Part shown: positions 1-64,000 of the stretch, one piece after another
How the letters are laid out: every line of letters starts with the position of its first letter
Numbering within the stretch: the stretch's first letter is position 1
From: Deltaproteobacteria bacterium
GTDB lineage: Bacteria; Desulfobacterota; Deferrimicrobia; Deferrimicrobiales; Deferrimicrobiaceae
Length of the DNA stretch: 64,000 bases
Reading direction: 5' to 3'
NCBI GenBank assembly: GCA_050263095.1
Contig: JBLNEW010000027.1
Coordinates: 25,485-89,484, forward strand
Program-made: the position numbers and the translations under genes
The notes under the pieces: generated by a model
Told to the model about the DNA's origin: nothing
The model's input: only the letters and a program-made list of their open reading frames with translations
The model's database searches: none

Positions 1-1486
1 GCTGCTTCTGCCCTCCGGAAAGGGAGATCCCCCGCTCTCCTATCACCGTCCGGAAGCCGTCCGGCATTTCGTCGATCTCGGCCAGGATCCGCGCCTGCCC
101 GGCCGCAAGCCGTGCAGCTCCGGCGTCCTGGGCGTCGAGTGCGAAGCAGATGTTTTCGAGGACCGTATCGGAGAAAAGGAACGGGTCCTGCGCGACCATG
201 CTCACGGAGCGCCGCAGCTCGTCCAGCGGGATGGCGTTGACGTCCCTGCCGTCAAGGTACAACGCGCCGGGGGGCACCGGGTACAGCCGCAGGATCAGGG
301 ACAGCAGCGTGCTCTTCCCGCTGCCTGTCGGACCCACGAGCCCCACAACCTCTCCGGCTTCCACGGTGAATGTGACATTCCGGAGTACTTCTCCTCTCCC
401 GTTCCCGGCCTCGTAGGAAAAAGAGAGGTTCTCAAGCCGAAGCTTCGGTAGCGAGGCCTCATGCGCAGCAGTCCGATCCTTCTTTTGGCGGTTAGCCGGT
501 TCCGAGGGCGAATCCCCTGTAACGGCCGGATCAATGGGGAGGCGAAGGAACTCGTTGATGCGGCCCATGGCGCTTCCGCCCCGCTGGACGAGATTTATGA
601 CCCATCCGAGCGCCATGGTCGGAAACGAAAGCATCGCAAGGTAGGCGTTGAACGCGACGAAGCCGCCCAGGGTCAGGCTCCCCCGGATGACGAGCCAGCC
701 TCCAAGCAGAAGAACCAGCGCGATTCCCGTTCCGGCGAGGAACCCGATCGCCCCGTGGAATACCGCCGAGGTCCTTGAGACCGCGATGTTCTGCCTGTAA
801 TACCCCTCGCAGATCCCGGCGAACCGGTTCTCCTCCTTCTCTTCCATGCCGTACGCCTTTACGAGCCGGATGCCGCTTACGTTTTCCTGCAGGGCAGCGT
901 TCATCGCGGCGAGCGACTCCTGCACCTTGCGATAGAGACGATGGAAGACCCTGCCGTATTCCCGCGACACCAGGATGATGACCGGCGCAAGGACGAGGGA
1001 AACGATCGTCAGGAGCAGGCTGATCCGGAACATGAAGAATAGCGCGAGCACGTATGAGATGACCGTTCCGACAAGCGTCAGCAGCCCCGGGCCGAGGAAG
1101 AGCCATACGGCCGAGACGTCGTTTGTCATGCGGGACATTACGTCGCCGGTCGGCGTTCTCCCGAAAAAGGAAAGAGGCAGGCGGATCACGTGGTCGAATA
1201 TGTCCCTGCGCAGGCGAAGCTCCACCCGCCGCGCCGATACGAGCATCCCACGCCTGGACAGGTACCTGAAGGAGCCGTGCAGCGCCGCGAACAGGAACAT
1301 CCAGGATACGGCCCGGACAAGCCGCTCCCTGCCGTCGGGCGCGGAAAGTCCGTCGATCGCCTCCCGCGTCATCCAGGGGATCAGCAGCCCGAACGTGCTG
1401 GAAACGAGAAGGCCCAGGGCGCACAGGACGAAGGCCGTCCGGTGGCGCTCCAGGTATGGGCGGAGGGTGATGAGCTCGCCGATGGC
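1..1486 (-). CDS. ABC transporter permease/ATP-binding protein (MsbA-like exporter); runs off the window edge at its 3' end; 5' start unresolved
   Basis: Minus-strand translation reads ...IGELITLRPYLERHRTAFVLCALGLLVSSTFGLLIPW... (six-helix exporter transmembrane domain), then Walker A GPTGSGKSTLLSLI and ...DELRRSVSMVAQDPFLF. This frame is missing from the ORF track because it has no in-frame ATG. An in-frame TGA (1487-1489) sits immediately 5' of the conserved N-terminus. Confidence 0.8.
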
Positions 1487-1497
1487 TCACACCCCCC

Positions 1498-2310
1498 TTA
1501 CATGGGAACTGGGTTCGGCGTGAAGCAGACCAGGAAAAGCGCCCCCGCCAGGATGCCGACCAGGCGACGGCCCCGGGAAAGCGGGACTTCGTCGTAGACG
1601 GGCCTGGGATGCGCCGTACCGAGCACGAAGAGCATCGCCGCCCAGATGACCCACCCACCCCACAGGAAACCCATGGGGAGAAGGACGAATGGGACCGCCC
1701 TTGCGATCTTCGAATACGACCCCCCGAAGAGTGCGTACGCTATGTGCCCGCCGTCGAGCTGGCCGGACGGAAGCAGGTTAAGCGCGGTGACCAGGAGCCC
1801 GATCCAGCCTGCGAATGCCACGGGGTGGAGAACCACGTCGTAACCGGACGGAACCTCGCCCAGAACGATGCGGGAGGCCGCCCGAAACAGCAGCGATTCC
1901 CCAAGGGGGATTCCCGACAATCCCGCCGACGGCCGGATTGCGGACAGATGGAGGCCTATTAATAGTATGGGGACCGCGACAATGGCGCCGGCGATAGGCC
2001 CGGAGGCGCCGATGTCCAGAAGCGCGTTCCGGTGGGGTACCGGAGACTTGATCTTTATGAACGCTCCGAACGTTCCGATGAACGAAGGGGCGGGAATGAA
2101 GTACGGGGGAGTCACCGCAACCTTATGGCGTTTTGCGGCGGCGTAGTGCCCCATCTCGTGTATGGAGAGGATCGCCAGCAGCGGGATCGAGAACATGAAG
2201 CCCAGCGCCAGGTCCGCCGGATTGCGGACCGGATTCCCTCCGGCCAGGAACGATCCGGCGACCAGCGTTGTGCAGAACGTCAATATGAACAGCAGGACCT
2301 GTGCCCCCAC
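1498..2310 (-). CDS. Site-2 protease family (M50) membrane metalloprotease
   Basis: HEMGH (HExxH) motif in a transmembrane helix and a later LLPSGQLDGGHI (LDG motif); a multi-transmembrane 270-aa protein. Confidence 0.8.
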   Translation of the reverse strand: MGAQVLLFILTFCTTLVAGSFLAGGNPVRNPADLALGFMFSIPLLAILSIHEMGHYAAAKRHKVAVTPPYFIPAPSFIGTFGAFIKIKSPVPHRNALLDIGASGPIAGAIVAVPILLIGLHLSAIRPSAGLSGIPLGESLLFRAASRIVLGEVPSGYDVVLHPVAFAGWIGLLVTALNLLPSGQLDGGHIAYALFGGSYSKIARAVPFVLLPMGFLWGGWVIWAAMLFVLGTAHPRPVYDEVPLSRGRRLVGILAGALFLVCFTPNPVPM

Positions 2311-2377
2311 CAGCTTTTCCTCCTTCTTTTCCTTTTTCGATTATATGATAAAGAAGAATGGAGGTTGGGTTCCTGAT

Positions 2378-2938
2378 ATGAAGCTCATCAGGCCTGCCGC
2401 GGATGGGGAAAACGTCCTCATCCACATTTGCTGCGCGCCGGACGCCTCATACGGAGTGCCGGCGATGCAGGAGAAATTCCGCGTCACTGGATTTTTCTTC
2501 AATCCGAACATACACCCGGGCGAAGAGTACGAGCGGCGGCTCGACGGCACGCGCCTTCTGCGGGACTTTCTCCCCTTCCCTCTCGAAGTGGTCGGCGGCG
2601 GGGATAAAGAATGGGACGCGGCCGTCCGAGGTCTTGAAGGGGAGCCGGAAAAGGGGCGGCGATGCGAGGAATGCATCCGGATGCGCCTGCGCCGCACGGC
2701 TAGTGAAGCAAAAACAAAAGGTATTCCGGCCTTCTGCACCGTCCTTACCGTAAGCCCGAAAAAGGACGCCGCAATGGTTAACCGCATTGGACGAGAAGAG
2801 GGTGAGCTCGCGGGCGTTTTCTTCATCGAAGCCGATATGAAGAAGAACGATGGTTTCCGCAAAAGCGTTGAAATATCCAAAAAGCTGGGAATATACCGCC
2901 AGGACTTCTGCGGATGCCGCTATTCGGTTAGGAAATGA
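2378..2938 (+). CDS. queH: Epoxyqueuosine reductase QueH (DUF208)
   Basis: N-terminal LIHICCAPDASY and C-terminal YRQDFCGCRYS cysteine motifs typical of QueH. GGAGG lies 14 nt upstream of the ATG at 2378. The listed ORF start at 2162 is an upstream extension. Confidence 0.65.
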   Translation: MKLIRPAADGENVLIHICCAPDASYGVPAMQEKFRVTGFFFNPNIHPGEEYERRLDGTRLLRDFLPFPLEVVGGGDKEWDAAVRGLEGEPEKGRRCEECIRMRLRRTASEAKTKGIPAFCTVLTVSPKKDAAMVNRIGREEGELAGVFFIEADMKKNDGFRKSVEISKKLGIYRQDFCGCRYSVRK

Positions 2939-2985
2939 AGAAACAATCCCACCTTGCCGATAACGATCACATGGCTGGAAATGAT

Positions 2986-3081
2986 TGGCGGAAGCGCGAG
3001 GGAATCGAACCCTCCGAAGACATTTCTGCCTCCCGGCCGGATTTGAAGTCCGGGGGGGCCACCAGCGCCCCATCCGCTTCC
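2986..3081 (-). tRNA. selC: tRNA-Sec (anticodon UCA), selC-like, about 96 nt with encoded CCA
   Basis: Minus-strand sequence GGAAGCGG...CCGGA-CTTCAAA-TCCGG...long GC-rich variable arm...GAGGGTTCGATTCCCTC-GCGCTTCC-G-CCA. The 7-nt anticodon loop has UCA at positions 34-36. The architecture (8-bp-type acceptor, long extra arm) closely parallels E. coli selC (GGAAG...GGACUUCAAAUCC...AGGUUCGACUCC...CUUCCGCCA). Confidence 0.85.
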
Positions 3082-3278
3082 GTCGTGCGCGAGCCGATCC
3101 CCCGCAGGGGAAAGGGATTTACTTCTGCTTCGTCGCTTCCTTGGCGCGCCGTTTCTTCGACTTGTCCTTCCGGTGCCGGCGCCGCCGGATTTCCCGTTTA
3201 CGTTCGGTCGTCATGCGAACCCCCGCGCAAATCTTTGGATACAGGCGCGGACATTATAGCAAAGGGAAGGGAGGAACG

Positions 3279-4043
3279 ATGAGACGAATCCTGATCCTTG
3301 CGGCGGTCATGTCCCTCATGGCGGCGGTACCCGCGAACGCCCTGGTCGACGGCGAGGTGGGCGCTCGAGCTATGTTCTGGTTCCCGGACCTCTCCGGAGA
3401 CGTGCAGACCGAGGTTTCCGGCGTCCAGGGGACAAAGTTCGACATCAAGGACGACCTCAACGTGGGAGACGAGAACTTCCCTTCGGGAGAGGCCTTCGTG
3501 CGCTTCGGGCGGCTCCATTTCCGGGTGGGATACACCCCGGTCAAGTTCGACGGCAACAAGCAGCTGACCCGCCAGATCGTCTTCAACAACCAGACGTTCA
3601 ACGTCAACGACAACGTCGTCTCGCAACTGGACCTGAAGATGATCGACGGGGAGGTGCAGTTCGATCTATTGAGGCCGGACATTGCCGTCGTCGGCTTCAA
3701 CCTGGGACTCATCCTGAAAGTTAAATACGTGGACGGCACCGTCGAGCTCAGAAGCACGACGGCGACCGAAACGAGGGACTTCAAGGCCCCCATCCCGATG
3801 GTGGGCGTTGCGGCGGGGGTAGGGATAATCAAGGACATGTTGCGGGCCGACGCGCGCGTCACCGGGATTTCCTATTCCGGCAACCACCTGTTCGAGGGGG
3901 ACGTTTTCGCATCCTTTTCCCCGCTCCCGTTCGTCGCGATCCAGGGAGGGTATCGACTCATCGATCTGAAGATCGACGAGGACGACATCGAAGCGACGCT
4001 GAAACTTAAGGGCCCGTATGTGGGCGCGCAGGTTTCCTTCTAG
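3279..4043 (+). CDS. Small outer-membrane beta-barrel protein (signal peptide, C-terminal Phe)
   Basis: Signal peptide MRRILILAAVMSLMAAVPANA. Alternating amphipathic beta-strand pattern. Terminal ...YVGAQVSF, ending in the aromatic Phe typical of outer-membrane barrel proteins. GGGAGG ribosome-binding site before the ATG at 3279. Confidence 0.55.
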   Translation: MRRILILAAVMSLMAAVPANALVDGEVGARAMFWFPDLSGDVQTEVSGVQGTKFDIKDDLNVGDENFPSGEAFVRFGRLHFRVGYTPVKFDGNKQLTRQIVFNNQTFNVNDNVVSQLDLKMIDGEVQFDLLRPDIAVVGFNLGLILKVKYVDGTVELRSTTATETRDFKAPIPMVGVAAGVGIIKDMLRADARVTGISYSGNHLFEGDVFASFSPLPFVAIQGGYRLIDLKIDEDDIEATLKLKGPYVGAQVSF

Positions 4044-4172
4044 GCGACAGCAAGTAAATTCATGACTTTTCAAGTACTTGAGAAAGGAGCAGATATCGGC
4101 GACATAAATAAATATCCGGTGATATAGTATCGCCATCTATCCGTTATAGAACAATTTCGGAGGAGGGGATCG

Positions 4173-4973
4173 ATGAAAAAGGCGCTCTTGCTCCTGATGC
4201 TGGTCTTCGTGTTTTCGAGTGCTGCCTTCGCTCAAACGGTGGTCAAGAAAAAGAGACCCCTCCCGTATGAATTCGGCAAGGTCGTCATAAGCAATTTTTC
4301 CGAAAAGTCAGGACTTGCGCCGGTGGTGTTCGACCATTGGCTTCACAGGGCGAAATATACCTGCAGGCTCTGCCACGTGGACATCGGCTTCGCGATGAAG
4401 GCGGGGGCAACCGGCATCAAGGCTTCCGACAACATCAACGGTTACTATTGCGGGGCGTGCCACAACGGCAAATTGGTCTCCGATAACAAGAAGGTGTTCG
4501 ATTCCTGCGGCAAGCTGTCGATAAGCCAGGACCGGGCCAATTGCTTTCGCTGCCACTCGTTGGGAAAGAACGTGAAGCCGGAGTACGATTTCAATCAATT
4601 CACGAAAAACTTCCCCAAAGGGCGGTTCGGAAACGGCATCGACTGGGAGAAGGCGGAAGAGGGGAAATGGATCAATCCCGTGGATTTTCTGGAGGGGATC
4701 TCCATTCAGCGGAAATCCATTTCCGAGCAGAAGGACTTCGCACTCGGAGCGAAGGTGGAAGGAATGCCCGATATCATCTTCTCCCACAAGAAGCACACCG
4801 TGTGGAACGGATGCGAGCTTTGCCATCCGGAAATATTCATCGGCGTGAAGAAGGGAGCGTCGAAATACTCTATGGTGGACATATTCGAAGGGAAATCCTG
4901 CGGCGTATGTCATACGACGGTGGCATTCCCATTGCTGGATTGCCAGCGTTGCCACACGAAACCGGTCAAGTAG
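4173..4973 (+). CDS. Periplasmic hexahaem c-type cytochrome (6 CxxCH)
   Basis: Signal peptide. Haem motifs CRLCH, CGACH, CFRCH, CELCH, CGVCH and CQRCH. GGAGGAGG ribosome-binding site. Confidence 0.85.
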   Translation: MKKALLLLMLVFVFSSAAFAQTVVKKKRPLPYEFGKVVISNFSEKSGLAPVVFDHWLHRAKYTCRLCHVDIGFAMKAGATGIKASDNINGYYCGACHNGKLVSDNKKVFDSCGKLSISQDRANCFRCHSLGKNVKPEYDFNQFTKNFPKGRFGNGIDWEKAEEGKWINPVDFLEGISIQRKSISEQKDFALGAKVEGMPDIIFSHKKHTVWNGCELCHPEIFIGVKKGASKYSMVDIFEGKSCGVCHTTVAFPLLDCQRCHTKPVK

Positions 4974-4988
4974 AAGAGCGACAACGGG

Positions 4989-5321
4989 ATGAAATCGCCA
5001 AGGAGAATTGCGATCTGGATTTTGTTTGCACTGATATGCTGCCTCGTCACGGCGGATGAAGGGGACATCGGCATCTTCCGGGCAGGAATCGCTCACGCAC
5101 AGGAGGATTGGAGGAAGGAGTTCGACGACGTCTGTTCCAGAACCCAGGACGCCATGGTGATTTCTTCCGGCGAATTGAAAAATCTCGTGGACAGATGCGA
5201 CAAGTTGAAACCGCGAATCGAAAAACTCGATGAATCGCAAAGGAAGGTTTATTTGAAGAGACTTCATATGTGCAGGGATCTGTATTTCTTCGTTCTGGAA
5301 TCCAGGGAGAAAAAGCAGTAG
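4989..5321 (+). CDS. Small hypothetical membrane/secreted protein
   Basis: 110-aa ORF with an N-terminal hydrophobic segment (IAIWILFALICCLVTA), sandwiched between two paralogous cytochrome genes. Confidence 0.4.
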   Translation: MKSPRRIAIWILFALICCLVTADEGDIGIFRAGIAHAQEDWRKEFDDVCSRTQDAMVISSGELKNLVDRCDKLKPRIEKLDESQRKVYLKRLHMCRDLYFFVLESREKKQ

Positions 5322-5325
5322 GTCG

Positions 5326-6114
5326 ATGAAGTTTTTAAAGAGTCTAGGTTACCTGCTCCTGCTCCTTTACCCGATTTCCGCGCCCTCCATGAGAATCACC
5401 CCTCCGCACGAATACGGCCGGGTGATACTTAACAACTTTTCAGGAAGTGCAGGCATCGCCCCTGTGGAATTCGACCACTGGCTTCACCGGGCCATGTTTA
5501 CCTGCCGGCTATGCCACGTAGACATCGGTTTCGCAATGGAAGGCGGAGCCACGAAAATAAAGGCGGCCACCAATCGGGACGGCTTTCACTGTGGCGCGTG
5601 CCATAACGGAAAAACCGCGTACAAGGGGAAAACGATCTTCCCTTCATGCGCGGATAATTCCGCCCGTGCGGGGTCAAGCCTTTGTGACATGTGTCATTCC
5701 GTGAAGGACAAAACCAACAGTAAAAAACAATTCGGCGAATTCATAGGGAAATTTCCCAAGAAAGGGCTTGGAAACACGGTTGACTGGGAAGAGGCGGAGG
5801 CGAAAGGATTTATCAGGCCGCTTGATTTCATGGAAGGCGTATCGATAAAGAGGTCACCTCTGAAAATGGAGAAAGAGATCTCCATAGAATCCAGGGTAAC
5901 CTGGATGTCGGATGTCATGTTCTCCCATAAAAAACACGCAGTGTGGAACGGCTGCGAAGTCTGTCACCCCGAGATCTTCCCCAGCACAAAACAGGGGACG
6001 CTGAAATACACAATGTTTCAAATAGTAAACGGTGAATATTGCGGCGTATGCCACGACAAGGTTGCGTTTCCCATCATCGAATGCCAGAGGTGCCATACCA
6101 AACCTGTTCGATGA
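5326..6114 (+). CDS. Periplasmic hexahaem c-type cytochrome, paralogue of 4173..4973
   Basis: Six CxxCH motifs (CRLCH, CGACH, CDMCH, CEVCH, CGVCH, CQRCH). Shares blocks such as FDHWLHRA.FTCRLCHVDIGFAM and CGVCH...AFP..CQRCHTKPV with the upstream gene. Confidence 0.85.
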   Translation: MKFLKSLGYLLLLLYPISAPSMRITPPHEYGRVILNNFSGSAGIAPVEFDHWLHRAMFTCRLCHVDIGFAMEGGATKIKAATNRDGFHCGACHNGKTAYKGKTIFPSCADNSARAGSSLCDMCHSVKDKTNSKKQFGEFIGKFPKKGLGNTVDWEEAEAKGFIRPLDFMEGVSIKRSPLKMEKEISIESRVTWMSDVMFSHKKHAVWNGCEVCHPEIFPSTKQGTLKYTMFQIVNGEYCGVCHDKVAFPIIECQRCHTKPVR

Positions 6115-6198
6115 CCCGCGAAGACGTCATGAATTCTCACGCAGAAAAAAATGTTTGCCATGGCAGAAGCTGAGGGTAAAATAATGGTTCTTCTGGAC

Positions 6199-6273
6199 GG
6201 GCGCTTAACTCAGCGGTAGAGTGCCACCTTCACACGGTGGAAGTCACAGGTTCAAGTCCTGTAGCGCCCACCA
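6199..6273 (+). tRNA. tRNA-Val (anticodon CAC) with encoded CCA
   Basis: GGGCGCT acceptor stem, D-arm ACTCAGCGGTAGAGT, anticodon stem CCACC/GGTGG with loop TTCACAC (CAC at positions 34-36), T-arm ACAGGTTCAAGTCCTGT, then AGCGCCC-A-CCA. Confidence 0.85.
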
Positions 6274-6462
6274 TGGCTTTGTCCCATGCCCGCGCTCTCC
6301 GTATACAGGACATGACCTTCACACCCGAAAATGGCCATCTAGAGAGGAAAATAAACCGTCTGGCACGCGCCAGGACCCGCTTGATTTGGAAAAACGCGGC
6401 GATGCCAATTCTAAAAACTTGCTAAACCGCCATGGGATAAGAGGCCGAACGGGAAGAGACCA

Positions 6463-9400
6463 ATGAAGAAAAAACATGAAAATATTTTTTTCCTGCTGTT
6501 TGCCGTTTCGGGGTTTTCTGGCCTCATTTACGAATCGATCTGGACGCATTATTTAAAGCTCTTTTTGGGTCATGCTGCGTATGCTCAAACATTGGTATTG
6601 GGGATCTTCATGGGGGGAATGGCGCTTGGCTCCTGGCTCTGCGCCAAATATTCCATTCGCTGGAAAAATCTTATTGCCGCATACGGCTTGGCTGAAGCCG
6701 CAATCGGACTGTTTGCCATTTTTTTCCATTCCATTTTTGTCCAAGCAATTAATTATTCCTATGAGGACGCCATTCCACGTCTGGAGTCCGCTACGACGAT
6801 AATTTTGTTCAAATGGATCCTATCCGCTTTGCTAATAACGCCTCAGTCCGTTCTGCTCGGAATGACATTTCCCCTGATGAGCGGAGGAATTCTTCGGGGA
6901 TCCACGCAAGGGCCCGGCAAGATCATAGCCATGCTCTATTTTACAAACAGCATCGGGGCATCGATCGGGGTATTGGCGAGCGGATTTGCCCTAATTCGTT
7001 TTGCGGGCCTGCCCGGGACCGTCATGGTTGCCGGATTCATCAATCTGGTTTTGGCAGCAATCATATTGTGGATGGCCAGAAACAATTCTCCATTTCAACA
7101 AGCACATTCCGTTGAAATTGAAAAGCCGGGAAAGCCTGCGATGGACGGTTGGATTCCGGGCTTCCTGGTGGTTTCATTGGTTACCGGGTCGGCGTCTTTC
7201 ATATACGAAATTGGATGGATAAGGATGCTGAGCTTAGTGTTGGGAAGCTCCACGCATGCATTTGAATTAATGCTTAGCGCGTTTATCCTGGGCCTTGCGC
7301 TCGGCGGGTTTTGGATCAAGGGCCGGCTGGACAGAATTGCCGATCCCGCGCGTTTCCTGTCGTACGTTCAGATCTTTATGGGACTTTTTGCCCTTTCTAC
7401 TCTCCTCGTTTATGAACATACATTCGTTGTCATGCAATGGCTGATGAAAGTTATAGATCGGTCCGAGACCGGATATTTCGCATTTAACCTGGCCAGTCAT
7501 GCCATCGCCATCTCCGTCATGCTCCCCGCAACATTTTGTGCGGGGATGACACTGCCGATTATAACCTTCCTCATGATTCGTCAAGGATACGGCGAAAAAA
7601 GCATTGGTGCAGTTTATACGGCGAATACGATCGGCGCAATCGCTGGTGTCTTTTTTGCCATTCATTTCGGCATGCCATTGTTGGGGCTTAAGGGATTAAT
7701 AACGCTCGGGGCCGCTCTGGACATGGCTCTTGGACTCTTGCTTTTATGGAAGGCATCAGCTTATAGCGGCAAGCGAATTCCAGCTGCAGCCACGGCAGCA
7801 ATCGCCTGCGTAGTAATGGCAACTGCGTATTTCGTTAAGCTCGATCCCTACAAAATGGCGTCGGGAGTTTATCGCTACGGCAGCCTGCTGACAGCGGAAG
7901 ACAGCAAGCTCATCTTTCACGAAGATGGCAAAACGGCGACCGTCAGTTTATCATTGCGAAGCGATGGCATTATCAATGTTCGCACGAATGGCAAGTCGGA
8001 TGGAGCGATCAACGTGGATTCGAAAGGCCAACCTGAAATCGACGAAAATACAACAGTCCTTCTCGCGGTTATACCTATGTCACTTAACCCCAACGCAAAG
8101 ATTACAGCAAATATCGGACTCGGCACGGGCCTGACAACACAGACGCTGCTAAGTTTTGACAGCATTACACAGGTAGACACCGTTGAAATAGAAACAGAGA
8201 TGGTCAAGGCTGCGAAACTTATCGGTCGTCGCGTAGAGGCTGTATATACGGATCCGAGGAGCAGAATCTACATCGACGATGCAAAAACGTTCTTTTCGGC
8301 AAGAAAAACAAAATACGACATTATTATCTCAGAACCGTCAAATCCATGGGTCAGCGGCGTCGCCGGACTTTTTTCCGAAGAATTCTATCATTTGATCAAG
8401 CGGAATCTTGCAGATAACGGATTATTCGTTCAGTGGCTGCAGCTTTACGAAATAGATGTAAACCTAATCATGTCGGTGTTGAAAGCTATGTCATTGCATT
8501 TCTCGGATTTCATCGCATACGCAGCACATAATGGCGACATGATCATCGTTGCAAAAGAGAATGGAGTTATTTCGGGCGCGGACTCATGGATTTTCAGGAA
8601 CCAAAAAGTCGCCGAGGATTTGAGAAGAATCAATATCGAAAGCATGCAAGACATCGATATTCGGAAGATAGGAAATAAGAAATTCCTACACAAGCTGGTG
8701 GAGTCGTCTCCCATAAAAGCGAATTCCGATTATTACCCGATTCTCGGTCAAAATGCTGCCCGTGCACGCTTTCTCAATGCAGATGCATATGCTTTGCATA
8801 ATTTATCTCATGAGCCTTTGCCGACGATGGATATGATTCTAGGAAGGACTGCTCCGTGGGAAACGATTGTTACACCGTCTGTAGTCCTTTCCAAAACGCA
8901 ACTCGCCCATAACGCTATGGGAATAAGGGATTTTTTCCTGTGCGGAAGGTTTGACGAGAAATACCGAAATGTTCCGGAGGTGATTAAGAAGGAAGCTGTA
9001 CTGCTCAAGCGTCAATATAACGAATGCGATTCTGGGCAAAGCGTTCCCGAAAGGATATCTGTCCTGTTTAATACGGCTGTTGCTATAACCCCATATTTAT
9101 CACCGCGAGAATTAGGTTATATCTGGGGGATAATCGAACGGAATTCGTGTGCATCATTCATTACGCCCGTAGAGAAAAATTGGATTTATTTATTCAAGGC
9201 GATTGGGAATCGAGACGCCAAAGCGATGGTCGACGGCGCAAAAACACTATTGAGAAGCGGGGAAATAAAGGAGATTATTGCATTGAAATATGTTGTCGCT
9301 TCCGGCATGCTTGGCTCTCTAATCCTGGAGGATAAAGAGGAGGCTTTCCGTTTCTGGTCCAGTTACAGGCCCGTGTTATTAATGGATGGCAACCCGGATT

Positions 9401-9468
9401 TGCTGTTTCAATTCCTTCTTTCACACTGCGTCCTTCCAAGGGAAGCAGGTTTGGGCCTTAATAATTAA
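6463..9468 (+). CDS. Fused multi-transmembrane domain plus spermidine-synthase-like (PABS-fold) domain protein
   Basis: About 12 predicted transmembrane helices across two blocks. A PABS-like region (VIPMSLNPNAKITANIGLGTGLTTQT...VDTVEIE...YDIIISEPSNPWVSG...GLFVQW). 1001 aa. Moderate G+C. Confidence 0.6.
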   Translation: MKKKHENIFFLLFAVSGFSGLIYESIWTHYLKLFLGHAAYAQTLVLGIFMGGMALGSWLCAKYSIRWKNLIAAYGLAEAAIGLFAIFFHSIFVQAINYSYEDAIPRLESATTIILFKWILSALLITPQSVLLGMTFPLMSGGILRGSTQGPGKIIAMLYFTNSIGASIGVLASGFALIRFAGLPGTVMVAGFINLVLAAIILWMARNNSPFQQAHSVEIEKPGKPAMDGWIPGFLVVSLVTGSASFIYEIGWIRMLSLVLGSSTHAFELMLSAFILGLALGGFWIKGRLDRIADPARFLSYVQIFMGLFALSTLLVYEHTFVVMQWLMKVIDRSETGYFAFNLASHAIAISVMLPATFCAGMTLPIITFLMIRQGYGEKSIGAVYTANTIGAIAGVFFAIHFGMPLLGLKGLITLGAALDMALGLLLLWKASAYSGKRIPAAATAAIACVVMATAYFVKLDPYKMASGVYRYGSLLTAEDSKLIFHEDGKTATVSLSLRSDGIINVRTNGKSDGAINVDSKGQPEIDENTTVLLAVIPMSLNPNAKITANIGLGTGLTTQTLLSFDSITQVDTVEIETEMVKAAKLIGRRVEAVYTDPRSRIYIDDAKTFFSARKTKYDIIISEPSNPWVSGVAGLFSEEFYHLIKRNLADNGLFVQWLQLYEIDVNLIMSVLKAMSLHFSDFIAYAAHNGDMIIVAKENGVISGADSWIFRNQKVAEDLRRINIESMQDIDIRKIGNKKFLHKLVESSPIKANSDYYPILGQNAARARFLNADAYALHNLSHEPLPTMDMILGRTAPWETIVTPSVVLSKTQLAHNAMGIRDFFLCGRFDEKYRNVPEVIKKEAVLLKRQYNECDSGQSVPERISVLFNTAVAITPYLSPRELGYIWGIIERNSCASFITPVEKNWIYLFKAIGNRDAKAMVDGAKTLLRSGEIKEIIALKYVVASGMLGSLILEDKEEAFRFWSSYRPVLLMDGNPDLLFQFLLSHCVLPREAGLGLNN

Positions 9469-9506
9469 TAATTGGAAGTTATATCCAGCGCAAATGAGGC
9501 AGGACA

Positions 9507-12476
9507 ATGATCTCTAATCTGAAATCCTTATTATTCCTGGTTTCAATCTATGTCGCCTTTTTTGCATCAGGCGCAGGCTGTCTTATCGCGGAGGTTACAT
9601 GGAATCGGATGCTTATTGTGGTTGTCGGCAACTCGATGAGCGCGGTGTCGATGATCATCGTCGTTTTTATGGGCGGGCTTGGACTCGGAAGCTATGTTGG
9701 AGGAAAGATCTTTGGTCATAGACGTCCATCTCTCGTACCTTATCTTTTATTGGAGATAATCATCGGCATATATGTCCTTCTCTCGCCTACGCTTTTCGAA
9801 TTTCTTGCCTACTTTTTCACGTCATTCGCGGAGCGTTTAAACGACAGGTCCATTTTGACGATCATACGACTTATCGTAAGCTTTGGCGCGCTTATCTTGC
9901 CTGCATTCATGATGGGATTGACTTTCCCGGCAATGATCTCCGGGGCAACCCTGTATAAACCGTCGGAACGAACAGCACGTACAAGCTACCTCTATAGCGT
10001 AAACACTCTCGGCGCTGCCATAGGTTGCTACGCGGCGGGATACCACCTCTTATTTGAGTTTGGCGTCAAGACCACTTTGGTCATTGCATTCGGCGTTTAT
10101 CTGAGTGCGGTCCTGTGCGCACTTGTGGCCATCATTATGGCTAAATCTAAATCCGAAGAGGCTCCGGAAAATATTCCTTGCACCGCGGATCATTCTTTCG
10201 CAGATGTTCGCCTGCGACGCTTCTTGAATATCGCGACTCTCGGGATAGGTTTCGTTGCACTCGCATACGAAGTTCTTCTGACGAGGCTCAGTATTTTATA
10301 TTTGGGCAATACCGTATCGGTATTCCCGCTTGTTCTTACGGGCTTTCTTATTGGAACGGGCATAAGCGCCTTATTGGGCACCTGGCTTTATGACATCTTG
10401 CGGCGCACTTCAAGCAAAAGCAACAACCTGTTCGGCTTCACCGCCTTGGGGGCGGGTGTATTCGTATTGTTGACACCGTACCTTCTCTTGACTGATTGGG
10501 TATTTGGGGGGGTCAAGTATGCCCGTTTTGCGGATTCTCCTCCTGTAAATCCATTGCCTATTTTGGGAATCATCATCGCTCCTACGATTCTGATCGGCGC
10601 CCTGTTGCCTCTAGCGATTAGAACTCTCCAACCGCGCGAGTACGGTGACGCAACTAGAGAGGCATCCACCCTTTATGCGCTTAATACCGCGGGGGGCCTA
10701 TTGGGCGCAGGATTGGTAAACCATTACCTTGTCCCGCTTATAGGAATTCAAGGAGTCTTGATATGCCTGACTTCAATCTGCTTTGCCGTGGGCATCATCT
10801 ATCTTCTATCGCTCGGTGCAAGCTATTTGCGTTGGGCAATTGCATTCCTAAGTGTTTTGGCGATATCGGCAGGCTTGGCGGGGATCCTTCCCGGGATGAT
10901 ATATATGTATGCGGGAAAGATCGCGGAATCGACGCAAGCCCATTCCGCTGAAATTCGACTTGTACACGAGGGCCGGGCTGCAACCGTCACGGTAATAGAC
11001 CAGAAAGACCCTAAAAGGGGTACTTACCGCGACATGTACCTAAACGGCGTCGAGGAAGCTTCTACGCGTTATTGGCATACCCAGTTATTCAAACTTTTGG
11101 GAATACTTCCGGTATTGGCTCATGAGTCCCATCCCACAAAACCAAAAGAGGCATTGGTGATTGCATTCGGCGCCGGAATAACGGCAGGCTCCGTATTGGC
11201 TTCCAGTCAGGTCTCATCGCTTGATGTCGTAGATCTCAATCCGGATGTGGAAGGCATCAACAATTTGTTTATCGATGTAAACGGAGATGTTTTCCACAAT
11301 CCCCGTTTCCATTTCATCAACGACGACGGACGTAACTTCCTGGTCACAAGCAACAAGAAATATGACTTGATCATTGCCGACTCTACACATCCCAGAGCTT
11401 ACGATAGCTGGATACTCTACACCGAAGAATTTTACAGGTCTGTCCGAAAGCGTCTACTTGCCGGCGGCGTGTTTGCGCAGTGGGTGCCGGTGCTCGGCTC
11501 GATGCGCGGAGATCTGTTCAAGATACATCTGAATACGTTCCGACGAGTGTTCCCGAACTCGACTTTTTGGTATATCTACGGCTCCGATCAGGCGTTTCTT
11601 CTGGCTACCCCCCAGCCTTTCTCGCTGGATATCAGGGAATTGCAGAATAAGCTGAATCAGCTGCCCGAATGGTTTCGCGCAAAGGAGTACCAGATCGACA
11701 CTGCGCCTCGCATCGCCGGATTTTTTTGGTTGGATGATTCATCGATGAAGAGAATGATCGGCTCCGAAACGAGAGTAAATACCGACGATTCCCATTTCTT
11801 CGACAAGCAATCCGCCGTACAACCGGCTCAACCGCAATGGCAACTGCCATATTTCCAGACAAGTGTTCTGCCCTATCTTGGACAAGCAAACGAAAACATG
11901 CACGTCGACGTCCGTAGGGAGCAGATCGTTGCGCAGTTTTTGGCAAGGTACGCTTTTTTTCAAAGCAAATCCGATCTATATCATGCATATTGCACGATGC
12001 CGGGAAACGGAACTGTAAGTTATTTCATGAATCTGGAATTCGCCGGCGAATTTCCCGACCACGAGACATTCTGCCAGGATATCGAGATAAATTTTTATCG
12101 CATGGCACTCGAAAAACTTCCAAACGACGTCCTTACACTAAACAATCTTGCTTATAAGCTTTCAGAAAAAGGTCAACTTGAAGAGGCATTAATGCTGGCA
12201 GAGAAGGCGGTTGCAATCGAGCCCCAAAACGGTATTTTCCTCGATACCTACGGATGGATTCTTTTTAAACAGAAAAAATATGGTCCGGCTATCGATGCAC
12301 TTAAAAAATCAGCTTCGTTTTTGCCGAACCACCCTATAGTTCTTTTCCATTTAGGAGCAGCCTATAACGCCACGGGGAAGTATGATTCCGCAAGAGAACA
12401 TCTATCAAAAGCCTTGAGAATTTCAAGCGATTTCAAAGAAGCACAACAGGCACGTGAACTATTGGGGCAGCATTAA
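9507..12476 (+). CDS. Paralogous fused transmembrane plus spermidine-synthase-like domain protein with C-terminal TPR repeats
   Basis: Same architecture as 6463..9468 (ALVIAFGAGITAGSV...VDVVDLNPDV...YDLIIADSTHPRAYDSW...GVFAQWVP), plus C-terminal TPR-like repeats (NNLAYKLSEKGQLEEALMLAEKAVAIEP...). Confidence 0.6.
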   Translation: MISNLKSLLFLVSIYVAFFASGAGCLIAEVTWNRMLIVVVGNSMSAVSMIIVVFMGGLGLGSYVGGKIFGHRRPSLVPYLLLEIIIGIYVLLSPTLFEFLAYFFTSFAERLNDRSILTIIRLIVSFGALILPAFMMGLTFPAMISGATLYKPSERTARTSYLYSVNTLGAAIGCYAAGYHLLFEFGVKTTLVIAFGVYLSAVLCALVAIIMAKSKSEEAPENIPCTADHSFADVRLRRFLNIATLGIGFVALAYEVLLTRLSILYLGNTVSVFPLVLTGFLIGTGISALLGTWLYDILRRTSSKSNNLFGFTALGAGVFVLLTPYLLLTDWVFGGVKYARFADSPPVNPLPILGIIIAPTILIGALLPLAIRTLQPREYGDATREASTLYALNTAGGLLGAGLVNHYLVPLIGIQGVLICLTSICFAVGIIYLLSLGASYLRWAIAFLSVLAISAGLAGILPGMIYMYAGKIAESTQAHSAEIRLVHEGRAATVTVIDQKDPKRGTYRDMYLNGVEEASTRYWHTQLFKLLGILPVLAHESHPTKPKEALVIAFGAGITAGSVLASSQVSSLDVVDLNPDVEGINNLFIDVNGDVFHNPRFHFINDDGRNFLVTSNKKYDLIIADSTHPRAYDSWILYTEEFYRSVRKRLLAGGVFAQWVPVLGSMRGDLFKIHLNTFRRVFPNSTFWYIYGSDQAFLLATPQPFSLDIRELQNKLNQLPEWFRAKEYQIDTAPRIAGFFWLDDSSMKRMIGSETRVNTDDSHFFDKQSAVQPAQPQWQLPYFQTSVLPYLGQANENMHVDVRREQIVAQFLARYAFFQSKSDLYHAYCTMPGNGTVSYFMNLEFAGEFPDHETFCQDIEINFYRMALEKLPNDVLTLNNLAYKLSEKGQLEEALMLAEKAVAIEPQNGIFLDTYGWILFKQKKYGPAIDALKKSASFLPNHPIVLFHLGAAYNATGKYDSAREHLSKALRISSDFKEAQQARELLGQH

Positions 12477-12521
12477 TGAAGATGGCATAATTTTTTTATA
12501 ATTATTGGCTTTAATGCGTCA

Positions 12522-14579
12522 TTATTTATTCATCAATAGATTTAATTGTTTTATCGCACCAGAATGATTTGGAATCAATTTAACAACTATATTAAATTGA
12601 TTCAATGCTTCGTCATATCGACTCTGCAGTTTATATGTGATGCCCAAATTATAATGCGCTTCAGCGTATTTTGGATTTAACTTTATGGCATTTTCAAACT
12701 CTTTTATAGCATCATCATATTGAGCAAGTTCCGCATATGATTTACCAAGATTATTATATCCTTCAGGGTTATCAGGATCCAGCATCGTTACGGCCTTGAA
12801 TTCACTTTTCGCTTCTTCAAAACGGCCCGTTTCTCCGTAAACGATACCAAGGTCATTATGCGCCTCCGCATAATAAGGCATACCTTTTATTGCAAGTTTA
12901 AATTCTCTAATCGCATTTTCGTATTGTCCTTTCTCAATATAATATCTGCCTGCATCGTAATGGCCTTTGGCATATGCGGTTTGAATCTCGCGGGTACCTT
13001 CTTCAAATCGACCTGTTTTTATAAATGCAATCCCAAGGTTGTTATGTGCATCGTAATAATCAGGTTTTATCTCGATCGCTTTTTTATACGATCTTATGGC
13101 GTCCTCATAAAGCCCCTTTTTATAATAGGACATCCCAAGCATGTTATATGGGCGGGATTTAGAAGGACTTTTACTTACCACATCCTTCCACAATCCAACT
13201 TCATCTTGCCATAATGTATTCCGTGAATAAGTCATTACGGCAAAAATAACTATAATTGAAGTAAAAAATAACATTAGTTTATTTATATACGTATGACTAA
13301 TTATATTCGTATGTCTTATGCTCACGACGGCCGTGACGATTGCAATAAAGAACCCTATCGAAGGCAAATATATTCGATGCTCAAATATAACATCCCGTAT
13401 GGGAATGATGCTTGATTCAACAGAATTGGCAATATAAAACCAAAAAACACCAAAAGATATTAACAACGCATATCCATTCTGTTTATTTCGACCTCTAATT
13501 ACAAGGTATATCGCAATGCAGATAATCAACAAATGAAATAACAATGATGTAAATACTTGCACATCTATCAACGAACGGAAAATAGTGTAATCATAATCAA
13601 TGTTCTGCCATACGGGAATAAATAATAATCTTATATAGGTAATAACAACTCTAAATTGTGTAATTAAATAATCGAAACGGCTTATCTCCGTAGTTTCTTG
13701 TGCGGCCATTGAAACGGAGTTTATGAAATTACCACTTAAATAACCGGTTTGGATTAAGTTTATTGGTATTATTAGCATCGTAAGCGAAAATGGAGCGACG
13801 TATAGTAATCTTTTTTTGAAATCACCATTACAAAGTATAAATTCATATAAAGCAATTAACACCGGCAATGTAAACGATATCTCTTTCGTCATCATTGCTA
13901 GCGCAGCCGACATTATTGATAGTAGGTAATATATGACGGCCTTAGGAGTTGATCCAGATAGACGGAATTTTGCATACAAGACGAATGAAAGAACGTAAAA
14001 CGTCGTGGCAAGTGATGTAAACCGTTGAACGATATAAGTTACGGCCTGAGTTTGCACTGGATGAACAATGAAAAGCGCCGCGGCGAAAAACGATATTACA
14101 TTATATAATATACACGTATTAAGATGGTCTTCCCCAGTTGCATCCATAAAATATGTGGTCTTAAATGTTATTATAAGTAAATAATAGATTAGTAACGAAT
14201 TGATAACATGGATTACTAGATTAACAAAATGGTATCCGGCGACATCTAGGTCGTTAATATTATAGTTAACCGCAAATGTAATGTATCCAATAATCCTATT
14301 CCTGGAAATACCTTGATAGTCTTGAGAATTTGGAAAATCATGATGATCATGCTTCAGCTTCAATGGATCTAAAATAAATTTGGGATCTTTAATGACGGGA
14401 TTGCGGACGATTTGGGTTTCATCATCCAATATAAAAGGCACATTGAAAGTATTAGAATAAACGATAGCGCCTAATAATATAAGCACTATTGCCGGGATTA
14501 CCTTACAATTAAATGCCTTTAATAATGCATCCCGTATCGATTGCGAGGAGTACGTGAGAAACTCCATAATTAAATTCAT
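12522..14579 (-). CDS. Multi-transmembrane PMT/glycosyltransferase-39-like domain fused to C-terminal TPR repeats
   Basis: N-terminal half has about 10 transmembrane helices. The C-terminus carries more than 6 TPR units (YNMLGMSYYKKGLYEDAIRSYKKAIEIKPDYYDAHNNLG...). The gene is strikingly AT-rich: a 60-nt sample at 12541-12600 has only 14 G/C. Confidence 0.6.
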   Translation of the reverse strand: MNLIMEFLTYSSQSIRDALLKAFNCKVIPAIVLILLGAIVYSNTFNVPFILDDETQIVRNPVIKDPKFILDPLKLKHDHHDFPNSQDYQGISRNRIIGYITFAVNYNINDLDVAGYHFVNLVIHVINSLLIYYLLIITFKTTYFMDATGEDHLNTCILYNVISFFAAALFIVHPVQTQAVTYIVQRFTSLATTFYVLSFVLYAKFRLSGSTPKAVIYYLLSIMSAALAMMTKEISFTLPVLIALYEFILCNGDFKKRLLYVAPFSLTMLIIPINLIQTGYLSGNFINSVSMAAQETTEISRFDYLITQFRVVITYIRLLFIPVWQNIDYDYTIFRSLIDVQVFTSLLFHLLIICIAIYLVIRGRNKQNGYALLISFGVFWFYIANSVESSIIPIRDVIFEHRIYLPSIGFFIAIVTAVVSIRHTNIISHTYINKLMLFFTSIIVIFAVMTYSRNTLWQDEVGLWKDVVSKSPSKSRPYNMLGMSYYKKGLYEDAIRSYKKAIEIKPDYYDAHNNLGIAFIKTGRFEEGTREIQTAYAKGHYDAGRYYIEKGQYENAIREFKLAIKGMPYYAEAHNDLGIVYGETGRFEEAKSEFKAVTMLDPDNPEGYNNLGKSYAELAQYDDAIKEFENAIKLNPKYAEAHYNLGITYKLQSRYDEALNQFNIVVKLIPNHSGAIKQLNLLMNK

Positions 14580-14626
14580 CTTCCGAATGAATTCGGTCTA
14601 CAGGAGAATGAAAGCTATACTCACGG

Positions 14627-15535
14627 CTACTGGGATGTAGAATATATTTGAATCCTGCTGTTTCCACGATCTGCGATGAATATGAATCCATTGTCATTTA
14701 CGCAAATTTGCGAAGGATAGTGCAGAAGCCCCTCTTTCCACCCCAAGTTCAATTGACGTCCCCTGAAGGAACCGTCGCGTCCCAAAATAACGATGCCGCT
14801 GCCGTTCTGATCAACTAAGAAAAGGTTTCCTCGATTGTCGGCTGCAATTGCAACGGGAAAATCTACATCTTCCTTCAGGCTTTCCGTGAGGGGTATTATT
14901 GAGGAAGAACCGGCGACTGACGTATAGACCCTCCTCCCGGTGCTATCGATAATGTAAAGATTGCCTGATGAATCTACCGTGAGATCGGAAAAGAATCCGT
15001 AATCTTCCGGAAAGGAGATCTCCCGTTGCACTTTGCCATCCGGCTGCAGAACTATCACTTTTTCAGACGATATGTCGAGGACGTATAAATTATCTTTTTT
15101 ATCTATGGTCATGCTTTTCGGCACGATGCCCCGCTGCGACGTTATAGTCGAAAAGTCGATATATCCCTTGAATTCTCCTCCAGAGGAAATTCTTCCGATT
15201 TTGCGATGTTTCCCATCAAGAACAAAAATATCCCCTATTGAATTCATCTGGACCCGTATGGGGTAAGGCAATTGAGGCAAGGAAATCTCGGAACCCGGAT
15301 TCAGGGTCTCCCCTGTGAAATTGAAACGTATAAGACGACCGTTACCAGTGTCAGCAACCACCAGAAGAGGCTTCTCGTTGCAGCTCACACCTTCCGGATG
15401 TTTCAGACCCGTTCCGCCCTCATCCGTATAACCGGATATCGCCGGCTTCAATTTCATCGTTTCCGCCGAAAACGAAGGAACCGGAGCAAAAAGGGCAATC
15501 AATGCGGGGGCGACATATTTTAAATATTTTCTCAC
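14627..15535 (-). CDS. Secreted NHL-repeat beta-propeller protein
   Basis: Six NHL-type repeats (LVVADTGNGRLIRF, IFVLDGKHRKIGRI, LYVLDISSEKVIVL, LYIIDSTGRRVY, LFLVDQNGSGIVIL, IFIADRGNSRIQIY). Signal peptide after a GTG at 15535, with GAGGTGA 4 nt upstream. An alternative ATG lies at 15559. Confidence 0.65.
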   Translation of the reverse strand: MRKYLKYVAPALIALFAPVPSFSAETMKLKPAISGYTDEGGTGLKHPEGVSCNEKPLLVVADTGNGRLIRFNFTGETLNPGSEISLPQLPYPIRVQMNSIGDIFVLDGKHRKIGRISSGGEFKGYIDFSTITSQRGIVPKSMTIDKKDNLYVLDISSEKVIVLQPDGKVQREISFPEDYGFFSDLTVDSSGNLYIIDSTGRRVYTSVAGSSSIIPLTESLKEDVDFPVAIAADNRGNLFLVDQNGSGIVILGRDGSFRGRQLNLGWKEGLLHYPSQICVNDNGFIFIADRGNSRIQIYSTSQ

Positions 15536-15539
15536 TTCA

Positions 15540-16811
15540 TCACCTCGTGAATTTGACATGGCACTGGACGCAAAGATCCATTTTAGGATCGAAATAAGCG
15601 AAAAGTTTCTTGTCGGTTCCATGCGACCGGTGGCAACTAAGGCAATCGAGGCTGAGATTGCGGTTACGCGGATCGACGATCTTCGCGCCGATCGGATGGG
15701 ACTTGTGTCTCTGCCAGTCATGGCAGGTTCCGCAAAGATCGATCGTCGATGCGTTATCCAACAAGAAAACATTATTCGAGGAATGCGGGGAGTGGCAACT
15801 CGAGCATTTCCCTTCCTCGACAGGTTTGTGTTTCGCAACCGACTTCTCTTGTCTAGCCATGGAATCCGCATGGCATGCCCCGCAAACCAATTTCACCTGC
15901 TCTTTCATAAGGCCATCCCATTTGGAGGAATGGGGATTATGACAGGTCAGACAACCCTCCTTACCCAGCAAAGGCCAGTGAACCCGGGTCTTTCCAAACG
16001 TATCGTTAAGCATGGAATTATGGCAGCCGCGGCATAATTCATATCCCGTCTTCCTGACTTTGAGCGCATTCGTCGAAGACGCTTCAAAGTGACATTGGTT
16101 GCACATCTTATTGGCAACGGGTCTATGGACATTCCCCCAGAAAAGCCCTCCCCTGTTGGAGCCGTGTGGATCATGGCAGGAGGTGCATCGCGACTTGGCC
16201 ACCGGATAGGCCTGATGCTGCCTAGCAAATGCGGGATTGGATGTCTTGTGACAATCGATACATAGGGATGGCACAGGATTTTTCAGCAGGAACGCGGAAC
16301 GTGTGGAAGCATGGGGATTGTGACAATTCAAGCAATCCGTCCCTACGGGGCCATGCTTGAACCTATATTTTTTAACGGCCTCGGATACTCCTTTATGGCA
16401 GCTGTAACACAGCTCGTTCCCCGAACTTCGCAAGTTAAACTTGTTATTGGATGCATGTGGGTCGTGGCAGGTCATGCAGTTTCCATCTGCTGCCGCCTGG
16501 TGGACACTTTGCGGCTTGGAAGGCAGTATGCCATCGTGACACGAAATACATATTTTATTTGCGCCAAGGGCTGTCAGTTTCCCGTGACCCGAGGTATGCG
16601 GATTGTGGCAGCTTGAACAGTCTCCCGACTTCACGGGGGAATGAACGAACGGCAGCTTCATTTTCTCGGCGAAATCCGTATGACAAGCGACGCAGATTTT
16701 CCCTTTCGCTCCCGGTTTCAATTTGAACTTATCCTGGGTATATGACGGGGATACCGACAGAATGGAAACGGGAACTAGAAACAGCAGGACAGCTTTCAGT
16801 CGCAAATTCAT
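15540..16811 (-). CDS. Multihaem c-type cytochrome with 16 CxxCH motifs
   Basis: Signal peptide MNLRLKAVLLFLVPVSILSV after an AGGAGA ribosome-binding site. 16 CxxCH motifs, many in the CxxCH(N/D)PH form typical of Geobacter-type polymerised c7/c3 domains. The start lies 10 nt after the stop of the upstream 26-haem gene. Confidence 0.85.
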   Translation of the reverse strand: MNLRLKAVLLFLVPVSILSVSPSYTQDKFKLKPGAKGKICVACHTDFAEKMKLPFVHSPVKSGDCSSCHNPHTSGHGKLTALGANKICISCHDGILPSKPQSVHQAAADGNCMTCHDPHASNNKFNLRSSGNELCYSCHKGVSEAVKKYRFKHGPVGTDCLNCHNPHASTRSAFLLKNPVPSLCIDCHKTSNPAFARQHQAYPVAKSRCTSCHDPHGSNRGGLFWGNVHRPVANKMCNQCHFEASSTNALKVRKTGYELCRGCHNSMLNDTFGKTRVHWPLLGKEGCLTCHNPHSSKWDGLMKEQVKLVCGACHADSMARQEKSVAKHKPVEEGKCSSCHSPHSSNNVFLLDNASTIDLCGTCHDWQRHKSHPIGAKIVDPRNRNLSLDCLSCHRSHGTDKKLFAYFDPKMDLCVQCHVKFTR

Positions 16812-16821
16812 GATTTCTCCT

Positions 16822-18801
16822 TTACTTCTTATCCACGATGTGACAATCCTCGCATGACCTTCCGGCAAACGGGGGGTGAACCTTGTTCTTGAAGAACTTC
16901 GGATCCTTCGAGGCATGCGGGTCATGACAGGATCGGCAATCCATTACCGCAGCATCGATGTATATATGTCCTTTTGCGAAGGACGCCGCATTTAGATCGT
17001 GGCATTCCCCGCACAATTTACCCGGAGGTTGGGAGAGCAAAGTCGTCTCGCTGGAGAAATGATGGGAATGACATCTCAGGCAATCCCGGGATGCGGGAGA
17101 GTGCGGCGTTTCCTTCTGGAGCTTCTCTTTTATGTCCTTATGGCATGCCAGGCACAGATCGGGACCTTGAACGAGGAGGAGTTTGCCTAATTTGGATTGG
17201 TGGGGATTGTGGCACTTCGTGCATTGTCCGGTCATAACCGGCGAGTGCGTGCTTTTACCGCTCTTCATTCCTGTGCCGAGTTCGGAATGACACTCGATGC
17301 AAATCTTCTCCTGCTTTCCCAGTATCATGCCAGGCAAGTTCGTCCCATGGGCATCGTGGCAGGTCAAGCATTCCCCCCCCTTGAAAGGCTCATGAGTTGA
17401 TCCACCGACTGACGATTTCGTCAGGTCTTCATGGCACTTCGAACATAGCGCCGCTCCAGCCAGACGGAGAAGCTTTTTCTCCTCCGAACCATGGGGATTG
17501 TGGCAGCCATCGCAATCCCCCTTAATTACCGGTTTATGAGAGTTGGTTTTTAAAAAACTCACTTCGGCGTCGGCGTGACACGCGTAACAAACCTTATCGA
17601 GACGATCCTTGACCAATGCATTGAAATTGGACCCGTGGGGATTGTGGCAAGCAGTGCATTTGTCCGAAATGAATGGCTGATGTCGGATTTTCGCCTTTTG
17701 TGCTGCCATCGTCTTGGGATGACATGTGAAGCATAACGTACTCCCTTTTTCCAGCAGGAGCCCCTTGTTCTTCGCGGCATGGGGGGCATGACAGGAAAGA
17801 CAGCCTTTCCCTCCGGTAACAGCGCCATGATTCCTGGCCACCGTTTCTCCCTTTTCCTTGTGGCACCCAAGGCACAGCGTTTTCCCCGGCTCCGCGAGAA
17901 GGGCAGGGTTTTCGGAAGAGTGGGGATTATGGCAGGATAGGCAATCCCCCTCCTTGTACGGGATATGTAAAAATTCTCCTCCGGCATTCAGCTTGCGATC
18001 ATCGTGACATTGATAACATAGAGCGCTTCCTTTCTCATTCACGCCGAACGGAGTTTTCGAGCCGGGCTTTGCATGGCAGGAGTCGCAGTTTCCCTCTACG
18101 ACGGGGCTATGGGCACTCGATTTCAGCAGCCTTGGCTGGCCTGATGAATGTGGATTGTGACAACCTGAGCAATTCGATTTTTCTACAGGGTAATTTCCAT
18201 GAGCCTTATTGAAGTTTGACTTGCCGGGGCCGTGACATGAAAGGCAAAGCGGAGTTGCAGCCTTTGTCAGCAGATTATCTTGGTCGGAACTGTGCGCAAG
18301 GTGACAGGCCTTGCATCCCTCCTTAATCATGATTTCATGGTTTATCTTGTCCTTGAACGATTCTTTCTTGTGACACTGGAAGCACATCTCCGCGCCTTCC
18401 GCCTTCAGCATGTGCTTTTCCTCGGAGGCATGCGGATTATGGCATTGCGTGCACTTGCCGGTTTTCATGGCTGAATGCACCTTGGACTTGTTCATGCCTA
18501 TTTTCCCCCGGTCATGACAAGACAAGCAAAGATCGTTTCCCTGTTTTTTCAGCAGGTTACTGGGAACAAGCCCGTGACGGAGATGACATTCCTCGCATTT
18601 CCCTTCCTTGACGTTCGGATGGATCGCCTTCATGGGAAAATATTTTGCGGAAAACTTTTTATGGCAGTCCAGGCACCCTTTTTTCTGGAAAGTTCTCACC
18701 TGCGCCCACGAAGGGACGTCGTACACAAGAAATGTTCCTCCGGAAACCAGAGCGAGTGTTACGACAACGAATAAAATTCTCCTGGATCCGCATGAAAGCA
18801 T
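16822..18801 (-). CDS. Multihaem c-type cytochrome with 26 CxxCH motifs
   Basis: 659 aa with a signal peptide. 26 CxxCH motifs, roughly one per 25 residues (CLDCH, CEECH, CLSCH, CTQCH ... CRSCH, CEDCH). Confidence 0.85.
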   Translation of the reverse strand: MLSCGSRRILFVVVTLALVSGGTFLVYDVPSWAQVRTFQKKGCLDCHKKFSAKYFPMKAIHPNVKEGKCEECHLRHGLVPSNLLKKQGNDLCLSCHDRGKIGMNKSKVHSAMKTGKCTQCHNPHASEEKHMLKAEGAEMCFQCHKKESFKDKINHEIMIKEGCKACHLAHSSDQDNLLTKAATPLCLSCHGPGKSNFNKAHGNYPVEKSNCSGCHNPHSSGQPRLLKSSAHSPVVEGNCDSCHAKPGSKTPFGVNEKGSALCYQCHDDRKLNAGGEFLHIPYKEGDCLSCHNPHSSENPALLAEPGKTLCLGCHKEKGETVARNHGAVTGGKGCLSCHAPHAAKNKGLLLEKGSTLCFTCHPKTMAAQKAKIRHQPFISDKCTACHNPHGSNFNALVKDRLDKVCYACHADAEVSFLKTNSHKPVIKGDCDGCHNPHGSEEKKLLRLAGAALCSKCHEDLTKSSVGGSTHEPFKGGECLTCHDAHGTNLPGMILGKQEKICIECHSELGTGMKSGKSTHSPVMTGQCTKCHNPHQSKLGKLLLVQGPDLCLACHKDIKEKLQKETPHSPASRDCLRCHSHHFSSETTLLSQPPGKLCGECHDLNAASFAKGHIYIDAAVMDCRSCHDPHASKDPKFFKNKVHPPFAGRSCEDCHIVDKK

Positions 18802-18829
18802 AATCTCTCCCCGTTGGCGTGCAGAAAAA

Positions 18830-20524
18830 TTATTTCACGAAATTTGAGATTATATCCTGTATTTGGGTATCGCCGGCAAGCACCTTGATCTCCGATGCCG
18901 CTCGCAGTTTTGCCGCATACTCTTCAATTGCGATTTGAAGGTTTTTATTAAACAATTTGCTTTTGATGTCCCCTTCCACCGAATTGAAAGGCTTCGGCCT
19001 GGAGGGGGTGACATCACGAATATAGAAAACATATATATGCCCTTCGGGACTCGTATAAATCCGAAAATCTCCAGGATTTGCCCCCGATACTGCTTTTCGT
19101 ACGTCATTCGGAATTTCGTCAAGCGGTAAAGCTTCTTCATCAAATTTCAGGAGATTTACCGCAATATCCTTTGATACTTGCCCGGAAGCATTCTCCATTA
19201 TCCAGAGGAAATCGGCTCCTTTCCTGAGCTTTTCGACAGCATCCAAGGCATATTCCTTATTTACGAAAACCAGGCTCTTAATTTTTAGAGATCCCGGAAG
19301 CGTATAATCCGCGATGTGCTCTGCGAAATAATTCTTTACTTCCTCATCTTCGACTTTAATCCCTGGAACAATAACATTTCTGATGAATGTACCAAACAGG
19401 ATGCTTCTCCTGTATTCTTCAACCTTATATTTGTATATTTTCATCCGATCAATTTTAAGTCGTTTCGCTTCCATTTCATAAACCGTTTTCATTACGATTT
19501 CATCGAGAACTTCCGCTTTTCTCCTGTTCACTTTCTTTTTTTCGCTTGCCCGTTCAACCCCGTGGAAAAATTTCTTTTGCAAGCTCTCAGAAAGACTTGA
19601 GACTGTTACCTGCTTGCCTCCCTTGATCCTGGCAATGATCCGGTTATCTCGCATAAGCGTCCCGTAATCCGGCTCAGGCACATCATAATCCAAGCCATCG
19701 AGGAGTTTCCTGTCCAGCTTCACATATTTTTTCTTCAATGCTTCCGAGTACGCCTTTAATGCGCGCAGTTTTTTTGCCTTTAAAGCTTCCTCGCGTGCAA
19801 GGGCAAGCGCATCGCTGTTTTCTGGAAAGCGGACATCCTCCAACATGCTTATGGAAAACCCGTTTCCGATTTTTACGATAGAGGTAATCGCGCCTATTTC
19901 AATCATGGATATTGCTTTTGCGACTTCCGGGAGCAGATCTTTATGTTTAATATACACTCCTTCTTGCCCGCCCTTGGCTTTCCCTTCACTGGCCAATTTC
20001 TTCGACAGAGACTCGAAATTCCCTCCTGATTTAATATCATCCTGGAATTTTCTTGCATCTTCCTCTGTGTTAATGAGAACGGAGGACAATTTCACTTCCT
20101 TGATCGATTCCCGATATAGTTTCCCGACCTCTTTTTTGTCCGGAGTTTTTATGCCCCTTATATGGTATGAATACAGCATCTGTCTGAGCGTAGAATTTTG
20201 ATACGTCGCAATATCTTTTATTACTTCATCGAGTTGGTCCAAACCGATGTTTTTCGATTCTTGAATGAACAATTCCATATTAATAAGCCGGTCGAGAAGT
20301 TCCGACTGGGTTTTCCGTACCGTTGTTTCTTCCTCGGACACGCCTTCATGCAGGGAAACAAGCGCTTTTTCGAATGCTTCGCGCGTTATCGGTACACCGT
20401 TCACGGTGGCAAGCGCAACATTACCGCCTCTCCCCCGCCCCTTGGCAGAACTCGTGAATCCCGTAGCGAAAAAAACAAATAACAATCCAAGCGCAATCGA
20501 TGCCGATAGAGTAGATTTCCTCAT
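18830..20524 (-). CDS. Periplasmic SurA/PrsA-like peptidyl-prolyl cis-trans isomerase (parvulin domain) chaperone
   Basis: Signal peptide. A long SurA-N-like helical region followed by a parvulin-type domain (...GGQEGVYIKHKDLLPEVAKAISMIEIGAITSIVKIGNGFSI...). Lower G+C than its neighbours. Confidence 0.65.
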   Translation of the reverse strand: MRKSTLSASIALGLLFVFFATGFTSSAKGRGRGGNVALATVNGVPITREAFEKALVSLHEGVSEEETTVRKTQSELLDRLINMELFIQESKNIGLDQLDEVIKDIATYQNSTLRQMLYSYHIRGIKTPDKKEVGKLYRESIKEVKLSSVLINTEEDARKFQDDIKSGGNFESLSKKLASEGKAKGGQEGVYIKHKDLLPEVAKAISMIEIGAITSIVKIGNGFSISMLEDVRFPENSDALALAREEALKAKKLRALKAYSEALKKKYVKLDRKLLDGLDYDVPEPDYGTLMRDNRIIARIKGGKQVTVSSLSESLQKKFFHGVERASEKKKVNRRKAEVLDEIVMKTVYEMEAKRLKIDRMKIYKYKVEEYRRSILFGTFIRNVIVPGIKVEDEEVKNYFAEHIADYTLPGSLKIKSLVFVNKEYALDAVEKLRKGADFLWIMENASGQVSKDIAVNLLKFDEEALPLDEIPNDVRKAVSGANPGDFRIYTSPEGHIYVFYIRDVTPSRPKPFNSVEGDIKSKLFNKNLQIAIEEYAAKLRAASEIKVLAGDTQIQDIISNFVK

Positions 20525-20611
20525 GGATTCCTTCCTGACGACATCATTTGATGCCGTCCTCCGACAAGTTTGTCGCAGGAATGGAAACTAAAAAATCGTT
20601 TATAAAAAGAT

Positions 20612-23600
20612 TCAGTCGCTGTCGGCTGATCCCAGCGCCCGTTCGATTACCTTATCGGTCATTTCCGCAGCGAGGGCATGGGATGTAGAAACTTTTCCCC
20701 AATCGAATAGAAACATGCAGTCGCTCCCGGTATTATAACTGGTGGAAGACCACGCCACCTTTTTTTTATTCGTGTCGATCGCCTGGCTTGAAAAATTCAC
20801 TAGCGGAAAGCCTGCCGGACCGATCGAATCCTGATAATCCCTCACGCTTCCGTAAAAAACCAGATCGGCATCCATCTCTTCACGCAGCAAGGCCGCCTGT
20901 GGAAGGGATAGTCCTCCCTCAAGGATCATCCGAGAACGCAATATGGCCATCCGAACTTCACCCGGATCGATCACGACAAGATCCCCTCTTTCTGCAAGAT
21001 GTTTCAAAAAATGCAGACGCATGATCTCACCGGCGTTTTTACGGGAACTATCGTTGAAAAAGGGAAGGACCGCGACCGATAGCGTTTTTCCGGTGCCTAG
21101 CGCAAAGTCCTTATTGCGAAAGAACTCCTTCGGATGGAATCGTTCACTTCTGCCGACACCGGAGCTGCGTCCAGTATTTTTTTTGATTCCACCAGTCTCT
21201 CCTGATAAAAGATGGCCGCTCATGGAATCTAGTATTTTGTTTACGACCCTGTCTCGGAGTATCCGTGAATCTCTTTCAAGACCTATGCCCAAGATTCCGG
21301 GAGCATCGTTTCCTGCCACGACGATGCTGTCCATCCAGATAATGGAGGCTTTCCTTCCGGTAGAGATAAGTCTGGATGTCAGGGCTACTCTTGGTGGGTA
21401 GTCTTCCGAAAATAAATCGATCGATATGGCAAGGACCGCGGCCGCGCCGGTTTCCTGTCTCAAGGCCTGCCCTGTATCCTTCGAAAGACCGGCGGCATAA
21501 CGGATCCGATGCCGTGTCATGAACTTTTCAAGGATTACTTCATCGACCACCTTGATCCCGTTCCTTTTCATTCGAGTTATAACGGATTGATTGATCTCTT
21601 TTACAGGAGCGGCGACACCGCTAAGGTTCTCAATCGGGAACACGGCGATCAACGAATCCAACCCGAGTTCTCTTGTAATTTCAAATCCCGAAGACCAGCC
21701 GCTGTCCGCGGTATTTCCAAGGGCGTCACGCAGTACCACCTTGACCCGATAGAAACCGGGTTGCTCGGGTCTCCATTCCAACACCGGCGACGGCCCTTTC
21801 TGCACGATGATCTCTTTGTTCCTTCTAGAAACATGGAACTCGTAGACGTACGCGCCGATGCCTCCGGAAGCGACTGCGGTCCACCGGATGACTGCGGATA
21901 CCGCTCTTTGTGGAAACGACACGTCAGGAACGAGGTTTATTACAGCGGGAGGCAACACAACCGCGTACGGCGGCGACCAACCGCTGCTTGCGATATTGCC
22001 CAGGGCATCACGCACAATCACATTTACCCGGTAACTGCCAGGCTCCCGAGGCGCCCATTCCAAGCTTGACGAAGGCCCTTCCTGCAATATTCTTTCTTCT
22101 TTCCCGTCGGATACCCGGAACTCGTATCTTTTTTCACCTACCCCCCCCGATGTCTTTGCAGTCCAACGGATGGTTGTTGTTCCGGCGGCTTGAGGGGGTT
22201 GCCTGTCGGGTGCCAGTAAATCGACTTTCAGTTGAGGCATCACCATGTATTCCGGAGACCATCCTCCATCCAGCCTGTTCCCGAGGGCATCCGTCGCGAT
22301 AACTTTTACTCGGTGTAGTCCCTCTTTCATCGGCGTCCACGCCAATACGGGCGAAGAACCCTTCTGCTCGCTTACCTCTTCCGTTCCATCAAAGCTTCGA
22401 AATTCATATAATCGGCTGCCGGCACCGCCCGACACGTCGGCCTTCCAATTAATCGTTGTGGTAACCGCAGTCTGAGGGGAGGGCTTGTCCGGATTAAATG
22501 ATTTCAGCAAAAGCGGCGGGGCAACTTCGTATTCCGGAGACCAACTACTATCCGCGACATTGCCGTGTAAATCCTTGACAGACACCTTCACACGGTAGAT
22601 GCCGGCATCTTGAGGTACCCATATCCATGTGGGCGACTCTCCCTTCTGCATTAATACGACCTCGTTATCCTTATGGAGATAGAAGGCGTAAGTCCGGGCG
22701 CCCATCCCTCCGTCGACGACCGAGATCCAGCGTATCTTGGCTGCATTCGCAACTTGTGGCGATGCCTTGTCTGATCCAAGAGAAGAAACCGAGAGTGGAG
22801 GAATAAATGTATATTCCCGGGACCATCCGCTATCCGCGGTATTGCCATGCGAATCGCGAATTATGACTTTTATACGACAGGTTCCGGCCACCGACGGTAT
22901 CCAATCCAAGGCCGGTGACGGCCCTTTCTTTCTGAAAACTTCCTTGCCGTTCCGTGTAATATGGAACTCGTATTCGAGCGTCCCGATTCCGCCAGAAGCT
23001 GCCGCAACCCACCTGAACGGATTCGAAGCTACCGCCGGAGACATATTATCTGATCGTAACGACTCAATAAACAACGGTGGAACAACTTCGAAAGGCGTTG
23101 ACCAGCCGCTGTCGGCCATGTTACCGGCTGAATCCCGTACTACAACCATCACACGATAGCTTCCGGCCTTTTTAGGCAACCAGCGCCATTCGTGTAACGG
23201 GCCCCTCTGTTCCAGCGTCTCTTCGACCGCATTTAAAATGCGAAATTCATAAGTCAACGCGCCAATACCGCCGGATGCAACAGCGGACCATCGAATCTGT
23301 GACGAAACCGCAGCCTGCGGAGAATTTCTGTCCGGCTTCAATGACACTATTTCAACCTTGGGGGCCACTTCAAACTCCGATAACCAGCCGCTGTCTACGG
23401 TATTTCCCAGCGCATCCCGAACGATCACTTTCAACCTATACGTTCCGGCATCCATTGGAATCCAGTCCCATGCCGGCGAAGGCCCCTTTTGAACCATAGT
23501 CTGCTTGTCGCCTGCCATGGTATGGAACTCATATGTGAATGGGCCTACCCCACCCTCTGCAGACGCCGTCCATCTGATTTTTGAGGAGGATGCCGCCTGT

Positions 23601-24034
23601 GGTGGAGCCTTGTCGGGTTTCATCGTTTTCAATCTTAGCGCCGGGAAAATTTCATATCCCGGCATCCAGCCGCTGTCTGCGATATTGCCCAGTGCATCCC
23701 GCACAACCGCCTTCACGCGATAAGTACCCGCATGCAAGGGTCTCCAGCCCCAGATATTGGAACTATCCTGCTGCTCTACAGACTCTTCGGTCCCCTTAAG
23801 GGTATGGAATGCAAATGTATATGGCGCTTCCCCTCCTGATGCCGAGGCCGACCAAAGGATTGTCGTCATCGTTGCCGCTTGCGGAGACACCTTGTCCGGC
23901 GAATGCAGTTTCACCGCCAGAACGGATGGGATTTCCCGCGAAGGCAGTTGTGTTGCCCGCGAGGAGGCGCAACCGCACAAAACAACGGTGGCTATCAGTA
24001 GGCAGAGATAACTATTTGCCGAATAGTTTATCAA
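20612..24034 (-). CDS. Giant lipoprotein: eight tandem Y_Y_Y-like (Ig-like) repeats plus two C-terminal LpoB/CsgG/DUF799-like domains
   Basis: Lipobox-like LCGCASS. Eight repeats of about 95 aa, each with ...PQAA..IRW.A.ASGG.G.YEF.....E...QKGPSP.W.W.P...G.YR.KV.VRDALGN.ADSGWS..FEV.P. The C-terminus has two copies of a (L/I)AV(F/L)PF.N.S...(40-60 aa)...VVI.PGEV... module also seen in the next gene. Confidence 0.7.
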   Translation of the reverse strand: MINYSANSYLCLLIATVVLCGCASSRATQLPSREIPSVLAVKLHSPDKVSPQAATMTTILWSASASGGEAPYTFAFHTLKGTEESVEQQDSSNIWGWRPLHAGTYRVKAVVRDALGNIADSGWMPGYEIFPALRLKTMKPDKAPPQAASSSKIRWTASAEGGVGPFTYEFHTMAGDKQTMVQKGPSPAWDWIPMDAGTYRLKVIVRDALGNTVDSGWLSEFEVAPKVEIVSLKPDRNSPQAAVSSQIRWSAVASGGIGALTYEFRILNAVEETLEQRGPLHEWRWLPKKAGSYRVMVVVRDSAGNMADSGWSTPFEVVPPLFIESLRSDNMSPAVASNPFRWVAAASGGIGTLEYEFHITRNGKEVFRKKGPSPALDWIPSVAGTCRIKVIIRDSHGNTADSGWSREYTFIPPLSVSSLGSDKASPQVANAAKIRWISVVDGGMGARTYAFYLHKDNEVVLMQKGESPTWIWVPQDAGIYRVKVSVKDLHGNVADSSWSPEYEVAPPLLLKSFNPDKPSPQTAVTTTINWKADVSGGAGSRLYEFRSFDGTEEVSEQKGSSPVLAWTPMKEGLHRVKVIATDALGNRLDGGWSPEYMVMPQLKVDLLAPDRQPPQAAGTTTIRWTAKTSGGVGEKRYEFRVSDGKEERILQEGPSSSLEWAPREPGSYRVNVIVRDALGNIASSGWSPPYAVVLPPAVINLVPDVSFPQRAVSAVIRWTAVASGGIGAYVYEFHVSRRNKEIIVQKGPSPVLEWRPEQPGFYRVKVVLRDALGNTADSGWSSGFEITRELGLDSLIAVFPIENLSGVAAPVKEINQSVITRMKRNGIKVVDEVILEKFMTRHRIRYAAGLSKDTGQALRQETGAAAVLAISIDLFSEDYPPRVALTSRLISTGRKASIIWMDSIVVAGNDAPGILGIGLERDSRILRDRVVNKILDSMSGHLLSGETGGIKKNTGRSSGVGRSERFHPKEFFRNKDFALGTGKTLSVAVLPFFNDSSRKNAGEIMRLHFLKHLAERGDLVVIDPGEVRMAILRSRMILEGGLSLPQAALLREEMDADLVFYGSVRDYQDSIGPAGFPLVNFSSQAIDTNKKKVAWSSTSYNTGSDCMFLFDWGKVSTSHALAAEMTDKVIERALGSADSD
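21634..23899 (-). repeat. Intragenic tandem repeats (8 units of about 285 nt) encoding the Y_Y_Y-like domains
   Basis: Recurrent protein blocks VRDALGN(I/T)(A/V)DSGW and YEFH at regular spacing on the minus strand. Coordinates are approximate. Confidence 0.6.
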
Positions 24035-24587
24035 GAAGATCGTTGACCGCCTTTTCAGTAACGATGTTCATCGGCTCGCCGCCTCCACCGAACAGACGGT
24101 CTGCTGTGGAGACTCCGCCTTTGGTGGAAGAACCAGACCACACAATCCTTCCAGTGCGGCCTTCGATCATCTGAAGGCTGACGGAGACTATATTGGCCAC
24201 GCTCGTTCCAGAACGAACCTCTCCGTATTCCCGCACAGTTCCTGTAACCACAGCGTCTGCCTTTACGATCGTCGCTAACTTCAGTATTTCTTCGGTTGTC
24301 GGCGCTGCCGGAGCAGTAATTCCTGCCCTTGATATCCCGCGCCCCACTTCTCCGGGGGGTATAACGTAGACTCCCTGGGTAGCGAGAAGCATAGTGATGA
24401 AAACATCTCTAACACGGTCAGCGGCGGATGTTTCCCTCGAAAGGTTGGCGAAAGGCATTACGGCCACGTTCTGCACAAGCCCAAAATCCATGTTCGGGTC
24501 CCGGAAGGATCCCTGAGTCGTGCCAAGGGTGGAAGCGCATCCGACTGAAACCACTATAAAGACGAGGATGATTCCGATTTTTTTCAT
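24012..24587 (-). CDS. Small lipoprotein with an LpoB/CsgG/DUF799-like domain
   Basis: MKKIGIILVFIVVSVGCAS lipobox. NVAVMPFANLSRETSAADRVRDVFITMLLATQGVYVIPPGEV...AVVTGTV matches the two C-terminal modules of the giant lipoprotein. The listed ORF start at 24620 is an upstream extension. Confidence 0.6.
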   Translation of the reverse strand: MKKIGIILVFIVVSVGCASTLGTTQGSFRDPNMDFGLVQNVAVMPFANLSRETSAADRVRDVFITMLLATQGVYVIPPGEVGRGISRAGITAPAAPTTEEILKLATIVKADAVVTGTVREYGEVRSGTSVANIVSVSLQMIEGRTGRIVWSGSSTKGGVSTADRLFGGGGEPMNIVTEKAVNDLLDKLFGK

Positions 24588-24646
24588 CCTGTCCCTCGTT
24601 TCTGTCGAGATAATTACCATTATATTCCGCTAAACCCCGCGCATGC

Positions 24647-26872
24647 TCAGAAAGCAAGATGCAAATTCGTACTCACGACCTCGTTCTTATTTTTTTGGGA
24701 AGGAGCATCGTTGTTAAGATACTGATAGGACAAATCAACATACCTACCCCTGTTGCCGCCTATATTCCACCGAAGGCTGGGGATGATTCTCCTTTCCCTG
24801 CTGTTGTCTTCCGTATGGATCGTCTCGTTGTAATTAAAGTTGAGGTTAAGTGTCCCGTCCGGGAAAGGTGACCAGTTCGCCGAATAATTCCATGTTGTTG
24901 TATTGGTCGAATTGCCCAAACTCGTACTCCTGGTTCTCTGCAATGAGCCGAAGATATAGAGAGTGCGGAGTGGATTATAGGTAACCGAAATCCCGCCAGT
25001 CCGCTGTTTATCAGTAGTCTCATCGGAGTTACCCCCAAGCGTCCGCATCGTGTCCGACTCAAAGTACGCGAGATTGACGGTCATCGTTCGATGGGGAACC
25101 AACGTCAGTCCTGCATTTAATTGAATGGTCTCGATCTTCGCAGCCGTACTCGATTTCTGTACGCTTCCTCCCGCTCCTATATTTGCATCCACACCATCAT
25201 ATAAATGCGCACTATTGACAAAGGTGATGGAGTTCGTTTCGTTTTTTTCCTGCCCGGATTCCCGCGTCTGTCCCGTGTATACGACAGAGTGGTGGAGCGT
25301 TTGCAACGGGGTCGCCGAGATCGAAGCGGTATATGTGTAACCCAACTGCTGTTCCCCTGTCTGATCCTTGCTGTCCTCCCGCGAAACCCTTGCGAATCCT
25401 GAAAATATCCGCCCGAACTCGCGGTTGAATGAAAGCCCGTTGGATAGATCGTATGCCGAAGGCAAGGAGGAATTCTTAAGCAGGAAGTACGAAAGCTCGT
25501 AATACAGGTTCTGATTTTTCAAGAGCTTCGCGCGTGCATTAAAGTTGTAGCGATGATTGGTTCTGACCACCTTAGGGTTTATATCGGCGGCCTGCCTCCT
25601 CAGCGTAGCCTGGAGTTCCGTCACGAGGATGTTCGGGAAGTTGTTCGCAAACGGAACGGCCGACGACAGCGGTCTGGTAACGACTTTGATGTATCGGGTT
25701 GTCACTGTATCGAAGTCGATCTGGAACCTGGTCACGAACGGCCCGAAAACCGCCGGGAACACCGCCCTGTGGAGATTCCAGGTCCTGTTGTCTTCGCTAG
25801 TATAGACTTCCCAGGAAAACGTTCCGGCGATATCTTGCGGAATATCCCTGTCGACCCAAACAAGGAGGGAATTCACCTGTGTATCCAGAAAAAAATCCAA
25901 GCCCATGCTTCGTGGTCGGGAGTCCCCCGAAGGCGGTGGCAGTCCGAGATTGATTCCCGTCCCGGCGGCGAAATCCCCATCAATGAGGGCCGGATTGGAG
26001 TCAAGAGTAATCAGCAATGGAGTGTCGTTTATCGATGAAAGACCGGCGACCGGAGAAAGAGGAAAGCTTACCTCGCCTGAACCTCCTTTGGAAAATTCCG
26101 TATCACTATGAAAAATATAATAATTCGAACTAATCGAGATCCGGTTTTTCCACCACGATTCCGAATAGGTCACGCTGCCCTCGTGGGACGTATTCCGGCT
26201 TTCGATATTTTGCAGATTGTTGCGGTTTTTGTTTATTGCTCCGCCGTATCGTAGACTAACCGATTTTACAGGTTGATAATTCGCGGTCAACTGGAAGCTG
26301 TCATCGGTACCATCGTTTATCCTGCGTTCCTTGTCGAAAGTGTCCGTATGGAAATATCGGAAAAATGTTTCGGGAAACCCATCCGGCCTCCACCCCAGGG
26401 TTGCGAAGTATGTCTGTCTCACTGTCGTTAGCGGTGTGGTTGTAGAGGTCTTGACTTCTTGTTCCGTCCGGCTGTATCCCCCTTCGGCCTGATATAGAGG
26501 CGTTCTAAGGTTCAGGATTATGAATGGCCTCATTTTCGTATCGGCAATATTGTTCTCACGACCTTCAAGTTCCGTTATCAATGCATTCCGCTCAAACAGC
26601 CCGCCTGCGACTACGCCAAGATTGGGGAAAATACGTTTGTCGAGCGTCAAAGAATACCGCTGGATGAACGAATCGCTTTTCGATTCGGTTGTAAGTCCGG
26701 CTGCATCCTCGTTCTTGGAAGCCGCCTTCGTGAATATGAAATCCATATATCCGTTCATCCCATCCGCTGCGACTTGCTCAACGATAAGGACCGAAATCAT
26801 AAATAATACAGCAGAGAATCGCAGCGCAGGGAAATTCCTTTTTCCCGATGGTATCCTTGCTTCCTTTCGCAC
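24647..26872 (-). CDS. Large (741 aa) outer-membrane beta-barrel protein, uncharacterised
   Basis: Signal peptide. Extensive alternating beta-strand pattern rich in Y, N, T and G. C-terminus ...VVSTNLHLAF, ending in the terminal Phe signature of outer-membrane barrel proteins. Sits 5 nt downstream of the YVTN gene. Confidence 0.6.
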   Translation of the reverse strand: MRKEARIPSGKRNFPALRFSAVLFMISVLIVEQVAADGMNGYMDFIFTKAASKNEDAAGLTTESKSDSFIQRYSLTLDKRIFPNLGVVAGGLFERNALITELEGRENNIADTKMRPFIILNLRTPLYQAEGGYSRTEQEVKTSTTTPLTTVRQTYFATLGWRPDGFPETFFRYFHTDTFDKERRINDGTDDSFQLTANYQPVKSVSLRYGGAINKNRNNLQNIESRNTSHEGSVTYSESWWKNRISISSNYYIFHSDTEFSKGGSGEVSFPLSPVAGLSSINDTPLLITLDSNPALIDGDFAAGTGINLGLPPPSGDSRPRSMGLDFFLDTQVNSLLVWVDRDIPQDIAGTFSWEVYTSEDNRTWNLHRAVFPAVFGPFVTRFQIDFDTVTTRYIKVVTRPLSSAVPFANNFPNILVTELQATLRRQAADINPKVVRTNHRYNFNARAKLLKNQNLYYELSYFLLKNSSLPSAYDLSNGLSFNREFGRIFSGFARVSREDSKDQTGEQQLGYTYTASISATPLQTLHHSVVYTGQTRESGQEKNETNSITFVNSAHLYDGVDANIGAGGSVQKSSTAAKIETIQLNAGLTLVPHRTMTVNLAYFESDTMRTLGGNSDETTDKQRTGGISVTYNPLRTLYIFGSLQRTRSTSLGNSTNTTTWNYSANWSPFPDGTLNLNFNYNETIHTEDNSRERRIIPSLRWNIGGNRGRYVDLSYQYLNNDAPSQKNKNEVVSTNLHLAF

Positions 26873-26877
26873 CCAAC

Positions 26878-28278
26878 CTACCTTTCTCCCATGATTGTCA
26901 CCCGGAACGGCTCTTCTCCTACTTCGATTTCCGCAAAGGCTTCCTTGCTCACCAAACGGATTCCCTTGACCGTTTTTTCTCCCGGAAGCACGAGGAAAAG
27001 GCTGTTCCCCTCACCGTCGATCGCCATAAAGGCGACCTCGCCCGGCACGGCGATAAAATCGATGGGAAGAAACGAGAAGGGATCGTAGATATCAATCTTG
27101 CCGGTATGCTGTCGCGCCAGGTAGATCCAGTTGTTTTGGTGATCCACCTTCAACGCGGTCGCTCCTGTTCCCACGCGGATCTTGTTGATGATCGAAAAGG
27201 AAAATGGATTAATCACGTATAAATACGGGGAAGATCGATGAGCGACATAAAATCGGCTCCCGTCCCGATTGAATCCCCCACTTACGGGCTCCGAATCCGT
27301 GGATATCGTTGCCGCCACCTGTTGGCTTGGCAGGTCGATCACAGAAACAGAGTTGGATAAGCGGTTCAATATGTACGCTCTTCTGCCGTTCTGATCTATT
27401 TGAAGCGACTCCGGTCCTTTCCCCACATTGATTCGCAAAACTTCAATCAGGGACGCGGTGTTGATCACGCTTACCGTGTTCGATCCGACATTTACGGAAA
27501 GAAGTTTTCCTCCATCCGGCGTCAATGCAAGTTCGCGCGGATAATCTCCGCCGGCGAGATGCAGGCGGTTGTCGACCTCGCCCGTGAGGACGTCGATGAC
27601 TTCGACGGCATCTTCTCCGGAAAGGGCGACATATAATTTTGCTTTCCTTCGGTCCAGCGCCAACCCGGAAGGTGCCGTTCCGGTGGGGACCACGGAAATC
27701 ACATGTCCGGTCAGCTTGTCAAATATCGTCACCGTGTTCGAGTCGCGGCTGGAAGCATACCCAATCAATCCACTTGGAATTTTACCCGGGATGTCGATGT
27801 CAAATACGGGTGATATGCGGAAGCCGCCGTGAAGGGAATCCTGATATCTATATGAAAGTTTAAGGACGGTGCCGCGTTTCCTGCCAACCGTGAAGGGGAT
27901 CACTGTACGAGTGGCTTCCGAAGGCACAAGCACCACAGCTTCCCCTTCCTCCCCTTTCAGCGAGGCAGACTCGATCTTAAAGGCGATGCCAGCATACCGC
28001 CCGGGAGGAAGCGTACCGGAGGCGATCATTCGCTCCTTCGTAACCTCGATTCGATTCACGTCCGTTAAGGAAAGAACCATAGGAAATTCCGCCCCGTCTT
28101 CGCGCAGCGCGGAAATTCCTCCGATGCGGAATGAAAGCCGTCCCGCTTCTTGGGAGAGAGGGGCGATATACAGATAAATCGCTCCATCGTCCTCAAGTGC
28201 AGGTCTGACAAGGGATTTTTTTGCCTGGCATCCCCATAACGGCAGAAATACAGCAAGAATGATCGCAATGCGCTTCAA
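26878..28278 (-). CDS. Lipoprotein with a YVTN-family beta-propeller
   Basis: Lipobox LWGCQA. Repeated YVTN-like units of about 40 aa (SGLALDRRKAKLYVALSGEDAVEVIDVLTGEV; PRELALTPDGGKLLSVNVGSNTVSVINTASL; SLQIDQNGRRAYILNRLSNSVSVIDLPS...). Confidence 0.65.
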   Translation of the reverse strand: MKRIAIILAVFLPLWGCQAKKSLVRPALEDDGAIYLYIAPLSQEAGRLSFRIGGISALREDGAEFPMVLSLTDVNRIEVTKERMIASGTLPPGRYAGIAFKIESASLKGEEGEAVVLVPSEATRTVIPFTVGRKRGTVLKLSYRYQDSLHGGFRISPVFDIDIPGKIPSGLIGYASSRDSNTVTIFDKLTGHVISVVPTGTAPSGLALDRRKAKLYVALSGEDAVEVIDVLTGEVDNRLHLAGGDYPRELALTPDGGKLLSVNVGSNTVSVINTASLIEVLRINVGKGPESLQIDQNGRRAYILNRLSNSVSVIDLPSQQVAATISTDSEPVSGGFNRDGSRFYVAHRSSPYLYVINPFSFSIINKIRVGTGATALKVDHQNNWIYLARQHTGKIDIYDPFSFLPIDFIAVPGEVAFMAIDGEGNSLFLVLPGEKTVKGIRLVSKEAFAEIEVGEEPFRVTIMGER

Positions 28279-28375
28279 GACTTGCTCCGGTTTTTTTCGC
28301 CAATCATTCGATGACGCGATGTAACAAGCCTATCCCACAGAGCGTTTGCGGGCAATTGATAAAAGGTTATCGACT

Positions 28376-28412
28376 AATAAAAAGGGGCCGGCGTACAAGG
28401 CCGGCCCCTTTG
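28376..28412 (-). terminator. Rho-independent terminator downstream of the OmcS-like gene
   Basis: Perfect 9-bp GC stem GGGGCCGGC / GCCGGCCCC (28384-28392 / 28400-28408) with loop GTACAAG. On the minus strand it is followed by a T-run (rc of TAAAAAGG). Confidence 0.7.
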
Positions 28413-28459
28413 ATTATGCCTTCCTCGCCGGATTGTTTAATTCCGGCAAGCCCGCGAAC

Positions 28460-29710
28460 TTAATCCTTCGCGTGGCACTTGTTGCAAAGAACTCTCTGAT
28501 ATGCGCCAAAGCTGGATGCAGGGCGGTTATAGTATGCGGCATTTGCCTGCTCCTGGTTGCGGCCAATCGAGCTAGACGGCCAAAGCACGTTGCCGCCAGA
28601 TACAGTGGTAAGGAACTCGCTCTCACCGTACCAACGCAGCATTTCCGGGAATCCGGAGGCATGGGCGCGGTGGCAAGAAAGGCACATCACCTGGGCGCCT
28701 TGTGTGGGATAGGTCAAGTTTGAGTCATTGTCATTCGCAAAAGACTTGATCACATTGTATGAACCGGAGTTTACGGCGTACGGTACAAGCGAAAGATACG
28801 AGTTGTCGCTGGTGTTCGTCATTTTCCCCGAGCTCATATACGTCTGGTAGTTGCTTGCAAATGTGTTATTCAATGTTTGGTCGACCGGGTGGACGGTATT
28901 GCCCGAGCTGTGCATGCCCGCATGGCACGTCTTGCACCAATTGCCCCATGTGGTATTGCCGGCTGCGTTGCCGACTCCGTAGGAGACGCGCACCTGGTTG
29001 TCCGACTCATCGTGGTTATAGCTGCTGGGCGATATCGCCGCAGGAGCTCCAAGGTAGCCGATCGCGCCAGCCGCAGTCGTCGAGTACCCGGAGCCGGCAA
29101 GCAGACGATATGTACCTACGGCTGCTGTAGCAGTCGGAGCCGCTTTCGTCGTGGAGCCGGAGCCCATAATGGGATATCCCGTCTTGACGATAGTATCATC
29201 AACCAGCCTGCGGAACTGTCCGTGCTGATCATGGCAGGAATTGCAGTGAAGCGCGTTGGACTGGAATGACCCGCCGGGAGCCTGGGCGTTCGTGGCGTCG
29301 GCGGTCATACCATGGTCGACGGCAACGATGTTATGTCCGTGGCTGTCACCTGTTTCATTCGTCGTTTCGCCGTGCGCGGTGAAGGTGAAGGGAATGCGAA
29401 CCCACTGAAAATCTCCGCCCGGCGTATAATTGGCGGGTTTCCCGCCCAGGGCGATTCTGTCCGCATCGGTGGTGAGAATATGATAGCTGCTGGGCGTAGT
29501 AGCGCCCGCTACCATGTGGCAGTTAAGACAAGTGGAGCTTGGATCGCTGCCTTTCAGCAATAAAGTTCCGCTGCCTGCGGCGGGGGAATGCATGCTATGG
29601 CAGCCGGCGCAATCGGCAACGCCGCCCCCGTGAAATGCGTAAGTAGTGCCCGCCCCTAGCGCCAAAAAGGCCGCCGCAAGGATGATGACGCTTACTTTCA
29701 TCGCTTTCAT
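28460..29710 (-). CDS. OmcS-family hexahaem c-type cytochrome (candidate extracellular nanowire subunit)
   Basis: Signal peptide, then the mature N-terminus FHGGGVADCAGCHSMH. Six CxxCH motifs (CAGCH, CLNCH, CNSCH, CKTCH, CLSCH, CNKCH). Conserved blocks shared with Geobacter OmcS as I recall it: SSTCLNCH, PSSYHI, TPGGDF.WV, GHNIVA, LHC.SCHD.HG.FRR.VD, G.YR.L.G.GY, CLSCHRAHASGF, AAYY.R, F..YQR.LCNKCHAKD at the C-terminus. Thr/Ser/Gly/Ala-rich. Confidence 0.8.
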   Translation of the reverse strand: MKAMKVSVIILAAAFLALGAGTTYAFHGGGVADCAGCHSMHSPAAGSGTLLLKGSDPSSTCLNCHMVAGATTPSSYHILTTDADRIALGGKPANYTPGGDFQWVRIPFTFTAHGETTNETGDSHGHNIVAVDHGMTADATNAQAPGGSFQSNALHCNSCHDQHGQFRRLVDDTIVKTGYPIMGSGSTTKAAPTATAAVGTYRLLAGSGYSTTAAGAIGYLGAPAAISPSSYNHDESDNQVRVSYGVGNAAGNTTWGNWCKTCHAGMHSSGNTVHPVDQTLNNTFASNYQTYMSSGKMTNTSDNSYLSLVPYAVNSGSYNVIKSFANDNDSNLTYPTQGAQVMCLSCHRAHASGFPEMLRWYGESEFLTTVSGGNVLWPSSSIGRNQEQANAAYYNRPASSFGAYQRVLCNKCHAKD

Positions 29711-29942
29711 TTCCCCTCCTCTTTCGCTCCGGCAGCCCGGCCGTCCTTCCTTTCAGCCTATCCAGGACCCGTCGGCTTTGCGCCCCCACCTCTCGATGGG
29801 TTTACCCTTTTCGGAGGAGTGTCTTGGGTTGAATGCCGGTAACCACGCCCTCAATGACTCTTTCTCCTCTGAACGAGAATCTCGATTCCCCTGCAAGCCA
29901 CCCCCTCTCCCTCATGACATGGATTCCACTGCCTTCAATCAA

Positions 29943-30935
29943 TCAGTTCGCGGTAACGGAAAAAACGCTGACTCCAGCCTTCGGAGACTGCGTGACGTAG
30001 ACCTGTCCATTGTTCCCTAACGCTACGGACGCAGGAGCGATCAGGTTGCCGGGTGCGCTTCCCCTAAATCCAAACTCCGTGAGGAATTTGAAGTTTCGGT
30101 TGAAGACCATCACAACGCACTTCAACTTATCGGTCACAAAAATATTTCCGTCGTTATCCACCGCGATACCGGACACAACGCCGAACATTCCGGGGGCGCC
30201 GCCTGGCTTTCCGAAAGAAAATACTTTTCCCTCAGGGGAAACCTTGTATGCCTTGAAATTCACTGGCACCGTGAAGTAGAAGTTTTCTTCCCGGTCGACA
30301 TAGAAACCAAAAAATTCGGTATCGGGGCGCTCGTTCTCATCAACCCCGATAATCGCGCCGAAATTGAAACCCTTTTCGAAAACTCCCCTTTTATCCGTAA
30401 CTATCGCCGTCATCCCTCTCAAGTTGGCGAAAAAGAATCGCCCATTGCGGTAATACATGCAGTTCGGTCCATATTCGGAATATTCCGGGGGGAGGTTCGA
30501 TAACGTGATTTTTTCTATAAGTTTTCCCCGGTAATTACACCTGCAAAGGTAAAACCTGCGCTTCGCGATTCCTTCCGCGGAAGGGTAGTCGGAAGGGGGA
30601 TAATCATAGGAAAGCAGATAGATGTCGCCATCCTCGTCTACGACAATCCCGTAAATCCCGCCCAGTTCCTGCGTCTCAAGGAAAGAATAGATTTCCATGC
30701 CGCTTTCGTTGAAAATACGGACCGATCCCCCGTCGTCAACGTAGACCTCATTGTGTTGGCTATCGACGGAGACCCTCACCTGACTGTATGGAATAGTGCC
30801 GGAAAAATCAGAAAGTTTATAAAGATATCTGGCCGTGATTCCCGATTGAGCGATAGATGGAAATATCGAAAATATGAACGGGACCCACATAAGTGAAAGA
30901 AAAAGTCGAGTCGCATTATTTATAGCAGCATGCAT
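29943..30935 (-). CDS. Secreted NHL-like beta-propeller protein (first gene of the cluster)
   Basis: NHL-type units (GIVVDEDGDIYLL, GIAVDNDGNIFVTD, NNGQVYVTQ). Signal-like MHAAINNATRLFLSLMWVPFIFSIFPSIAQS. The listed ORF starts at 30977; the ATG at 30935 gives a cleaner signal peptide. Confidence 0.55.
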   Translation of the reverse strand: MHAAINNATRLFLSLMWVPFIFSIFPSIAQSGITARYLYKLSDFSGTIPYSQVRVSVDSQHNEVYVDDGGSVRIFNESGMEIYSFLETQELGGIYGIVVDEDGDIYLLSYDYPPSDYPSAEGIAKRRFYLCRCNYRGKLIEKITLSNLPPEYSEYGPNCMYYRNGRFFFANLRGMTAIVTDKRGVFEKGFNFGAIIGVDENERPDTEFFGFYVDREENFYFTVPVNFKAYKVSPEGKVFSFGKPGGAPGMFGVVSGIAVDNDGNIFVTDKLKCVVMVFNRNFKFLTEFGFRGSAPGNLIAPASVALGNNGQVYVTQSPKAGVSVFSVTAN

Positions 30936-31156
30936 GGCGTCGTATGATTCTGCAATGGACATGCCACAACTTAGCATGCAAAATAACCAGCAATATAAGC
31001 CATTTACGGCATTGAGAAACAGCAGAAAAGCATGAGTTGGTGGAAATCCTTATCTCCCCCGGGGAAATCACCAATTGTGTGAATGAAGCAGGTCAGGCAA
31101 GCGGAAAGCTTACTTCGCGTGCGTCAGGTAGAAGAATCGCACGTTAGAATGGGTAA

Positions 31157-31202
31157 TATCACCATATATTCATGGGTGTTATCACCATAGATCCATATGG
31201 AT
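31157..31202. promoter_or_regulatory. Candidate operator repeats in the divergent intergenic region
   Basis: Direct repeats TATCACCATA at 31157-31166 and 31180-31189 (23-nt phasing), immediately followed by the perfect 12-bp palindrome ATCCATATGGAT (31191-31202). An AT-rich 330-nt region between the NHL/OmcS cluster and the REC-PilZ gene. Confidence 0.35.
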
Positions 31203-31311
31203 AATTGAATCTGGTTTTATCCCGGAAGACCTAACTGTTCGATTTGAAACGTTGCTTGCTGACATTAAATGAATTGATTATTAAGGCATGTAAATTGCTC
31301 ATGGTTTAAGC

Positions 31312-31989
31312 ATGCCTGAAATGCCCAGTAATCGGGTTCTCATCGTCGACGACGATATGCTGATATGTTGGGCGCTCGACAAGGAGTTCGCAGGCCTGGG
31401 CCTTTCGACCCATGTCGTCGAAACGGGGGAGGATGCGCTGGCGGAGTTTCGGCGGCGTCCCTATGACATCGTCTTTCTCGATATCCATCTGCCCGATTCG
31501 AATGGAATAGATCTACTCGGAGAGTTCAACAGGATCGCGCCGGATGCGAAGATCATCATCATGAGCGGCGATGCCAGCGAATCGAACCGGCAACGGGCAT
31601 TGTCGGGCGGCGCTCTGCAGTTTCTCGAAAAACCGTTCGACCTGTCCGAAGTACATGGCATCCTCAACAGTACAAGCGGCGTATACGTGCAGAAACGGAA
31701 GCACCCGAGGCACATCTGCCGCGCTCCCCTCCGTATTTCCATCCTGGAACCCGCGCCTGAAGAAGCGCTATACGACCTTCATAACCTGAGCGCCCTGATC
31801 GCGGATGTCGGCTCGGGGGGCTTGAGACTCCGCACGGAATATCCGTTGAAAGTGGGACAAAACGTCCGGGCGTACGTCTCCGCCGGAAACGATCCGGTCC
31901 TTAAACTAGTCCCCTCGGAAGCCGACGCCGAGGTGGTGTGGGTGGCCCCATCCCAGGAGGGCATAACCGCAGGGCTGAAATTCCTGTAA
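31312..31989 (+). CDS. Response regulator with receiver domain fused to a PilZ (c-di-GMP-binding) domain
   Basis: Receiver domain (VLIVDDD...DIVFLDIHLPDSNG...IIMSG...KPF). C-terminal PilZ motifs RKHPR (RxxxR) and DVGSGGLRL (DxSxxG). Confidence 0.75.
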   Translation: MPEMPSNRVLIVDDDMLICWALDKEFAGLGLSTHVVETGEDALAEFRRRPYDIVFLDIHLPDSNGIDLLGEFNRIAPDAKIIIMSGDASESNRQRALSGGALQFLEKPFDLSEVHGILNSTSGVYVQKRKHPRHICRAPLRISILEPAPEEALYDLHNLSALIADVGSGGLRLRTEYPLKVGQNVRAYVSAGNDPVLKLVPSEADAEVVWVAPSQEGITAGLKFL

Positions 31990-31996
31990 TGCTGAT

Positions 31997-33384
<1,388 letters not shown>

Positions 33385-33388
<4 letters not shown>

Positions 33389-34839
33389 GCCTCTTGCTCT
33401 GCGGGCTTGATGCTCAAGGGGATCCTGATCCTGAAAACCGTGCCGACGGGTGTATTTGATCCTACCGAAATGGTTCCTCCGTGCTGCTCGACCAGCTGCT
33501 TCGAAATCGCCAGCCCCAGCCCGGTTCCCTTCGGTTTCGTGGTGAAAAACGGCTGGAATATCTGGTCGGCGTGCTCCCTGCTGATCCCCTTGCCCGTGTC
33601 GGAAATCTCTACGTGGATCAGATCGGGCCCCTTTTCGAAGTATGTCCTGACGCCGAGCGTCCCGCCGTTCGGCATGGCGTCGACGGCGTTCAGCACTATG
33701 TTCAGGAATATCTGCTGCAGCTGCATCGGATCCGCCATCGTTTCCGGAACGGGCTGAAGGTCCTTCGCGATGACCATGGCGTTGGGGCGTTCCGGCGCGG
33801 CCGTTCGGCTTTTCACGTAAAAGGCGAGAATGGTGTTAATGAGATTGTTGACGTTCAGCTCCGCAAGCCGCGGCTTGGCCGGCTTGGCGAAATTAAGGAA
33901 GTTCTTCATAAGGGATTCGAGCCGCACAACCTCCTGGCCGACCTTTTTCACGACGCCCCGATCTTCCTCCGACAACCCCGCTTCCTCGGACAGGACCTGC
34001 ATCGCCACCTTGATCCCCGCCAGCGGGTTCTTGATCTCGTGCGCCAGGCCCGCCGCCAGCTCGCCTACAACCACCAGCTGTTCCGTGCGCTGCATCTTGT
34101 GCATCTGCTCCTTGAGCGAACCGGCCATCTCGTTTATGGAGGACGCCAATTCCCCGAACTCGTCCTTCAAGCCTACCACTCGGTGGTCCAGGTCCCCACC
34201 TTTCAACTTCCTGGTGGATTCGACAAGCACCTTGACCGGTCGTGTCAGGCCCGTTATGAAGATAAACCCCAGCAGCGCCGAAACGAGCGGGCCGATCGCC
34301 ACTAGCCCGTAGAGGATGTATTTCGTCCGGGAGATCTGGTCCATCGCCTTTTGGGTGTTCTCAGCAAGCCGGGACGTGGTTATAGCGATCATGTCCTGGA
34401 CCTTGACTATCAGTTTGTCGCCGGTCCTGAATGCGGCGTCCTTTTCCGCGGAGAACCTGGAGGCGTTGGCCCTTATGGTCAACACCCTGCTCAGCTCGTC
34501 CTTATACTTTTCCGTCTCGGCCTTGAGATCCTTAAGCCGCTCCGTCCCGCGGGGCGAGTGGTGGCAGTCGAAACAGGTGTCGATGGTCCTGCCCATGTTC
34601 ATGACATTCATCACAACGGTTTCGAAGCTTCTCGAATAGCGCGTATCCATCAGGGTGAGGTCCGACTGCACCCGTTTGATCTGCAGAAGGTAGTGCTCTC
34701 TCAGGATTTCGACTTGATGGAGTGTTATCAACTTGTCCAGGTCGGCCGTGGCGGACCGGATCGTCTGGACGACATAAACTCCTGCCAGGAGGAATATGAC
34801 GGAATAAATGGACAGTCCGAGAACGATTTTTCTTTTCAT
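33385..34839 (-). CDS. Sensor histidine kinase with a periplasmic haem-c (CxxCH) sensor domain, HAMP, HisKA and HATPase
   Basis: Two transmembrane helices flank a periplasmic domain of about 150 aa containing CFDCHH. H-box ELAAGLAHEIKNPL. G-boxes DTGKGI, GTGLGL. Its ATG overlaps the stop of the upstream binding-protein gene (TGATG). Confidence 0.8.
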
Positions 34840-35747
34840 CAGTCGTTGGTGTAATCGTAGGAGGTCAGGTTCAGGTGTATGGCTTCGGCATACTTCACTA
34901 CGACGTCGTAATCCTCGTTCGTGGTCTCCGTGAACCTCAGCGCTCCCAAGCGTTCAAGCGCCTTTTTCCCTTCAGGGTCCGTGTGCATGCTCAGGAGGGC
35001 ATCCTTCAGCCGCATTCGCATCGGTTCATCTATGTCCTTGCGCAGGGCGATCGCGTTCTCCGGCACGTCGGGGGACCGTTCCAGGACCGACAGCTCATCC
35101 CGTATCCTTGGATGCTCCGCTGCCATCCGGTTGAAAACCGTGTTTTTCGCCGCTCCTATATCCGCCTTCTTGTTCAGCACGTCGTATATGGCGTCCTCGT
35201 GCGTGCCGGCGAAATAGGCCTCCTTGAGGTATACCTTGTAATCCGATATTCCGTGCCTGCGAAAGTATTCCAACGGAAGAAGATAGCCGGCGGTCGTCGC
35301 CTTGTCCACAAACGCGAAACGCTTTCCCCTCATGCCGCCGATATTCCTGATGCTGCTGTCTTTCCGAACTATGATCAGGCCATGATACGTGGAGGTATTA
35401 TCGTTAGCCACTGGCCGTGCGAGGACTTCCACGCCGAGCTTCGCGTGGGCAAGCGCATAGGTGAAGCTGCCGAAAAAGGCGCCGTCCAGCCCGGCCGATT
35501 TGAAGTTATCGATGATGTTCCCGTATCGCCGCAGGATCTTTAGCTTTACCTTCGCGCCTGTTTTCATGGAGAGATAACCGGCCAGCGGCTCGTATCGTTC
35601 GAGCTGGTTGAATATGTTCTGCTCGGGGATAAGCCCGATCAATAAAGTCTTTCGCGGAACCGTCTCGGATTTCGGGGGGGGCGCCTCCTGGGCGCACCCT
35701 GCCAGGACAAAAAAGCAAAGGAAAGCGGTAATCAGTCGTCGAATCAT
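34839..35747 (-). CDS. PhnD-like periplasmic substrate-binding lipoprotein (phosphonate/phosphite-binding family), probable sensor partner
   Basis: Lipobox LAGCAQ. PhnD/SsuA-type periplasmic-binding fold pattern (LLIGLIPEQN...YHGLIIVRKDS...FAFVD..TTAGYLLP). Co-operonic with the kinase and response regulator. Confidence 0.6.
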   Translation of the reverse strand: MIRRLITAFLCFFVLAGCAQEAPPPKSETVPRKTLLIGLIPEQNIFNQLERYEPLAGYLSMKTGAKVKLKILRRYGNIIDNFKSAGLDGAFFGSFTYALAHAKLGVEVLARPVANDNTSTYHGLIIVRKDSSIRNIGGMRGKRFAFVDKATTAGYLLPLEYFRRHGISDYKVYLKEAYFAGTHEDAIYDVLNKKADIGAAKNTVFNRMAAEHPRIRDELSVLERSPDVPENAIALRKDIDEPMRMRLKDALLSMHTDPEGKKALERLGALRFTETTNEDYDVVVKYAEAIHLNLTSYDYTND

Positions 35748-35796
35748 CCGGGGAAGGATACCACAATCCCTATTTGTCCGGCCATAACTGGAACTG

Positions 35797-36771
35797 TCAC
35801 AGCTTGGCGGAGACGATGCCTACCCCCCTCAGGTCGGGCTTGTCGGCGGCCACCTTGCGGAATCCGGCGGCCTGGAGCATCGCGGCGATCTCGCCGGCGG
35901 TGTAGGCCCTGCCGCCTTCGGTTACCGCCGCCATGTGGACCGAGAAGAATGCGGGTCCCGGCGGGGAGGTCCTGTTTTCTTCAAGCAGGAACTCCTGCAC
36001 GGCCACCCTGCCGTCCGGTGCCAGAGCCATTCGGGCCTTGCGCAGAAGGGCGCGGCACTCCTTTTCGGAAAAGGCGTGCAAAATCTGGGAGATCCAGATG
36101 AACTCGTACGGCCCGCCGAGCGCGTCTTTGAGGAAGTCCCCCTCCCGCAGCCGCACCAGGCGGGAAACCCCTTTCTCGCGAAGGATCTTCCGGGTTACGC
36201 GCAGTGTCTCCGGCGTGTCGAATACCGTTATTTCCGCGTAGGGATATCTCTTCGCCCACTCCACCGCGTAGGTGCCGGGGCCGCCCCCCAAATCCAGGAC
36301 CCGCTCGCCCTTGCCGATGGGAATGCCCGCAGCAACGAGGACAGCCCGCTCGCGGGCGTTGTCCTCCATCCCCCGGATGAAATTTTCCTGGTAACCGGCG
36401 CGGTCCGGTCCGCCTTTGCGCCCCCCGCGCACCTTCCTTTCGAGCCCTGACCACTCTCCCCAGCAGTCCAGGTGGTGAAGCAGGATGGACCGTTTCGATC
36501 GTGGCCCCGACGAAAGATATTCCAGGGCCAGTTGCGTGCCGCGGTACTTCTTCCCCTCTATTTCGAGCAGCCCCATCGCGACCAGCGCGTTCAGCAGGAT
36601 GGAGAGGTTGCCGGGCTCCGCCGAAACCCTGCGGGCCAGCGTCCGCGCATCCGCCGCGCCCCCCGCCAGCGCGGAAAACACATCGAGCCGCAGCGCCACG
36701 AACAGCGCCATCGACCGCTGATACCCGTGCGCCATCTCCATCAGGTCGTCCAGCGATTTCAACGGAATCAT
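35797..36771 (-). CDS. SAM-dependent O-methyltransferase (class I, family 2-like)
   Basis: VLDLGGGPGTYA glycine-rich SAM motif and an N-terminal dimerisation/winged-helix region. Confidence 0.65.
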   Translation of the reverse strand: MIPLKSLDDLMEMAHGYQRSMALFVALRLDVFSALAGGAADARTLARRVSAEPGNLSILLNALVAMGLLEIEGKKYRGTQLALEYLSSGPRSKRSILLHHLDCWGEWSGLERKVRGGRKGGPDRAGYQENFIRGMEDNARERAVLVAAGIPIGKGERVLDLGGGPGTYAVEWAKRYPYAEITVFDTPETLRVTRKILREKGVSRLVRLREGDFLKDALGGPYEFIWISQILHAFSEKECRALLRKARMALAPDGRVAVQEFLLEENRTSPPGPAFFSVHMAAVTEGGRAYTAGEIAAMLQAAGFRKVAADKPDLRGVGIVSAKL

Positions 36772-36784
36772 CCGATAGCTCCCT

Positions 36785-38185
36785 TCACAGCTTTCTCAGG
36801 CGGGCATGCCCGCCGCCGATGTCGACGATATCGTACCCGGCCTCGCGGATCTTTGCGCGGAGCGCGTCGGCTTCCGCGTAGTTTCCCGCCTTTCGGGCTG
36901 CCTCACGCCGAGCGGCGAGATCCGCCACTTCCATGGGAACCGGCGCCTCCGTACCTGTTGCGGAAGCGTCAAGCAGCCCCAATCCCAGCACACCATCCCA
37001 TTCAGAGGCGAGCTCCCGAAGCGTTTCTCCGGATAGCCCGGCGTGCGCGGCCTCGTGCAGCACTCCTACCGCCAGGGGAAGATTCAAGTCGTCCTCCACG
37101 GCTTCCCGGAACCGGCGCCTGAAGGACTCCGCGGCCTCGGGAGCCGCCACTCCGCCCGCGGCCGGCCTGCCCAGGGATTCCTTCAGCCGGGAAAACGCTC
37201 TCGCGGCCGCCGCCTGCCCCTCCCATGTGAAGTTCATCGGGGTCCGATAATTTAATGTGAGGCAGTAGTAGCGGAAGTCCATCGGGTAGACTCCGCGGGC
37301 CTCAAGATCGTCCAGCGTGTATTCGTTCTTGAGCGACTTGGACATCTTGTGCCCCTCCACCAGAAGGTGGGCCGCGTGCATCCACAGCGCGGCGAACCGC
37401 CCGCCCGTGGCCGTCATGGCCATCGCCCGCGAATTCTCGTGATGGGGGAAGCGAAGGTCGATCCCGCCGACGTGTATGTCGAACTCGGCCCCCAGGTACT
37501 TTACCGCCATCGCGGCGCATTCAACGTGCCATCCGGGCCACCCGCGCCCCCAGGGGCTGTCCCAGCTGAACTCCCTGCCCGGCTCGGCCGGAAGCCACAG
37601 CGTGAAGTCCTCGGGCCGCTTCTTGTGCGTGTGTATGGAGACGTCCGTTCGTGCAGCCGCCTCCCCCTCGCCGAGCTGCGCGCCCGACAGTTCTCCGTAC
37701 CCTTTCGCACGGGTCACGTCGAAGTAGACGTAATCGCCTTCCCTGTACGCAGCGCCCCTTCCCTCCAGCTCCCGCGCTATTGCGATCATCTCCGGGACGT
37801 GCGCCGACGCCCTAGGGTATTCGTCGGCCGGAAGGAAGTTCATGCGCCGGCAGTCCCGGAAAAACGCCCCGGTGAAGAATTCCGCGATCTCGCGCGCCGT
37901 CTTGCCCGCCGTCCTGGCGGCGGCGATCACCTTGTCCTCCAGTCGGTCCAGGGCCTCCTCGTGCATGTGCCCCATGTCGGTTATGTTCTGGACGGCGAAT
38001 GTGGAAATCCCTTCGAACCTGAGGGCGCGGACCAGCAGGTCGGTCAACAGGTAGGTGCGCAGATTTCCGATGTGGGCGTATCGGTAGACGGTCGGGCCGC
38101 AGGTATAGATACCCGCCCTTCCCGGGCGAAGCGGCTCGAAACGGATTTTCTTCCTCGAAGCGGTATCGTAAAGGGAGAGCGCCAC
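36785..38185 (-). CDS. cysS: Cysteinyl-tRNA synthetase
   Basis: CGPTVY zinc-site Cys, HIGN (HIGH motif), WHVECAAM, KMSKS. 466 aa. Confidence 0.85.
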   Translation of the reverse strand: MALSLYDTASRKKIRFEPLRPGRAGIYTCGPTVYRYAHIGNLRTYLLTDLLVRALRFEGISTFAVQNITDMGHMHEEALDRLEDKVIAAARTAGKTAREIAEFFTGAFFRDCRRMNFLPADEYPRASAHVPEMIAIARELEGRGAAYREGDYVYFDVTRAKGYGELSGAQLGEGEAAARTDVSIHTHKKRPEDFTLWLPAEPGREFSWDSPWGRGWPGWHVECAAMAVKYLGAEFDIHVGGIDLRFPHHENSRAMAMTATGGRFAALWMHAAHLLVEGHKMSKSLKNEYTLDDLEARGVYPMDFRYYCLTLNYRTPMNFTWEGQAAAARAFSRLKESLGRPAAGGVAAPEAAESFRRRFREAVEDDLNLPLAVGVLHEAAHAGLSGETLRELASEWDGVLGLGLLDASATGTEAPVPMEVADLAARREAARKAGNYAEADALRAKIREAGYDIVDIGGGHARLRKL

Positions 38186-38200
38186 GCTTCCCCCGGCCGG

Positions 38201-38398
38201 TCACATCTCCTGGTAGATCTCCTTCTCGATCTCCTCCTGGAGAAGCTTCACGTGCTTTTTTTCCTCAGCCGCGAGGAAAAGGAACATCTCGCGGATGGAG
38301 GGCTCCTCCGCCGTCTTGGCGTATTCGGTGTAGTCGCGGACCGCGTCCTTTTCCCTACCCAGCGCCAATTGGATGATCTCGATCGGAGTCTTCGGCAT
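38201..38398 (-). CDS. Small ferritin-like/rubrerythrin-fragment protein (65 aa)
   Basis: FLFLAAEEKKHVKLLQEEIEK (E..H diiron-site-like half motif). Paralogue of 40527..40724. Confidence 0.5.
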   Translation of the reverse strand: MPKTPIEIIQLALGREKDAVRDYTEYAKTAEEPSIREMFLFLAAEEKKHVKLLQEEIEKEIYQEM

Positions 38399-38431
38399 GG
38401 TTTCCTCCAGTGATGACTGTTCGTTGATGTA

Positions 38432-38902
38432 CTACAGCTCCTTAAGATACCCCTCGATCTTCGCGAGGTGTATTTTCTCCTCGCCTTCCAGCTCCGCGAA
38501 CAGCTCCTTCGTGTTCCTGTCCTCCACGACGACTGCGGCGCGGCCATAGAAATCGATGGCGTGCGATTCCGCCTTCCTGGCGATCAGGAGCCCCTTGCGG
38601 ACGGCTTCGAAACCGGCGGCGGCTTCCGCCTCCACGCCATCCTCCCACGCAAGCCTGTCCAGGTCGATCAGGTAGGGGAGATATTTCTCCTCCCAGCCCG
38701 CTTCGAACCGCGGGACGCCGAACTTGGCGGAGAGCTTCTTGATATGCCCCTCCTCCTCGCCGGCAAGAAAGGCGTACAGGTCTCCGGCGGGATATTTGGA
38801 ATGTCGGGAGGCGAGGCGCTCGTAGAATTTACGCGCCCTCTCCTCGTGTATGATCGCCACCTGGAGGATTTCGGTCTCGTTGAGGTCGATCATGCCTGCC
38901 AC
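38432..38902 (-). CDS. Rubrerythrin/ferritin-like diiron protein (no rubredoxin domain)
   Basis: Two E-x-x-H pairs (EEEGH, EGEEKIH) in a four-helix-bundle-type sequence. 156 aa. Confidence 0.6.
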   Translation of the reverse strand: MAGMIDLNETEILQVAIIHEERARKFYERLASRHSKYPAGDLYAFLAGEEEGHIKKLSAKFGVPRFEAGWEEKYLPYLIDLDRLAWEDGVEAEAAAGFEAVRKGLLIARKAESHAIDFYGRAAVVVEDRNTKELFAELEGEEKIHLAKIEGYLKEL

Positions 38903-38909
38903 GCCTCCA

Positions 38910-39293
38910 TCAGCCGGGATTTTTCTTCGCGTAATCGTCCAGCGCGGACTTGACGGCCTGCTCCGCCATGACGGAGCAGTGGATCTTCACCGGGGGGAGC
39001 CCGTCCAGTGCATCGGCGACGTGCTGGTTCGTGATGGCGCGCGCCTCGTCGAGCGTCTTGCCCTTGATCATCTCGGTCAGCATGGAGCTGGAGGCGATCG
39101 CCGCGCCGCACCCGAAGGTGCGGAACTTGGCCTCCACGATTTTCCCTTCTGCCACCTTGAGATAGAGCCTCATCATGTCTCCGCAGGCGGGGTTGCCGAC
39201 TTCGCCGATCCCGTCCGCGTTCTCGATCTCCCCGACGTTCCTGGGATTCATGAAGTGGTCCATCACCTTCGCGCTGTATGGTCCGCCCGCCAT
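38910..39293 (-). CDS. Fe-S cluster scaffold protein NifU/IscU (N-terminal domain type)
   Basis: [40 protein letters not shown] (three conserved Cys). GGGAGG ribosome-binding site before the ATG at 39293. The listed ORF start at 39731 is an Arg-rich upstream extension. Confidence 0.85.
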
Positions 39294-39295
39294 GG

Positions 39296-40510
39296 CTATC
39301 GGCCTCCCTGGGCTTTCTGCTTCTGGTAATCCAGATACGTCGGCGACATCTCCCAGAGCCGCTTCGCGATACCCGGAAGAACGCTCAATACCTCTTCGAC
39401 CTCCGCCTCGGTATTTCCCTTGCCCATGCTGAACGTGATCGAGCCAGTGCATATGTCGGACGGGACCCCGATCGCCCGCAGCACGGGCGAGGCCACGAGG
39501 TCCTCCTCGTCGTGCCCCCGCAGGTTCGAGCTGCATGCCGATCCCGACGCCGCCATGACCCCGTGGACGTTCAAGAACAGCAGCAGCGACTCGCCTTCCG
39601 CGTACTCCACCCAGAAGCTCACGTGCCCCGGGAGCCTGTCTGTCGGGTGCCCCGTGAAATGGAGATGCTCGACGCCGGCCGCCACGCCGTCCCAAAGCCG
39701 CCTGCCGAGCCGGCGCAGCCGGGTATCCCATTCCCCCATCTCGCCCTTGGCGATCCTGGCCGCAACGCCCATGCCGACGATGCCGGGGACGTTTTCGGTG
39801 CCCGCGCGATACCCCCTCTCCTGGAACCCTCCGTCGATCTGGGAAACCAGCTGCACCCCCTCGCGTATGAAGAGCGCGCCGGTCCCTTTCGGGCCGTAGA
39901 AGTTGTGCGCGGACAGCGTGACAAGGTCCGCGCCGACCTCCCGGACGTCGAGCGGGATATGCCCGGCGGAGGCGGCGGCGTCCGTATGGAAGAGGACCCC
40001 GCGCTCCCGGGCGATCCGGCCTATTTCGGCCACCGGCTCGATCGTGCCGATCTCCGAATTGGCGTGCATCACCGAGACCAGCACGGTGTCGTCGCGTATG
40101 GCCTTTCGGACGTCGCCGGGATCCACCTTGCCGTCGGAGTCCACCTTGACGCTGGTCACCTCGTACCCGCGGTTGCGCAGGGGAAGCAGTGCGTTATGCA
40201 CGGAAAAGTGCTCCACGTCCGAGACGACCACGTGCCTGCCTTTCCTCCCGCCCGCTTCCGCGGCGCCCTTTACCGCCAGGTTGTTGGACTCCGTCGCCCC
40301 GGAGGTAAAGACTATTTCCCCCGGTGCGGCATGGATCAGCGACGCCACTTCCGCTCTTGCCGCGTCCACCGCCCTTAGCGCCGCCTGCCCCTGGTCGTGT
40401 ATGTGCGACGAAGGGTTGCCGTAAAACTCCAGGAAATACGGCTTCATCGCCTCGAAAACGCGCTGGTCAAGCGGTGTGGCGGAGATGTGGTCGAAGAAGA
40501 TTCGCGCCAT
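39296..40510 (-). CDS. Cysteine desulfurase (NifS/IscS family)
   Basis: PLP-enzyme blocks [19 protein letters not shown] (active Lys), and the catalytic loop ASGSACSS. Confidence 0.9.
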
Positions 40511-40526
40511 GGACGGTCTCCGGACG

Positions 40527-40724
40527 CTATTCCTTCACCTTGAATTCGGCCATCTTGTCGCGGATCAGCTTGATGTGATGCTTCTCCTCTTCGGCAAGGA
40601 ACGCGAACATCGCCTTCAAGGAGGGGATATCGGATTCCTGCGCCCCTTTCTGGTATTCGCCGTAGTTCTGCAGCTCGAGCCTCAGCGCCATGCGCAGCAC
40701 TTCCTCCATGCTCCATTTCGCCAT
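40527..40724 (-). CDS. Small ferritin-like/rubrerythrin-fragment protein (65 aa), paralogue of 38201..38398
   Basis: MAKWSMEEV...AMFAFLAEEEKHHIKLIRDKMAEF. GGGAGG ribosome-binding site before the ATG at 40724. The listed ORF start at 40844 is an upstream extension. Confidence 0.5.
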   Translation of the reverse strand: MAKWSMEEVLRMALRLELQNYGEYQKGAQESDIPSLKAMFAFLAEEEKHHIKLIRDKMAEFKVKE

Positions 40725-40852
40725 CGGTGTCCTCCCTTTAGGTGATCCGGCTGAAGCGGGCGCGTCTTTGCCGTTGCGACTGGTTCTTCGATTGCGTTTG
40801 CCGTTTACGTTAATAGGATACTTGAGGATCGAGTTGTTGTACAATTGTTCGG

Positions 40853-41395
40853 ATGAAGAAACTCCCCCTGGACCTTGCCGGGATCCTCGCGCTGGCGTTC
40901 ATCGCATCCTTTTTCCTGCACGGCGGCTGTACGCCCTCATCGCGTGAATCCGCCGAAAGCCCGGTTTCCGCAGGTGCGAACGCCGGCAGGATGGCCCCGC
41001 CGTTTTCGCTCCCGGACATAAGCGGAAACAGCGTCAGCTCCTCCAGGTTCATGGGGAAGCCGACCGTCATCAACTTCTTCGCCACCTGGTGTCCTCCCTG
41101 CCGGGAGGAGATCCCCGGGTTCGTGGAAGTGTTCAACAAGTACCGCGGAAGCGGATTCGAGCTTGTCGGGATATCGCTCGACCTGGAAACCAGGTCGCAT
41201 CTTCCCGCGTTCCTGGTACAGAACGGGATCGAGTACCGCATACTCATGGGCGACGTGGCCACCGCCCGGGCATACGGCGGCGTAAGCTCGATTCCCACCA
41301 CGTTCTTCGTAGGCAAGGACGGGCTGATCAGGAACGTCCACGTCGGCTACATCGACAAGGACACCTTCGAGCGCGAGGTCCGGAAACTCCTTTAA
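40853..41395 (+). CDS. TlpA/ResA-like thiol-disulfide oxidoreductase (thioredoxin fold), membrane-anchored or lipoprotein
   Basis: INFFATWCPPCREEIP active site. N-terminal hydrophobic anchor. Confidence 0.8.
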   Translation: MKKLPLDLAGILALAFIASFFLHGGCTPSSRESAESPVSAGANAGRMAPPFSLPDISGNSVSSSRFMGKPTVINFFATWCPPCREEIPGFVEVFNKYRGSGFELVGISLDLETRSHLPAFLVQNGIEYRILMGDVATARAYGGVSSIPTTFFVGKDGLIRNVHVGYIDKDTFEREVRKLL

Positions 41396-41404
41396 AAAAG
41401 CGAT

Positions 41405-41434
41405 GGGAGGCGAAAAGGTGTGCTTTCGCCTCCC
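41405..41434. terminator. Bidirectional hairpin terminator between convergent genes
   Basis: GGGAGGCGAAA-AGGTGTGC-TTTCGCCTCCC (11-bp stem), with an A-run on the left (a U-run for the minus-strand ferredoxin transcript). Confidence 0.55.
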
Positions 41435-41463
41435 GTCGGTGTTCCGTTCGCGGAATGAGCCGC

Positions 41464-41634
41464 TACGCCGGAACGCACGCAGCGGTGGGACATACGCCCG
41501 CGCACGCGGCGCAATCGGTGCACTTGCTCGCATCGATGATGTAGATGGGGTCCCCCTCCGCGATGCACTGGGCGGGGCACTCCGGTACGCACGCGCCGCA
41601 GGCGATGCATTCCTCCGTGATCTTGTACGCCATT
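41464..41634 (-). CDS. 2x[4Fe-4S] ferredoxin (56 aa; below the ORF-track size cutoff)
   Basis: Minus-strand translation gives MAYKITEECIACGACVPECPAQCIAEGDPIYIIDASKCTDCAACAGVCPTAACVPA, with two CxxCxxCxxxCP clusters. Confidence 0.75.
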
Positions 41635-41659
41635 TCGCCTCCCTAGAATGTCTTTTGGT

Positions 41660-41878
41660 TCACACCGATTCCACCCGCTGAACCGAGGGAATCTCTTCCT
41701 TGAGCGCCGCCTCGATGCCGCCTTTAAGCGTCATCGTCGCCATGGGGCACCCACCGCATGCGCCTGTCAGGCGCACCTTCACCACTCCCCCCTCGACGTC
41801 CACGAGTTCCACGTCTCCCCCGTCCGCCTGGAGGGCCGGGCGAATCTTGTCCAATACCTTTTCGACTTCCAATTTCAT
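41660..41878 (-). CDS. NifU C-terminal (Nfu-type) Fe-S cluster carrier domain protein
   Basis: [64 protein letters not shown] (CxxC Nfu motif). Confidence 0.75.
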
Positions 41879-41950
41879 GTAAATGCCTCCCTTCCGCACC
41901 TTACTTGATTATACGATGTCATTCGACGCTCCGACGTTCCTTGACGAAAA

Positions 41951-42589
41951 TCAATCCGCTGACAGTATTTCGTATCCGCCCTTCTTCAGTGCGGCCTTCA
42001 ACAGCTTGTAATTCTTCGTTTCGATGCGAAGGATCAGGATCTTCTTTCCCTGCTCGTCGTGCGACGCCGTCGCCACCGAGACGACGTTGGCGTCGAAATC
42101 CTTCATGAGCTTCAAAACCTCGTAAAGCATCCCCGGCTTGTTAGCCAGGGCCAGCTCCATGCGGTAGCCCGGCCCGCTGACGCCCATCGATTCTATGAAC
42201 GCGTCCAGGATGTCGGTCTCCGTCAGGATTCCCACCAGCCTGCCTTCCTCGACCACCGGCAGGCAGCCAATCCTCTTCTCGCGCATTATGAGGGCTGCCT
42301 CCTCGATGGGGGCGGTAGACGATATCGTGTACGGCCGGCGGGTCATTATCTGCTTTACCTTGACCTTGTCCAGCAGGTAGTAGATCTCCCGGATCTCGAG
42401 GGCGGTCGCAGGGGACGGCGAGGCCTGCTTGATGTCGCGCTCGGTGACGATCCCGACCAGCTTTTCCCCGTCCTTGAGCACCGGGAGGTGCCGGATCTCC
42501 CGGTCCTTGAGCAGGTCCATGGCCTTCTTCATCGAGTCGTTTTCATCGACGAACACCGGGTTCCGCATCATGCGCTTCGCGACGATCAT
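41951..42589 (-). CDS. CBS-pair plus ACT domain protein (AcuB-like)
   Basis: Two CBS motifs (IMTRRPYTISSTAPIEEAALIMREKRIGCLPVV...GILTETDIL) and a C-terminal ACT-like region (MELALANKPGMLYEVLKL...). Confidence 0.65.
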   Translation of the reverse strand: MIVAKRMMRNPVFVDENDSMKKAMDLLKDREIRHLPVLKDGEKLVGIVTERDIKQASPSPATALEIREIYYLLDKVKVKQIMTRRPYTISSTAPIEEAALIMREKRIGCLPVVEEGRLVGILTETDILDAFIESMGVSGPGYRMELALANKPGMLYEVLKLMKDFDANVVSVATASHDEQGKKILILRIETKNYKLLKAALKKGGYEILSAD

Positions 42590-42627
42590 GGTGTCCTCCT
42601 GTGGTGTCCCGCCGTAATGAGCACCGG

Positions 42628-43137
42628 TCAGGTGAAATATTGTCTGACGAGGTCGAACGTTCGCGTCAGGTCGGCCCCGGATACAAGGAAGTACATCACT
42701 CCTTCCTTCTCCCAGAACACGAAAGAGTACCCCTCCCTCTCCCAGGAGAGGAAGGATGACTCGGAAAACAACGGCGACGGCTCCGCTTCGCGTATCGGAC
42801 CCGGCCGCACGATCACCAGCAGGTAGCGGTCTTCCGCGAAGGTCAGGCGCACCGCCGCGGCGTCCTTTTTCCCTATCCGCTCGCGGGTCGCGCTCCCGTA
42901 GGAAAAAAGGTGCTCGTCCCTCGGAAGCTCCACGCTCACCCCCAGCCAGCCCTTGATCCGCTCCTCGATCTCCCCGGCATCCGCGGAGTCGCCCGGGGCT
43001 TCCGCCTTCAGGGACGCGGCGAAGATGTGCTGCGCTTCCGCAGCCATCCCCTCCACCCTCCGGGTCCCCGGATCGCGCGTGACGTGATAGCCGACGACGG
43101 CGACGGTGAGGGTCAGGAAGATCAGTACGACCGCCAT
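42628..43137 (-). CDS. Hypothetical single-transmembrane protein
   Basis: Likely start MAVVLIFLTLTVAVVGYHV (one transmembrane helix). The listed ORF start at 43281 is an Arg/Gly-rich upstream extension. Confidence 0.35.
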   Translation of the reverse strand: MAVVLIFLTLTVAVVGYHVTRDPGTRRVEGMAAEAQHIFAASLKAEAPGDSADAGEIEERIKGWLGVSVELPRDEHLFSYGSATRERIGKKDAAAVRLTFAEDRYLLVIVRPGPIREAEPSPLFSESSFLSWEREGYSFVFWEKEGVMYFLVSGADLTRTFDLVRQYFT

Positions 43138-43189
43138 GCGGGGCCGGAAGTTAACCAGCCCGAAAAGCGAAGACCGCTGGGCCCCCGGA

Positions 43190-45091
43190 TCACCACTCAA
43201 CGATTTCCACCCCGAGGTCGCGCATAAGCGCCCTCGTCGCGGAGTGCACCCTCCCGCCGAAGAATAAAACTTCCCGCACATTCCTTCCCGCCAACCATTC
43301 CTTCGACGTTATGAACGACCCCGTGGCCTTGACGGCGTACCCGTCCTTTTCCCCGCCGGAGAGCAGGAAGTCACTGCGCGCCTCCGTGGAGACGCCCGCC
43401 TCCTTCAGAATCCTCTGGAAGATCCCTTTCCCGGTCTCGTCCTTATGTATCCCGAAAACCGTGTACCCCGAGTCCTTGACGAGCGTTTTCAGGGCGGGCG
43501 ACAGCTTTCCGGTGTCCGCCACGTACCGCCGTCCTCCGGTCTCGAAAATCCGCTCCGGCTGGACGATCAACTGGAAGGCGTCCGATCTCCCGCCTATCTT
43601 CAGGCGCTCGTCCTCCTTCTTCGGAATGCCCGCGTAGTCCAGCGCGAAATCGAGTGCGGCAAGGCCCCCCGGCGGCACCGCAACGCGCGGCGGCTCGCCG
43701 GCCCCGGCTTCGTCGTCGATCCCGACCAGGAATCCCTCCAGCGCCGAAGGGTCGGCGGAGAACGGCAGCACGCGGATGCCCACCCTGTCGGCATATATGA
43801 GCACGGAGGCAAGATCGCCGGAGGGCTTCTCGGGGACCTCCTTGATCAGGATCACCTCGCCGGTCAGAAGGCTCTTGGGCGTCCTCAGCACCACCCAGCC
43901 CGCCGGCAGCGTAACCGATACCCCCTCGCCGATGACCAGGGGGCGGGAAAGCCCCTCCTTGACCGAATGATACCCGGCGGCCTGCAGCAGCCTGTTTATG
44001 ATCTCCCCCGCGTCCCGGGTCCCCTCCATTGAAACCACCCTGTAGTTCTTCCAGGTTTCCGTTATGAGGGCCCGAACGTTCCGGGGGAGCGATCCCCGGA
44101 AATCCATCAATGCGTGCGTGCCGTTCGAGAACCGTGCGACGGGGAAATCCTCCAGGTTCAGGATCACCTCCCCTCCGGACGGAACGGGAAGGTAAAGCGT
44201 CCCGCGGTCGACCAGCTTCTCCCCAAGGCCAGCGAGAATATCGGTTAGCAGACCCCGGTAGGGAGGCCTGGGGGCAGGGGCCGCGATATCTTCCTTCTTC
44301 GCGGGCTCGGTTTTCGCAAGGTCCTTCGATGTTTCCATCGCCGGCGCGGCCGCCTGGGGCGTCGAGGGTTGGCGAATCTGCGCCTCCGGCTTTGCCGGTT
44401 CCGCTGCCGCAGCGCCCGGCTCCGGCGGAACGTCCCGGGACAGCACGACGGCCGGCTCTTCTCCGGATGCAGGCGTGGGCTGCGCGTCCTTCGGCGCTTC
44501 GGCCGACGCAGTCGCTGGAGGCGCTTCATCCCCCCCGCCGAAGTACTCGTCCGTCGGCAACAGGATTGTCGATCCCGCAAGTATCCTGTTCACGTCGCGG
44601 ACGGATTCGTTTATCTCCTTGACCGCCTCAAGGTAGCGGGGAAGATCCCTGCGCTGGACCCCTTTTTTCCTGAGCAGTTTCGTCAGGTTGTCGCCCTTTG
44701 CAACGCGGTGCGGGACCGCCTTCCCCGCAAGGGCAGGAATATCCGGCGCCGGAGTCGGAGCCGGAAGCAGGATTTTCTGGCCGGGCTTTAGCTTTCCCGG
44801 ATCGGCGATCGCGGGGTTTGCCCGCTTGAACTCCCTGAGCAGGGAGGCGTAATCCGCGGGACGGACGGGATTTTTGCGGTTGAGGATTCTCCAGAGGCTC
44901 TCCCCTTGCGAGACGGTGTGGACCTCGTAGAAGCTTTTCTTCCCCTCGGAGGTGTCCGCGAAGATCTTCTTTTCAAGGAAGATTTTCGGACGATCCTCAT
45001 CCTGCGCCATCGCGGCGGAGCACAGAAGCAGAACCGCGGCTCCGGCCGCCAATATCGCCGCCCTCAATATCCCTCCCCCGTGAAAGTGCAT
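43190..45091 (-). CDS. Secreted LysM-domain protein with a Pro/Ala-rich linker
   Basis: Signal peptide. Two LysM motifs (YEVHTVSQGESLWRIL; HRVAKGDNLTKLL). An APxxP-rich low-complexity middle region. Confidence 0.65.
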   Translation of the reverse strand: MHFHGGGILRAAILAAGAAVLLLCSAAMAQDEDRPKIFLEKKIFADTSEGKKSFYEVHTVSQGESLWRILNRKNPVRPADYASLLREFKRANPAIADPGKLKPGQKILLPAPTPAPDIPALAGKAVPHRVAKGDNLTKLLRKKGVQRRDLPRYLEAVKEINESVRDVNRILAGSTILLPTDEYFGGGDEAPPATASAEAPKDAQPTPASGEEPAVVLSRDVPPEPGAAAAEPAKPEAQIRQPSTPQAAAPAMETSKDLAKTEPAKKEDIAAPAPRPPYRGLLTDILAGLGEKLVDRGTLYLPVPSGGEVILNLEDFPVARFSNGTHALMDFRGSLPRNVRALITETWKNYRVVSMEGTRDAGEIINRLLQAAGYHSVKEGLSRPLVIGEGVSVTLPAGWVVLRTPKSLLTGEVILIKEVPEKPSGDLASVLIYADRVGIRVLPFSADPSALEGFLVGIDDEAGAGEPPRVAVPPGGLAALDFALDYAGIPKKEDERLKIGGRSDAFQLIVQPERIFETGGRRYVADTGKLSPALKTLVKDSGYTVFGIHKDETGKGIFQRILKEAGVSTEARSDFLLSGGEKDGYAVKATGSFITSKEWLAGRNVREVLFFGGRVHSATRALMRDLGVEIVEW

Positions 45092-45849
45092 ACTCCCCCG
45101 TTCACTCCGACGGTCTTGTACATCTTCGGGCTTTCCCACGGCTCGTCCAGAATGCCGTCGTGAATCGCCCAGCTCCTGCCTCGGACCGTCTTCCAGAACT
45201 CCGGCTTGCGGAACGGCGTGCTCCCGTCCAGCCGGGCGTGGAGCGCGCCCCCCGGGCGGAATTCCCGGTCGATATATTCCATATTGTCCTTTCCCTTGAC
45301 ATATTGGAAGCCGCCGCGTTCGTAGAGGATGGCGCTGTTGTAGCTCAAGGGCTCAAGAAAGTAGAACCTGTGCCCGACGCGGTCGAAGAAGACGTCCCAG
45401 CACGCGATGAGGTCCCGCATGGCCCGCAGGCCCCGCCGCACCTGGGCCGGAGCCAGGCCCGCCTCCATCGCGCGGATCTCTTCCGGGAGGTTCCTTCGCG
45501 CGGTCCCGAAGTATGTGTCCTGCCCGTTTTCGTCGACGTCGATGTTGTACCGCTCCCCGTCGGGGTCGTTTATTATGATGAACGAGATCTCCATCTGGCC
45601 GAACGGCGAGTTCGATACGTCGAGAAAGTAGGCGGCGTCCCTGTCGCCGGGATCGCGCCGCAGGTCGATCTGGAAAAAAGGCATGTTCTCGGGGCAGGCG
45701 AACTTCACGCACCGCTCCCCCGCGGGATTCAGGTACGTTTCCGCGTCTATGGAGAACAGCTCGAGGAAGCGCGCCGGGATAAGTGCGGACAGCAGCCGCT
45801 CGCGCTCCTTTTCCTCCATCTTGTTGATTTCGTAGACCGATGTGGGCAA
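45064..45849 (-). CDS. Hypothetical cytoplasmic protein
   Basis: 261-aa ORF with realistic composition and no recognisable motif. Tightly packed against its neighbours. Confidence 0.4.
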   Translation of the reverse strand: MPTSVYEINKMEEKERERLLSALIPARFLELFSIDAETYLNPAGERCVKFACPENMPFFQIDLRRDPGDRDAAYFLDVSNSPFGQMEISFIIINDPDGERYNIDVDENGQDTYFGTARRNLPEEIRAMEAGLAPAQVRRGLRAMRDLIACWDVFFDRVGHRFYFLEPLSYNSAILYERGGFQYVKGKDNMEYIDREFRPGGALHARLDGSTPFRKPEFWKTVRGRSWAIHDGILDEPWESPKMYKTVGVNGGVCTFTGEGY

Positions 45850-45858
45850 GGGGCTATG

Positions 45859-47652
45859 CTAGTCCTTCTCGTAAAGGGCGTCGAGCAGAATGCCGTACTT
45901 CTGGATGACCACCTTGCGCTTGACCTTCAGCGTGGGGGTAAGCTCGCCGGTCTCCTGCGAGAAGTCCGTGCCGAGCAGGACGAACTTCTTGATCTGTTCG
46001 AACGGGGCCAGCGAACGGTTCAGTTCCTCCACCCGGGCGCGCATCATCGCCTCGGTCCGCGGGTCCTTGGCCAGGGCGGCGGGATCCCTCCCGTCCACGC
46101 CGTTCTCGGCCGCCCACTTGACGATTTCGTCCGCCGATAGCGTCATCAGGGCTGTGAGGTATTTCTTCCTGTCGCCGTAGACGAACGCCTGGCTGACCAT
46201 CTTGTCGGTCTTCAGAAGGTTCTCGATGTTCTGCGGCGCGACGTTCTTCCCCCCGGAGGTCACTATGATGTCCTTTTTCCGGTCGGTGATCCTGAGGAAC
46301 CCTTCCGCGTCCATCGTGCCGATGTCCCCGGAGTGGAACCACCCTTCCGGGTCGATCGCCTCGCGCGTTCCCGCCGGGTCGCGGAAATATTCCTTGAAGA
46401 CGTGCGGGCCGCGGATGAGGATTTCCCCGTCTGAAGCGATCTTCACCTCGACGCCGGGCAGGGGCTTCCCGATGGTCCCGAACTTGAAGTCGTCGACGCG
46501 GTTGACCGACGTCACGGAAGGGGTTTCCGTCAGGCCGTACCCTTCGAGGATCAGGATGCCCATGGCGTGGAAGAACTCCGCGATCTCGCGGGAGAGCGGC
46601 GCGCCGCCTGAGACGAAGAACCGGAGCCGCCCCCCCAGCCGTTCCCGGATCTTGGCGAACACGAGCCGGTCGGCGATGGAGAACTTCACCCCCAGCAATC
46701 CCCCGACAGGCTCCCGGCGCTGCCTGCGCGCGGAAACCTCGCGCCCCACCCCAAGCGCCCAGCCGAAGATGGCTTTCTTAAGCCCCGTGTCCTGGCTCAC
46801 CTTGGCCAGCACGGCGGCGTAGAACTTCTCGTACAGGCGCGGGACGCTGACCATGATATGCGGGCGGACCGCCGGCAGGTCCTCGGCCACCGTCTGGATT
46901 CCCCGAGCGAACGCCGTCACGGTCATGGCGTCGAACGAGAGGAAATGCTCGAACCGCCCCAGGACGTGGGCAAGCGGGAGGAACTGGAGCATCACGGATC
47001 CTCTCGGAACGGGGACCACCTCGAGTGCGGACGTAACGTCGAAGGCGACGTTGCTGTGGCGGATCACGGCGCCCTTCGGCGGGCCCGTGGTGCCGGAAGT
47101 GTAGATGATCGTCAGGTCGTCCTCCGGGCGGATTTCCTCCGCCCGCGACTCCAGTGCGCCGGGGTGCGCGGCCGCGTATTCGGCGCCCTTCGCGCGGAAC
47201 TCCGCAAGGCCGACGGCCCCATCCATTCCCTCGGGACTTCCCGTGAGAAGTACGACGGCGGACAGCTCCGGCAGCCTCTTCCTCGCTCCGGCCACCTTGT
47301 TCCACTGGTACTCGTCCTCGACGAACGCCGCGCGGGCGCCGGAGTGGGCAAGTATGTACTCCACCTGGTCGGGCAGGTTCGAAGGGTAGATCGGGACGGT
47401 GACGAATCCGCACAGGATCCCGGCGATGTCGGCGAGCGTCCACTCGACCCTGGTCGAGCAGAGGATCGCGACTTTCTCCCCCTTGGCCAGCCCCAGGCTC
47501 AAAAGCCCGCAGGCCATTTCCCGCGCCGCCGCCCCGACCTCCCGGTACGTCATGGGCTCCATCTTCCCGTCGCGCGGAACGAGGTAGCGGACAGCGTCGC
47601 CGCCTTCTTTTATCCGGTTCAGGAACATCCTTGCAATCGTTGCTTCCTTCAT
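45859..47652 (-). CDS. fadD: Long-chain fatty-acid--CoA ligase (AMP-dependent synthetase)
   Basis: AMP-binding motif IIYTSGTTGPPKGAV, GYGLTE and the adenylation core. 597 aa. Confidence 0.8.
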   Translation of the reverse strand: MKEATIARMFLNRIKEGGDAVRYLVPRDGKMEPMTYREVGAAAREMACGLLSLGLAKGEKVAILCSTRVEWTLADIAGILCGFVTVPIYPSNLPDQVEYILAHSGARAAFVEDEYQWNKVAGARKRLPELSAVVLLTGSPEGMDGAVGLAEFRAKGAEYAAAHPGALESRAEEIRPEDDLTIIYTSGTTGPPKGAVIRHSNVAFDVTSALEVVPVPRGSVMLQFLPLAHVLGRFEHFLSFDAMTVTAFARGIQTVAEDLPAVRPHIMVSVPRLYEKFYAAVLAKVSQDTGLKKAIFGWALGVGREVSARRQRREPVGGLLGVKFSIADRLVFAKIRERLGGRLRFFVSGGAPLSREIAEFFHAMGILILEGYGLTETPSVTSVNRVDDFKFGTIGKPLPGVEVKIASDGEILIRGPHVFKEYFRDPAGTREAIDPEGWFHSGDIGTMDAEGFLRITDRKKDIIVTSGGKNVAPQNIENLLKTDKMVSQAFVYGDRKKYLTALMTLSADEIVKWAAENGVDGRDPAALAKDPRTEAMMRARVEELNRSLAPFEQIKKFVLLGTDFSQETGELTPTLKVKRKVVIQKYGILLDALYEKD

Positions 47653-47670
47653 CCGATCGGGCTCCGTCGC

Positions 47671-49371
47671 CTATCTGAAAAACGGCAATACGTCATCGTA
47701 TGTTACCATCCCCCGGCGCAGCAGGTCATTCACCGACTCGAGACCCGAGTAGAACTCCTCCTGCAGCAGGAGCCCGAGCTTTTCCTCCAGCCACACGTCC
47801 GAGGCCACGAGGTTCTCGACGGCCGGCGTGAACGGCAGCAGGTCCACGAGCGCCATCTTCCCCGAGAATCCCGTCCCTCCGCAATGCGGGCAGCCCGCGG
47901 GGATGTATAACGAGGACCCCTCGACGATCTTCTCGAGCTGGTCGCGGTATCTCTCCCCCACCATCCGGAGGGACGGCTTCGCCGGGACGGGGCGTCGGCA
48001 CTCCTGGCAGAGGAGGTTCACCAGCCGCTGGTGCATGACGATCCGCACTACGCGCGCCATGATGAACGGGTCCACGTCCAGGGAGAGCAGGGTGCGCAGC
48101 GTCCTGTCGAAATTGAACCGGCGAATGCCGCACAAAACGGTCACGCCGCCTTGAGCCAGATGTATCAGGTCCGAAAAGTCGGACGGATCGGATACGTTCT
48201 CTATCATCAGGGCGCCAGGCTCCAGCGATTCGGCGAGGCGCACCCAGTTCCCGGCGAACTGTTTGTCTACGTCGCGTCGCTCAAGCTGTATGAATCCCTC
48301 GTTCCGGAACCGGAACTGCTCCTCGACTGTCACCACGCGGGTCCGCGGACGGTAGACCTCCCTAAGCAGGGCGAACAGGGTCGTGGCGATGCCCTCGGGC
48401 CCCGGCGACGACAGGAGGTATAGCCCGCTTGCCTTGGCCAGGACCCTCCGCGTGATGTCGATCTGCTCCTGGTTCATGCCTACGGAATCCAGCGTGATCC
48501 CCGCCCTCTGGTTCGGCAGCATCTTGACGATCACCTCCACCCCGGACAGGCCGCGCACGAAACTGAGCTTGAACGAGGAGACGCCCGAAGCGGACTCCAG
48601 CTGGAAGATGCGTTCGGAAACCCCTCCGATCGGGGCCGCAATTTGCGCCAGTTCCGCGAAGGCGTCTATCAGGAGGCGCCGGAAACGCAGCGGCAGCGAC
48701 AGGAGCAGCTCCGAACCCGATTCCTTCCTGCCCTTGAGCAGCGCCTTCTCCCCGGCCGGGAACAGCCTGACGCTCGTGATCCCTATCGCCGCGGCATGAA
48801 GGAGCACCTTCTCCACGACCCGCCTGGCCCCTCCCTGGGAAACCCATTTTTCCGCCTCCTCGCCGCTTATGAGGCCGCCGGAGACGTCGCCCGAAGAAAG
48901 CTGGAAGGAGTCGGGATAGAACCGTCCAAGGATCGCGGCGATAGTGCGGCGCGGGCAGACCACGATCCGGACGCGCAGGCCTGTCTTGGACTCGATGGCG
49001 GAAAAGACCTCGTGGCAGAAGGGGTCGGCCACCGCAAGCGTCAGCCGGCCGTTCTCCTTCGAAATCGGCGCCACCAGGTTCTCGCGGGCGAGCGATTCCG
49101 GCAGGATGCCGCCGAGGGACAGCGGGACGGACTCGGGATCTATCTCCAGGAAGGAGATGCCCAGCCTTTCGGCCAGCACCCATCCCTTGGCGTCCTGATC
49201 CAGGAGGTTATCGAGCAGCGCGGCCTCGACAGGGTCGATTCCGCGGTTGGCCGCCTTGACCTTCAAGGCCTGGACTGCATCGGAAGAGATGTAGCCGAGC
49301 CTGAGGAACGTCTCCAGCAGCTCCGTTTGGGATCCGCCCACGTCGGCCCGCCTTTTCATCGTTGTTTTCAA
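47671..49371 (-). CDS. GspE/PilB-like secretion ATPase homologue with a degenerate Walker A (probable pseudo-ATPase)
   Basis: N-terminal GspE_N-like domain. The core aligns to GspE, but GPTGSGKST is replaced by SPGPEGIATT (no Lys). The C-terminal tetracysteine motif is retained (CQECRR...CPHCGG). Confidence 0.6.
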   Translation of the reverse strand: MKTTMKRRADVGGSQTELLETFLRLGYISSDAVQALKVKAANRGIDPVEAALLDNLLDQDAKGWVLAERLGISFLEIDPESVPLSLGGILPESLARENLVAPISKENGRLTLAVADPFCHEVFSAIESKTGLRVRIVVCPRRTIAAILGRFYPDSFQLSSGDVSGGLISGEEAEKWVSQGGARRVVEKVLLHAAAIGITSVRLFPAGEKALLKGRKESGSELLLSLPLRFRRLLIDAFAELAQIAAPIGGVSERIFQLESASGVSSFKLSFVRGLSGVEVIVKMLPNQRAGITLDSVGMNQEQIDITRRVLAKASGLYLLSSPGPEGIATTLFALLREVYRPRTRVVTVEEQFRFRNEGFIQLERRDVDKQFAGNWVRLAESLEPGALMIENVSDPSDFSDLIHLAQGGVTVLCGIRRFNFDRTLRTLLSLDVDPFIMARVVRIVMHQRLVNLLCQECRRPVPAKPSLRMVGERYRDQLEKIVEGSSLYIPAGCPHCGGTGFSGKMALVDLLPFTPAVENLVASDVWLEEKLGLLLQEEFYSGLESVNDLLRRGMVTYDDVLPFFR

Positions 49372-49443
49372 CTTTATAAAAAAGGGGGGGGAAAGTAAAA
49401 TGATTACTATTCTGCCAAACCGCCAGAATTCCGGAGGAAAAGA

Positions 49444-50364
49444 GTGAAAGGAAATATGTTGCGGGCCGTGGTTTACATCCTTGCGTCATGTCTTGCGGCA
49501 GGCGGCTGCATGGTCACAAGCTCCAAGTACGAGATGAAGACCAAGGAGGCCGACACCCTCCGGGACGCGGTCGCCTCGGCCAACAAGGAGAAAACCGTTC
49601 TGGCTGCAAGGAACGAAGCGCTCCAGAAGCAGCTTGCCGACCTCAAGAATTCGGAAGCGGCGCTTTCGGCGCGCATCCAGGCGCAGGATGAGGAGATAAG
49701 GCGTTTCGGGGAGGAGTTCGCCTCGGCGCGTAAAAACTACGAGGGAACCCGCATAACCCGCGAGCAGTTCATCACCGAGCTGCTTGAGAAGGAGAAGGCC
49801 ACGGGCAAGCGGATCCAGGAACTGAACGCGAAAGCGCAGGCGTGCGAGGCATCTCTGGAAGCGCTTCGCAGGGAAGCCGCGGCCCGCGACACCGAGCTGG
49901 GGCATTTACGGGATCAGGAAGGGAAACCCGTCGATAACGAGGCGCTGAAAAGGGAACGCGACACCTTGCTGGGACGCGTGGAACGCCTCACGGAGGAGCA
50001 CAGGAACGAGGAAAAGCGCAGGGACGACCGGTTCGCCGCGCTCGCCGGGTCCATAGGCAAAATATCCGGCAACGCCGCGGTACATGTCCTGGGACCCTCC
50101 CTGAGCGTGTCACTTCCGGAAAACCTGCTGTTTCAGAAAGGCAAGACCGTCCTTTCCGAAACCGGCAGGAAGGTCGCCGCCTCGGTAGGCAAGGTTGCGA
50201 CGGAGTTCCCCTCGGCCTCGATCGTCATTTCGGCGGGAAACAAGAAGATCGCCGGGGATATCCGGGCGGCACTGGCCAATCCGGGGAAGATTCCGCCGGA
50301 TCGCATACTCACAAGGGTGCGGGAAAAGGAAAAGGGCGCGGAACTTCTGCTGCTGGTCCCTTAA
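49444..50364 (+). CDS. Coiled-coil lipoprotein with a C-terminal OmpA-like domain
   Basis: Lipobox LAAGGC. A long heptad-like region (LQKQLADLKNSEAALSARIQAQDEEIRRF...). C-terminal SLPENLLFQKGKTVLSETG... resembles the OmpA_C core. Confidence 0.5.
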   Translation: MKGNMLRAVVYILASCLAAGGCMVTSSKYEMKTKEADTLRDAVASANKEKTVLAARNEALQKQLADLKNSEAALSARIQAQDEEIRRFGEEFASARKNYEGTRITREQFITELLEKEKATGKRIQELNAKAQACEASLEALRREAAARDTELGHLRDQEGKPVDNEALKRERDTLLGRVERLTEEHRNEEKRRDDRFAALAGSIGKISGNAAVHVLGPSLSVSLPENLLFQKGKTVLSETGRKVAASVGKVATEFPSASIVISAGNKKIAGDIRAALANPGKIPPDRILTRVREKEKGAELLLLVP

Positions 50365-50430
50365 CCCCCGGCGTACGTTATGTGCTATTTTGGGAAGTCG
50401 CGAAATCGCATCCGTTAAGGAGGAGCGGGG

Positions 50431-51036
50431 ATGGATGTCTTCGAGGCGATGAAGGGTCGGCAAAGCGTGCGCAAGTTCCGCAAGGATCCGGTCCCCAGGC
50501 CGCTTCTGCTCAAGATGGTGGAGGCGGCGACGTGGGCGCCGTCGGCGGGCAACGCGCAGAACGTCCGGTTCATCATCGTCGAGGACAAGGAACTCCTGAC
50601 CAGGATGAAGGGAATAGTGGACGAAGTGGTGTCACGTACCACAGGGAAGTCCATCGCCCAGGACAAGATAAACAATTACAACCTGTTCTGGGGCGCTCCC
50701 GCAGCCGTTTGCGCGGTCGGATCGCCGTACGAATCCGCTACCGACCGCCTGCTGCGCGAAAAGGACCCTGAGAGGCACCGGACACGCCGGTTCCAGGTCA
50801 ACGCCGGGCTGCAAAGCGTCTCGGCGGCGGTCACGCAGTTCCTTCTCGCCGCGCATGCGTTGGGATACGGGACGTGCTGGATGACCGGGCCGCTTATCGC
50901 GAAGGCGGAGCTGGAATCGGCCCTGTCGATCCGCTTCCCCGACGAGCTCCTCTCGATGATCGCGATCGGTAAGCCGGACTCCCCTCCGTCGAAACCCCCC
51001 CGCAAGCCGGCTGCCGAGGTCACGGAATTCCGGTAG
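50431..51036 (+). CDS. Nitroreductase-family flavoprotein
   Basis: RQSVRKF...APSAGNAQNVRFIIV...CWMTGP pattern of the NfnB/NfsA fold. Confidence 0.75.
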   Translation: MDVFEAMKGRQSVRKFRKDPVPRPLLLKMVEAATWAPSAGNAQNVRFIIVEDKELLTRMKGIVDEVVSRTTGKSIAQDKINNYNLFWGAPAAVCAVGSPYESATDRLLREKDPERHRTRRFQVNAGLQSVSAAVTQFLLAAHALGYGTCWMTGPLIAKAELESALSIRFPDELLSMIAIGKPDSPPSKPPRKPAAEVTEFR

Positions 51037-52294
51037 GAGCCGTCTTCTCGATCCGGAGGCGCCGGATCCGGTAGCGCTCGGTTTCCGCAACCGTGATCCG
51101 GTATCCGTGGGCAAGGAACGTCACCATGCCTTCCGGGACATCCTGCAGGTAATCCATCACGAACCCTCCCGCGGTCTCGTACGCGGCACCCTGGGGTATG
51201 TCGATGCCGTACTCCTCGCGGAGCACCCGGACCGGCGTCGAAGCGGGGACCGACAGGGCCCCGTCCTTTTCCCACTCAGGCCCGTCCTGCGTTTCTGCTC
51301 CGTCGGCGAGCCTGCCTACGATCTTTTCCAGCAGGTCGTGGATCGTGATAACGCCGCAAAGCTTGCCGTGCTCGTCGATCGCCACCGCCATGTGCACGTT
51401 TGCGCGCTGGAACCGGCGCAACAGGTCCGAAACCTTCATCGACCCGGGAACGTACATCGGCTTTTCGAGAAAACCTTCCCAACGCCCGTCCGGCGGCAGC
51501 CGGAACAGGCTGGACGAGGACAGGATTCCCACCACCTCCTCTCCGCTGCGGGACAGCACCGGATACCTCGAGTAGCCGGATTCCCCGACGATCCCGGTCA
51601 CTTCGTCGTGCGGAGTGCCTTCCCGCAGGAACACGACCGCCGCCCAGGGCGTCATTCCTTCCGCGACAGTTGTATCCCCGAACCGAAGGACACCCTCTAT
51701 CATCTTCTCCTCGGTGGCGTCGATCGTCCCGTGCTCCGCCCCCTCCTCGATGACGTCCAGGATCCCCTCCTCGGATCCGAACCGGATGTCCATAAGCGCC
51801 TCGGGGGAGTATCGCCCGCCGAAAAGAAGCCTGCCCAGGCCGTCGAAGAGGCGGGCAGGCAGGACCGAAGCGCGCAGCGCCGCCAGGCAGACTCCTTCCC
51901 AGCGCAGGAACCGCCGCGGGTTCGCCATCGTCCCGCATGCCGCGACGTTTTCCAGGAAGAAGAGAAAAAGGAGGTAGGCAGCCAGCCAGCCGGCCCCGGC
52001 GCCGACGCCGGTCCATCCTCCGAGGGCGTGCCCCAGCGCAACGGACGACGCTCCTGCCGCGAGCGCCGAGGCTGCTTTCAGGACGCATGCCAGCGCCCAA
52101 AGGGAAAAGGGGTGCCGGAACGACGGATCGCGCACCGCTGCGAGCAGGCGCGCAGCCTTCCCGTCGCCGCGCACGCTTTCCTCTGCCAGCCCCTCCTCCC
52201 CCAGGATCAGAAGGGAGGACCTGATCGCCGTCGCCGCGGACGCGGCTAGGGACAGGACAAGCGCAGGCAGCGCCAGCAGCAGGTACGTCTTCAT
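51020..52294 (-). CDS. CNNM/CorC-HlyC family membrane protein (DUF21, CBS pair, CorC_HlyC)
   Basis: N-terminal four-transmembrane DUF21, a CBS pair (MTPWAAVVFL...SRYPVL...), and C-terminal YRITVAETERYRIRRLRIEK. Confidence 0.7.
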   Translation of the reverse strand: MKTYLLLALPALVLSLAASAATAIRSSLLILGEEGLAEESVRGDGKAARLLAAVRDPSFRHPFSLWALACVLKAASALAAGASSVALGHALGGWTGVGAGAGWLAAYLLFLFFLENVAACGTMANPRRFLRWEGVCLAALRASVLPARLFDGLGRLLFGGRYSPEALMDIRFGSEEGILDVIEEGAEHGTIDATEEKMIEGVLRFGDTTVAEGMTPWAAVVFLREGTPHDEVTGIVGESGYSRYPVLSRSGEEVVGILSSSSLFRLPPDGRWEGFLEKPMYVPGSMKVSDLLRRFQRANVHMAVAIDEHGKLCGVITIHDLLEKIVGRLADGAETQDGPEWEKDGALSVPASTPVRVLREEYGIDIPQGAAYETAGGFVMDYLQDVPEGMVTFLAHGYRITVAETERYRIRRLRIEKTAPTGIP

Positions 52295-52346
52295 TTCTTC
52301 ACTATATCCGATTCTGCTATAGTGAAAAGGCCCGCATGGAGATCCG

Positions 52347-53318
52347 ATGAACAGCGTCGCGTTCGTCTATCATCCCGACTATCTTCTGCATGTTCCCCCC
52401 TTCGAGCATCCGGAGTCCCCGGAACGGCTCGAGGCCATCAACCGGCACCTGGCGGACAGGGGACTCCTCGACAACATGGTTCCCGTGACGCCGGACTACC
52501 CGGACGAAACCGACATCCTGCGCGTCCACGATCCTTCCTACCTTCGCAAGATCGAGATGGCCTGCCGGCGCGGCGACCTGACGCTGGATGCGGAAGACAC
52601 CTATCTCAGCAGCAACTCCTACACGGTCGCCCTGCTTTCGGCGGGCGGCGCGATTGCGGGAGCGGAATCCGTGGCCACCGGCAAAACCCGCCGCGCGTTC
52701 TGCGCGATACGCCCGCCCGGCCACCACGCCGACAGCCGGACGGGCATGGGCTTCTGCCTCCTGAACAACGTGGCCATCGCGGCCCGTTACCTGCAGGCGC
52801 GGCACGGAATTTCCCGGATCTTCATCGTGGACTGGGACGTGCACCATGGTAACGGAACGCAGAACATCTTCCTGGAGGATCCTTCCGTCTACTTCTTCAG
52901 CATCCACGAGCACCCCTCCTTTCTCTACCCGGGAACGGGCAGGAGGTGGGAAACGGGCAGGGGGGCGGGAGAGGGAACGACGCTGAACGCGCCGATGGCG
53001 CCCGGGGCGGGGGACGACGAGTACCGGCTGGCGTTCGAGCAGATGCTGCGCCCGGCCATGGAGGCCTTCCGCCCGGAGATGATCCTCGTCTCCGCCGGGT
53101 TCGACGCCCACAAGGACGACCCGCTGGCCGACATCCAGCTTACCGAGGAAGGATTCCGGTTCATGACGCGGTTCGTCGTCGAGATGGCCGACAGGCATTG
53201 CGGCGGAAGAGTCGTCTCCCTGCTCGAGGGGGGATACGATCTCGCATCCGTCACAACATCGGTGGAAGCGCATCTGCAGGAACTGTTCGGGGATATGCTA
53301 CGGAAAGAGGAGGAATAA
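52347..53318 (+). CDS. Histone-deacetylase-family amidohydrolase (AcuC/HDAC-like)
   Basis: FCAIRPPGHHA, IVDWDVHHGNGTQ, SAGFDAHKDDPL zinc/active-site blocks. Confidence 0.85.
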   Translation: MNSVAFVYHPDYLLHVPPFEHPESPERLEAINRHLADRGLLDNMVPVTPDYPDETDILRVHDPSYLRKIEMACRRGDLTLDAEDTYLSSNSYTVALLSAGGAIAGAESVATGKTRRAFCAIRPPGHHADSRTGMGFCLLNNVAIAARYLQARHGISRIFIVDWDVHHGNGTQNIFLEDPSVYFFSIHEHPSFLYPGTGRRWETGRGAGEGTTLNAPMAPGAGDDEYRLAFEQMLRPAMEAFRPEMILVSAGFDAHKDDPLADIQLTEEGFRFMTRFVVEMADRHCGGRVVSLLEGGYDLASVTTSVEAHLQELFGDMLRKEEE

Positions 53319-53321
53319 GCC

Positions 53322-53981
53322 ATGTTCGTCGTCAGGAGAATGCAGCGAAACGTCGTCACGATATCCCCGATCGCGTCGCTTTTCGAGGCCCGCGAGAGAA
53401 TGCGGCGCCACAACATCCACCAGCTCCCGGTGGCGGACGGGAACGGCAAGCTCATCGGCATCCTGTCCAACCGCGACATACGGGAGGCGACGCTGCCGGT
53501 CGCGCTCCTGCGGGGCGCGACGGAGAAGGAGGCCGAAGACCTCCTCAAGGAGACCCTCGTCGAGAAGGTGATGACGCGGAAGGTCGTCACGGCCACGCTC
53601 GCGGACACCCTGGAGGACGCCCTTGTCCTCCTGCACGATTTCCGCGTGAACTCCCTCCCGGTGCTCGACAGCGAAGGACGGGTCTCGGGGATCATCTCCC
53701 GGACCGACGTCCTGAAGGCGTTCATAGAGGTGCTGGGCGTCGGAGAAATAAGCTCCAGGCTGGAAGTCGTGGTGCCGGACCGTCCGGGGGGGCTGGCGCA
53801 GATCATTTCCATAATCAAGGGATTCAAGGTCAACATCACCAGCGTCCTGACCACCGGGCACGCCGAGGAAGGAAAGCGGGCCATTTTCTTCCGCGTCGCC
53901 ACGCTGAACGTCGCCCCGCTGAAAAAAGCGATCCAGGAGGCGGGATTCCAGATACTCGATCCGTTGTCCTTTCACCTATGA
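53322..53981 (+). CDS. CBS-pair plus ACT domain protein (AcuB-like), paralogue of 41951..42589
   Basis: CBS motifs (VTISPIASLFEARERMRRHNIHQLPV; VVTATLADTLEDALVLLHDFRVNSLPV) and a C-terminal ACT-like region. Confidence 0.65.
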   Translation: MFVVRRMQRNVVTISPIASLFEARERMRRHNIHQLPVADGNGKLIGILSNRDIREATLPVALLRGATEKEAEDLLKETLVEKVMTRKVVTATLADTLEDALVLLHDFRVNSLPVLDSEGRVSGIISRTDVLKAFIEVLGVGEISSRLEVVVPDRPGGLAQIISIIKGFKVNITSVLTTGHAEEGKRAIFFRVATLNVAPLKKAIQEAGFQILDPLSFHL

Positions 53982-54979
53982 AGGCGATGCTGCTTTCCGC
54001 AATCAAGCCGGTGGCGGCTGCGCCCCTGGCGCTTGCGGAGCTGCCCGTCCCTTCGCCCGGGCCGGGCGAGATCCTCGTGAAGGTGGCTGCCTGCGGCATC
54101 TGCCGGACCGACCTGCACGTGATCGAGGGCGATCTCCCCCCGGCCCGGCTCCCGCTGGTCCCCGGGCACCAGGTAGTCGGGACGGTTGACTTGCGTGGAG
54201 AGGGCGCGAATCGCTTTCCCCCGGGAGCGAGGGTCGGGATCGCGTGGCTGCGGCACACTTGCGGATCGTGCGCCTTCTGCGCGGCGGGGAAGGAAAACCT
54301 GTGCGAAGCGCCGCTGTTCACGGGCTATCACCGGGACGGGGGATTCGCTGAGTACGCTGTCGTTCCGGAGGCGTTCGCCTATCCGATCCCTTCGGCGTTC
54401 TCCGACGCGGAGGCCGCGCCGCTTTTATGCGCCGGCATCATCGGATACAGGGCATTGCGGCGCGCCGAGCTTCCCCGGGGAGGGCGGCTGGCGATCTACG
54501 GATTCGGATCTTCCGCGCACATCGTCATCCAGCTTGCGCTCCACAGGGGCTGCGAGGTATTCGTCTGCACGCGCGGGGAACTCCACCGGAAGCTCGCACT
54601 CGGGATGGGCGCCTCCTGGGCGGGTGAGAACCCGGACGAGATACCGGTCCCCGCGGATTCGGCGATCATTTTCGCCCCGGCCGGGGAGCTTGTGCCGCCC
54701 GCGCTGCGGGCGCTCAAAAAAGGCGGGACGCTGTCGCTGGCGGGCATCCACATGAGCGACGTCCCCTCCATGAAATACGGGGAATGCCTCTTTTACGAGA
54801 AGAACGTGCGCAGCGTCACCGCAAACACCCGGAAGGACGGCCTCGATCTTCTGCGGGAGGCGGCGGAGATCCCGGTACGCCCCAAGGCGATCCTCTTCCC
54901 GCTCGCCGAGGCCAACCGCGCCCTCCAGATGCTCAAGGCCGACGAGATCCAGGGCACGGGCGTCCTCGTCGTCTCCTGA
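53978..54979 (+). CDS. Zinc-dependent alcohol dehydrogenase (MDR family)
   Basis: GICRTDLHV...GHQVVG (catalytic Zn), CGSCAFCAAGKENLC (structural Zn), GFGSSAH nucleotide fold. The ATG overlaps the upstream stop (ATGA). Confidence 0.85.
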   Translation: MKAMLLSAIKPVAAAPLALAELPVPSPGPGEILVKVAACGICRTDLHVIEGDLPPARLPLVPGHQVVGTVDLRGEGANRFPPGARVGIAWLRHTCGSCAFCAAGKENLCEAPLFTGYHRDGGFAEYAVVPEAFAYPIPSAFSDAEAAPLLCAGIIGYRALRRAELPRGGRLAIYGFGSSAHIVIQLALHRGCEVFVCTRGELHRKLALGMGASWAGENPDEIPVPADSAIIFAPAGELVPPALRALKKGGTLSLAGIHMSDVPSMKYGECLFYEKNVRSVTANTRKDGLDLLREAAEIPVRPKAILFPLAEANRALQMLKADEIQGTGVLVVS

Positions 54980-55332
54980 CGCGCCGAGTCCGCAATCGGC
55001 GCACTCAGTGCCACGGGTACTCGCCCAAACGGAAGTCGCTGCGCCTCCGGCAGCTCCGTGCTCGCTCTCGCCTTCGGCTCCCCTGCATAGGGTATTACGT
55101 GCCAATCGATACTTCCCCGCTCTTCGGTCACCCTGTGCGGTCCACCAAGCCGGTTTGTTCCAAGACTGGTAATGCCGAACCGGACGGTTCCGCCTCGGCG
55201 ACCCGCTGCGCCGGACCTGCCATCGGCGTCTCGCGCCTTCCGTTGACGGGGCGTTACGCGGCGGGGAGCCCTCCGGGAGGAATCAAGCGGGACCAGGGAA
55301 CGCAGCCGGCCGCGGCGAACGGGAACTGAGGG

Positions 55333-56706
55333 CTACGCTTTTCCTTCCTTGCGCAGGATACCCTCGGCGGCGAGCATCCCGTTGAGGGCGGCGCCGACGA
55401 TCCCTCGGGACTTGCCCACGCCGTCCCCCGCGACGAACAGGTCGTGGACGTTCGTCTCAAGGTGCCGGTCCGTCTCGTACTTGGTGTCGTAGAACTTGAT
55501 CTCGGGCACATAGACGGTCGTGGACGGGTGCGATACGCCCGGGATGACACGGGACAGAAGCAGGAGGCTCTCCCGCAGGTTGTCGACGATCCTGCCGGGA
55601 TACGCGAACGATATGTCCCCCGGAGTGACTCCGGGCCCCGGCGGCAGCGTCGGCTCCATCTTGTCGAAGCCCAGCGCGGCGGAGTTGAACGTTTCAGGCT
55701 TGGAGCGCCTTCCGGCGGTCAAGTCCCCCCACCGCTGGACCACAAGGCTGTCCCCTCCGCCCCAGAAATTCGCGAACTCCATTATCTTCCGCCCCATCTC
55801 CGTTGTGTCCTGGAGCGGCTCCGTCATCGAGACCGTGTTGAGGATCGCGAAGTTGGTGCAATTGGTCTTCCGTTTTTTGAGCGCGTCCCCGTTGACCAGC
55901 CGGCAACCGTTCCTTATCTCCACGCGCACCCTGCCGCCCGGGTTCGTGCAGAAGGTGCGCGTTCTGTCCCCGTGCGTCGGAGTGACGAAAAGGAACTTGG
56001 GGTCGTAAAGGACGTGCGTGATCTCGTCGTAGACGGGCAGGGCCACTTCCACCCTGCACCCGATGTCGATCGCCCCCCACCGCGTTTTTACGCCGAGGGA
56101 ACGCGCGACCTCCCTGAACCAGTACGCGCCTTCCCTCCCCGGCGCGGCGACAAGGTATCGCGACGCGAAGCGCCCTTTGGAAGTAATGACCCTGAACGGT
56201 CCGCCGCGGTCCAGCCGGATATCCTCCACCTTCGTCCGAAGAGAGAAAGCCACGCCGTTCCCGGCGATCGATTCGGTCATCCGGGCCACGACCCTGTGCG
56301 CCATGTCGGTCCCCATGTGGCGCTGGCGCGCAGGAAGGAGCGTGATGTCCCACTCCCCCTTCGCCGTGGCGCGCCGGACCCAGGATACCCTGTCCAGCCA
56401 CAGGTTGATCCGGTCCGTGTCGACGCCGTAAAGGGTCTTGTCGGCGCCATGCTCCAGAAACGCCTCGTCGATCAGGGCGATCCTTGCGCCCGCTTCCTCC
56501 TTCGAAATCCGAAGCTCCTCCAGGTCGAGCCCGATCTGCGGCGAGAGGTTGAGCTTCCCGTCGGTCATCGCCCCGGAGCCGCCCGTGCGGCCCTTTTCTT
56601 CGAGCACCAGGACGGAAAGCCTGCCGGACAGCGCTTTCGCGGCGAACAGGCCCGCTGGGCCGGCGCCGATGACGATGACGTCCCAGATTTTAGCGCCTGG
56701 AGACAC
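55333..56706 (-). CDS. FAD-dependent oxidoreductase (COG2509-like)
   Basis: N-terminal WDVIVIGAGPAGLFAA dinucleotide-binding motif and C-terminal VAGDGVG..RGIVGA. Confidence 0.65.
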   Translation of the reverse strand: MSPGAKIWDVIVIGAGPAGLFAAKALSGRLSVLVLEEKGRTGGSGAMTDGKLNLSPQIGLDLEELRISKEEAGARIALIDEAFLEHGADKTLYGVDTDRINLWLDRVSWVRRATAKGEWDITLLPARQRHMGTDMAHRVVARMTESIAGNGVAFSLRTKVEDIRLDRGGPFRVITSKGRFASRYLVAAPGREGAYWFREVARSLGVKTRWGAIDIGCRVEVALPVYDEITHVLYDPKFLFVTPTHGDRTRTFCTNPGGRVRVEIRNGCRLVNGDALKKRKTNCTNFAILNTVSMTEPLQDTTEMGRKIMEFANFWGGGDSLVVQRWGDLTAGRRSKPETFNSAALGFDKMEPTLPPGPGVTPGDISFAYPGRIVDNLRESLLLLSRVIPGVSHPSTTVYVPEIKFYDTKYETDRHLETNVHDLFVAGDGVGKSRGIVGAALNGMLAAEGILRKEGKA

Positions 56707-57709
56707 GCGGACCTCCCGAAAGACGGAATGGGAGCACGGCGAATCCCTCGGATGCGAGGAACGCCTCCACTTTTCCCCGCTCTTCCGGGGCGCGAAGAAG
56801 GCCGAACGCCACCCCTCCCCCGCCTGCCCCGCACAACTTGACGCCGGTGACGCGTTTCCTGAATTCCCTCGATGCGAACGTCTTCTCCACCCTGATCGGA
56901 CAGACCCCGGAAGCCAGGGTTTTCCGGATCCTCCATTCGCGCGCTACGGCCTCCCCCGCGGCGTCGATCCGGCCGTCCCTCACCGCGTCCCACGCGTCGC
57001 GCGAGGCGGCCGCGATTCCGCGAAACCTGCGAAGGATCTCCGCATTGCCTTTCATGGCCCCGCGGATCATACGCCAGTTGACCTCGGCGGAATGGTGCGC
57101 CTTCCCGGATCCCGCGACGAACCCGTGCGACTCGAGCAGCCTGCCGGCGTCGCTGGCCGGCGAAATCCTTTCCGCCTCAACGCGGCCGGGCAGGAAGCGG
57201 ATCCCCTGGATGCCGCCCCGCAGCGCCGCGATGTGGTCCTGGCGTCCCGCAAGGCACCGCAGGTGCCCCGCCTCGATTTCCATCGCCGCGAGCGCCGTCT
57301 CCTCCCAGCCGCGCCTGAGGCCGAGATAGGCGTCCATGGCGATCATTGTAGCCACGAGGAGCGACGACGACGCCCCCAGCCCCGATCCCAGCGGCGCCTC
57401 GTTCCGGAAGCGGAGCTCCACTCCGCCGATCGGAGGGAAGAACCTCAGCGCGGCGGCGATCAGGCCGAGCTTGCCCTCCGCCGAAAACCGGTGCGTGTCG
57501 GCCGCGCTCGCCTTGATCGAAAAATCCTCCGAATGCAGGCGGGCGGGGCCGCGGACGGGCGTCACCTCCACGCGGCTGCGGATCCCGATCGCCGCGTTAA
57601 CCGTCATCGATCCCGGGACGAGGAGGTAGAGCGGGAATATGTCGAGCGTGCCCCCCGCCAGATCCACGCGGTTGGGGACGACCACGCTGATTCGTGAAGA
57701 GGTTAACAT
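56690..57709 (-). CDS. GHMP-family sugar kinase (possibly heptose-7-phosphate kinase)
   Basis: PLGSGLGASSS phosphate-binding loop. 339 aa. Lies next to gmhA. Confidence 0.55.
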   Translation of the reverse strand: MLTSSRISVVVPNRVDLAGGTLDIFPLYLLVPGSMTVNAAIGIRSRVEVTPVRGPARLHSEDFSIKASAADTHRFSAEGKLGLIAAALRFFPPIGGVELRFRNEAPLGSGLGASSSLLVATMIAMDAYLGLRRGWEETALAAMEIEAGHLRCLAGRQDHIAALRGGIQGIRFLPGRVEAERISPASDAGRLLESHGFVAGSGKAHHSAEVNWRMIRGAMKGNAEILRRFRGIAAASRDAWDAVRDGRIDAAGEAVAREWRIRKTLASGVCPIRVEKTFASREFRKRVTGVKLCGAGGGGVAFGLLRAPEERGKVEAFLASEGFAVLPFRLSGGPRVSRR

Positions 57710-57835
57710 GGGTCTCGCACCATCGTCGTTTTACCATGGTAGCCCCGGTCAGCGAAAGGCGCCATTTCCTTCTTGAAGGGGACGCGACAACACCGGTATA
57801 AATGAAATCATCCAAAGCGCTGGGAGGATCTCCGC

Positions 57836-58537
57836 ATGCCGCCCGTCAAGATCCGATGGTTCGGACATTCCGGCTTCTCCATCCAGGACCCCTCCGGCAA
57901 GACCGTACTGGTAGATCCCTGGTTCCAGGGAAATCCTTCCGCGCCGAGCGGCCCGGAAGGCATCGCCAAAGCGGATTTCCTCCTTCTCACCCACGACCAC
58001 TTCGATCATGCCGCGGACGCCGCCCTGCTCGCCCGCCGGACCGGGGCGCTCGTCGTGGGCATCTTCGAACTGGTCGGAGACCTGAAGGCCAAGGGGGTTC
58101 CGGAATCCCAGCTCCTGCACGGGGGAGTGGGCATGAACGTCGGCGGGACCGTCGTCCTCGACGGCTTCTCGTTCACGATGACCGAAGCGAGGCATTCCTG
58201 CTCGCTGGGCGCTCCGGTCGGCTACGTCATAAAGACCCCTTCCGGCGCCACGATCTATCACTCCGGGGACACCGGCATCTTCGCCGGGATGTCGCTCATC
58301 GGCGAGCTTTACCCGATAGACGCGGCGCTTCTGCCGATCGGATCGGTCTTCACCATGGATTATCGCCAGGCCGCGAAAGCGGCTTCCCTGCTCCAGGCGA
58401 AAACGGTCATCCCGATGCACTTCGGGACATTCCCGATCCTCGAGCCCAACGCGGACAGGTTCGTCGCTGAAATGAAGAGGGTCGCCCCGGGGACCCGCGT
58501 CGTCGTGCTGAGCCCCGGCGAGGAGACCGCGCTGTAG
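57836..58537 (+). CDS. Metallo-beta-lactamase-fold hydrolase (UPF0173-like)
   Basis: LLLTHDHFDHA (HxHxDH motif). 233 aa. Confidence 0.75.
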   Translation: MPPVKIRWFGHSGFSIQDPSGKTVLVDPWFQGNPSAPSGPEGIAKADFLLLTHDHFDHAADAALLARRTGALVVGIFELVGDLKAKGVPESQLLHGGVGMNVGGTVVLDGFSFTMTEARHSCSLGAPVGYVIKTPSGATIYHSGDTGIFAGMSLIGELYPIDAALLPIGSVFTMDYRQAAKAASLLQAKTVIPMHFGTFPILEPNADRFVAEMKRVAPGTRVVVLSPGEETAL

Positions 58538-58540
58538 CCT

Positions 58541-59710
58541 CTACCGGGAGCGGCCGGGCGATATTCTGCCCAGAACCGCAGGATGGCCGCCCGTGGCGAC
58601 CGGGACGTTGCCGGGCTGGCGGGAAAGCGCAAGGTAGGCGAGGTACGCGAACGCCGCGGCCTCGACGTACTGCGGGGGAAGCCCGAGCGTTTCTGGAGAC
58701 CGGATCTTGAGCCCCGGCATCCTGGCCGCCAGCGACGCGGCAAGGGCCGGATTCTTCCCTCCTCCGCCTCCCAGGAATATCTCCTTCACGGGCCATTTCG
58801 GCAGGACGAAGCGGTCGAACGCCAACCGCACCGTCTCTGCGGCGTAGGCGGTGAGCGTGGCGACGAGATCCTCCCTGGAGAGCCCCTCGCTGCGCGCCGC
58901 GGCTATTATCTTATCGAGTCGCTGCCGGCCGTACCGCTCCCGGCCGGTGCTCTTGGGAGGCGGAAGCGAGAGGAAACGGTCGTCCCGGACCAGGCGCGCG
59001 AGGAACTTCTCATGCGCCTTTCCCCGCAGCGCCCACGCGCCGTCCCTGTCCATCGATTTGCGTCCGGCGGAGAACCGGCGGACCGCTCCGTCGATCAGCA
59101 TGTTACCCGGCCCCGTGTCGAATGCGGCCAGGACCTTTCCCTGCGGACTCGCCACCGTGACGTTCCCGATCCCTCCCATGTTCTGGAAGGACGAGAAACA
59201 GCCGCGGCCGCGCAGGAGGATGCCATGGAAAGCCGGCACGAGCGGCGCGCCCATGCCTCCCGCCGCCATGTCCGCCGGCCGGAAGTCGGACACAGTGGTG
59301 ATCCCCGTCCTCTGCGCGATGAAGGAGGGCTCTCCCACCTGCATGGTCGCCCCGGTTTCCGCGCGGAAGCCGCGCCGCTTTTCGGGGAAGTGGCCAACCG
59401 TCTGGCCGTGGCAGCCGACGGCCGCCACATCCTCCGCCCGGATCCCGAGGAACGCAAGAGCCTTCTCGATCGCCGCGGCATAAAAATCCCCGAGCGCCAT
59501 CGAGAGGCGGCACAACTCCTCCTTGTCCACTTCCCCGGCCGCCGAAACCCGCAGGACCCTCTCGCGAATGCCCCTGGGAAACGGCACCGTGAAAAAACTG
59601 CGGACATGGCAGGAGATGTTGCCGCGCACGGGCATGAAGGAGACGAAGGCGATGTCGGCACCGTCGGCCGAGGTGCCCGACATGATCCCGGCGTGGAGCG
59701 TGGCTACCAC
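58541..59710 (-). CDS. anmK: Anhydro-N-acetylmuramic acid kinase
   Basis: N-terminal GIMSGTSADGAD (AnmK G-loop) and ASKHA-fold blocks. Confidence 0.75.
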   Translation of the reverse strand: MVATLHAGIMSGTSADGADIAFVSFMPVRGNISCHVRSFFTVPFPRGIRERVLRVSAAGEVDKEELCRLSMALGDFYAAAIEKALAFLGIRAEDVAAVGCHGQTVGHFPEKRRGFRAETGATMQVGEPSFIAQRTGITTVSDFRPADMAAGGMGAPLVPAFHGILLRGRGCFSSFQNMGGIGNVTVASPQGKVLAAFDTGPGNMLIDGAVRRFSAGRKSMDRDGAWALRGKAHEKFLARLVRDDRFLSLPPPKSTGRERYGRQRLDKIIAAARSEGLSREDLVATLTAYAAETVRLAFDRFVLPKWPVKEIFLGGGGGKNPALAASLAARMPGLKIRSPETLGLPPQYVEAAAFAYLAYLALSRQPGNVPVATGGHPAVLGRISPGRSR

Positions 59711-60639
59711 AACTTTTCCGCCACCGCCGCCATGAAAAGCGGAAAGAGGATCTCGTGAGGTCCGATCAGGTGGTATCCCTTGCCCCGGGGCCTGGTGGGG
59801 CGGGTCACGACGTTTACGTCCGGACGGTAATGGCGGATGAAGTCCATGTTCACGGTGGTGATCCGCGAGAGAGGCCTGCCCAAATTCCTTGCCACGGTCA
59901 CGGCCTTCAGGAAGACTTCGGGCAGGACCACGGCGGAGCCGACGTTGAGATAGACCCCCCGTTCCATGCCGGCGACCATCTCGCAGAACCGGCGGAAATC
60001 CCTCTGGGACGCTTCCCCCATCGCGGCGCCGTCCGCCTCCGGGTGCATGTGGATGATGTCGGATCCGATGCAGACGTGGACCGTAACCGGCACTTTAAGG
60101 CGGTACGCCGCCGCCAGGAGGCTCTTATGCCTGTGGCGGGCGCGCGAGGCGGCGATGGCTTTCCCCACCGATTCGCCGAATCCCAGGCCCGCCGGAACCC
60201 CCGACGCCAGGGCGGAATGGATGAAACAGGCCGTCTCCCGGGCCATCCCGAAAGAGCCGTCGGAGAGCTGCTCCGCCACGTCTTCGGAGGTCTTGCCCGC
60301 AAGCGCCAGCTCGGTGTCGTGTATAACGCCTGCGCCGTTCATCGAGACGCAGTCGAAAAGTCCCTTCTCGAGCCCCTGTATGAGAAGGGGGGAGAGCCCG
60401 ACCTTTATGAAGTGCGCGCCGATCCCCAGCAGGACTGGGGCGCCCCGCCTCCTGGCTGCCGCCACCGCCTCCACTACGGCCCGGAAGTCCTTCGCGGCGA
60501 GGTAATCGGGAAGCCCGTCGATGAACGCGCCGAGCGACATTCCCTTGCGGACCCCGGATCCGAATCCCTTGAACGTGACCTTGCTCTTTCTCGAAAAGAG
60601 CGAAGTCCTTCGCAGGAGCGCGGGGTCTATGCCGGTCAT
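59704..60639 (-). CDS. Conserved hypothetical protein
   Basis: 311-aa ORF translationally coupled to anmK and gmhA. No motif I can place confidently. Confidence 0.35.
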   Translation of the reverse strand: MTGIDPALLRRTSLFSRKSKVTFKGFGSGVRKGMSLGAFIDGLPDYLAAKDFRAVVEAVAAARRRGAPVLLGIGAHFIKVGLSPLLIQGLEKGLFDCVSMNGAGVIHDTELALAGKTSEDVAEQLSDGSFGMARETACFIHSALASGVPAGLGFGESVGKAIAASRARHRHKSLLAAAYRLKVPVTVHVCIGSDIIHMHPEADGAAMGEASQRDFRRFCEMVAGMERGVYLNVGSAVVLPEVFLKAVTVARNLGRPLSRITTVNMDFIRHYRPDVNVVTRPTRPRGKGYHLIGPHEILFPLFMAAVAEKLW

Positions 60640-61217
60640 CGCTTGCCGACCTGCCGGAACAGGAGTGTGTCCGTCAGGTCGCAGAGGATGTGTCCGATGG
60701 CGATGTGCGCCTCCTGGATGCGCGGGGTGCTCCGGGATGGGACGGCAAGTGCGATGTCGGCGCTCGAGGCCATCTTTCCCCCCTCCGCCGTGATCGCGAT
60801 GGTGACCATGCCCATCTTCTTGGCCACGCGCACGGCCTTGAGCACGTTGGACGAATTGCCGCTCGTGGAGATGCCGATCGCGATGTCGCCTTTTCTGCCG
60901 AGGGCCTTTATCTGCTTGCTGAACACCTCGTCGAACGCGTAATCGTTCGAGATGCTGGTAAGGATGGACGTGTCCGTGGTCAGCGCTATCGCGGGAAGCG
61001 GCGGGCGCTCGATCTGGAAGCGGTTCATGAACTCGGCGGCTATGTGCTGCGAGTCCGCGGCGCTGCCGCCGTTCCCGAACAGGAGTACCTTCCGGCCGGC
61101 CTTGAACGCATGGGCGATGGCCTGGGCCGCTTCCAGGATGGCGCCTGTCATAGTCTCCATCATCTGCAGGCGCAGGTCCGCCCCTTCCTTAAGCATTTTC
61201 GCGATTGCTTCCTGCAA
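60636..61217 (-). CDS. gmhA: Phosphoheptose isomerase (SIS domain)
   Basis: VLLFGNGGSAADSQH, IGISTSGNS, EAHIAIGHILC blocks typical of GmhA/DiaA. Confidence 0.8.
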   Translation of the reverse strand: MQEAIAKMLKEGADLRLQMMETMTGAILEAAQAIAHAFKAGRKVLLFGNGGSAADSQHIAAEFMNRFQIERPPLPAIALTTDTSILTSISNDYAFDEVFSKQIKALGRKGDIAIGISTSGNSSNVLKAVRVAKKMGMVTIAITAEGGKMASSADIALAVPSRSTPRIQEAHIAIGHILCDLTDTLLFRQVGKR

Positions 61218-61362
61218 GGAGGCCCCTCCGGAAGGGATAGGGAATAATGATCGCTTTTCCTGCCGGTCGCTGTCAAGAATCGCCGCGCCGGCGTTGACAC
61301 CGTCGCCTTTATTTTACGGGAAAACCGTTGTAGCATGATCGGCATCTATAAATATCGAAAGA

Positions 61363-61773
61363 ATGGAATATACCGTGAGCGCGTTGATAGACAGGATCCT
61401 CTCGGAGGCGAAAACCGTGGCGGTCGTCGGCATCTCCGACAAGCCGGAGCGCCCGAGCAACGCGGTTGCCCGCTACCTGCAGGGAAGAGGGTACCGGATC
61501 ATACCGGTGAATCCGCTCCTGACCGAGGTGCTGGGAGAGAAGGCCTACAAATCGCTGTCGGACATCCCCGCGAAAGTGGACCTGGTCGACGTTTTCCGGA
61601 AATCCGAGGACGTCCCGCCGATCGCGGAGGAAGCCATCCGCATCGGCGCCCGGTTTTTCTGGATGCAGGAAGGCGTCGTGAGCGAAAACGCCAGGGACCG
61701 GCTGGAGCGAGCGGGGATACCCGTGGTTATGGACCTTTGCATCAAAAAGGAAATCGCGAAACGCGGAAAGTGA
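61363..61773 (+). CDS. CoA-binding domain protein (YccU/YneT family)
   Basis: TVAVVGISDKPERPSNAV...GYRIIPVNP pattern. Confidence 0.7.
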   Translation: MEYTVSALIDRILSEAKTVAVVGISDKPERPSNAVARYLQGRGYRIIPVNPLLTEVLGEKAYKSLSDIPAKVDLVDVFRKSEDVPPIAEEAIRIGARFFWMQEGVVSENARDRLERAGIPVVMDLCIKKEIAKRGK

Positions 61774-61781
61774 GGGAGCGA

Positions 61782-62108
61782 ATGGCCGGCAACATCCTGG
61801 AACTTAACGGCGGAAACTTCAAGTCTACAGTGGACAGCGGCCCGACACCGGTTCTCGTGGACTTCTGGGCGCCCTGGTGCGGCCCCTGCAGGGTCATAGC
61901 CCCCATACTGGAGGAAGTCGCGAGGGAGATGGAGGGAAAGGTGCGGATCGCCAAGGTAAACGTGGACGACAGCCCCGACATCGCCTCGCAGTTCGGCGTT
62001 CGAGGGATTCCCACGCTCATCCTGTTCAAGGAGGGACAGATCAAGGGGCAGATGGTGGGCGTCAACCCGAAGTCCAATATCGTCCAGCTGATCCAGAAGA
62101 ACCTGTAA
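61782..62108 (+). CDS. trxA: Thioredoxin
   Basis: VLVDFWAPWCGPCRVIAP active site. 108 aa. The listed ORF start at 61335 is an upstream extension. Confidence 0.9.
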   Translation: MAGNILELNGGNFKSTVDSGPTPVLVDFWAPWCGPCRVIAPILEEVAREMEGKVRIAKVNVDDSPDIASQFGVRGIPTLILFKEGQIKGQMVGVNPKSNIVQLIQKNL

Positions 62109-62677
62109 TGGCGGGGGGATTCCCCGCTGCTCTCGCAAGCGTTCTCGCCGCAATCCTCCTTGCGGCATGCAGCAGGAATGTCATTTCCGTGGGATCGGTC
62201 CCGTTCCCCGCGCAAAAGCCGGTCTTCGCGGATGCCTCCGGACAGCCGCAGGCTGGCCTGCCCGAATCGCAGGAGCCGCTCCGGCTCGTCCTTCTCGATT
62301 ACGTCTGGTGCCCGCCGTGCGCGGACGCATGGAAAGCGATCAAGGCCGCCTCCCGGGAGATTCCCGAAGGGTCGGTGCGCGTCTACAGGATTCTTTTCGA
62401 CAGGGAGCGCGTTATAAGCGGCGACGGGACCGACGAGGTCGCGCCCCTGCGGCTGCCCGCGCCCCCCGATGCGGGAACCCTGCCGGTCACTACCGTGGTC
62501 GCCCTGCCGCGCGCCTTCAAGGAGCAGTTCGGACCGGCGCAGGCCCCGTTGCTTCTGCTGACGGACCGCGGAGGGAAAGTGATCAAGCGATGGGCCGGCG
62601 CCTCGTCCGCTCTTTCCGCCGATATAGCCAATGAGATCAAGCGCTTATCGAGCGCTCCCCCCCTCCTTGAAATGTAA
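62108..62677 (+). CDS. Thioredoxin-fold lipoprotein (WCPPC)
   Basis: Lipobox LLAACS. VLLDYVWCPPCADAWK motif. Confidence 0.55.
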   Translation: MAGGFPAALASVLAAILLAACSRNVISVGSVPFPAQKPVFADASGQPQAGLPESQEPLRLVLLDYVWCPPCADAWKAIKAASREIPEGSVRVYRILFDRERVISGDGTDEVAPLRLPAPPDAGTLPVTTVVALPRAFKEQFGPAQAPLLLLTDRGGKVIKRWAGASSALSADIANEIKRLSSAPPLLEM

Positions 62678-63764
62678 ATCTGCTCCTGGCGAGGTTGGCA
62701 ATGATTCCGAGGGCCATCATGTTCGTAAGCATCGAGGACCCGCCGTAGCTTACGAACGGCAGCGGAATCCCTACCACAGGAAACAGCCCGCACACCATGG
62801 CAAGGTTTATGGAGATGTGGGCCAGGAAATAAACGGTCAGCCCGCCGCATGCGAACGACGCAAACCGTGTCTGCGACCTGGATGCAAGGTGAAATCCCCG
62901 GTAAACAAGGCACACGAAGAGGGCCAGGAGCAAAATGGTCCCGATGAATCCCCACTCCTCCGCCAAAACAGCGAACGCGAAATCCGTATGCTGCTCCGGG
63001 AGGAACCTCAGCGACCCCTGCGTCCCGCGCAGATAACCCTTGCCGAGGAACCCTCCGGAACCGACGGCTATCTTCGACTGGATCACGTGGTAACCAGCCC
63101 CCAGCGGGTCCCGCTCCGGGTCCAGGAACGTAAGTATCCTCTGCTTCTGGTAGTCCTTCATCATCATCCAGAGTCCCGGGACCGCCAGCGCGCCGGCGCC
63201 CCCTATCAGAAGGAGCACCTTGCCCTTCACGCACGCGACGACGATCATTCCGACCAGGACGATCATGAACACCCCTGCGGTCCCAAGGTCCGGCTGAAGC
63301 GCGACCAGCAGGAAGGGAATCAACACCAGCGCCACGGCGGGCACCGTCTCGTAGAATCCGATTCCCCCGTAATGGTATCGGTCCGAAAAATACTTCGCGA
63401 GCACGAGCACGACCGCTACCTTGGCGAATTCCGACGGCTGCAGATTGAAGCCCCCCAAGGATATCCACCTCTGGGCGCCGCCGCGAACCTTGCCGACGGC
63501 CAGCACGACGACGAGTATGACGAGGGACCCCCAGAATACGGGCCAGGCTATCTCTTCTATGAAGCCGTCGCTGGTCAAATAGCAGGCGAAGAAGGCAATT
63601 ATTCCAAGGCAGATCCATGCCAGCTGCTTGACGAACAACGGCGTTCCGCCGGTTCCGATGACCCGCGTGCCGCTGTAGACGTTCAGCAGGCCTACGCCGG
63701 AAAGCAGGAGGGCCAGCAGGAGGATCTGCCAATCCAGCCTCGCCATCTTGCCCCGCTTGATCAT
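62637..63764 (-). CDS. rodA: Rod shape-determining protein RodA (SEDS family)
   Basis: Ten-transmembrane FtsW/RodA pattern (QPSEFAKV, GGSS...). GGGAGGG ribosome-binding site before the ATG at 63764. The listed ORF start at 63923 is an Arg-rich extension. Confidence 0.85.
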   Translation of the reverse strand: MIKRGKMARLDWQILLLALLLSGVGLLNVYSGTRVIGTGGTPLFVKQLAWICLGIIAFFACYLTSDGFIEEIAWPVFWGSLVILVVVLAVGKVRGGAQRWISLGGFNLQPSEFAKVAVVLVLAKYFSDRYHYGGIGFYETVPAVALVLIPFLLVALQPDLGTAGVFMIVLVGMIVVACVKGKVLLLIGGAGALAVPGLWMMMKDYQKQRILTFLDPERDPLGAGYHVIQSKIAVGSGGFLGKGYLRGTQGSLRFLPEQHTDFAFAVLAEEWGFIGTILLLALFVCLVYRGFHLASRSQTRFASFACGGLTVYFLAHISINLAMVCGLFPVVGIPLPFVSYGGSSMLTNMMALGIIANLARSRFTFQGGGERSISA

Positions 63765-64000
63765 TTGCCCTCCCTCGCCTGCTCCACCTGCTTCTTCCTG
63801 AAGTATTCCTGCATGACCGCCTTGACGACGGGAGCGGCGGCGGAGCCGCCGTGGCCGCCGTGCTCCAGCATCGCCACGACGCAGATCTCGGGTTCGGCCA
63901 CCGGCGCAAATGCCACGAACCATGCGTGGTCGCGGAGAAGGTATGGCAGGTTCTCGGACTTGATCATCTTTCCCTTGACCGCCGCCACCTGCGCCGTCCC
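63761..64000 (-). CDS. mrdA: Penicillin-binding protein 2 (transpeptidase), C-terminal fragment; runs off the window edge
   Basis: ...VAFAPVAEPEICVVAMLEHGGHGGSAAAPVVKAVMQEYF matches the PBP2 C-terminus. Overlaps the rodA start as in mrdA-mrdB operons. Confidence 0.7.
   Translation of the reverse strand, partial: GTAQVAAVKGKMIKSENLPYLLRDHAWFVAFAPVAEPEICVVAMLEHGGHGGSAAAPVVKAVMQEYFRKKQVEQAREGK

Follow-up and report, generated by a model that had tools for sequence, protein, structure and literature searches.

Probable OscD, OscE, OscF and OscG equivalents beside an OmcS-family cytochrome gene outside the Geobacteraceae

The osc cluster and related outer-membrane machines

Among described systems, the closest to the locus considered here is the osc (OmcS-companion) cluster of G. 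sulfurreducens, GSU2504-GSU2493 (Shen et al. 2025, Cell Chem Biol 32:239). Later accounts, through which that cluster is cited here (PMC13194489 and bioRxiv 10.1101/2025.11.06.686851), describe an eight-gene block, GSU2500-GSU2493, that lies downstream of an OmcS-like gene and is linked to nanowire maturation and secretion. The roles proposed there are secretion for OscE, OscF and OscG, filament morphology for OscD, and folding for OscH; oscI is GSU2495, with a product of ~70 kDa and 26 haems, and oscJ is GSU2494. The literature also names G. bremensis and Geobacter sp. L1geo as carriers of the block and reports frequent gain and loss of these genes. The mechanism by which OmcS is secreted and anchored is 'still speculative' according to a review (PMC12307469), and porin-like mounting is the field's current hypothesis (bioRxiv 10.1101/2025.10.22.684050).

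Partial parallels come from other machines. In the PelBC exporter, PelC forms a twelve-membered lipoprotein ring on PelB, a 16-strand barrel with a TPR domain fused to it (PMC12141448). Chaperone-usher systems (PapC, FimD) resemble the locus described below in combining a periplasmic chaperone with a large single-chain barrel, and in having a polymerising subunit encoded immediately upstream, while MtrAB conduits resemble it in that a large barrel is encoded together with multihaem cytochromes.

Gene order and association with OmcS-family cytochromes

The window, a 64,000-nucleotide stretch from the metagenome-assembled genome of an uncultured 'Deltaproteobacteria bacterium' outside the Geobacteraceae, carries four consecutive envelope-protein genes on the minus strand. 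They encode an OscD-like lipoprotein of 466 aa (26878..28278), an OscE-like outer-membrane beta-barrel of 741 aa (24647..26872), an OscF-like lipoprotein (24012..24620; a 202-aa ORF whose called start, 24587, gives 191 aa) and an OscG-like lipoprotein of 1140 aa (20612..24034). All four ORFs were confirmed at these coordinates, and an independent gene caller applied to the source contig also calls them; the original prediction had described four such consecutive proteins, correctly in every detail. Its domain calls and its guess of an outer-membrane secretion module linked to cytochrome filaments hold up, the latter agreeing with the published osc model, but its claim of a novel, unnamed secretion system does not, the module corresponding to OscD-OscE-OscF-OscG of the cluster of Shen et al. 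2025. Very probably, then, the four genes are the equivalents of the osc envelope machinery, which exports an OmcS-family hexahaem cytochrome and sets it up on the cell surface as a conductive filament.

On the same strand, the OscD-like gene is preceded at a distance of 181 bp by a gene (28460..29710) for an OmcS-family hexahaem c-type cytochrome of 416 aa with six CxxCH motifs. A phmmer search of the PDB aligns it end to end with OmcS (6EF8/6NEF, E 2.4e-95), and OmcS His16 has a conserved counterpart within ...CHSMH...; the protein is presumed to be the filament subunit. It is encoded by the only OmcS-like gene of the locus, which has neither omcT nor a second copy and so follows 'pattern 3' of the literature. 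Between this gene and the OscD-like gene lies a terminator-like hairpin (28381..28411, minus strand) with a 12-bp stem, nine G-C pairs and a T-rich tail; a match to the consensus only, it would fit a subunit gene expressed highly relative to the machinery genes.

The conserved neighbourhood begins upstream of the filament cytochrome with an NHL-type beta-propeller protein (29943..30962, minus strand; 339 aa as called; Pfam NHL). Beyond the OscG-like gene, and again on the minus strand, follow an OscH-like SurA-type chaperone/prolyl isomerase of 564 aa (18830..20524; Pfam SurA_N_2, Rotamase_2 and Rotamase), an OscI-like multihaem cytochrome of 659 aa (16822..18801), a 16-haem cytochrome of 423 aa (15540..16811) and an NHL-repeat protein of 302 aa (14627..15535), the last two being the seventh and eighth genes of the block and occurring as a pair also in locus L079. 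The order after the OmcS-like gene is thus the published one: propeller, barrel, small lipoprotein, larger lipoprotein, prolyl isomerase, 26-haem cytochrome, cytochrome, NHL. The haem count is likewise equal, with 26 CxxCH motifs in the OscI-like protein and 26 haems in GSU2495. Just downstream are genes for a 685-aa TPR protein and for two ~1000-aa proteins that combine spermidine-synthase-like, MFS and TPR domains; in other loci the conserved block does not include these TPR and spermidine-synthase-like genes.

Conservation was assessed in 78 loci gathered with the G. sulfurreducens OmcS as sole query, of which the best match is 67% to OmcS and among which G. sulfurreducens itself does not figure. 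By tblastn the window proteins are colinear in 53-63 of these loci, and homologues of the 339-aa NHL-type protein and of the OscH-like protein occupy the same positions in 50 and 47 of the 78, respectively. All four module genes accompany the OmcS-family gene in 48 of the 62 informative loci, defined as those whose flank extends over 7.5 kb or more, and an OmcS-like gene lies upstream in all five loci found in the reverse direction, four with the barrel as seed (L083-L086) and one with OscG (L079). The co-occurrence with filament cytochromes that had been suggested as a check is therefore borne out. The four-gene arrangement is far from chance, since dozens of unrelated genomes show it in the same colinear form.

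Two genomes named in the literature, both among these 48 loci, provide the bridge to Geobacter, their blocks being homologous to that of the window at the sequence level. In Citrifermentans (Geobacter) bremense (L029) the genes are colinear, with identities of 39, 30, 56 and 34% for the four module proteins and then 39 and 52%, and in Geobacter sp. L1geo (L009) identities to the window proteins are 39, 28, 64, 44 and 40%. G. sulfurreducens was also absent from the matches of a protein search that started from a Geobacteraceae barrel. The case for orthology between the window and the Geobacter osc genes is made by the homology to OmcS, the synteny, the domain content and these bridging genomes. 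The window thus holds no new kind of system; it shows the known osc machinery in a further host, an uncultured lineage outside the Geobacteraceae that has it complete and in colinear order. The block is low in G+C, and such a complete, low-G+C block outside the family fits the reported frequent gain and loss.

Predicted folds of the module proteins

The OscD-like protein has the lipobox LWGC, an N-terminal domain of ~150 aa and a YVTN beta-propeller, in keeping with the lipoprotein propeller that had been predicted. YVTN repeats are recognised by TIGR02276 (E 1.1e-37), Pfam YNCE also matches, and in the PDB the YVTN propeller 1L0Q is found at E 8e-35; a homologue is present in 63 of the 78 OmcS-seeded loci (tblastn).

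The OscE-like protein ends in Phe and is modelled by AlphaFold2 (pLDDT 88.2, pTM 0.68) as a barrel of ~28 strands, a count that, like the outward side of its insert, was read off the secondary-structure string of the model and not its coordinates. Strands 11 and 12 of the barrel are separated by a predicted CBM32/discoidin-like beta-sandwich (residues 262-433; 25574..26089, minus strand), which bears out the anticipated large barrel and soluble insertion. In the model this insert lies, by strand parity, on the extracellular side. It is a feature of the whole barrel family, which numbers 1433 representatives at 50% clustering (E <= 1e-3), and is not specific to the window. Usher barrels have 24 strands and MtrB has 26; OscE, with a predicted ~28, would be larger.

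Compared with PDB structures by Foldseek, OscE gives generic large-barrel matches only. TonB-dependent receptors come first, at TM-scores of 0.2-0.3 and identities of <=11%, and MtrB, ushers and LptD are among the others (identity <=12%). The possibility that OscE is a TonB-dependent receptor was rejected, since Pfam detects neither Plug nor TonB_dep_Rec in the window barrel or in any of 50 relatives and the barrel likeness is generic. The chaperone-usher parallel is likewise limited: the window has no Usher or PapD Pfam match, the barrel carries a CBM32-like insert in contrast to the ushers' plug, and the subunit is a haem protein without donor-strand exchange.

The OscF-like protein, with the lipobox SVGC and a single PelC/GNA1162-like domain, is the best conserved of the four (45-72% identity across loci). 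It matches Pfam GNA1162-like (DUF799, PF05643) at E 1.5e-12, with 47.9 bits against a threshold of 25.9, matches LpoB weakly, and by sequence finds PelC (9H80, E 1.2e-5) and GNA1162 (4HRV, E 3.7e-5) in the PDB. The OscG-like protein has the lipobox LCGC, eight repeats and, at its C terminus, two tandem PelC/GNA1162-like modules (residues 790-1140; 20612..21667, minus strand). These modules are common to all OscG homologues, and tblastn matches to the window OscG in other loci span only ~residues 796-1135. Module 2 is 30.5% identical to the OscF-like protein (blastp E 9e-12; hhalign probability 98.4%, E 9e-15), and module 1 is also related to it (blastp E 4e-6).

In the AlphaFold2 model of the OscG C-terminal part (pLDDT 84.2, pTM 0.87) the modules are short alpha/beta domains. 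Foldseek places PelC (5T0Z/5T10/5T11/9H80) and GNA1162 (4HRV) at the top, followed by TolB-N, LpoB and CsgG; the PelC matches reach E ~1e-7, with TM-scores of 0.6-0.74 relative to PelC and 18-22% identity. The sharing of an LpoB/CsgG/DUF799-like module by the small and the large lipoprotein, as foreseen, is borne out, although within this fold group LpoB and CsgG match much below PelC and GNA1162. Judged by sequence and predicted structure, the domain common to OscF and OscG most closely resembles PelC, which forms the lipoprotein ring in the PelBC exporter; it is characteristic of the whole family and not of the window. A CsgG-type channel was considered and rejected: no window protein matches the CsgG Pfam, CsgG has 7-12% identity and ranks below PelC, GNA1162, TolB-N and LpoB in Foldseek, the modules have no transmembrane hairpins, and the channel would come from a separate barrel. 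No current Pfam or NCBIfam model names OscE, OscF or OscG, and the domain readings given here serve as annotation handles for them.

Secretion, electron transfer and the extended OscG

An electron conduit is an unlikely, though not negligible, alternative to secretion. OscE would then enclose a multihaem cytochrome, for instance the 26-haem OscI-like protein, in the way MtrB encloses MtrA, passing electrons over the outer membrane to an OmcS-type filament docked outside, with the lipoproteins stabilising the complex. MtrB is indeed among the top structural matches of OscE; its match, however, is no better than those of TonB-dependent receptors, ushers and LptD, which points to generic barrel similarity, and there is no sequence similarity to the MtrAB proteins. 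The osc cluster also differs in adding lipoproteins and a chaperone and in its association with a filament-forming cytochrome. Moreover, the known example of a PelC-like collar belongs to an export machine, and what the literature ascribes to OscEFG is loss of OmcS secretion and not just of electron transfer. The two roles are nonetheless compatible, because a barrel-anchored filament would serve both.

Far less probable is a Pel-like exporter of an exopolysaccharide or glycoconjugate, in which the PelC-like lipoproteins, the barrel and the nearby TPR proteins would export a polymer accompanying the cytochromes. The best solved relatives of the OscF and OscG modules are PelC, the modules being, as in PelBC (9H80, 5T10, 5T11), lipoprotein-borne PelC-like alpha/beta domains encoded beside an outer-membrane barrel; the OscE insert has a CBM32-like fold, and the TPR protein and the two spermidine-synthase-like/MFS/TPR proteins are encoded just downstream. 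The block, however, contains no pel, glycosyltransferase or polysaccharide-synthase genes, OscE is not PelB-, BcsC- or PgaA-like, having ~28 modelled strands and no fused TPR domain as against 16 strands and TPR in PelB, and the block goes together with OmcS-family genes in different phyla, whereas the downstream genes fall outside its conserved part. Further differences from PelBC are a putative protein cargo as opposed to a polysaccharide, and one single-module and one tandem-module protein in place of the PelC homo-dodecamer; a ring is suggested only by analogy. Without a pel operon or a PelB-type barrel the module was rejected as a Pel system; it may still work like PelBC.

That unrelated, well-characterised families are merely neighbours here, such as a TonB-dependent receptor and LpoB-type activators of peptidoglycan synthesis, is effectively refuted: the receptors' place at the head of the Foldseek matches and the weak LpoB matches of the lipoproteins are outweighed by the missing receptor signatures and low scores given above, by an LpoB profile score of 17 bits against a cut-off of 110 with LpoB also below PelC and GNA1162 in structure, and by the strict colinear conservation beside OmcS genes, which argues for one functional unit.

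If the module does secrete or mount the cytochrome, a sequence of steps can be proposed. Cytochromes of the c type leave the cytoplasm through Sec and receive their haem in the periplasm, and the OmcS-like protein would follow this route before being handled by the SurA-like isomerase OscH. It might then pass through the OscE barrel or be anchored in it. From standard barrel geometry a ~28-strand barrel is estimated to have a C-alpha diameter near 5 nm, which is about the width of the OmcS filament (about 4 nm). The PelC-like domains, one from OscF and two from OscG, would sit at the inner leaflet of the outer membrane and, by analogy with the PelC ring under PelB, could form a periplasmic collar or funnel beneath OscE. 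The CBM32-like loop domain may cap or gate the pore, or hold the filament base or a surface glycan, and the propeller lipoprotein OscD would affect filament shape. The analysis itself establishes the homologies, the order of the genes, their predicted domain folds and their association with OmcS genes; the roles in secretion, morphology and folding come from the literature, and the ring, the passage through OscE and the functions of the CBM32-like domain and of the Ig array on OscG are inferred. The very large modelled barrel, the CBM32-like domain conserved in one of its loops, the total of three PelC-like modules in an OscF and OscG pair, and the lineage-specific Ig-like arrays on OscG offer structural hypotheses for the secretion step.

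A bolder proposal, which we put forward tentatively, is that OscEFG might follow the PelBC plan scaled up for a folded haem protein, with a ~28-strand barrel under a CBM32-like cap and over an OscF/OscG collar; four F+G pairs, for instance, would supply twelve PelC-like modules. Beta-sandwich arrays would have been gained independently on OscG in a few lineages, namely those of the window, L057 and L086 and, with Calx-beta repeats, some Nitrospirota, possibly as an arm across the periplasm that would fasten the outer-membrane pore to the wall or inner membrane, or lead subunits to it. The PelC link and the OscG repeat variants are mentioned in no searchable paper, the text of Shen et al. 2025 lying outside that search.

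The only unusual feature of the window module is this long Ig-repeat array on OscG. The eight Y_Y_Y-type Ig-like repeats that had been predicted in the 1140-aa lipoprotein are present as tandem repeats of 93-94 aa each, 35-51% identical to one another and matching Pfam Y_Y_Y, PKD and Big_13; they occupy residues 38-788 (21668..23923, minus strand), separating the Cys of the lipid anchor from the first PelC-like module, and account for the length of the protein, OscG usually having 365-456 aa. Gained in the window lineage, the array is probably a flexible periplasmic arm. A repeat-profile scan of 174 OscG-like sequences found any repeat in only 16, and eight copies only in the window protein and in L057; with L086, which has seven and is additional to the 174, the form with seven or eight repeats is found in only three of about 175 homologues. 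In some Nitrospirota, OscG carries Calx-beta repeats.

Four envelope genes and their neighbours

Four consecutive minus-strand ORFs occupy 20612-28278; two of the junctions between them are short gaps (5 and 26 bp) and the third is an overlap of 23 bp. The same four genes are called by an independent gene caller on the source contig, ENA ERZ27292721 k141_251777, which is also in NCBI as part of a MAG named 'Deltaproteobacteria bacterium'. Gene 1, OscD-like (26878-28278, -), encodes a 466-aa protein with a lipobox, the N-terminus MKRIAIILAVFLPLWGC and YVTN propeller repeats, which matches TIGR02276 (E 1.1e-37), Pfam YNCE and PDB 1L0Q (E 8e-35). Gene 2, OscE-like (24647-26872, -), specifies a barrel of 741 aa with a signal peptide and the C-terminal end ...NLHLAF; a profile search with the 741-aa protein found no Pfam or NCBIfam family match. 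The start as deposited and called (region 26747-26872, -) gives 699 aa without a signal peptide, whereas with the GTG at 26872 the protein gains a signal-peptide helix, modelled at residues 15-28, and fits the barrel family's N-terminal consensus.

Gene 3, OscF-like (24012-24620, -), encodes a small lipoprotein (...SVGC); its GNA1162-like/DUF799 domain scores E 1.5e-12, and LpoB is matched weakly. Gene 4, OscG-like (20612-24034, -), specifies a 1140-aa lipoprotein (...VLCGC) in which an array of Ig-like repeats precedes two C-terminal modules. The array (residues 38-788) consists of eight tandem repeats of 93-94 aa, 35-51% identical to one another, that match Y_Y_Y, PKD and Big_13 in Pfam. Gene 3 encodes a relative of both modules: module 1 matches it with a blastp E of 4e-6 and module 2 with 30.5% identity, a blastp E of 9e-12 and an hhalign probability of 98.4% (E 9e-15). 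The four-protein envelope set of the original prediction was confirmed in every particular.

Directly upstream of gene 1 lies an OmcS-like cytochrome gene (28460-29710, -) with six CxxCH motifs, whose product aligns end to end with OmcS, the hexahaem nanowire cytochrome of G. sulfurreducens (PDB 6EF8/6NEF; E 2.4e-95). At the position of OmcS His16, which in OmcS is a ligand to a haem of the adjacent subunit, the residue is kept. An OmcS-type versus a GSU2501-type label was not adopted for this cytochrome, its distance to both Geobacteraceae copies being about equal. A strong terminator-like hairpin (28381-28411, -; 12-bp stem with nine G-C pairs, T tail) separates the OmcS-like and OscD-like genes, and may be an attenuator that sets the expression ratio of subunit to machinery. 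Further upstream is an NHL propeller (29943-30962, -). The genes downstream of the four encode a SurA-like prolyl isomerase (18830-20524, -), two cytochromes, of which the first has exactly 26 CxxCH motifs (16822-18801, -) and the second has 423 aa and 16 such motifs (15540-16811, -), and, at the downstream end of the block, a 302-aa NHL protein (14627-15535, -). A frameshift was suspected at 14627-16925 (-), where ORF 15540-16925 (461 aa) shares 332 bp with ORF 14627-15871 (414 aa); the overlap is an artefact of over-long in-frame starts, because gene calls separate the 423-aa and 302-aa genes, as they do in L079, a locus from another genome. The window has one OmcS-like gene only, whereas a second lies near the block in its closest relatives (L057:6353-7612, -, and L040:1553-2785).

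Linkage to OmcS-like genes and the osc cluster

The OmcS sequence was rebuilt from a PDB alignment, and a scan of one genome per species yielded 78 loci, against which the window proteins were run by tblastn. The window's series was found in the same colinear order, with the OmcS-like cytochrome matched in all 78 loci, the propeller in 63, the barrel in 60, the small lipoprotein in 56, the larger lipoprotein in 53, the prolyl isomerase in 47 and the 26-haem cytochrome in 33. Most absences arise because contigs end. Of the 62 loci whose flank is 7.5 kb or longer, all four families occur in 48, two or three in five, and none in nine, the latter being taken as putative dispersed paralogues. The loci include Geobacter sp. 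L1geo, five Geomonas species and Citrifermentans (Geobacter) bremense, in which the four proteins are 39, 30, 56 and 34% identical to those of the window, as well as Anaeromyxobacter terrae, Nitrospirota, Rokubacteria, Acidobacteriota and Candidatus Deferrimicrobium.

Reverse seeding with barrel homologues (L083-L086) or an OscG homologue (L079) recovered an OmcS-like gene upstream in all cases (E 1e-86 to 1e-109). Forward and reverse seeding agree, and co-occurrence with filament cytochromes is therefore strongly positive, as seen in the 48 complete loci and in the OmcS linkage of every reverse-seeded locus. The barrel family itself has clear limits: when 1.84 billion representatives were searched with a profile, 1433 sequences passed E <= 1e-3, of which 762 passed E <= 1e-30, and full-length relatives among the 150 matches listed are ~700-780 aa.

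The osc cluster of G. sulfurreducens, whose name stands for omcS companion (Shen et al. 2025), counts omcS, omcT and oscC among its operon members, with oscC being GSU2501, oscI GSU2495 and oscJ GSU2494 (PMC13194489). GSU2495 is a protein of ~70 kDa with 26 haems, G. bremensis and Geobacter sp. L1geo are named among carriers of the block, and, in one of three block patterns described, the block follows a lone OmcS-like gene (bioRxiv 10.1101/2025.11.06.686851). The window is laid out alike and matches this last pattern. The assignment was made through bridging genomes and the literature, GSU2497-GSU2500 being compared by description and not by alignment. G. sulfurreducens was not returned by the one-genome-per-species scan with OmcS (best identity 67%) or by the protein search with a Geobacteraceae barrel; the searched collections either lack the species or mask it, though OmcS itself is present in the PDB copy. 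The window block is thus very probably the Osc nanowire-biogenesis system, present here in an uncultured lineage whose OscG is of a rare, long-repeat form. The functional intuition behind the original prediction, a secretion module tied to cytochrome filaments, was a good one; its claim of novelty falls, the system being already named and partly characterised.

Barrel, collar and repeat arrays

An AlphaFold2 model of the barrel (50-sequence alignment, pLDDT 88.2, pTM 0.68) places 11 long strands (38-261) before a beta-sandwich (262-433) and 17 further strands (434-740), so that the OscE-like barrel is predicted to have about 28 strands. By standard barrel geometry, a barrel of this size would have a C-alpha diameter near 5 nm. 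Counting strands from the C-terminus, the beta-sandwich insert would lie on the outer side of the outer membrane, because the C-terminal strand must end in the periplasm. One alternative is a porin-cytochrome conduit, in which OscE sheathes a multihaem cytochrome; its sole specific support, a match to MtrB, is generic, and we regard it as improbable, although it is compatible with a secretion role.

In sequence comparison with the PDB, the small lipoprotein matches best to PelC (9H80, E 1.2e-5) and GNA1162 (4HRV, 3.7e-5). Modelled by AlphaFold2, OscG residues 780-1140 form two alpha/beta modules (pLDDT 84.2, pTM 0.87), for which the best structural matches are PelC of G. metallireducens, the PelC dodecamer, PelBC and GNA1162, with TolB-N, LpoB, CsgG and FlgT ranking lower. 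In PelBC, twelve PelC lipoproteins form a ring that sits on the periplasmic face of PelB, a 16-strand barrel (PMC12141448). Given these PelC-like modules and the ring under PelB, the closest mechanistic analogy would be a lipid-anchored collar of OscF and OscG beneath the OscE barrel. The block is no Pel system: pel genes are absent, the barrel differs from PelB, and a ring of OscF and OscG is putative. A Pel-like polysaccharide exporter is unlikely, as the block lacks synthesis genes and is tightly linked to OmcS genes. That unrelated families, such as a TonB receptor and LpoB-type activators, merely stand side by side is refuted by missing signature domains and conserved synteny.

Homologues of the Osc system's OscG elsewhere match only window residues ~796-1135 and are typically 365-456 aa long. 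A profile of the window's repeats, run on 174 OscG-like sequences, found any copy in 16: eight in the window and in the MAG locus L057 (15566-19016), two in three sequences and one in 11, with 158 having none. OscG of another MAG locus, L086 (9812-12886), outside that scan, has seven copies. Repeats of the window, L057 and L086 do not pair clearly one to one by position, between-genome identities (30-59%) being no higher than those within the window; repeats 6-8 show a faint diagonal at most. Three Nitrospirota homologues (L059:15473-19865, L020:18086-20915 and L064:15481-17410) carry long Calx-beta-like arrays, in ORFs that reach repeat-rich ends and may be assembly-limited; unlike the window's Y_Y_Y/PKD-type array, these are inserted after module 1. 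A further OscG homologue from the protein search (P0239) has a Calx-beta Pfam match. Arrays of both kinds occur in different lineages, and OscG has thus acquired beta-sandwich arrays repeatedly; the best guess at their role would be a periplasmic arm between lipid anchor and collar. The interest of the window is modest and would lie mainly in these structural hypotheses, namely a giant OscE barrel capped by a CBM32-like domain, a collar of PelC-like modules, and Ig arrays on OscG.

Base composition and regulatory neighbours

The osc block, together with its neighbours, falls within ~28 kb (4000-32000) where G+C is 0.34-0.58, between flanks of 0.56-0.67. The left edge of this stretch begins ~1 kb beyond a tRNA-SeC gene (2986-3081, -), and a tRNA-Val gene (6199-6273, +) falls within it. 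The low G+C and the tRNA-SeC at the edge suggest horizontal acquisition, which fits the frequent gain and loss reported for omcS-type genes (bioRxiv 10.1101/2025.11.06.686851). The same low-G+C block contains two cytochromes of ~265 aa each with c7-type domains (4173-4973 and 5326-6114, +); periplasmic c7-type (Ppc) cytochromes reportedly charge OmcS nanowires (PMC10954620). Also present are two ~1000-aa proteins with spermidine-synthase-like domains (6463-9468 and 9507-12476, +), one with additional MFS and TPR regions, and, in the lowest-G+C part (0.34-0.40), a 685-aa TPR protein (12522-14579, -). In the other loci inspected, the spermidine-synthase-like and TPR genes fall outside the conserved block.

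A near-consensus sigma-54 -24/-12 element (TGGCAT-N5-TTGCA; 30951-30966, -) occurs as a single site overlapping the called start codon of the upstream NHL gene; its reading as a promoter was rejected, the site count being reached in 44 of 100 shuffles and so not above chance. The flank at 31312-34839 encodes a PilZ-domain response regulator (+) and, on the minus strand, a HAMP histidine kinase together with a response regulator that is sigma-54-dependent. A kinase and sigma-54 activator likewise adjoin the osc cluster in L079 and L085, and a sigma-54 activator and PilZ regulator are present at the cut end of L086. These neighbours suggest a conserved regulatory module.

Follow-up and report, generated by a model that had tools for sequence, protein, structure and literature searches.

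Does a hexahaem cytochrome gene in an uncultured lineage related to Deferrimicrobia encode the subunit of an extracellular nanowire, or one of the relatives of such subunits whose role lies elsewhere? Only OmcS of Geobacter sulfurreducens is proven to polymerise, while the homologous hexahaems OmcT, OmcJ and OscC (GSU2501) are of unknown function, and sequence methods separate them poorly (PMC12977616). We analyzed a 64-kb stretch of DNA (64,000 nucleotides; hereafter the window) carrying one such gene, and assign a probability of about 0.68 to the reading that its product builds an OmcS-type extracellular cytochrome filament, as the structural subunit, and that the gene belongs to a self-contained nanowire module. 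That the protein is an OmcS-family cytochrome is clear from the evidence below; that it is a filament subunit is credible but unproven.

The Cytochrome and Its Family

The omcS-like open reading frame begins with ATG and encodes a precursor of 416 amino acids, 391 of which form the mature protein, with CxxCH motifs at precursor residues 34, 61, 156, 259, 343 and 409. The count of six motifs and the length agree with the first-pass annotation of this DNA, which had also described the protein as rich in Thr, Ser and Gly; these residues make up 31% of the mature chain. The mature start, F26, corresponds in the alignment to residue 1 of the OmcS chain of structure 6EF8, and neither F26 nor H27 varies among 60 homologues. 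The mature N-terminus and sequence blocks that had earlier been likened to OmcS were all found and aligned to their OmcS counterparts (FHGGGVADCAGCHSMH, SSTCLNCH, PSSYHI, TPGGDFQWV, GHNIVA, LHCNSCHDQHGQFRRLVD, CLSCHRAHASGF and FGAYQRVLCNKCHAKD). An identical protein has already been deposited under the label "cytochrome C".

When the protein was searched with phmmer against the PDB sequence set, OmcS (6EF8/6NEF) was the sole match, over the full length (query residues 26-416 against chain residues 1-407) with an E value of 2.4e-95, so the resemblance, at a global identity of about 48-49%, is far beyond chance. Similarly, a Foldseek search of the PDB with an AlphaFold2 model of the protein (pTM 0.77) returned 6ef8_A as the only significant match (E 4e-26, TM 0.78/0.79). 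The low-confidence parts of this model are precisely the N-terminal arm, haem-5 site and C-terminus, which one would expect to take on order only within a polymer; this may be taken as a weak hint of polymerisation.

The first-pass annotation had named best matches to soluble periplasmic cytochromes only as one outcome that would count against its reading, and none was matched in the PDB. A soluble periplasmic multihaem electron carrier with a function unrelated to nanowires is nonetheless what the domain databases taken by themselves might suggest, as neither Pfam nor NCBIfam holds an OmcS-specific model and both give only generic multihaem CxxCH domains (Paired_CXXCH_1 and cytochrome c3/c7 fragments). 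These are short motif matches, however, whereas the sole full-length match by sequence and by fold is OmcS, and the low haem density (six in 391 amino acids) and the gene context are as in OmcS; we regard such a carrier as hardly credible. The protein is an OmcS-family cytochrome, as had been claimed.

Haem Ligands and the Proposed Inter-Subunit Contact

All 12 axial haem ligands of OmcS are histidines, one of which is donated by the neighbouring subunit to haem 5 (PMC6584659). To locate the corresponding residues here, we compared 116 homologues from 78 loci. All six CxxCH motifs align with those of OmcS in the same order and spacing, and the motif Cys and His are invariant across the set. 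Exactly six histidines outside the motifs are invariant or nearly so, corresponding to OmcS H2, H16, H110, H147, H257 and H335, and all six have counterparts in the precursor studied here (H27, H41, H126, H163, H274 and H350). Judged from this conservation rather than from coordinates, each of the six haems would have bis-His ligation. Precursor residues H41 and H347 align with the inter-protomer H16 and the haem-5 proximal H332 of OmcS, in keeping with the earlier proposal that the haem-ligating histidines, including the inter-protomer one, are kept.

Other histidines of OmcS were considered and rejected as ligands. His53 and His309 are absent from the protein, along with other variable histidines of OmcS, but both columns vary across the family and their absence is therefore not counted as a loss of ligands; His63 and His247 were dismissed because close OmcS relatives do without them.

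The H16 position is occupied by histidine in 113 of the 116 homologues and is lost only in three divergent paralogues outside osc clusters. Because nearly every member of the family has it, this histidine cannot tell proven polymerisers from unproven ones, and the His16 arm and haem-5 site are necessary but not sufficient for filament formation.

Within the filament reading, the precursor would be exported by the Sec system and its 25-residue signal peptide removed, exposing an N-terminal Phe-His, and six c-type haems would be attached at the six motifs, each ligated by two histidines. Five distal histidines would come from the subunit's own chain, while mature His16 on the N-terminal arm would be given to haem 5 of a neighbouring subunit, the proximal ligand of which would be mature His322, the counterpart of OmcS His332. 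Through this donation the subunits could lock head to tail and form a continuous haem chain. We infer polymerisation in this scheme, as we do the export route and the riboswitch ligand and polarity considered below.

An osc-Type Gene Cluster Around the Cytochrome

The genes on both sides of the cytochrome gene follow the order of the published osc operon, with oscB-like, hexahaem and oscD- to oscK-like genes all present on the reverse strand at 14627..30977 (Table 1). Names were given by gene order and by two literature anchors, the folding role of OscH and the 26 haems of OscI, and the set so named forms an osc-type assembly cluster that is complete. Among 81 loci, including some from Geomonas, Citrifermentans and Anaeromyxobacter, 34-66 have homologues in this order (48-66 for most genes), and in 54 loci an oscB-like homologue immediately precedes an omcS-like gene. 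The distal NHL propeller, here oscK-like, was recovered in only four of the 81.

Table 1. Features of the window discussed in the text, with coordinates in the window.
Feature	Position	Strand	Evidence and remarks
Tandem pair of hexahaem cytochromes, candidate periplasmic electron donors	4173..6114	+	Two Pfam Cytochrome_C7 and six CxxCH each
TPR-repeat protein, distal cluster end	12522..14579	-	Very low GC, 0.35
oscK-like NHL-repeat beta-propeller	14627..15540	-	Pfam NHL; locus L055 has a gene at the same position
oscJ-like 16-haem cytochrome	15540..16811	-	16 CxxCH, Pfam
oscI-like periplasmic cytochrome, 26 haems	16822..18801	-	26 CxxCH
oscH-like SurA/PpiD-type peptidyl-prolyl isomerase chaperone	18830..20524	-	Rotamase_2, SurA_N; syntenic in 48 loci
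oscG-like lipoprotein, 1140 aa	20612..24034	-	Ig-like, PKD and Y_Y_Y repeats; syntenic in 56 loci
oscF-like GNA1162-type lipoprotein	24012..24620	-	PF05643; syntenic in 58 loci, 54-73% identity
oscE-like 741-aa protein, putative outer-membrane barrel	24647..26872	-	Ends ...NLHLAF; syntenic in 62 loci
oscD-like YncE/YVTN beta-propeller lipoprotein	26878..28278	-	Lipobox LWGC; Pfam YNCE, TIGR02276; syntenic in 66 loci
Intrinsic terminator or attenuator, between subunit gene and downstream assembly genes	28381..28411	-	Hairpin and T-run
omcS-like gene, hexahaem c-type cytochrome, candidate nanowire subunit	28460..29710	-	ORF, six CxxCH, OmcS sequence and fold match
Sec-type signal peptide MKAMKVSVIILAAAFLALGAGTTYA, residues 1-25	29636..29710	-	Predicted cleavage between TYA and FH
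Shine-Dalgarno AGGAGG, 4 nt before ATG	29715..29720	-	Sequence
GEMM-I class cyclic-dinucleotide riboswitch aptamer, 5' UTR	29727..29815	-	Best Rfam model c-di-GMP-I-GGC, RF03167
CUCCUCC anti-Shine-Dalgarno candidate, overlapping 5' strand of aptamer stem P1	29813..29819	-	Leader folds
oscB-like NHL-repeat beta-propeller, immediately upstream of cytochrome gene	29943..30977	-	Pfam NHL
Response regulator with PilZ (c-di-GMP-binding type) domain, divergent	31312..31989	+	Pfam Response_reg and PilZ
PhnD-like periplasmic binding protein, HAMP histidine kinase, sigma-54-type response regulator	31997..35747	-	Pfam

Papers citing the original osc work attribute nanowire folding to OscH, secretion to OscE, OscF and OscG, and morphology to OscD, and describe GSU2495 (OscI) as a protein of about 70 kDa with 26 haems. 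The oscE-like protein has no Pfam match, and its C-terminal aromatic residue, together with the published role of OscE, is consistent with a putative outer-membrane barrel. The oscG-like gene is about three times the usual length, its homologues measuring approximately 1.1-1.3 kb in most loci and 3.4 kb in one (L060). Two starts in the cluster differ from those of the listed open reading frames: the oscJ-like protein likely begins at M39, which is followed by a segment resembling a signal peptide, and the 414-residue oscK-like frame as listed overlaps the cytochrome gene, with a signal-like segment near residue 113 and the true start well inside. In addition to the cluster itself, the window contains a tandem pair of c7-type cytochromes, homologues of which lie near the osc clusters of three other loci (L047, L038 and L081).

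These genes could together provide for folding and export of the subunit, through an OscH-like isomerase, an outer-membrane channel and lipoproteins of the OscE/F/G type, and OscB/D/K-like beta-propellers; electrons might be fed in from the periplasm by the OscI/J-like cytochromes, with 26 and 16 haems, and by the c7-type pair nearby. The gene at issue is the only OmcS-like gene in the window and the only hexahaem gene inside the cluster, and the osc context strengthens the nanowire reading. A broadly similar setting, in which an extracellular multihaem subunit is accompanied by beta-propeller lipoproteins, multihaem cytochromes and a large barrel protein, is known from the OmcE and OmcZ clusters, and OmcE, like OmcS, uses an inter-subunit histidine. 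There is, however, no similarity in sequence or fold, as neither was matched in any search, and OmcE has four haems and OmcZ eight.

Leader Riboswitch and Downstream Hairpin

The cytochrome gene is preceded by a GEMM-I aptamer (Rfam clan CL00126) situated 16 nt upstream of its ATG. The best model, RF03167, is matched in full (positions 1-80; E 2e-12) and scores 62.6 bits, just 3.6 bits over the gathering score (59) of this GGC-variant model. In each of the 20 related loci scanned, omcS-like genes are likewise preceded by a GEMM-I aptamer at this position, with RF01051 the best model in some and RF03167 in others. The GEMM-I riboswitch of G. sulfurreducens omcST senses cGAMP and c-di-GMP (PMC6456294), and the shared type of leader adds to the support for the nanowire reading; for the GGC variant, our literature search found no ligand assignment.

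When the leader is folded to its minimum free energy, the CUCCUCC segment pairs with the ribosome-binding site, and the predicted fold would thereby sequester the Shine-Dalgarno sequence. The riboswitch may thus gate expression, probably at translation, with a ligand-stabilised P1 freeing the Shine-Dalgarno from the upstream CUCCUCC; in contrast to that of OmcS, it appears to act through the Shine-Dalgarno and not through a terminator. No canonical GG-N10-GC sigma-54 (-24/-12) promoter, which would have tied these genes to the adjacent NtrC-type regulator, was found upstream of either oscB or omcS.

A very strong terminator directly downstream of the gene had also been proposed, and the sequence indeed contains a hairpin beginning 49 nt past the stop codon, with a stem (AAAGGGGCCGGC / GCCGGCCCCTTT) of 12 pairs, nine of them G-C, a 7-nt loop and a following TTATT. 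By a crude criterion, similar hairpins lie 3' of 44 of 122 omcS-like genes in related loci. Such a hairpin might keep the output of the subunit high relative to that of the assembly machinery.

Relationship to OmcS, OscC and Other Hexahaem Cytochromes

The resemblance to OmcS (GSU2504) extends from the protein to the locus. The two share length class, six motifs in order, the non-motif histidines and an otherwise unique fold at TM 0.78, as well as a signal peptide cut before Phe-His, a GEMM-I leader and downstream osc genes. About half of the residues differ, however, and the protein lacks an 11-residue loop after His16 and has several smaller indels. Moreover, the gene is present here in single copy, with no omcT or oscC paralogue next to it, and the host, which is not a Geobacter, has a GC content of about 63%.

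By synteny the gene stands where oscC would, directly upstream of oscD, as do the genes of the OscC (GSU2501) type in relatives of Geobacter, which belong to the same hexahaem family and likewise precede an oscD-like propeller. The protein could be an OmcS-family paralogue that does not polymerise and functions like OscC/GSU2501, OmcT or OmcJ. It would then be a hexahaem outside the cell or in the periplasm, monomeric or accessory, that uses or serves the osc machinery (perhaps as its anchor, primer or cap) but is not the bulk subunit of the filament. In addition to the position of the gene, it is GSU2501-type genes that are always linked to the eight-gene osc block (PMC12977616), and OmcS remains the one proven wire.

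To place the protein, we scanned the contigs of 236 relatives with the OmcS sequence (best identity 67%). G. sulfurreducens was not among them, and the question of OmcS versus OscC was accordingly addressed through presumed orthologues only (from Geomonas, from Citrifermentans, with C. bremense at L032 standing in for GSU2501, and from metagenome-assembled genomes). In neighbour-joining trees the protein falls on a long branch outside both the clade of G. sulfurreducens OmcS, which would also suit a paralogue, and that of the Geobacterales oscD-adjacent genes. It groups instead with a separate clade of single-copy oscD-adjacent genes, in which its sister falls in 150 of 200 bootstraps, a moderate support only. 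Identity is 54% to this nearest clade, 48% to OmcS and 42% on average to the Geobacterales oscD-adjacent (OscC-type) clade.

Against a paralogue of the OscC type, the protein is less like that clade than like OmcS itself, and, with no other OmcS-like gene in the cluster or the window, such a paralogue would leave the assembly machine without a nearby subunit. The His16 arm and haem-5 site are kept, and the riboswitch and strong terminator are those usually seen, in loci with several copies, at the first and highly expressed omcS-like gene. GSU2501-type proteins, moreover, may themselves form an uncharacterised nanowire (PMC12977616). Overall we consider an accessory paralogue rather unlikely, and favour the filament subunit.

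The nearest relatives, at 50-56% identity, come from Desulfobulbaceae, Desulfurivibrionaceae, Thermodesulfovibrionia, Rokubacteria and Acidobacteriota metagenome-assembled genomes, and these non-Geobacter relatives share the oscB-omcS-oscD arrangement. OmcS-like genes of Desulfobulbales and Desulfurivibrionaceae, such as DA_402 of Desulfurivibrio alkaliphilus, are single genes implicated in iron-oxide respiration outside Geobacter. DA_402, which we compared by its description only, has seven motifs and a TM of 0.56 to OmcS (PMC12545173), as against six and 0.78 for the protein studied here.

OmcS homologues and the osc cluster have already been described as widespread (PMC10954620; PMC12545173), also by Shen et al. 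2025 as cited in later papers. The locus is not unexpected given these reports from many phyla, and a filament former from another lineage is, for the same reason, less novel than the first-pass annotation implied. Still, if the protein polymerises, an uncultured organism, whose nearest named relatives (Ca. Deferrimicrobiaceae) share only 66% identity with it in CysRS, could connect its respiration across micrometres with minerals or partner cells. The locus also offers a compact parts list for heterologous reconstruction or cryo-EM, comprising one subunit gene, a full assembly set, candidate feeders, a riboswitch and a two-component regulator, and is well suited to testing whether wires are also formed by OmcS-like proteins beyond that of G. 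sulfurreducens, above all by those in the oscC position.

A Low-GC Island With Conserved Neighbours

GC content is 0.49 over approximately 3.6 to 31.8 kb of the window (about 28 kb), compared with 0.62-0.63 in the flanks, whereas in related genomes the GC of the osc cluster equals that of its flanks. The contrast suggests that the module was acquired horizontally, and such a compositional island suggests that the capacity for extracellular electron transfer can be gained in a single transfer event. The same contrast could instead mark a silent or decaying acquired island, or a chimera of assembly or binning, in which the gene would be unused by the host. The cluster's open reading frames are all intact, however, and signal peptides, lipoboxes, riboswitch, Shine-Dalgarno and terminator are preserved; in addition, the regulatory genes to the right, which have a higher GC, are themselves found as conserved neighbours of osc clusters at other loci. 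The PilZ response regulator adjoins such clusters in 15 loci, at up to 70% identity, and the module of PhnD-like protein, kinase and sigma-54-type regulator does so in five (L060, L064, L074, L017 and L006), at 60-72% identity. The same sequence was, moreover, assembled independently in three other data sets, and one of these assemblies continues beyond the gene of the PilZ regulator into its neighbour, which appears to be that of the sigma-54 regulator. We judge a decayed island or a chimera to be very unlikely, and retain the reading of a functional nanowire module.

A more far-reaching reading, which we offer as speculative and on balance doubtful, is that a complete, riboswitch-gated nanowire cassette of about 28 kb and low GC moved horizontally into this high-GC uncultured lineage, that single-copy oscD-adjacent OmcS-like proteins are ancestral filament subunits, and that nanowires are a property of the whole family and not just of the branch with Geobacter OmcS. 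The ancestral status would follow from the finding of a single hexahaem in the oscC position that nevertheless bears every filament feature. Such a cassette would combine the subunit and its osc assembly machine with the giant periplasmic cytochromes and the c7-type donors.

A Hexahaem Cytochrome of the OmcS Family

The reading frame that the first-pass annotation called an OmcS-family hexahaem cytochrome and candidate extracellular nanowire subunit lies exactly where it had been placed, starts with ATG and encodes 416 aa, with the six expected CxxCH motifs at precursor residues 34, 61, 156, 259, 343, and 409. Removal of a typical Sec signal peptide ending in TYA gives a mature protein of 391 aa (31% Ser, Thr, and Gly). 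Every OmcS block quoted in the annotation is found in the protein, aligned with the same block of OmcS, and the strong terminator that it noted downstream is present 49 nt past the stop codon; 9 of its 12 stem base pairs are G-C, its loop spans 7 nt and a T-run follows.

Searched with phmmer against every chain sequence in the PDB, the protein matched only OmcS (GSU2504) of Geobacter sulfurreducens (6EF8/6NEF; E 2.4e-95), with precursor residues 26-416 aligned to residues 1-407 of the mature chain; global identity is 187/382 aligned positions (49%). Similarly, an AlphaFold2 model using 60 homologues (pLDDT 72, pTM 0.77) had 6ef8_A as its sole significant PDB match (E 4e-26, TM 0.78/0.79), and the family assignment therefore stands by both sequence and model fold. 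Neither PDB search returned a soluble periplasmic cytochrome, which removes the concern that the best matches might be to such proteins only. Pfam and NCBIfam gave no OmcS-specific model, only generic CxxCH domains. An NCBI entry for the exact protein exists already, under the title 'MAG: cytochrome C [Deltaproteobacteria bacterium]'; the closest relative after it is 75% identical and all others ≤56%.

Features of the window (Deltaproteobacteria bacterium, Deferrimicrobiaceae); osc, omcS-companion gene
Feature	Position	Strand	Assignment or remark
tRNA-Sec	2986-3081	-	near left edge of low-GC segment
Tandem hexahaem cytochromes	4173-4973, 5326-6114	+	two c7-type domains each
tRNA-Val	6199-6273	+	inside low-GC segment
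Two ~1000-aa proteins, spermine/spermidine-synthase-like domain	6463-9468, 9507-12476	+	second also with TPR repeats
TPR protein	12522-14579	-	no osc letter
NHL propeller	14627 to about 15540	-	osc K
16-haem cytochrome	about 15540-16811	-	osc J
26-haem cytochrome	16822-18801	-	osc I
SurA-like prolyl isomerase	18830-20524	-	osc H
1140-aa Ig/PKD/Y_Y_Y lipoprotein	20612-24034	-	osc G
GNA1162-type lipoprotein	24012-24620	-	osc F
741-aa protein, no Pfam match	24647-26872	-	osc E; C-terminus ...NLHLAF
YncE/YVTN propeller lipoprotein	26878-28278	-	osc D
Terminator	28411..28381	-	3' of omcS-like gene
Hexahaem cytochrome (omcS-like)	28460..29710	-	subunit
Shine-Dalgarno AGGAGG	29720-29715	-
GEMM-I aptamer	29815..29727	-	5' of omcS-like gene
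CUCCUCC	29819-29813	-	overlaps 5' strand of P1
NHL propeller	29943-30977	-	osc B
Tandem 17-nt near-palindromes	31149-31188		between oscB-like and PilZ genes
Response regulator, PilZ domain	31312-31989	+	divergent
PhnD-like binding protein, HAMP histidine kinase, sigma-54-type regulator	31997-35747	-
Type II/IV secretion ATPase, MshEN domain	47671-49371	-	high-GC flank

Haem Ligands

OmcS has 12 axial ligands, every one of them a His; the subunit itself supplies 11, and the twelfth, on haem 5, belongs to its neighbour (Filman et al., PMC6584659). Distal ligands were assigned by conservation among 116 OmcS-like proteins extracted from 78 genomic loci, in which the six motif His are invariant and exactly six others (OmcS H2, H16, H110, H147, H257, and H335) are invariant or nearly so. 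Together these make up the required twelve, and we infer from this conservation that the latter six are the distal ligands of the family. H53, H63, H139, H247, and H309 of OmcS were ruled out as family-wide ligands, being variable even among its close relatives. By alignment to OmcS, the six have counterparts in the window protein (precursor H27, H41, H126, H163, H274, and H350) and H347 corresponds to the proximal His of haem 5, so that the putative haem-ligating residues, whose absence would have spoken against the nanowire call, are all in place, the inter-protomer His included.

OmcS His16 is reportedly the inter-subunit ligand (Wang et al. 2019), consistent with the neighbour-subunit ligand on haem 5 of Filman et al. 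Among the 116 proteins its counterpart is absent solely from three divergent paralogues encoded outside osc clusters, which, as the only examined family members lacking it, are candidate non-polymerising relatives. These paralogues, off the osc gene order in three related loci (L007 3014-4255, minus strand; L058 1972-3201, minus strand; L017 585-1766, plus strand), include two with seven CxxCH motifs. The AlphaFold2 model is least certain in three places, the N-terminal arm of the mature chain, the surroundings of the haem-5 motif and the C-terminus, which are the parts expected to become ordered only within a polymer; because the models contain no haems, this is a weak hint.

Assembly Cluster and Place in the Family

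The hexahaem gene belongs to a minus-strand cluster running from 30977 down to 12522, which is the osc operon of Shen et al. 2025. Letters follow gene order, with two fixed points: H for the prolyl isomerase and I for the 26-haem protein. An OmcS query against one genome per species yielded 236 relatives, from which 78 loci were kept; G. sulfurreducens itself was not among the relatives, the best of which was 67% identical to its OmcS. When the window proteins were compared by BLAST with every ORF in the loci, the cluster genes and their order recurred in 34-66 of 81 loci; the exceptions were the distal NHL propeller, recovered in 4, and the TPR protein, in 22. Geomonas, Citrifermentans bremense, Anaeromyxobacter, Nitrospirota, Rokubacteria, Acidobacteriota, and Desulfobulbales are represented. 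As summarised in PMC13194489 and PMC12977616, Shen et al. 2025 assign folding to OscH, secretion to OscE/F/G and morphology to OscD; the same two papers describe GSU2495/OscI as a 26-haem protein of ~70 kDa and a GSU2501-type hexahaem as always preceding the eight-gene block GSU2500-GSU2493. The window's oscG-like gene is unusually long: in most related loci its homologues cover no more than about 1.1-1.3 kb, although locus L060 has one of comparable length (15567-19019).

Among the four paralogues of G. sulfurreducens, polymerisation is proven only for OmcS (PMC12977616), and which kind of family member the window protein is, filament subunit or accessory, is the main residual uncertainty of our reading. 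The window holds a single OmcS-like copy, at the oscC position. In neighbour-joining trees its branch is long and leaves at the base of a clade whose members are single-copy genes next to oscD, drawn from Desulfobulbaceae, Desulfurivibrionaceae, Thermodesulfovibrionia, Rokubacteria, Acidobacteriota, and related MAGs; its sister group falls inside that clade in 150/200 bootstraps (185/200 if a small neighbouring group is counted). With this clade it shares a mean identity of 54%, compared with 48% for OmcS and 42% for the oscD-adjacent clade of Geobacterales, presumed to be OscC; tree position and identities therefore argue against both a strict GSU2504 orthologue and an OscC-type protein. The protein appears, from these comparisons, to stand for a lineage in which a single hexahaem is all that the osc machine could plausibly carry. 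A role as an accessory or without polymerisation, which the oscC position and the single proven polymer former among the G. sulfurreducens paralogues bring to mind, would have to accommodate the full ligand set and the single copy, and we regard it as the less likely reading; that the protein is a filament subunit has, in our estimate, a probability of roughly two in three.

Taken together, sequence, model fold, ligand His and osc context support the nanowire-subunit candidate call well. The novelty attached to it holds for a further family member and not for the kind: OmcS homologues are reported from phylogenetically diverse bacteria (PMC10954620), the cytochrome most strongly induced in Desulfurivibrio during iron-oxide respiration is OmcS-like (PMC12545173), and the osc cluster is, by the title of Shen et al. 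2025 and citing papers, widespread and ancient, so the window cytochrome belongs to a known kind. Added interest lies in the single-copy gene at the oscC position, in a conserved cyclic-dinucleotide riboswitch whose platform appears to be translational, and in a compositional island bearing the whole module.

Riboswitch and Regulatory Neighbours

The best Rfam model of the GEMM-I class cyclic-dinucleotide aptamer upstream of the omcS-like gene, a feature that the first-pass annotation did not mention, is RF03167 (c-di-GMP-I-GGC; full length, 62.6 bits vs a gathering score of 59), and its 3' end lies 16 nt from the ATG. GEMM-I aptamers occupy the same position in 20/20 related loci scanned with nhmmer and Rfam, across several phyla, with RF01051 scoring highest in some and RF03167 in others. 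The G. sulfurreducens omcST operon is under GEMM-I control, with reported sensing of cGAMP and c-di-GMP (PMC6456294). In minimum-free-energy folds of the leader the Shine-Dalgarno sequence pairs with CUCCUCC; this pairing and the P1 overlap suggest a putative translational ON switch. Terminator-like hairpins follow omcS-like genes in 44/122 cases by a crude criterion, most near relatives included, which fits high output of the subunit and low output of the machinery.

The divergent PilZ regulator and the PhnD/kinase/sigma-54-type module past it are conserved beside osc clusters in other genomes, where identities reach 70-72% (loci L060, L064, L074, and L017). No canonical sigma-54 (-24/-12) promoter was found upstream of oscB or omcS. 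The two near-palindromes, ATGGTGATAACACCCAT and ATGGTGATATTACCCAT, may be a regulator binding site. The MshEN domain of the flank ATPase is of the c-di-GMP-binding type; no link to the osc cluster is evident.

A Low-GC Island

GC content is 0.62-0.63 in the flanks (1-3.6 kb and 31.8-64 kb), where housekeeping genes lie (CysRS, NifS/NifU, AnmK, thioredoxin, and others), but 0.49 in the ~28 kb between them (~3.6-31.8 kb) and as low as 0.35 in the TPR gene. Besides the osc cluster and the TPR gene, this segment contains the c7-type hexahaems, tRNA-Val and the two spermine-synthase-like proteins. The GC contrast is absent from related genomes, where the cluster matches its flanks, and points to a segment that was probably acquired horizontally, in agreement with the patchy omcS distribution noted previously (PMC12977616). 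The window CysRS is 100% identical to that of a 'Deltaproteobacteria bacterium' MAG, and its nearest named relatives are Ca. Deferrimicrobiaceae (65-66% identity).

The tandem c7-type hexahaems could be periplasmic donors charging the filament; homologues lie a few kb off the osc clusters of three related loci (L047, L038, and L081). The spermine-synthase-like proteins likewise have homologues close to osc clusters, about 50% identical in the Geomonas loci L026, L031, and L045 and 70% identical in L077.
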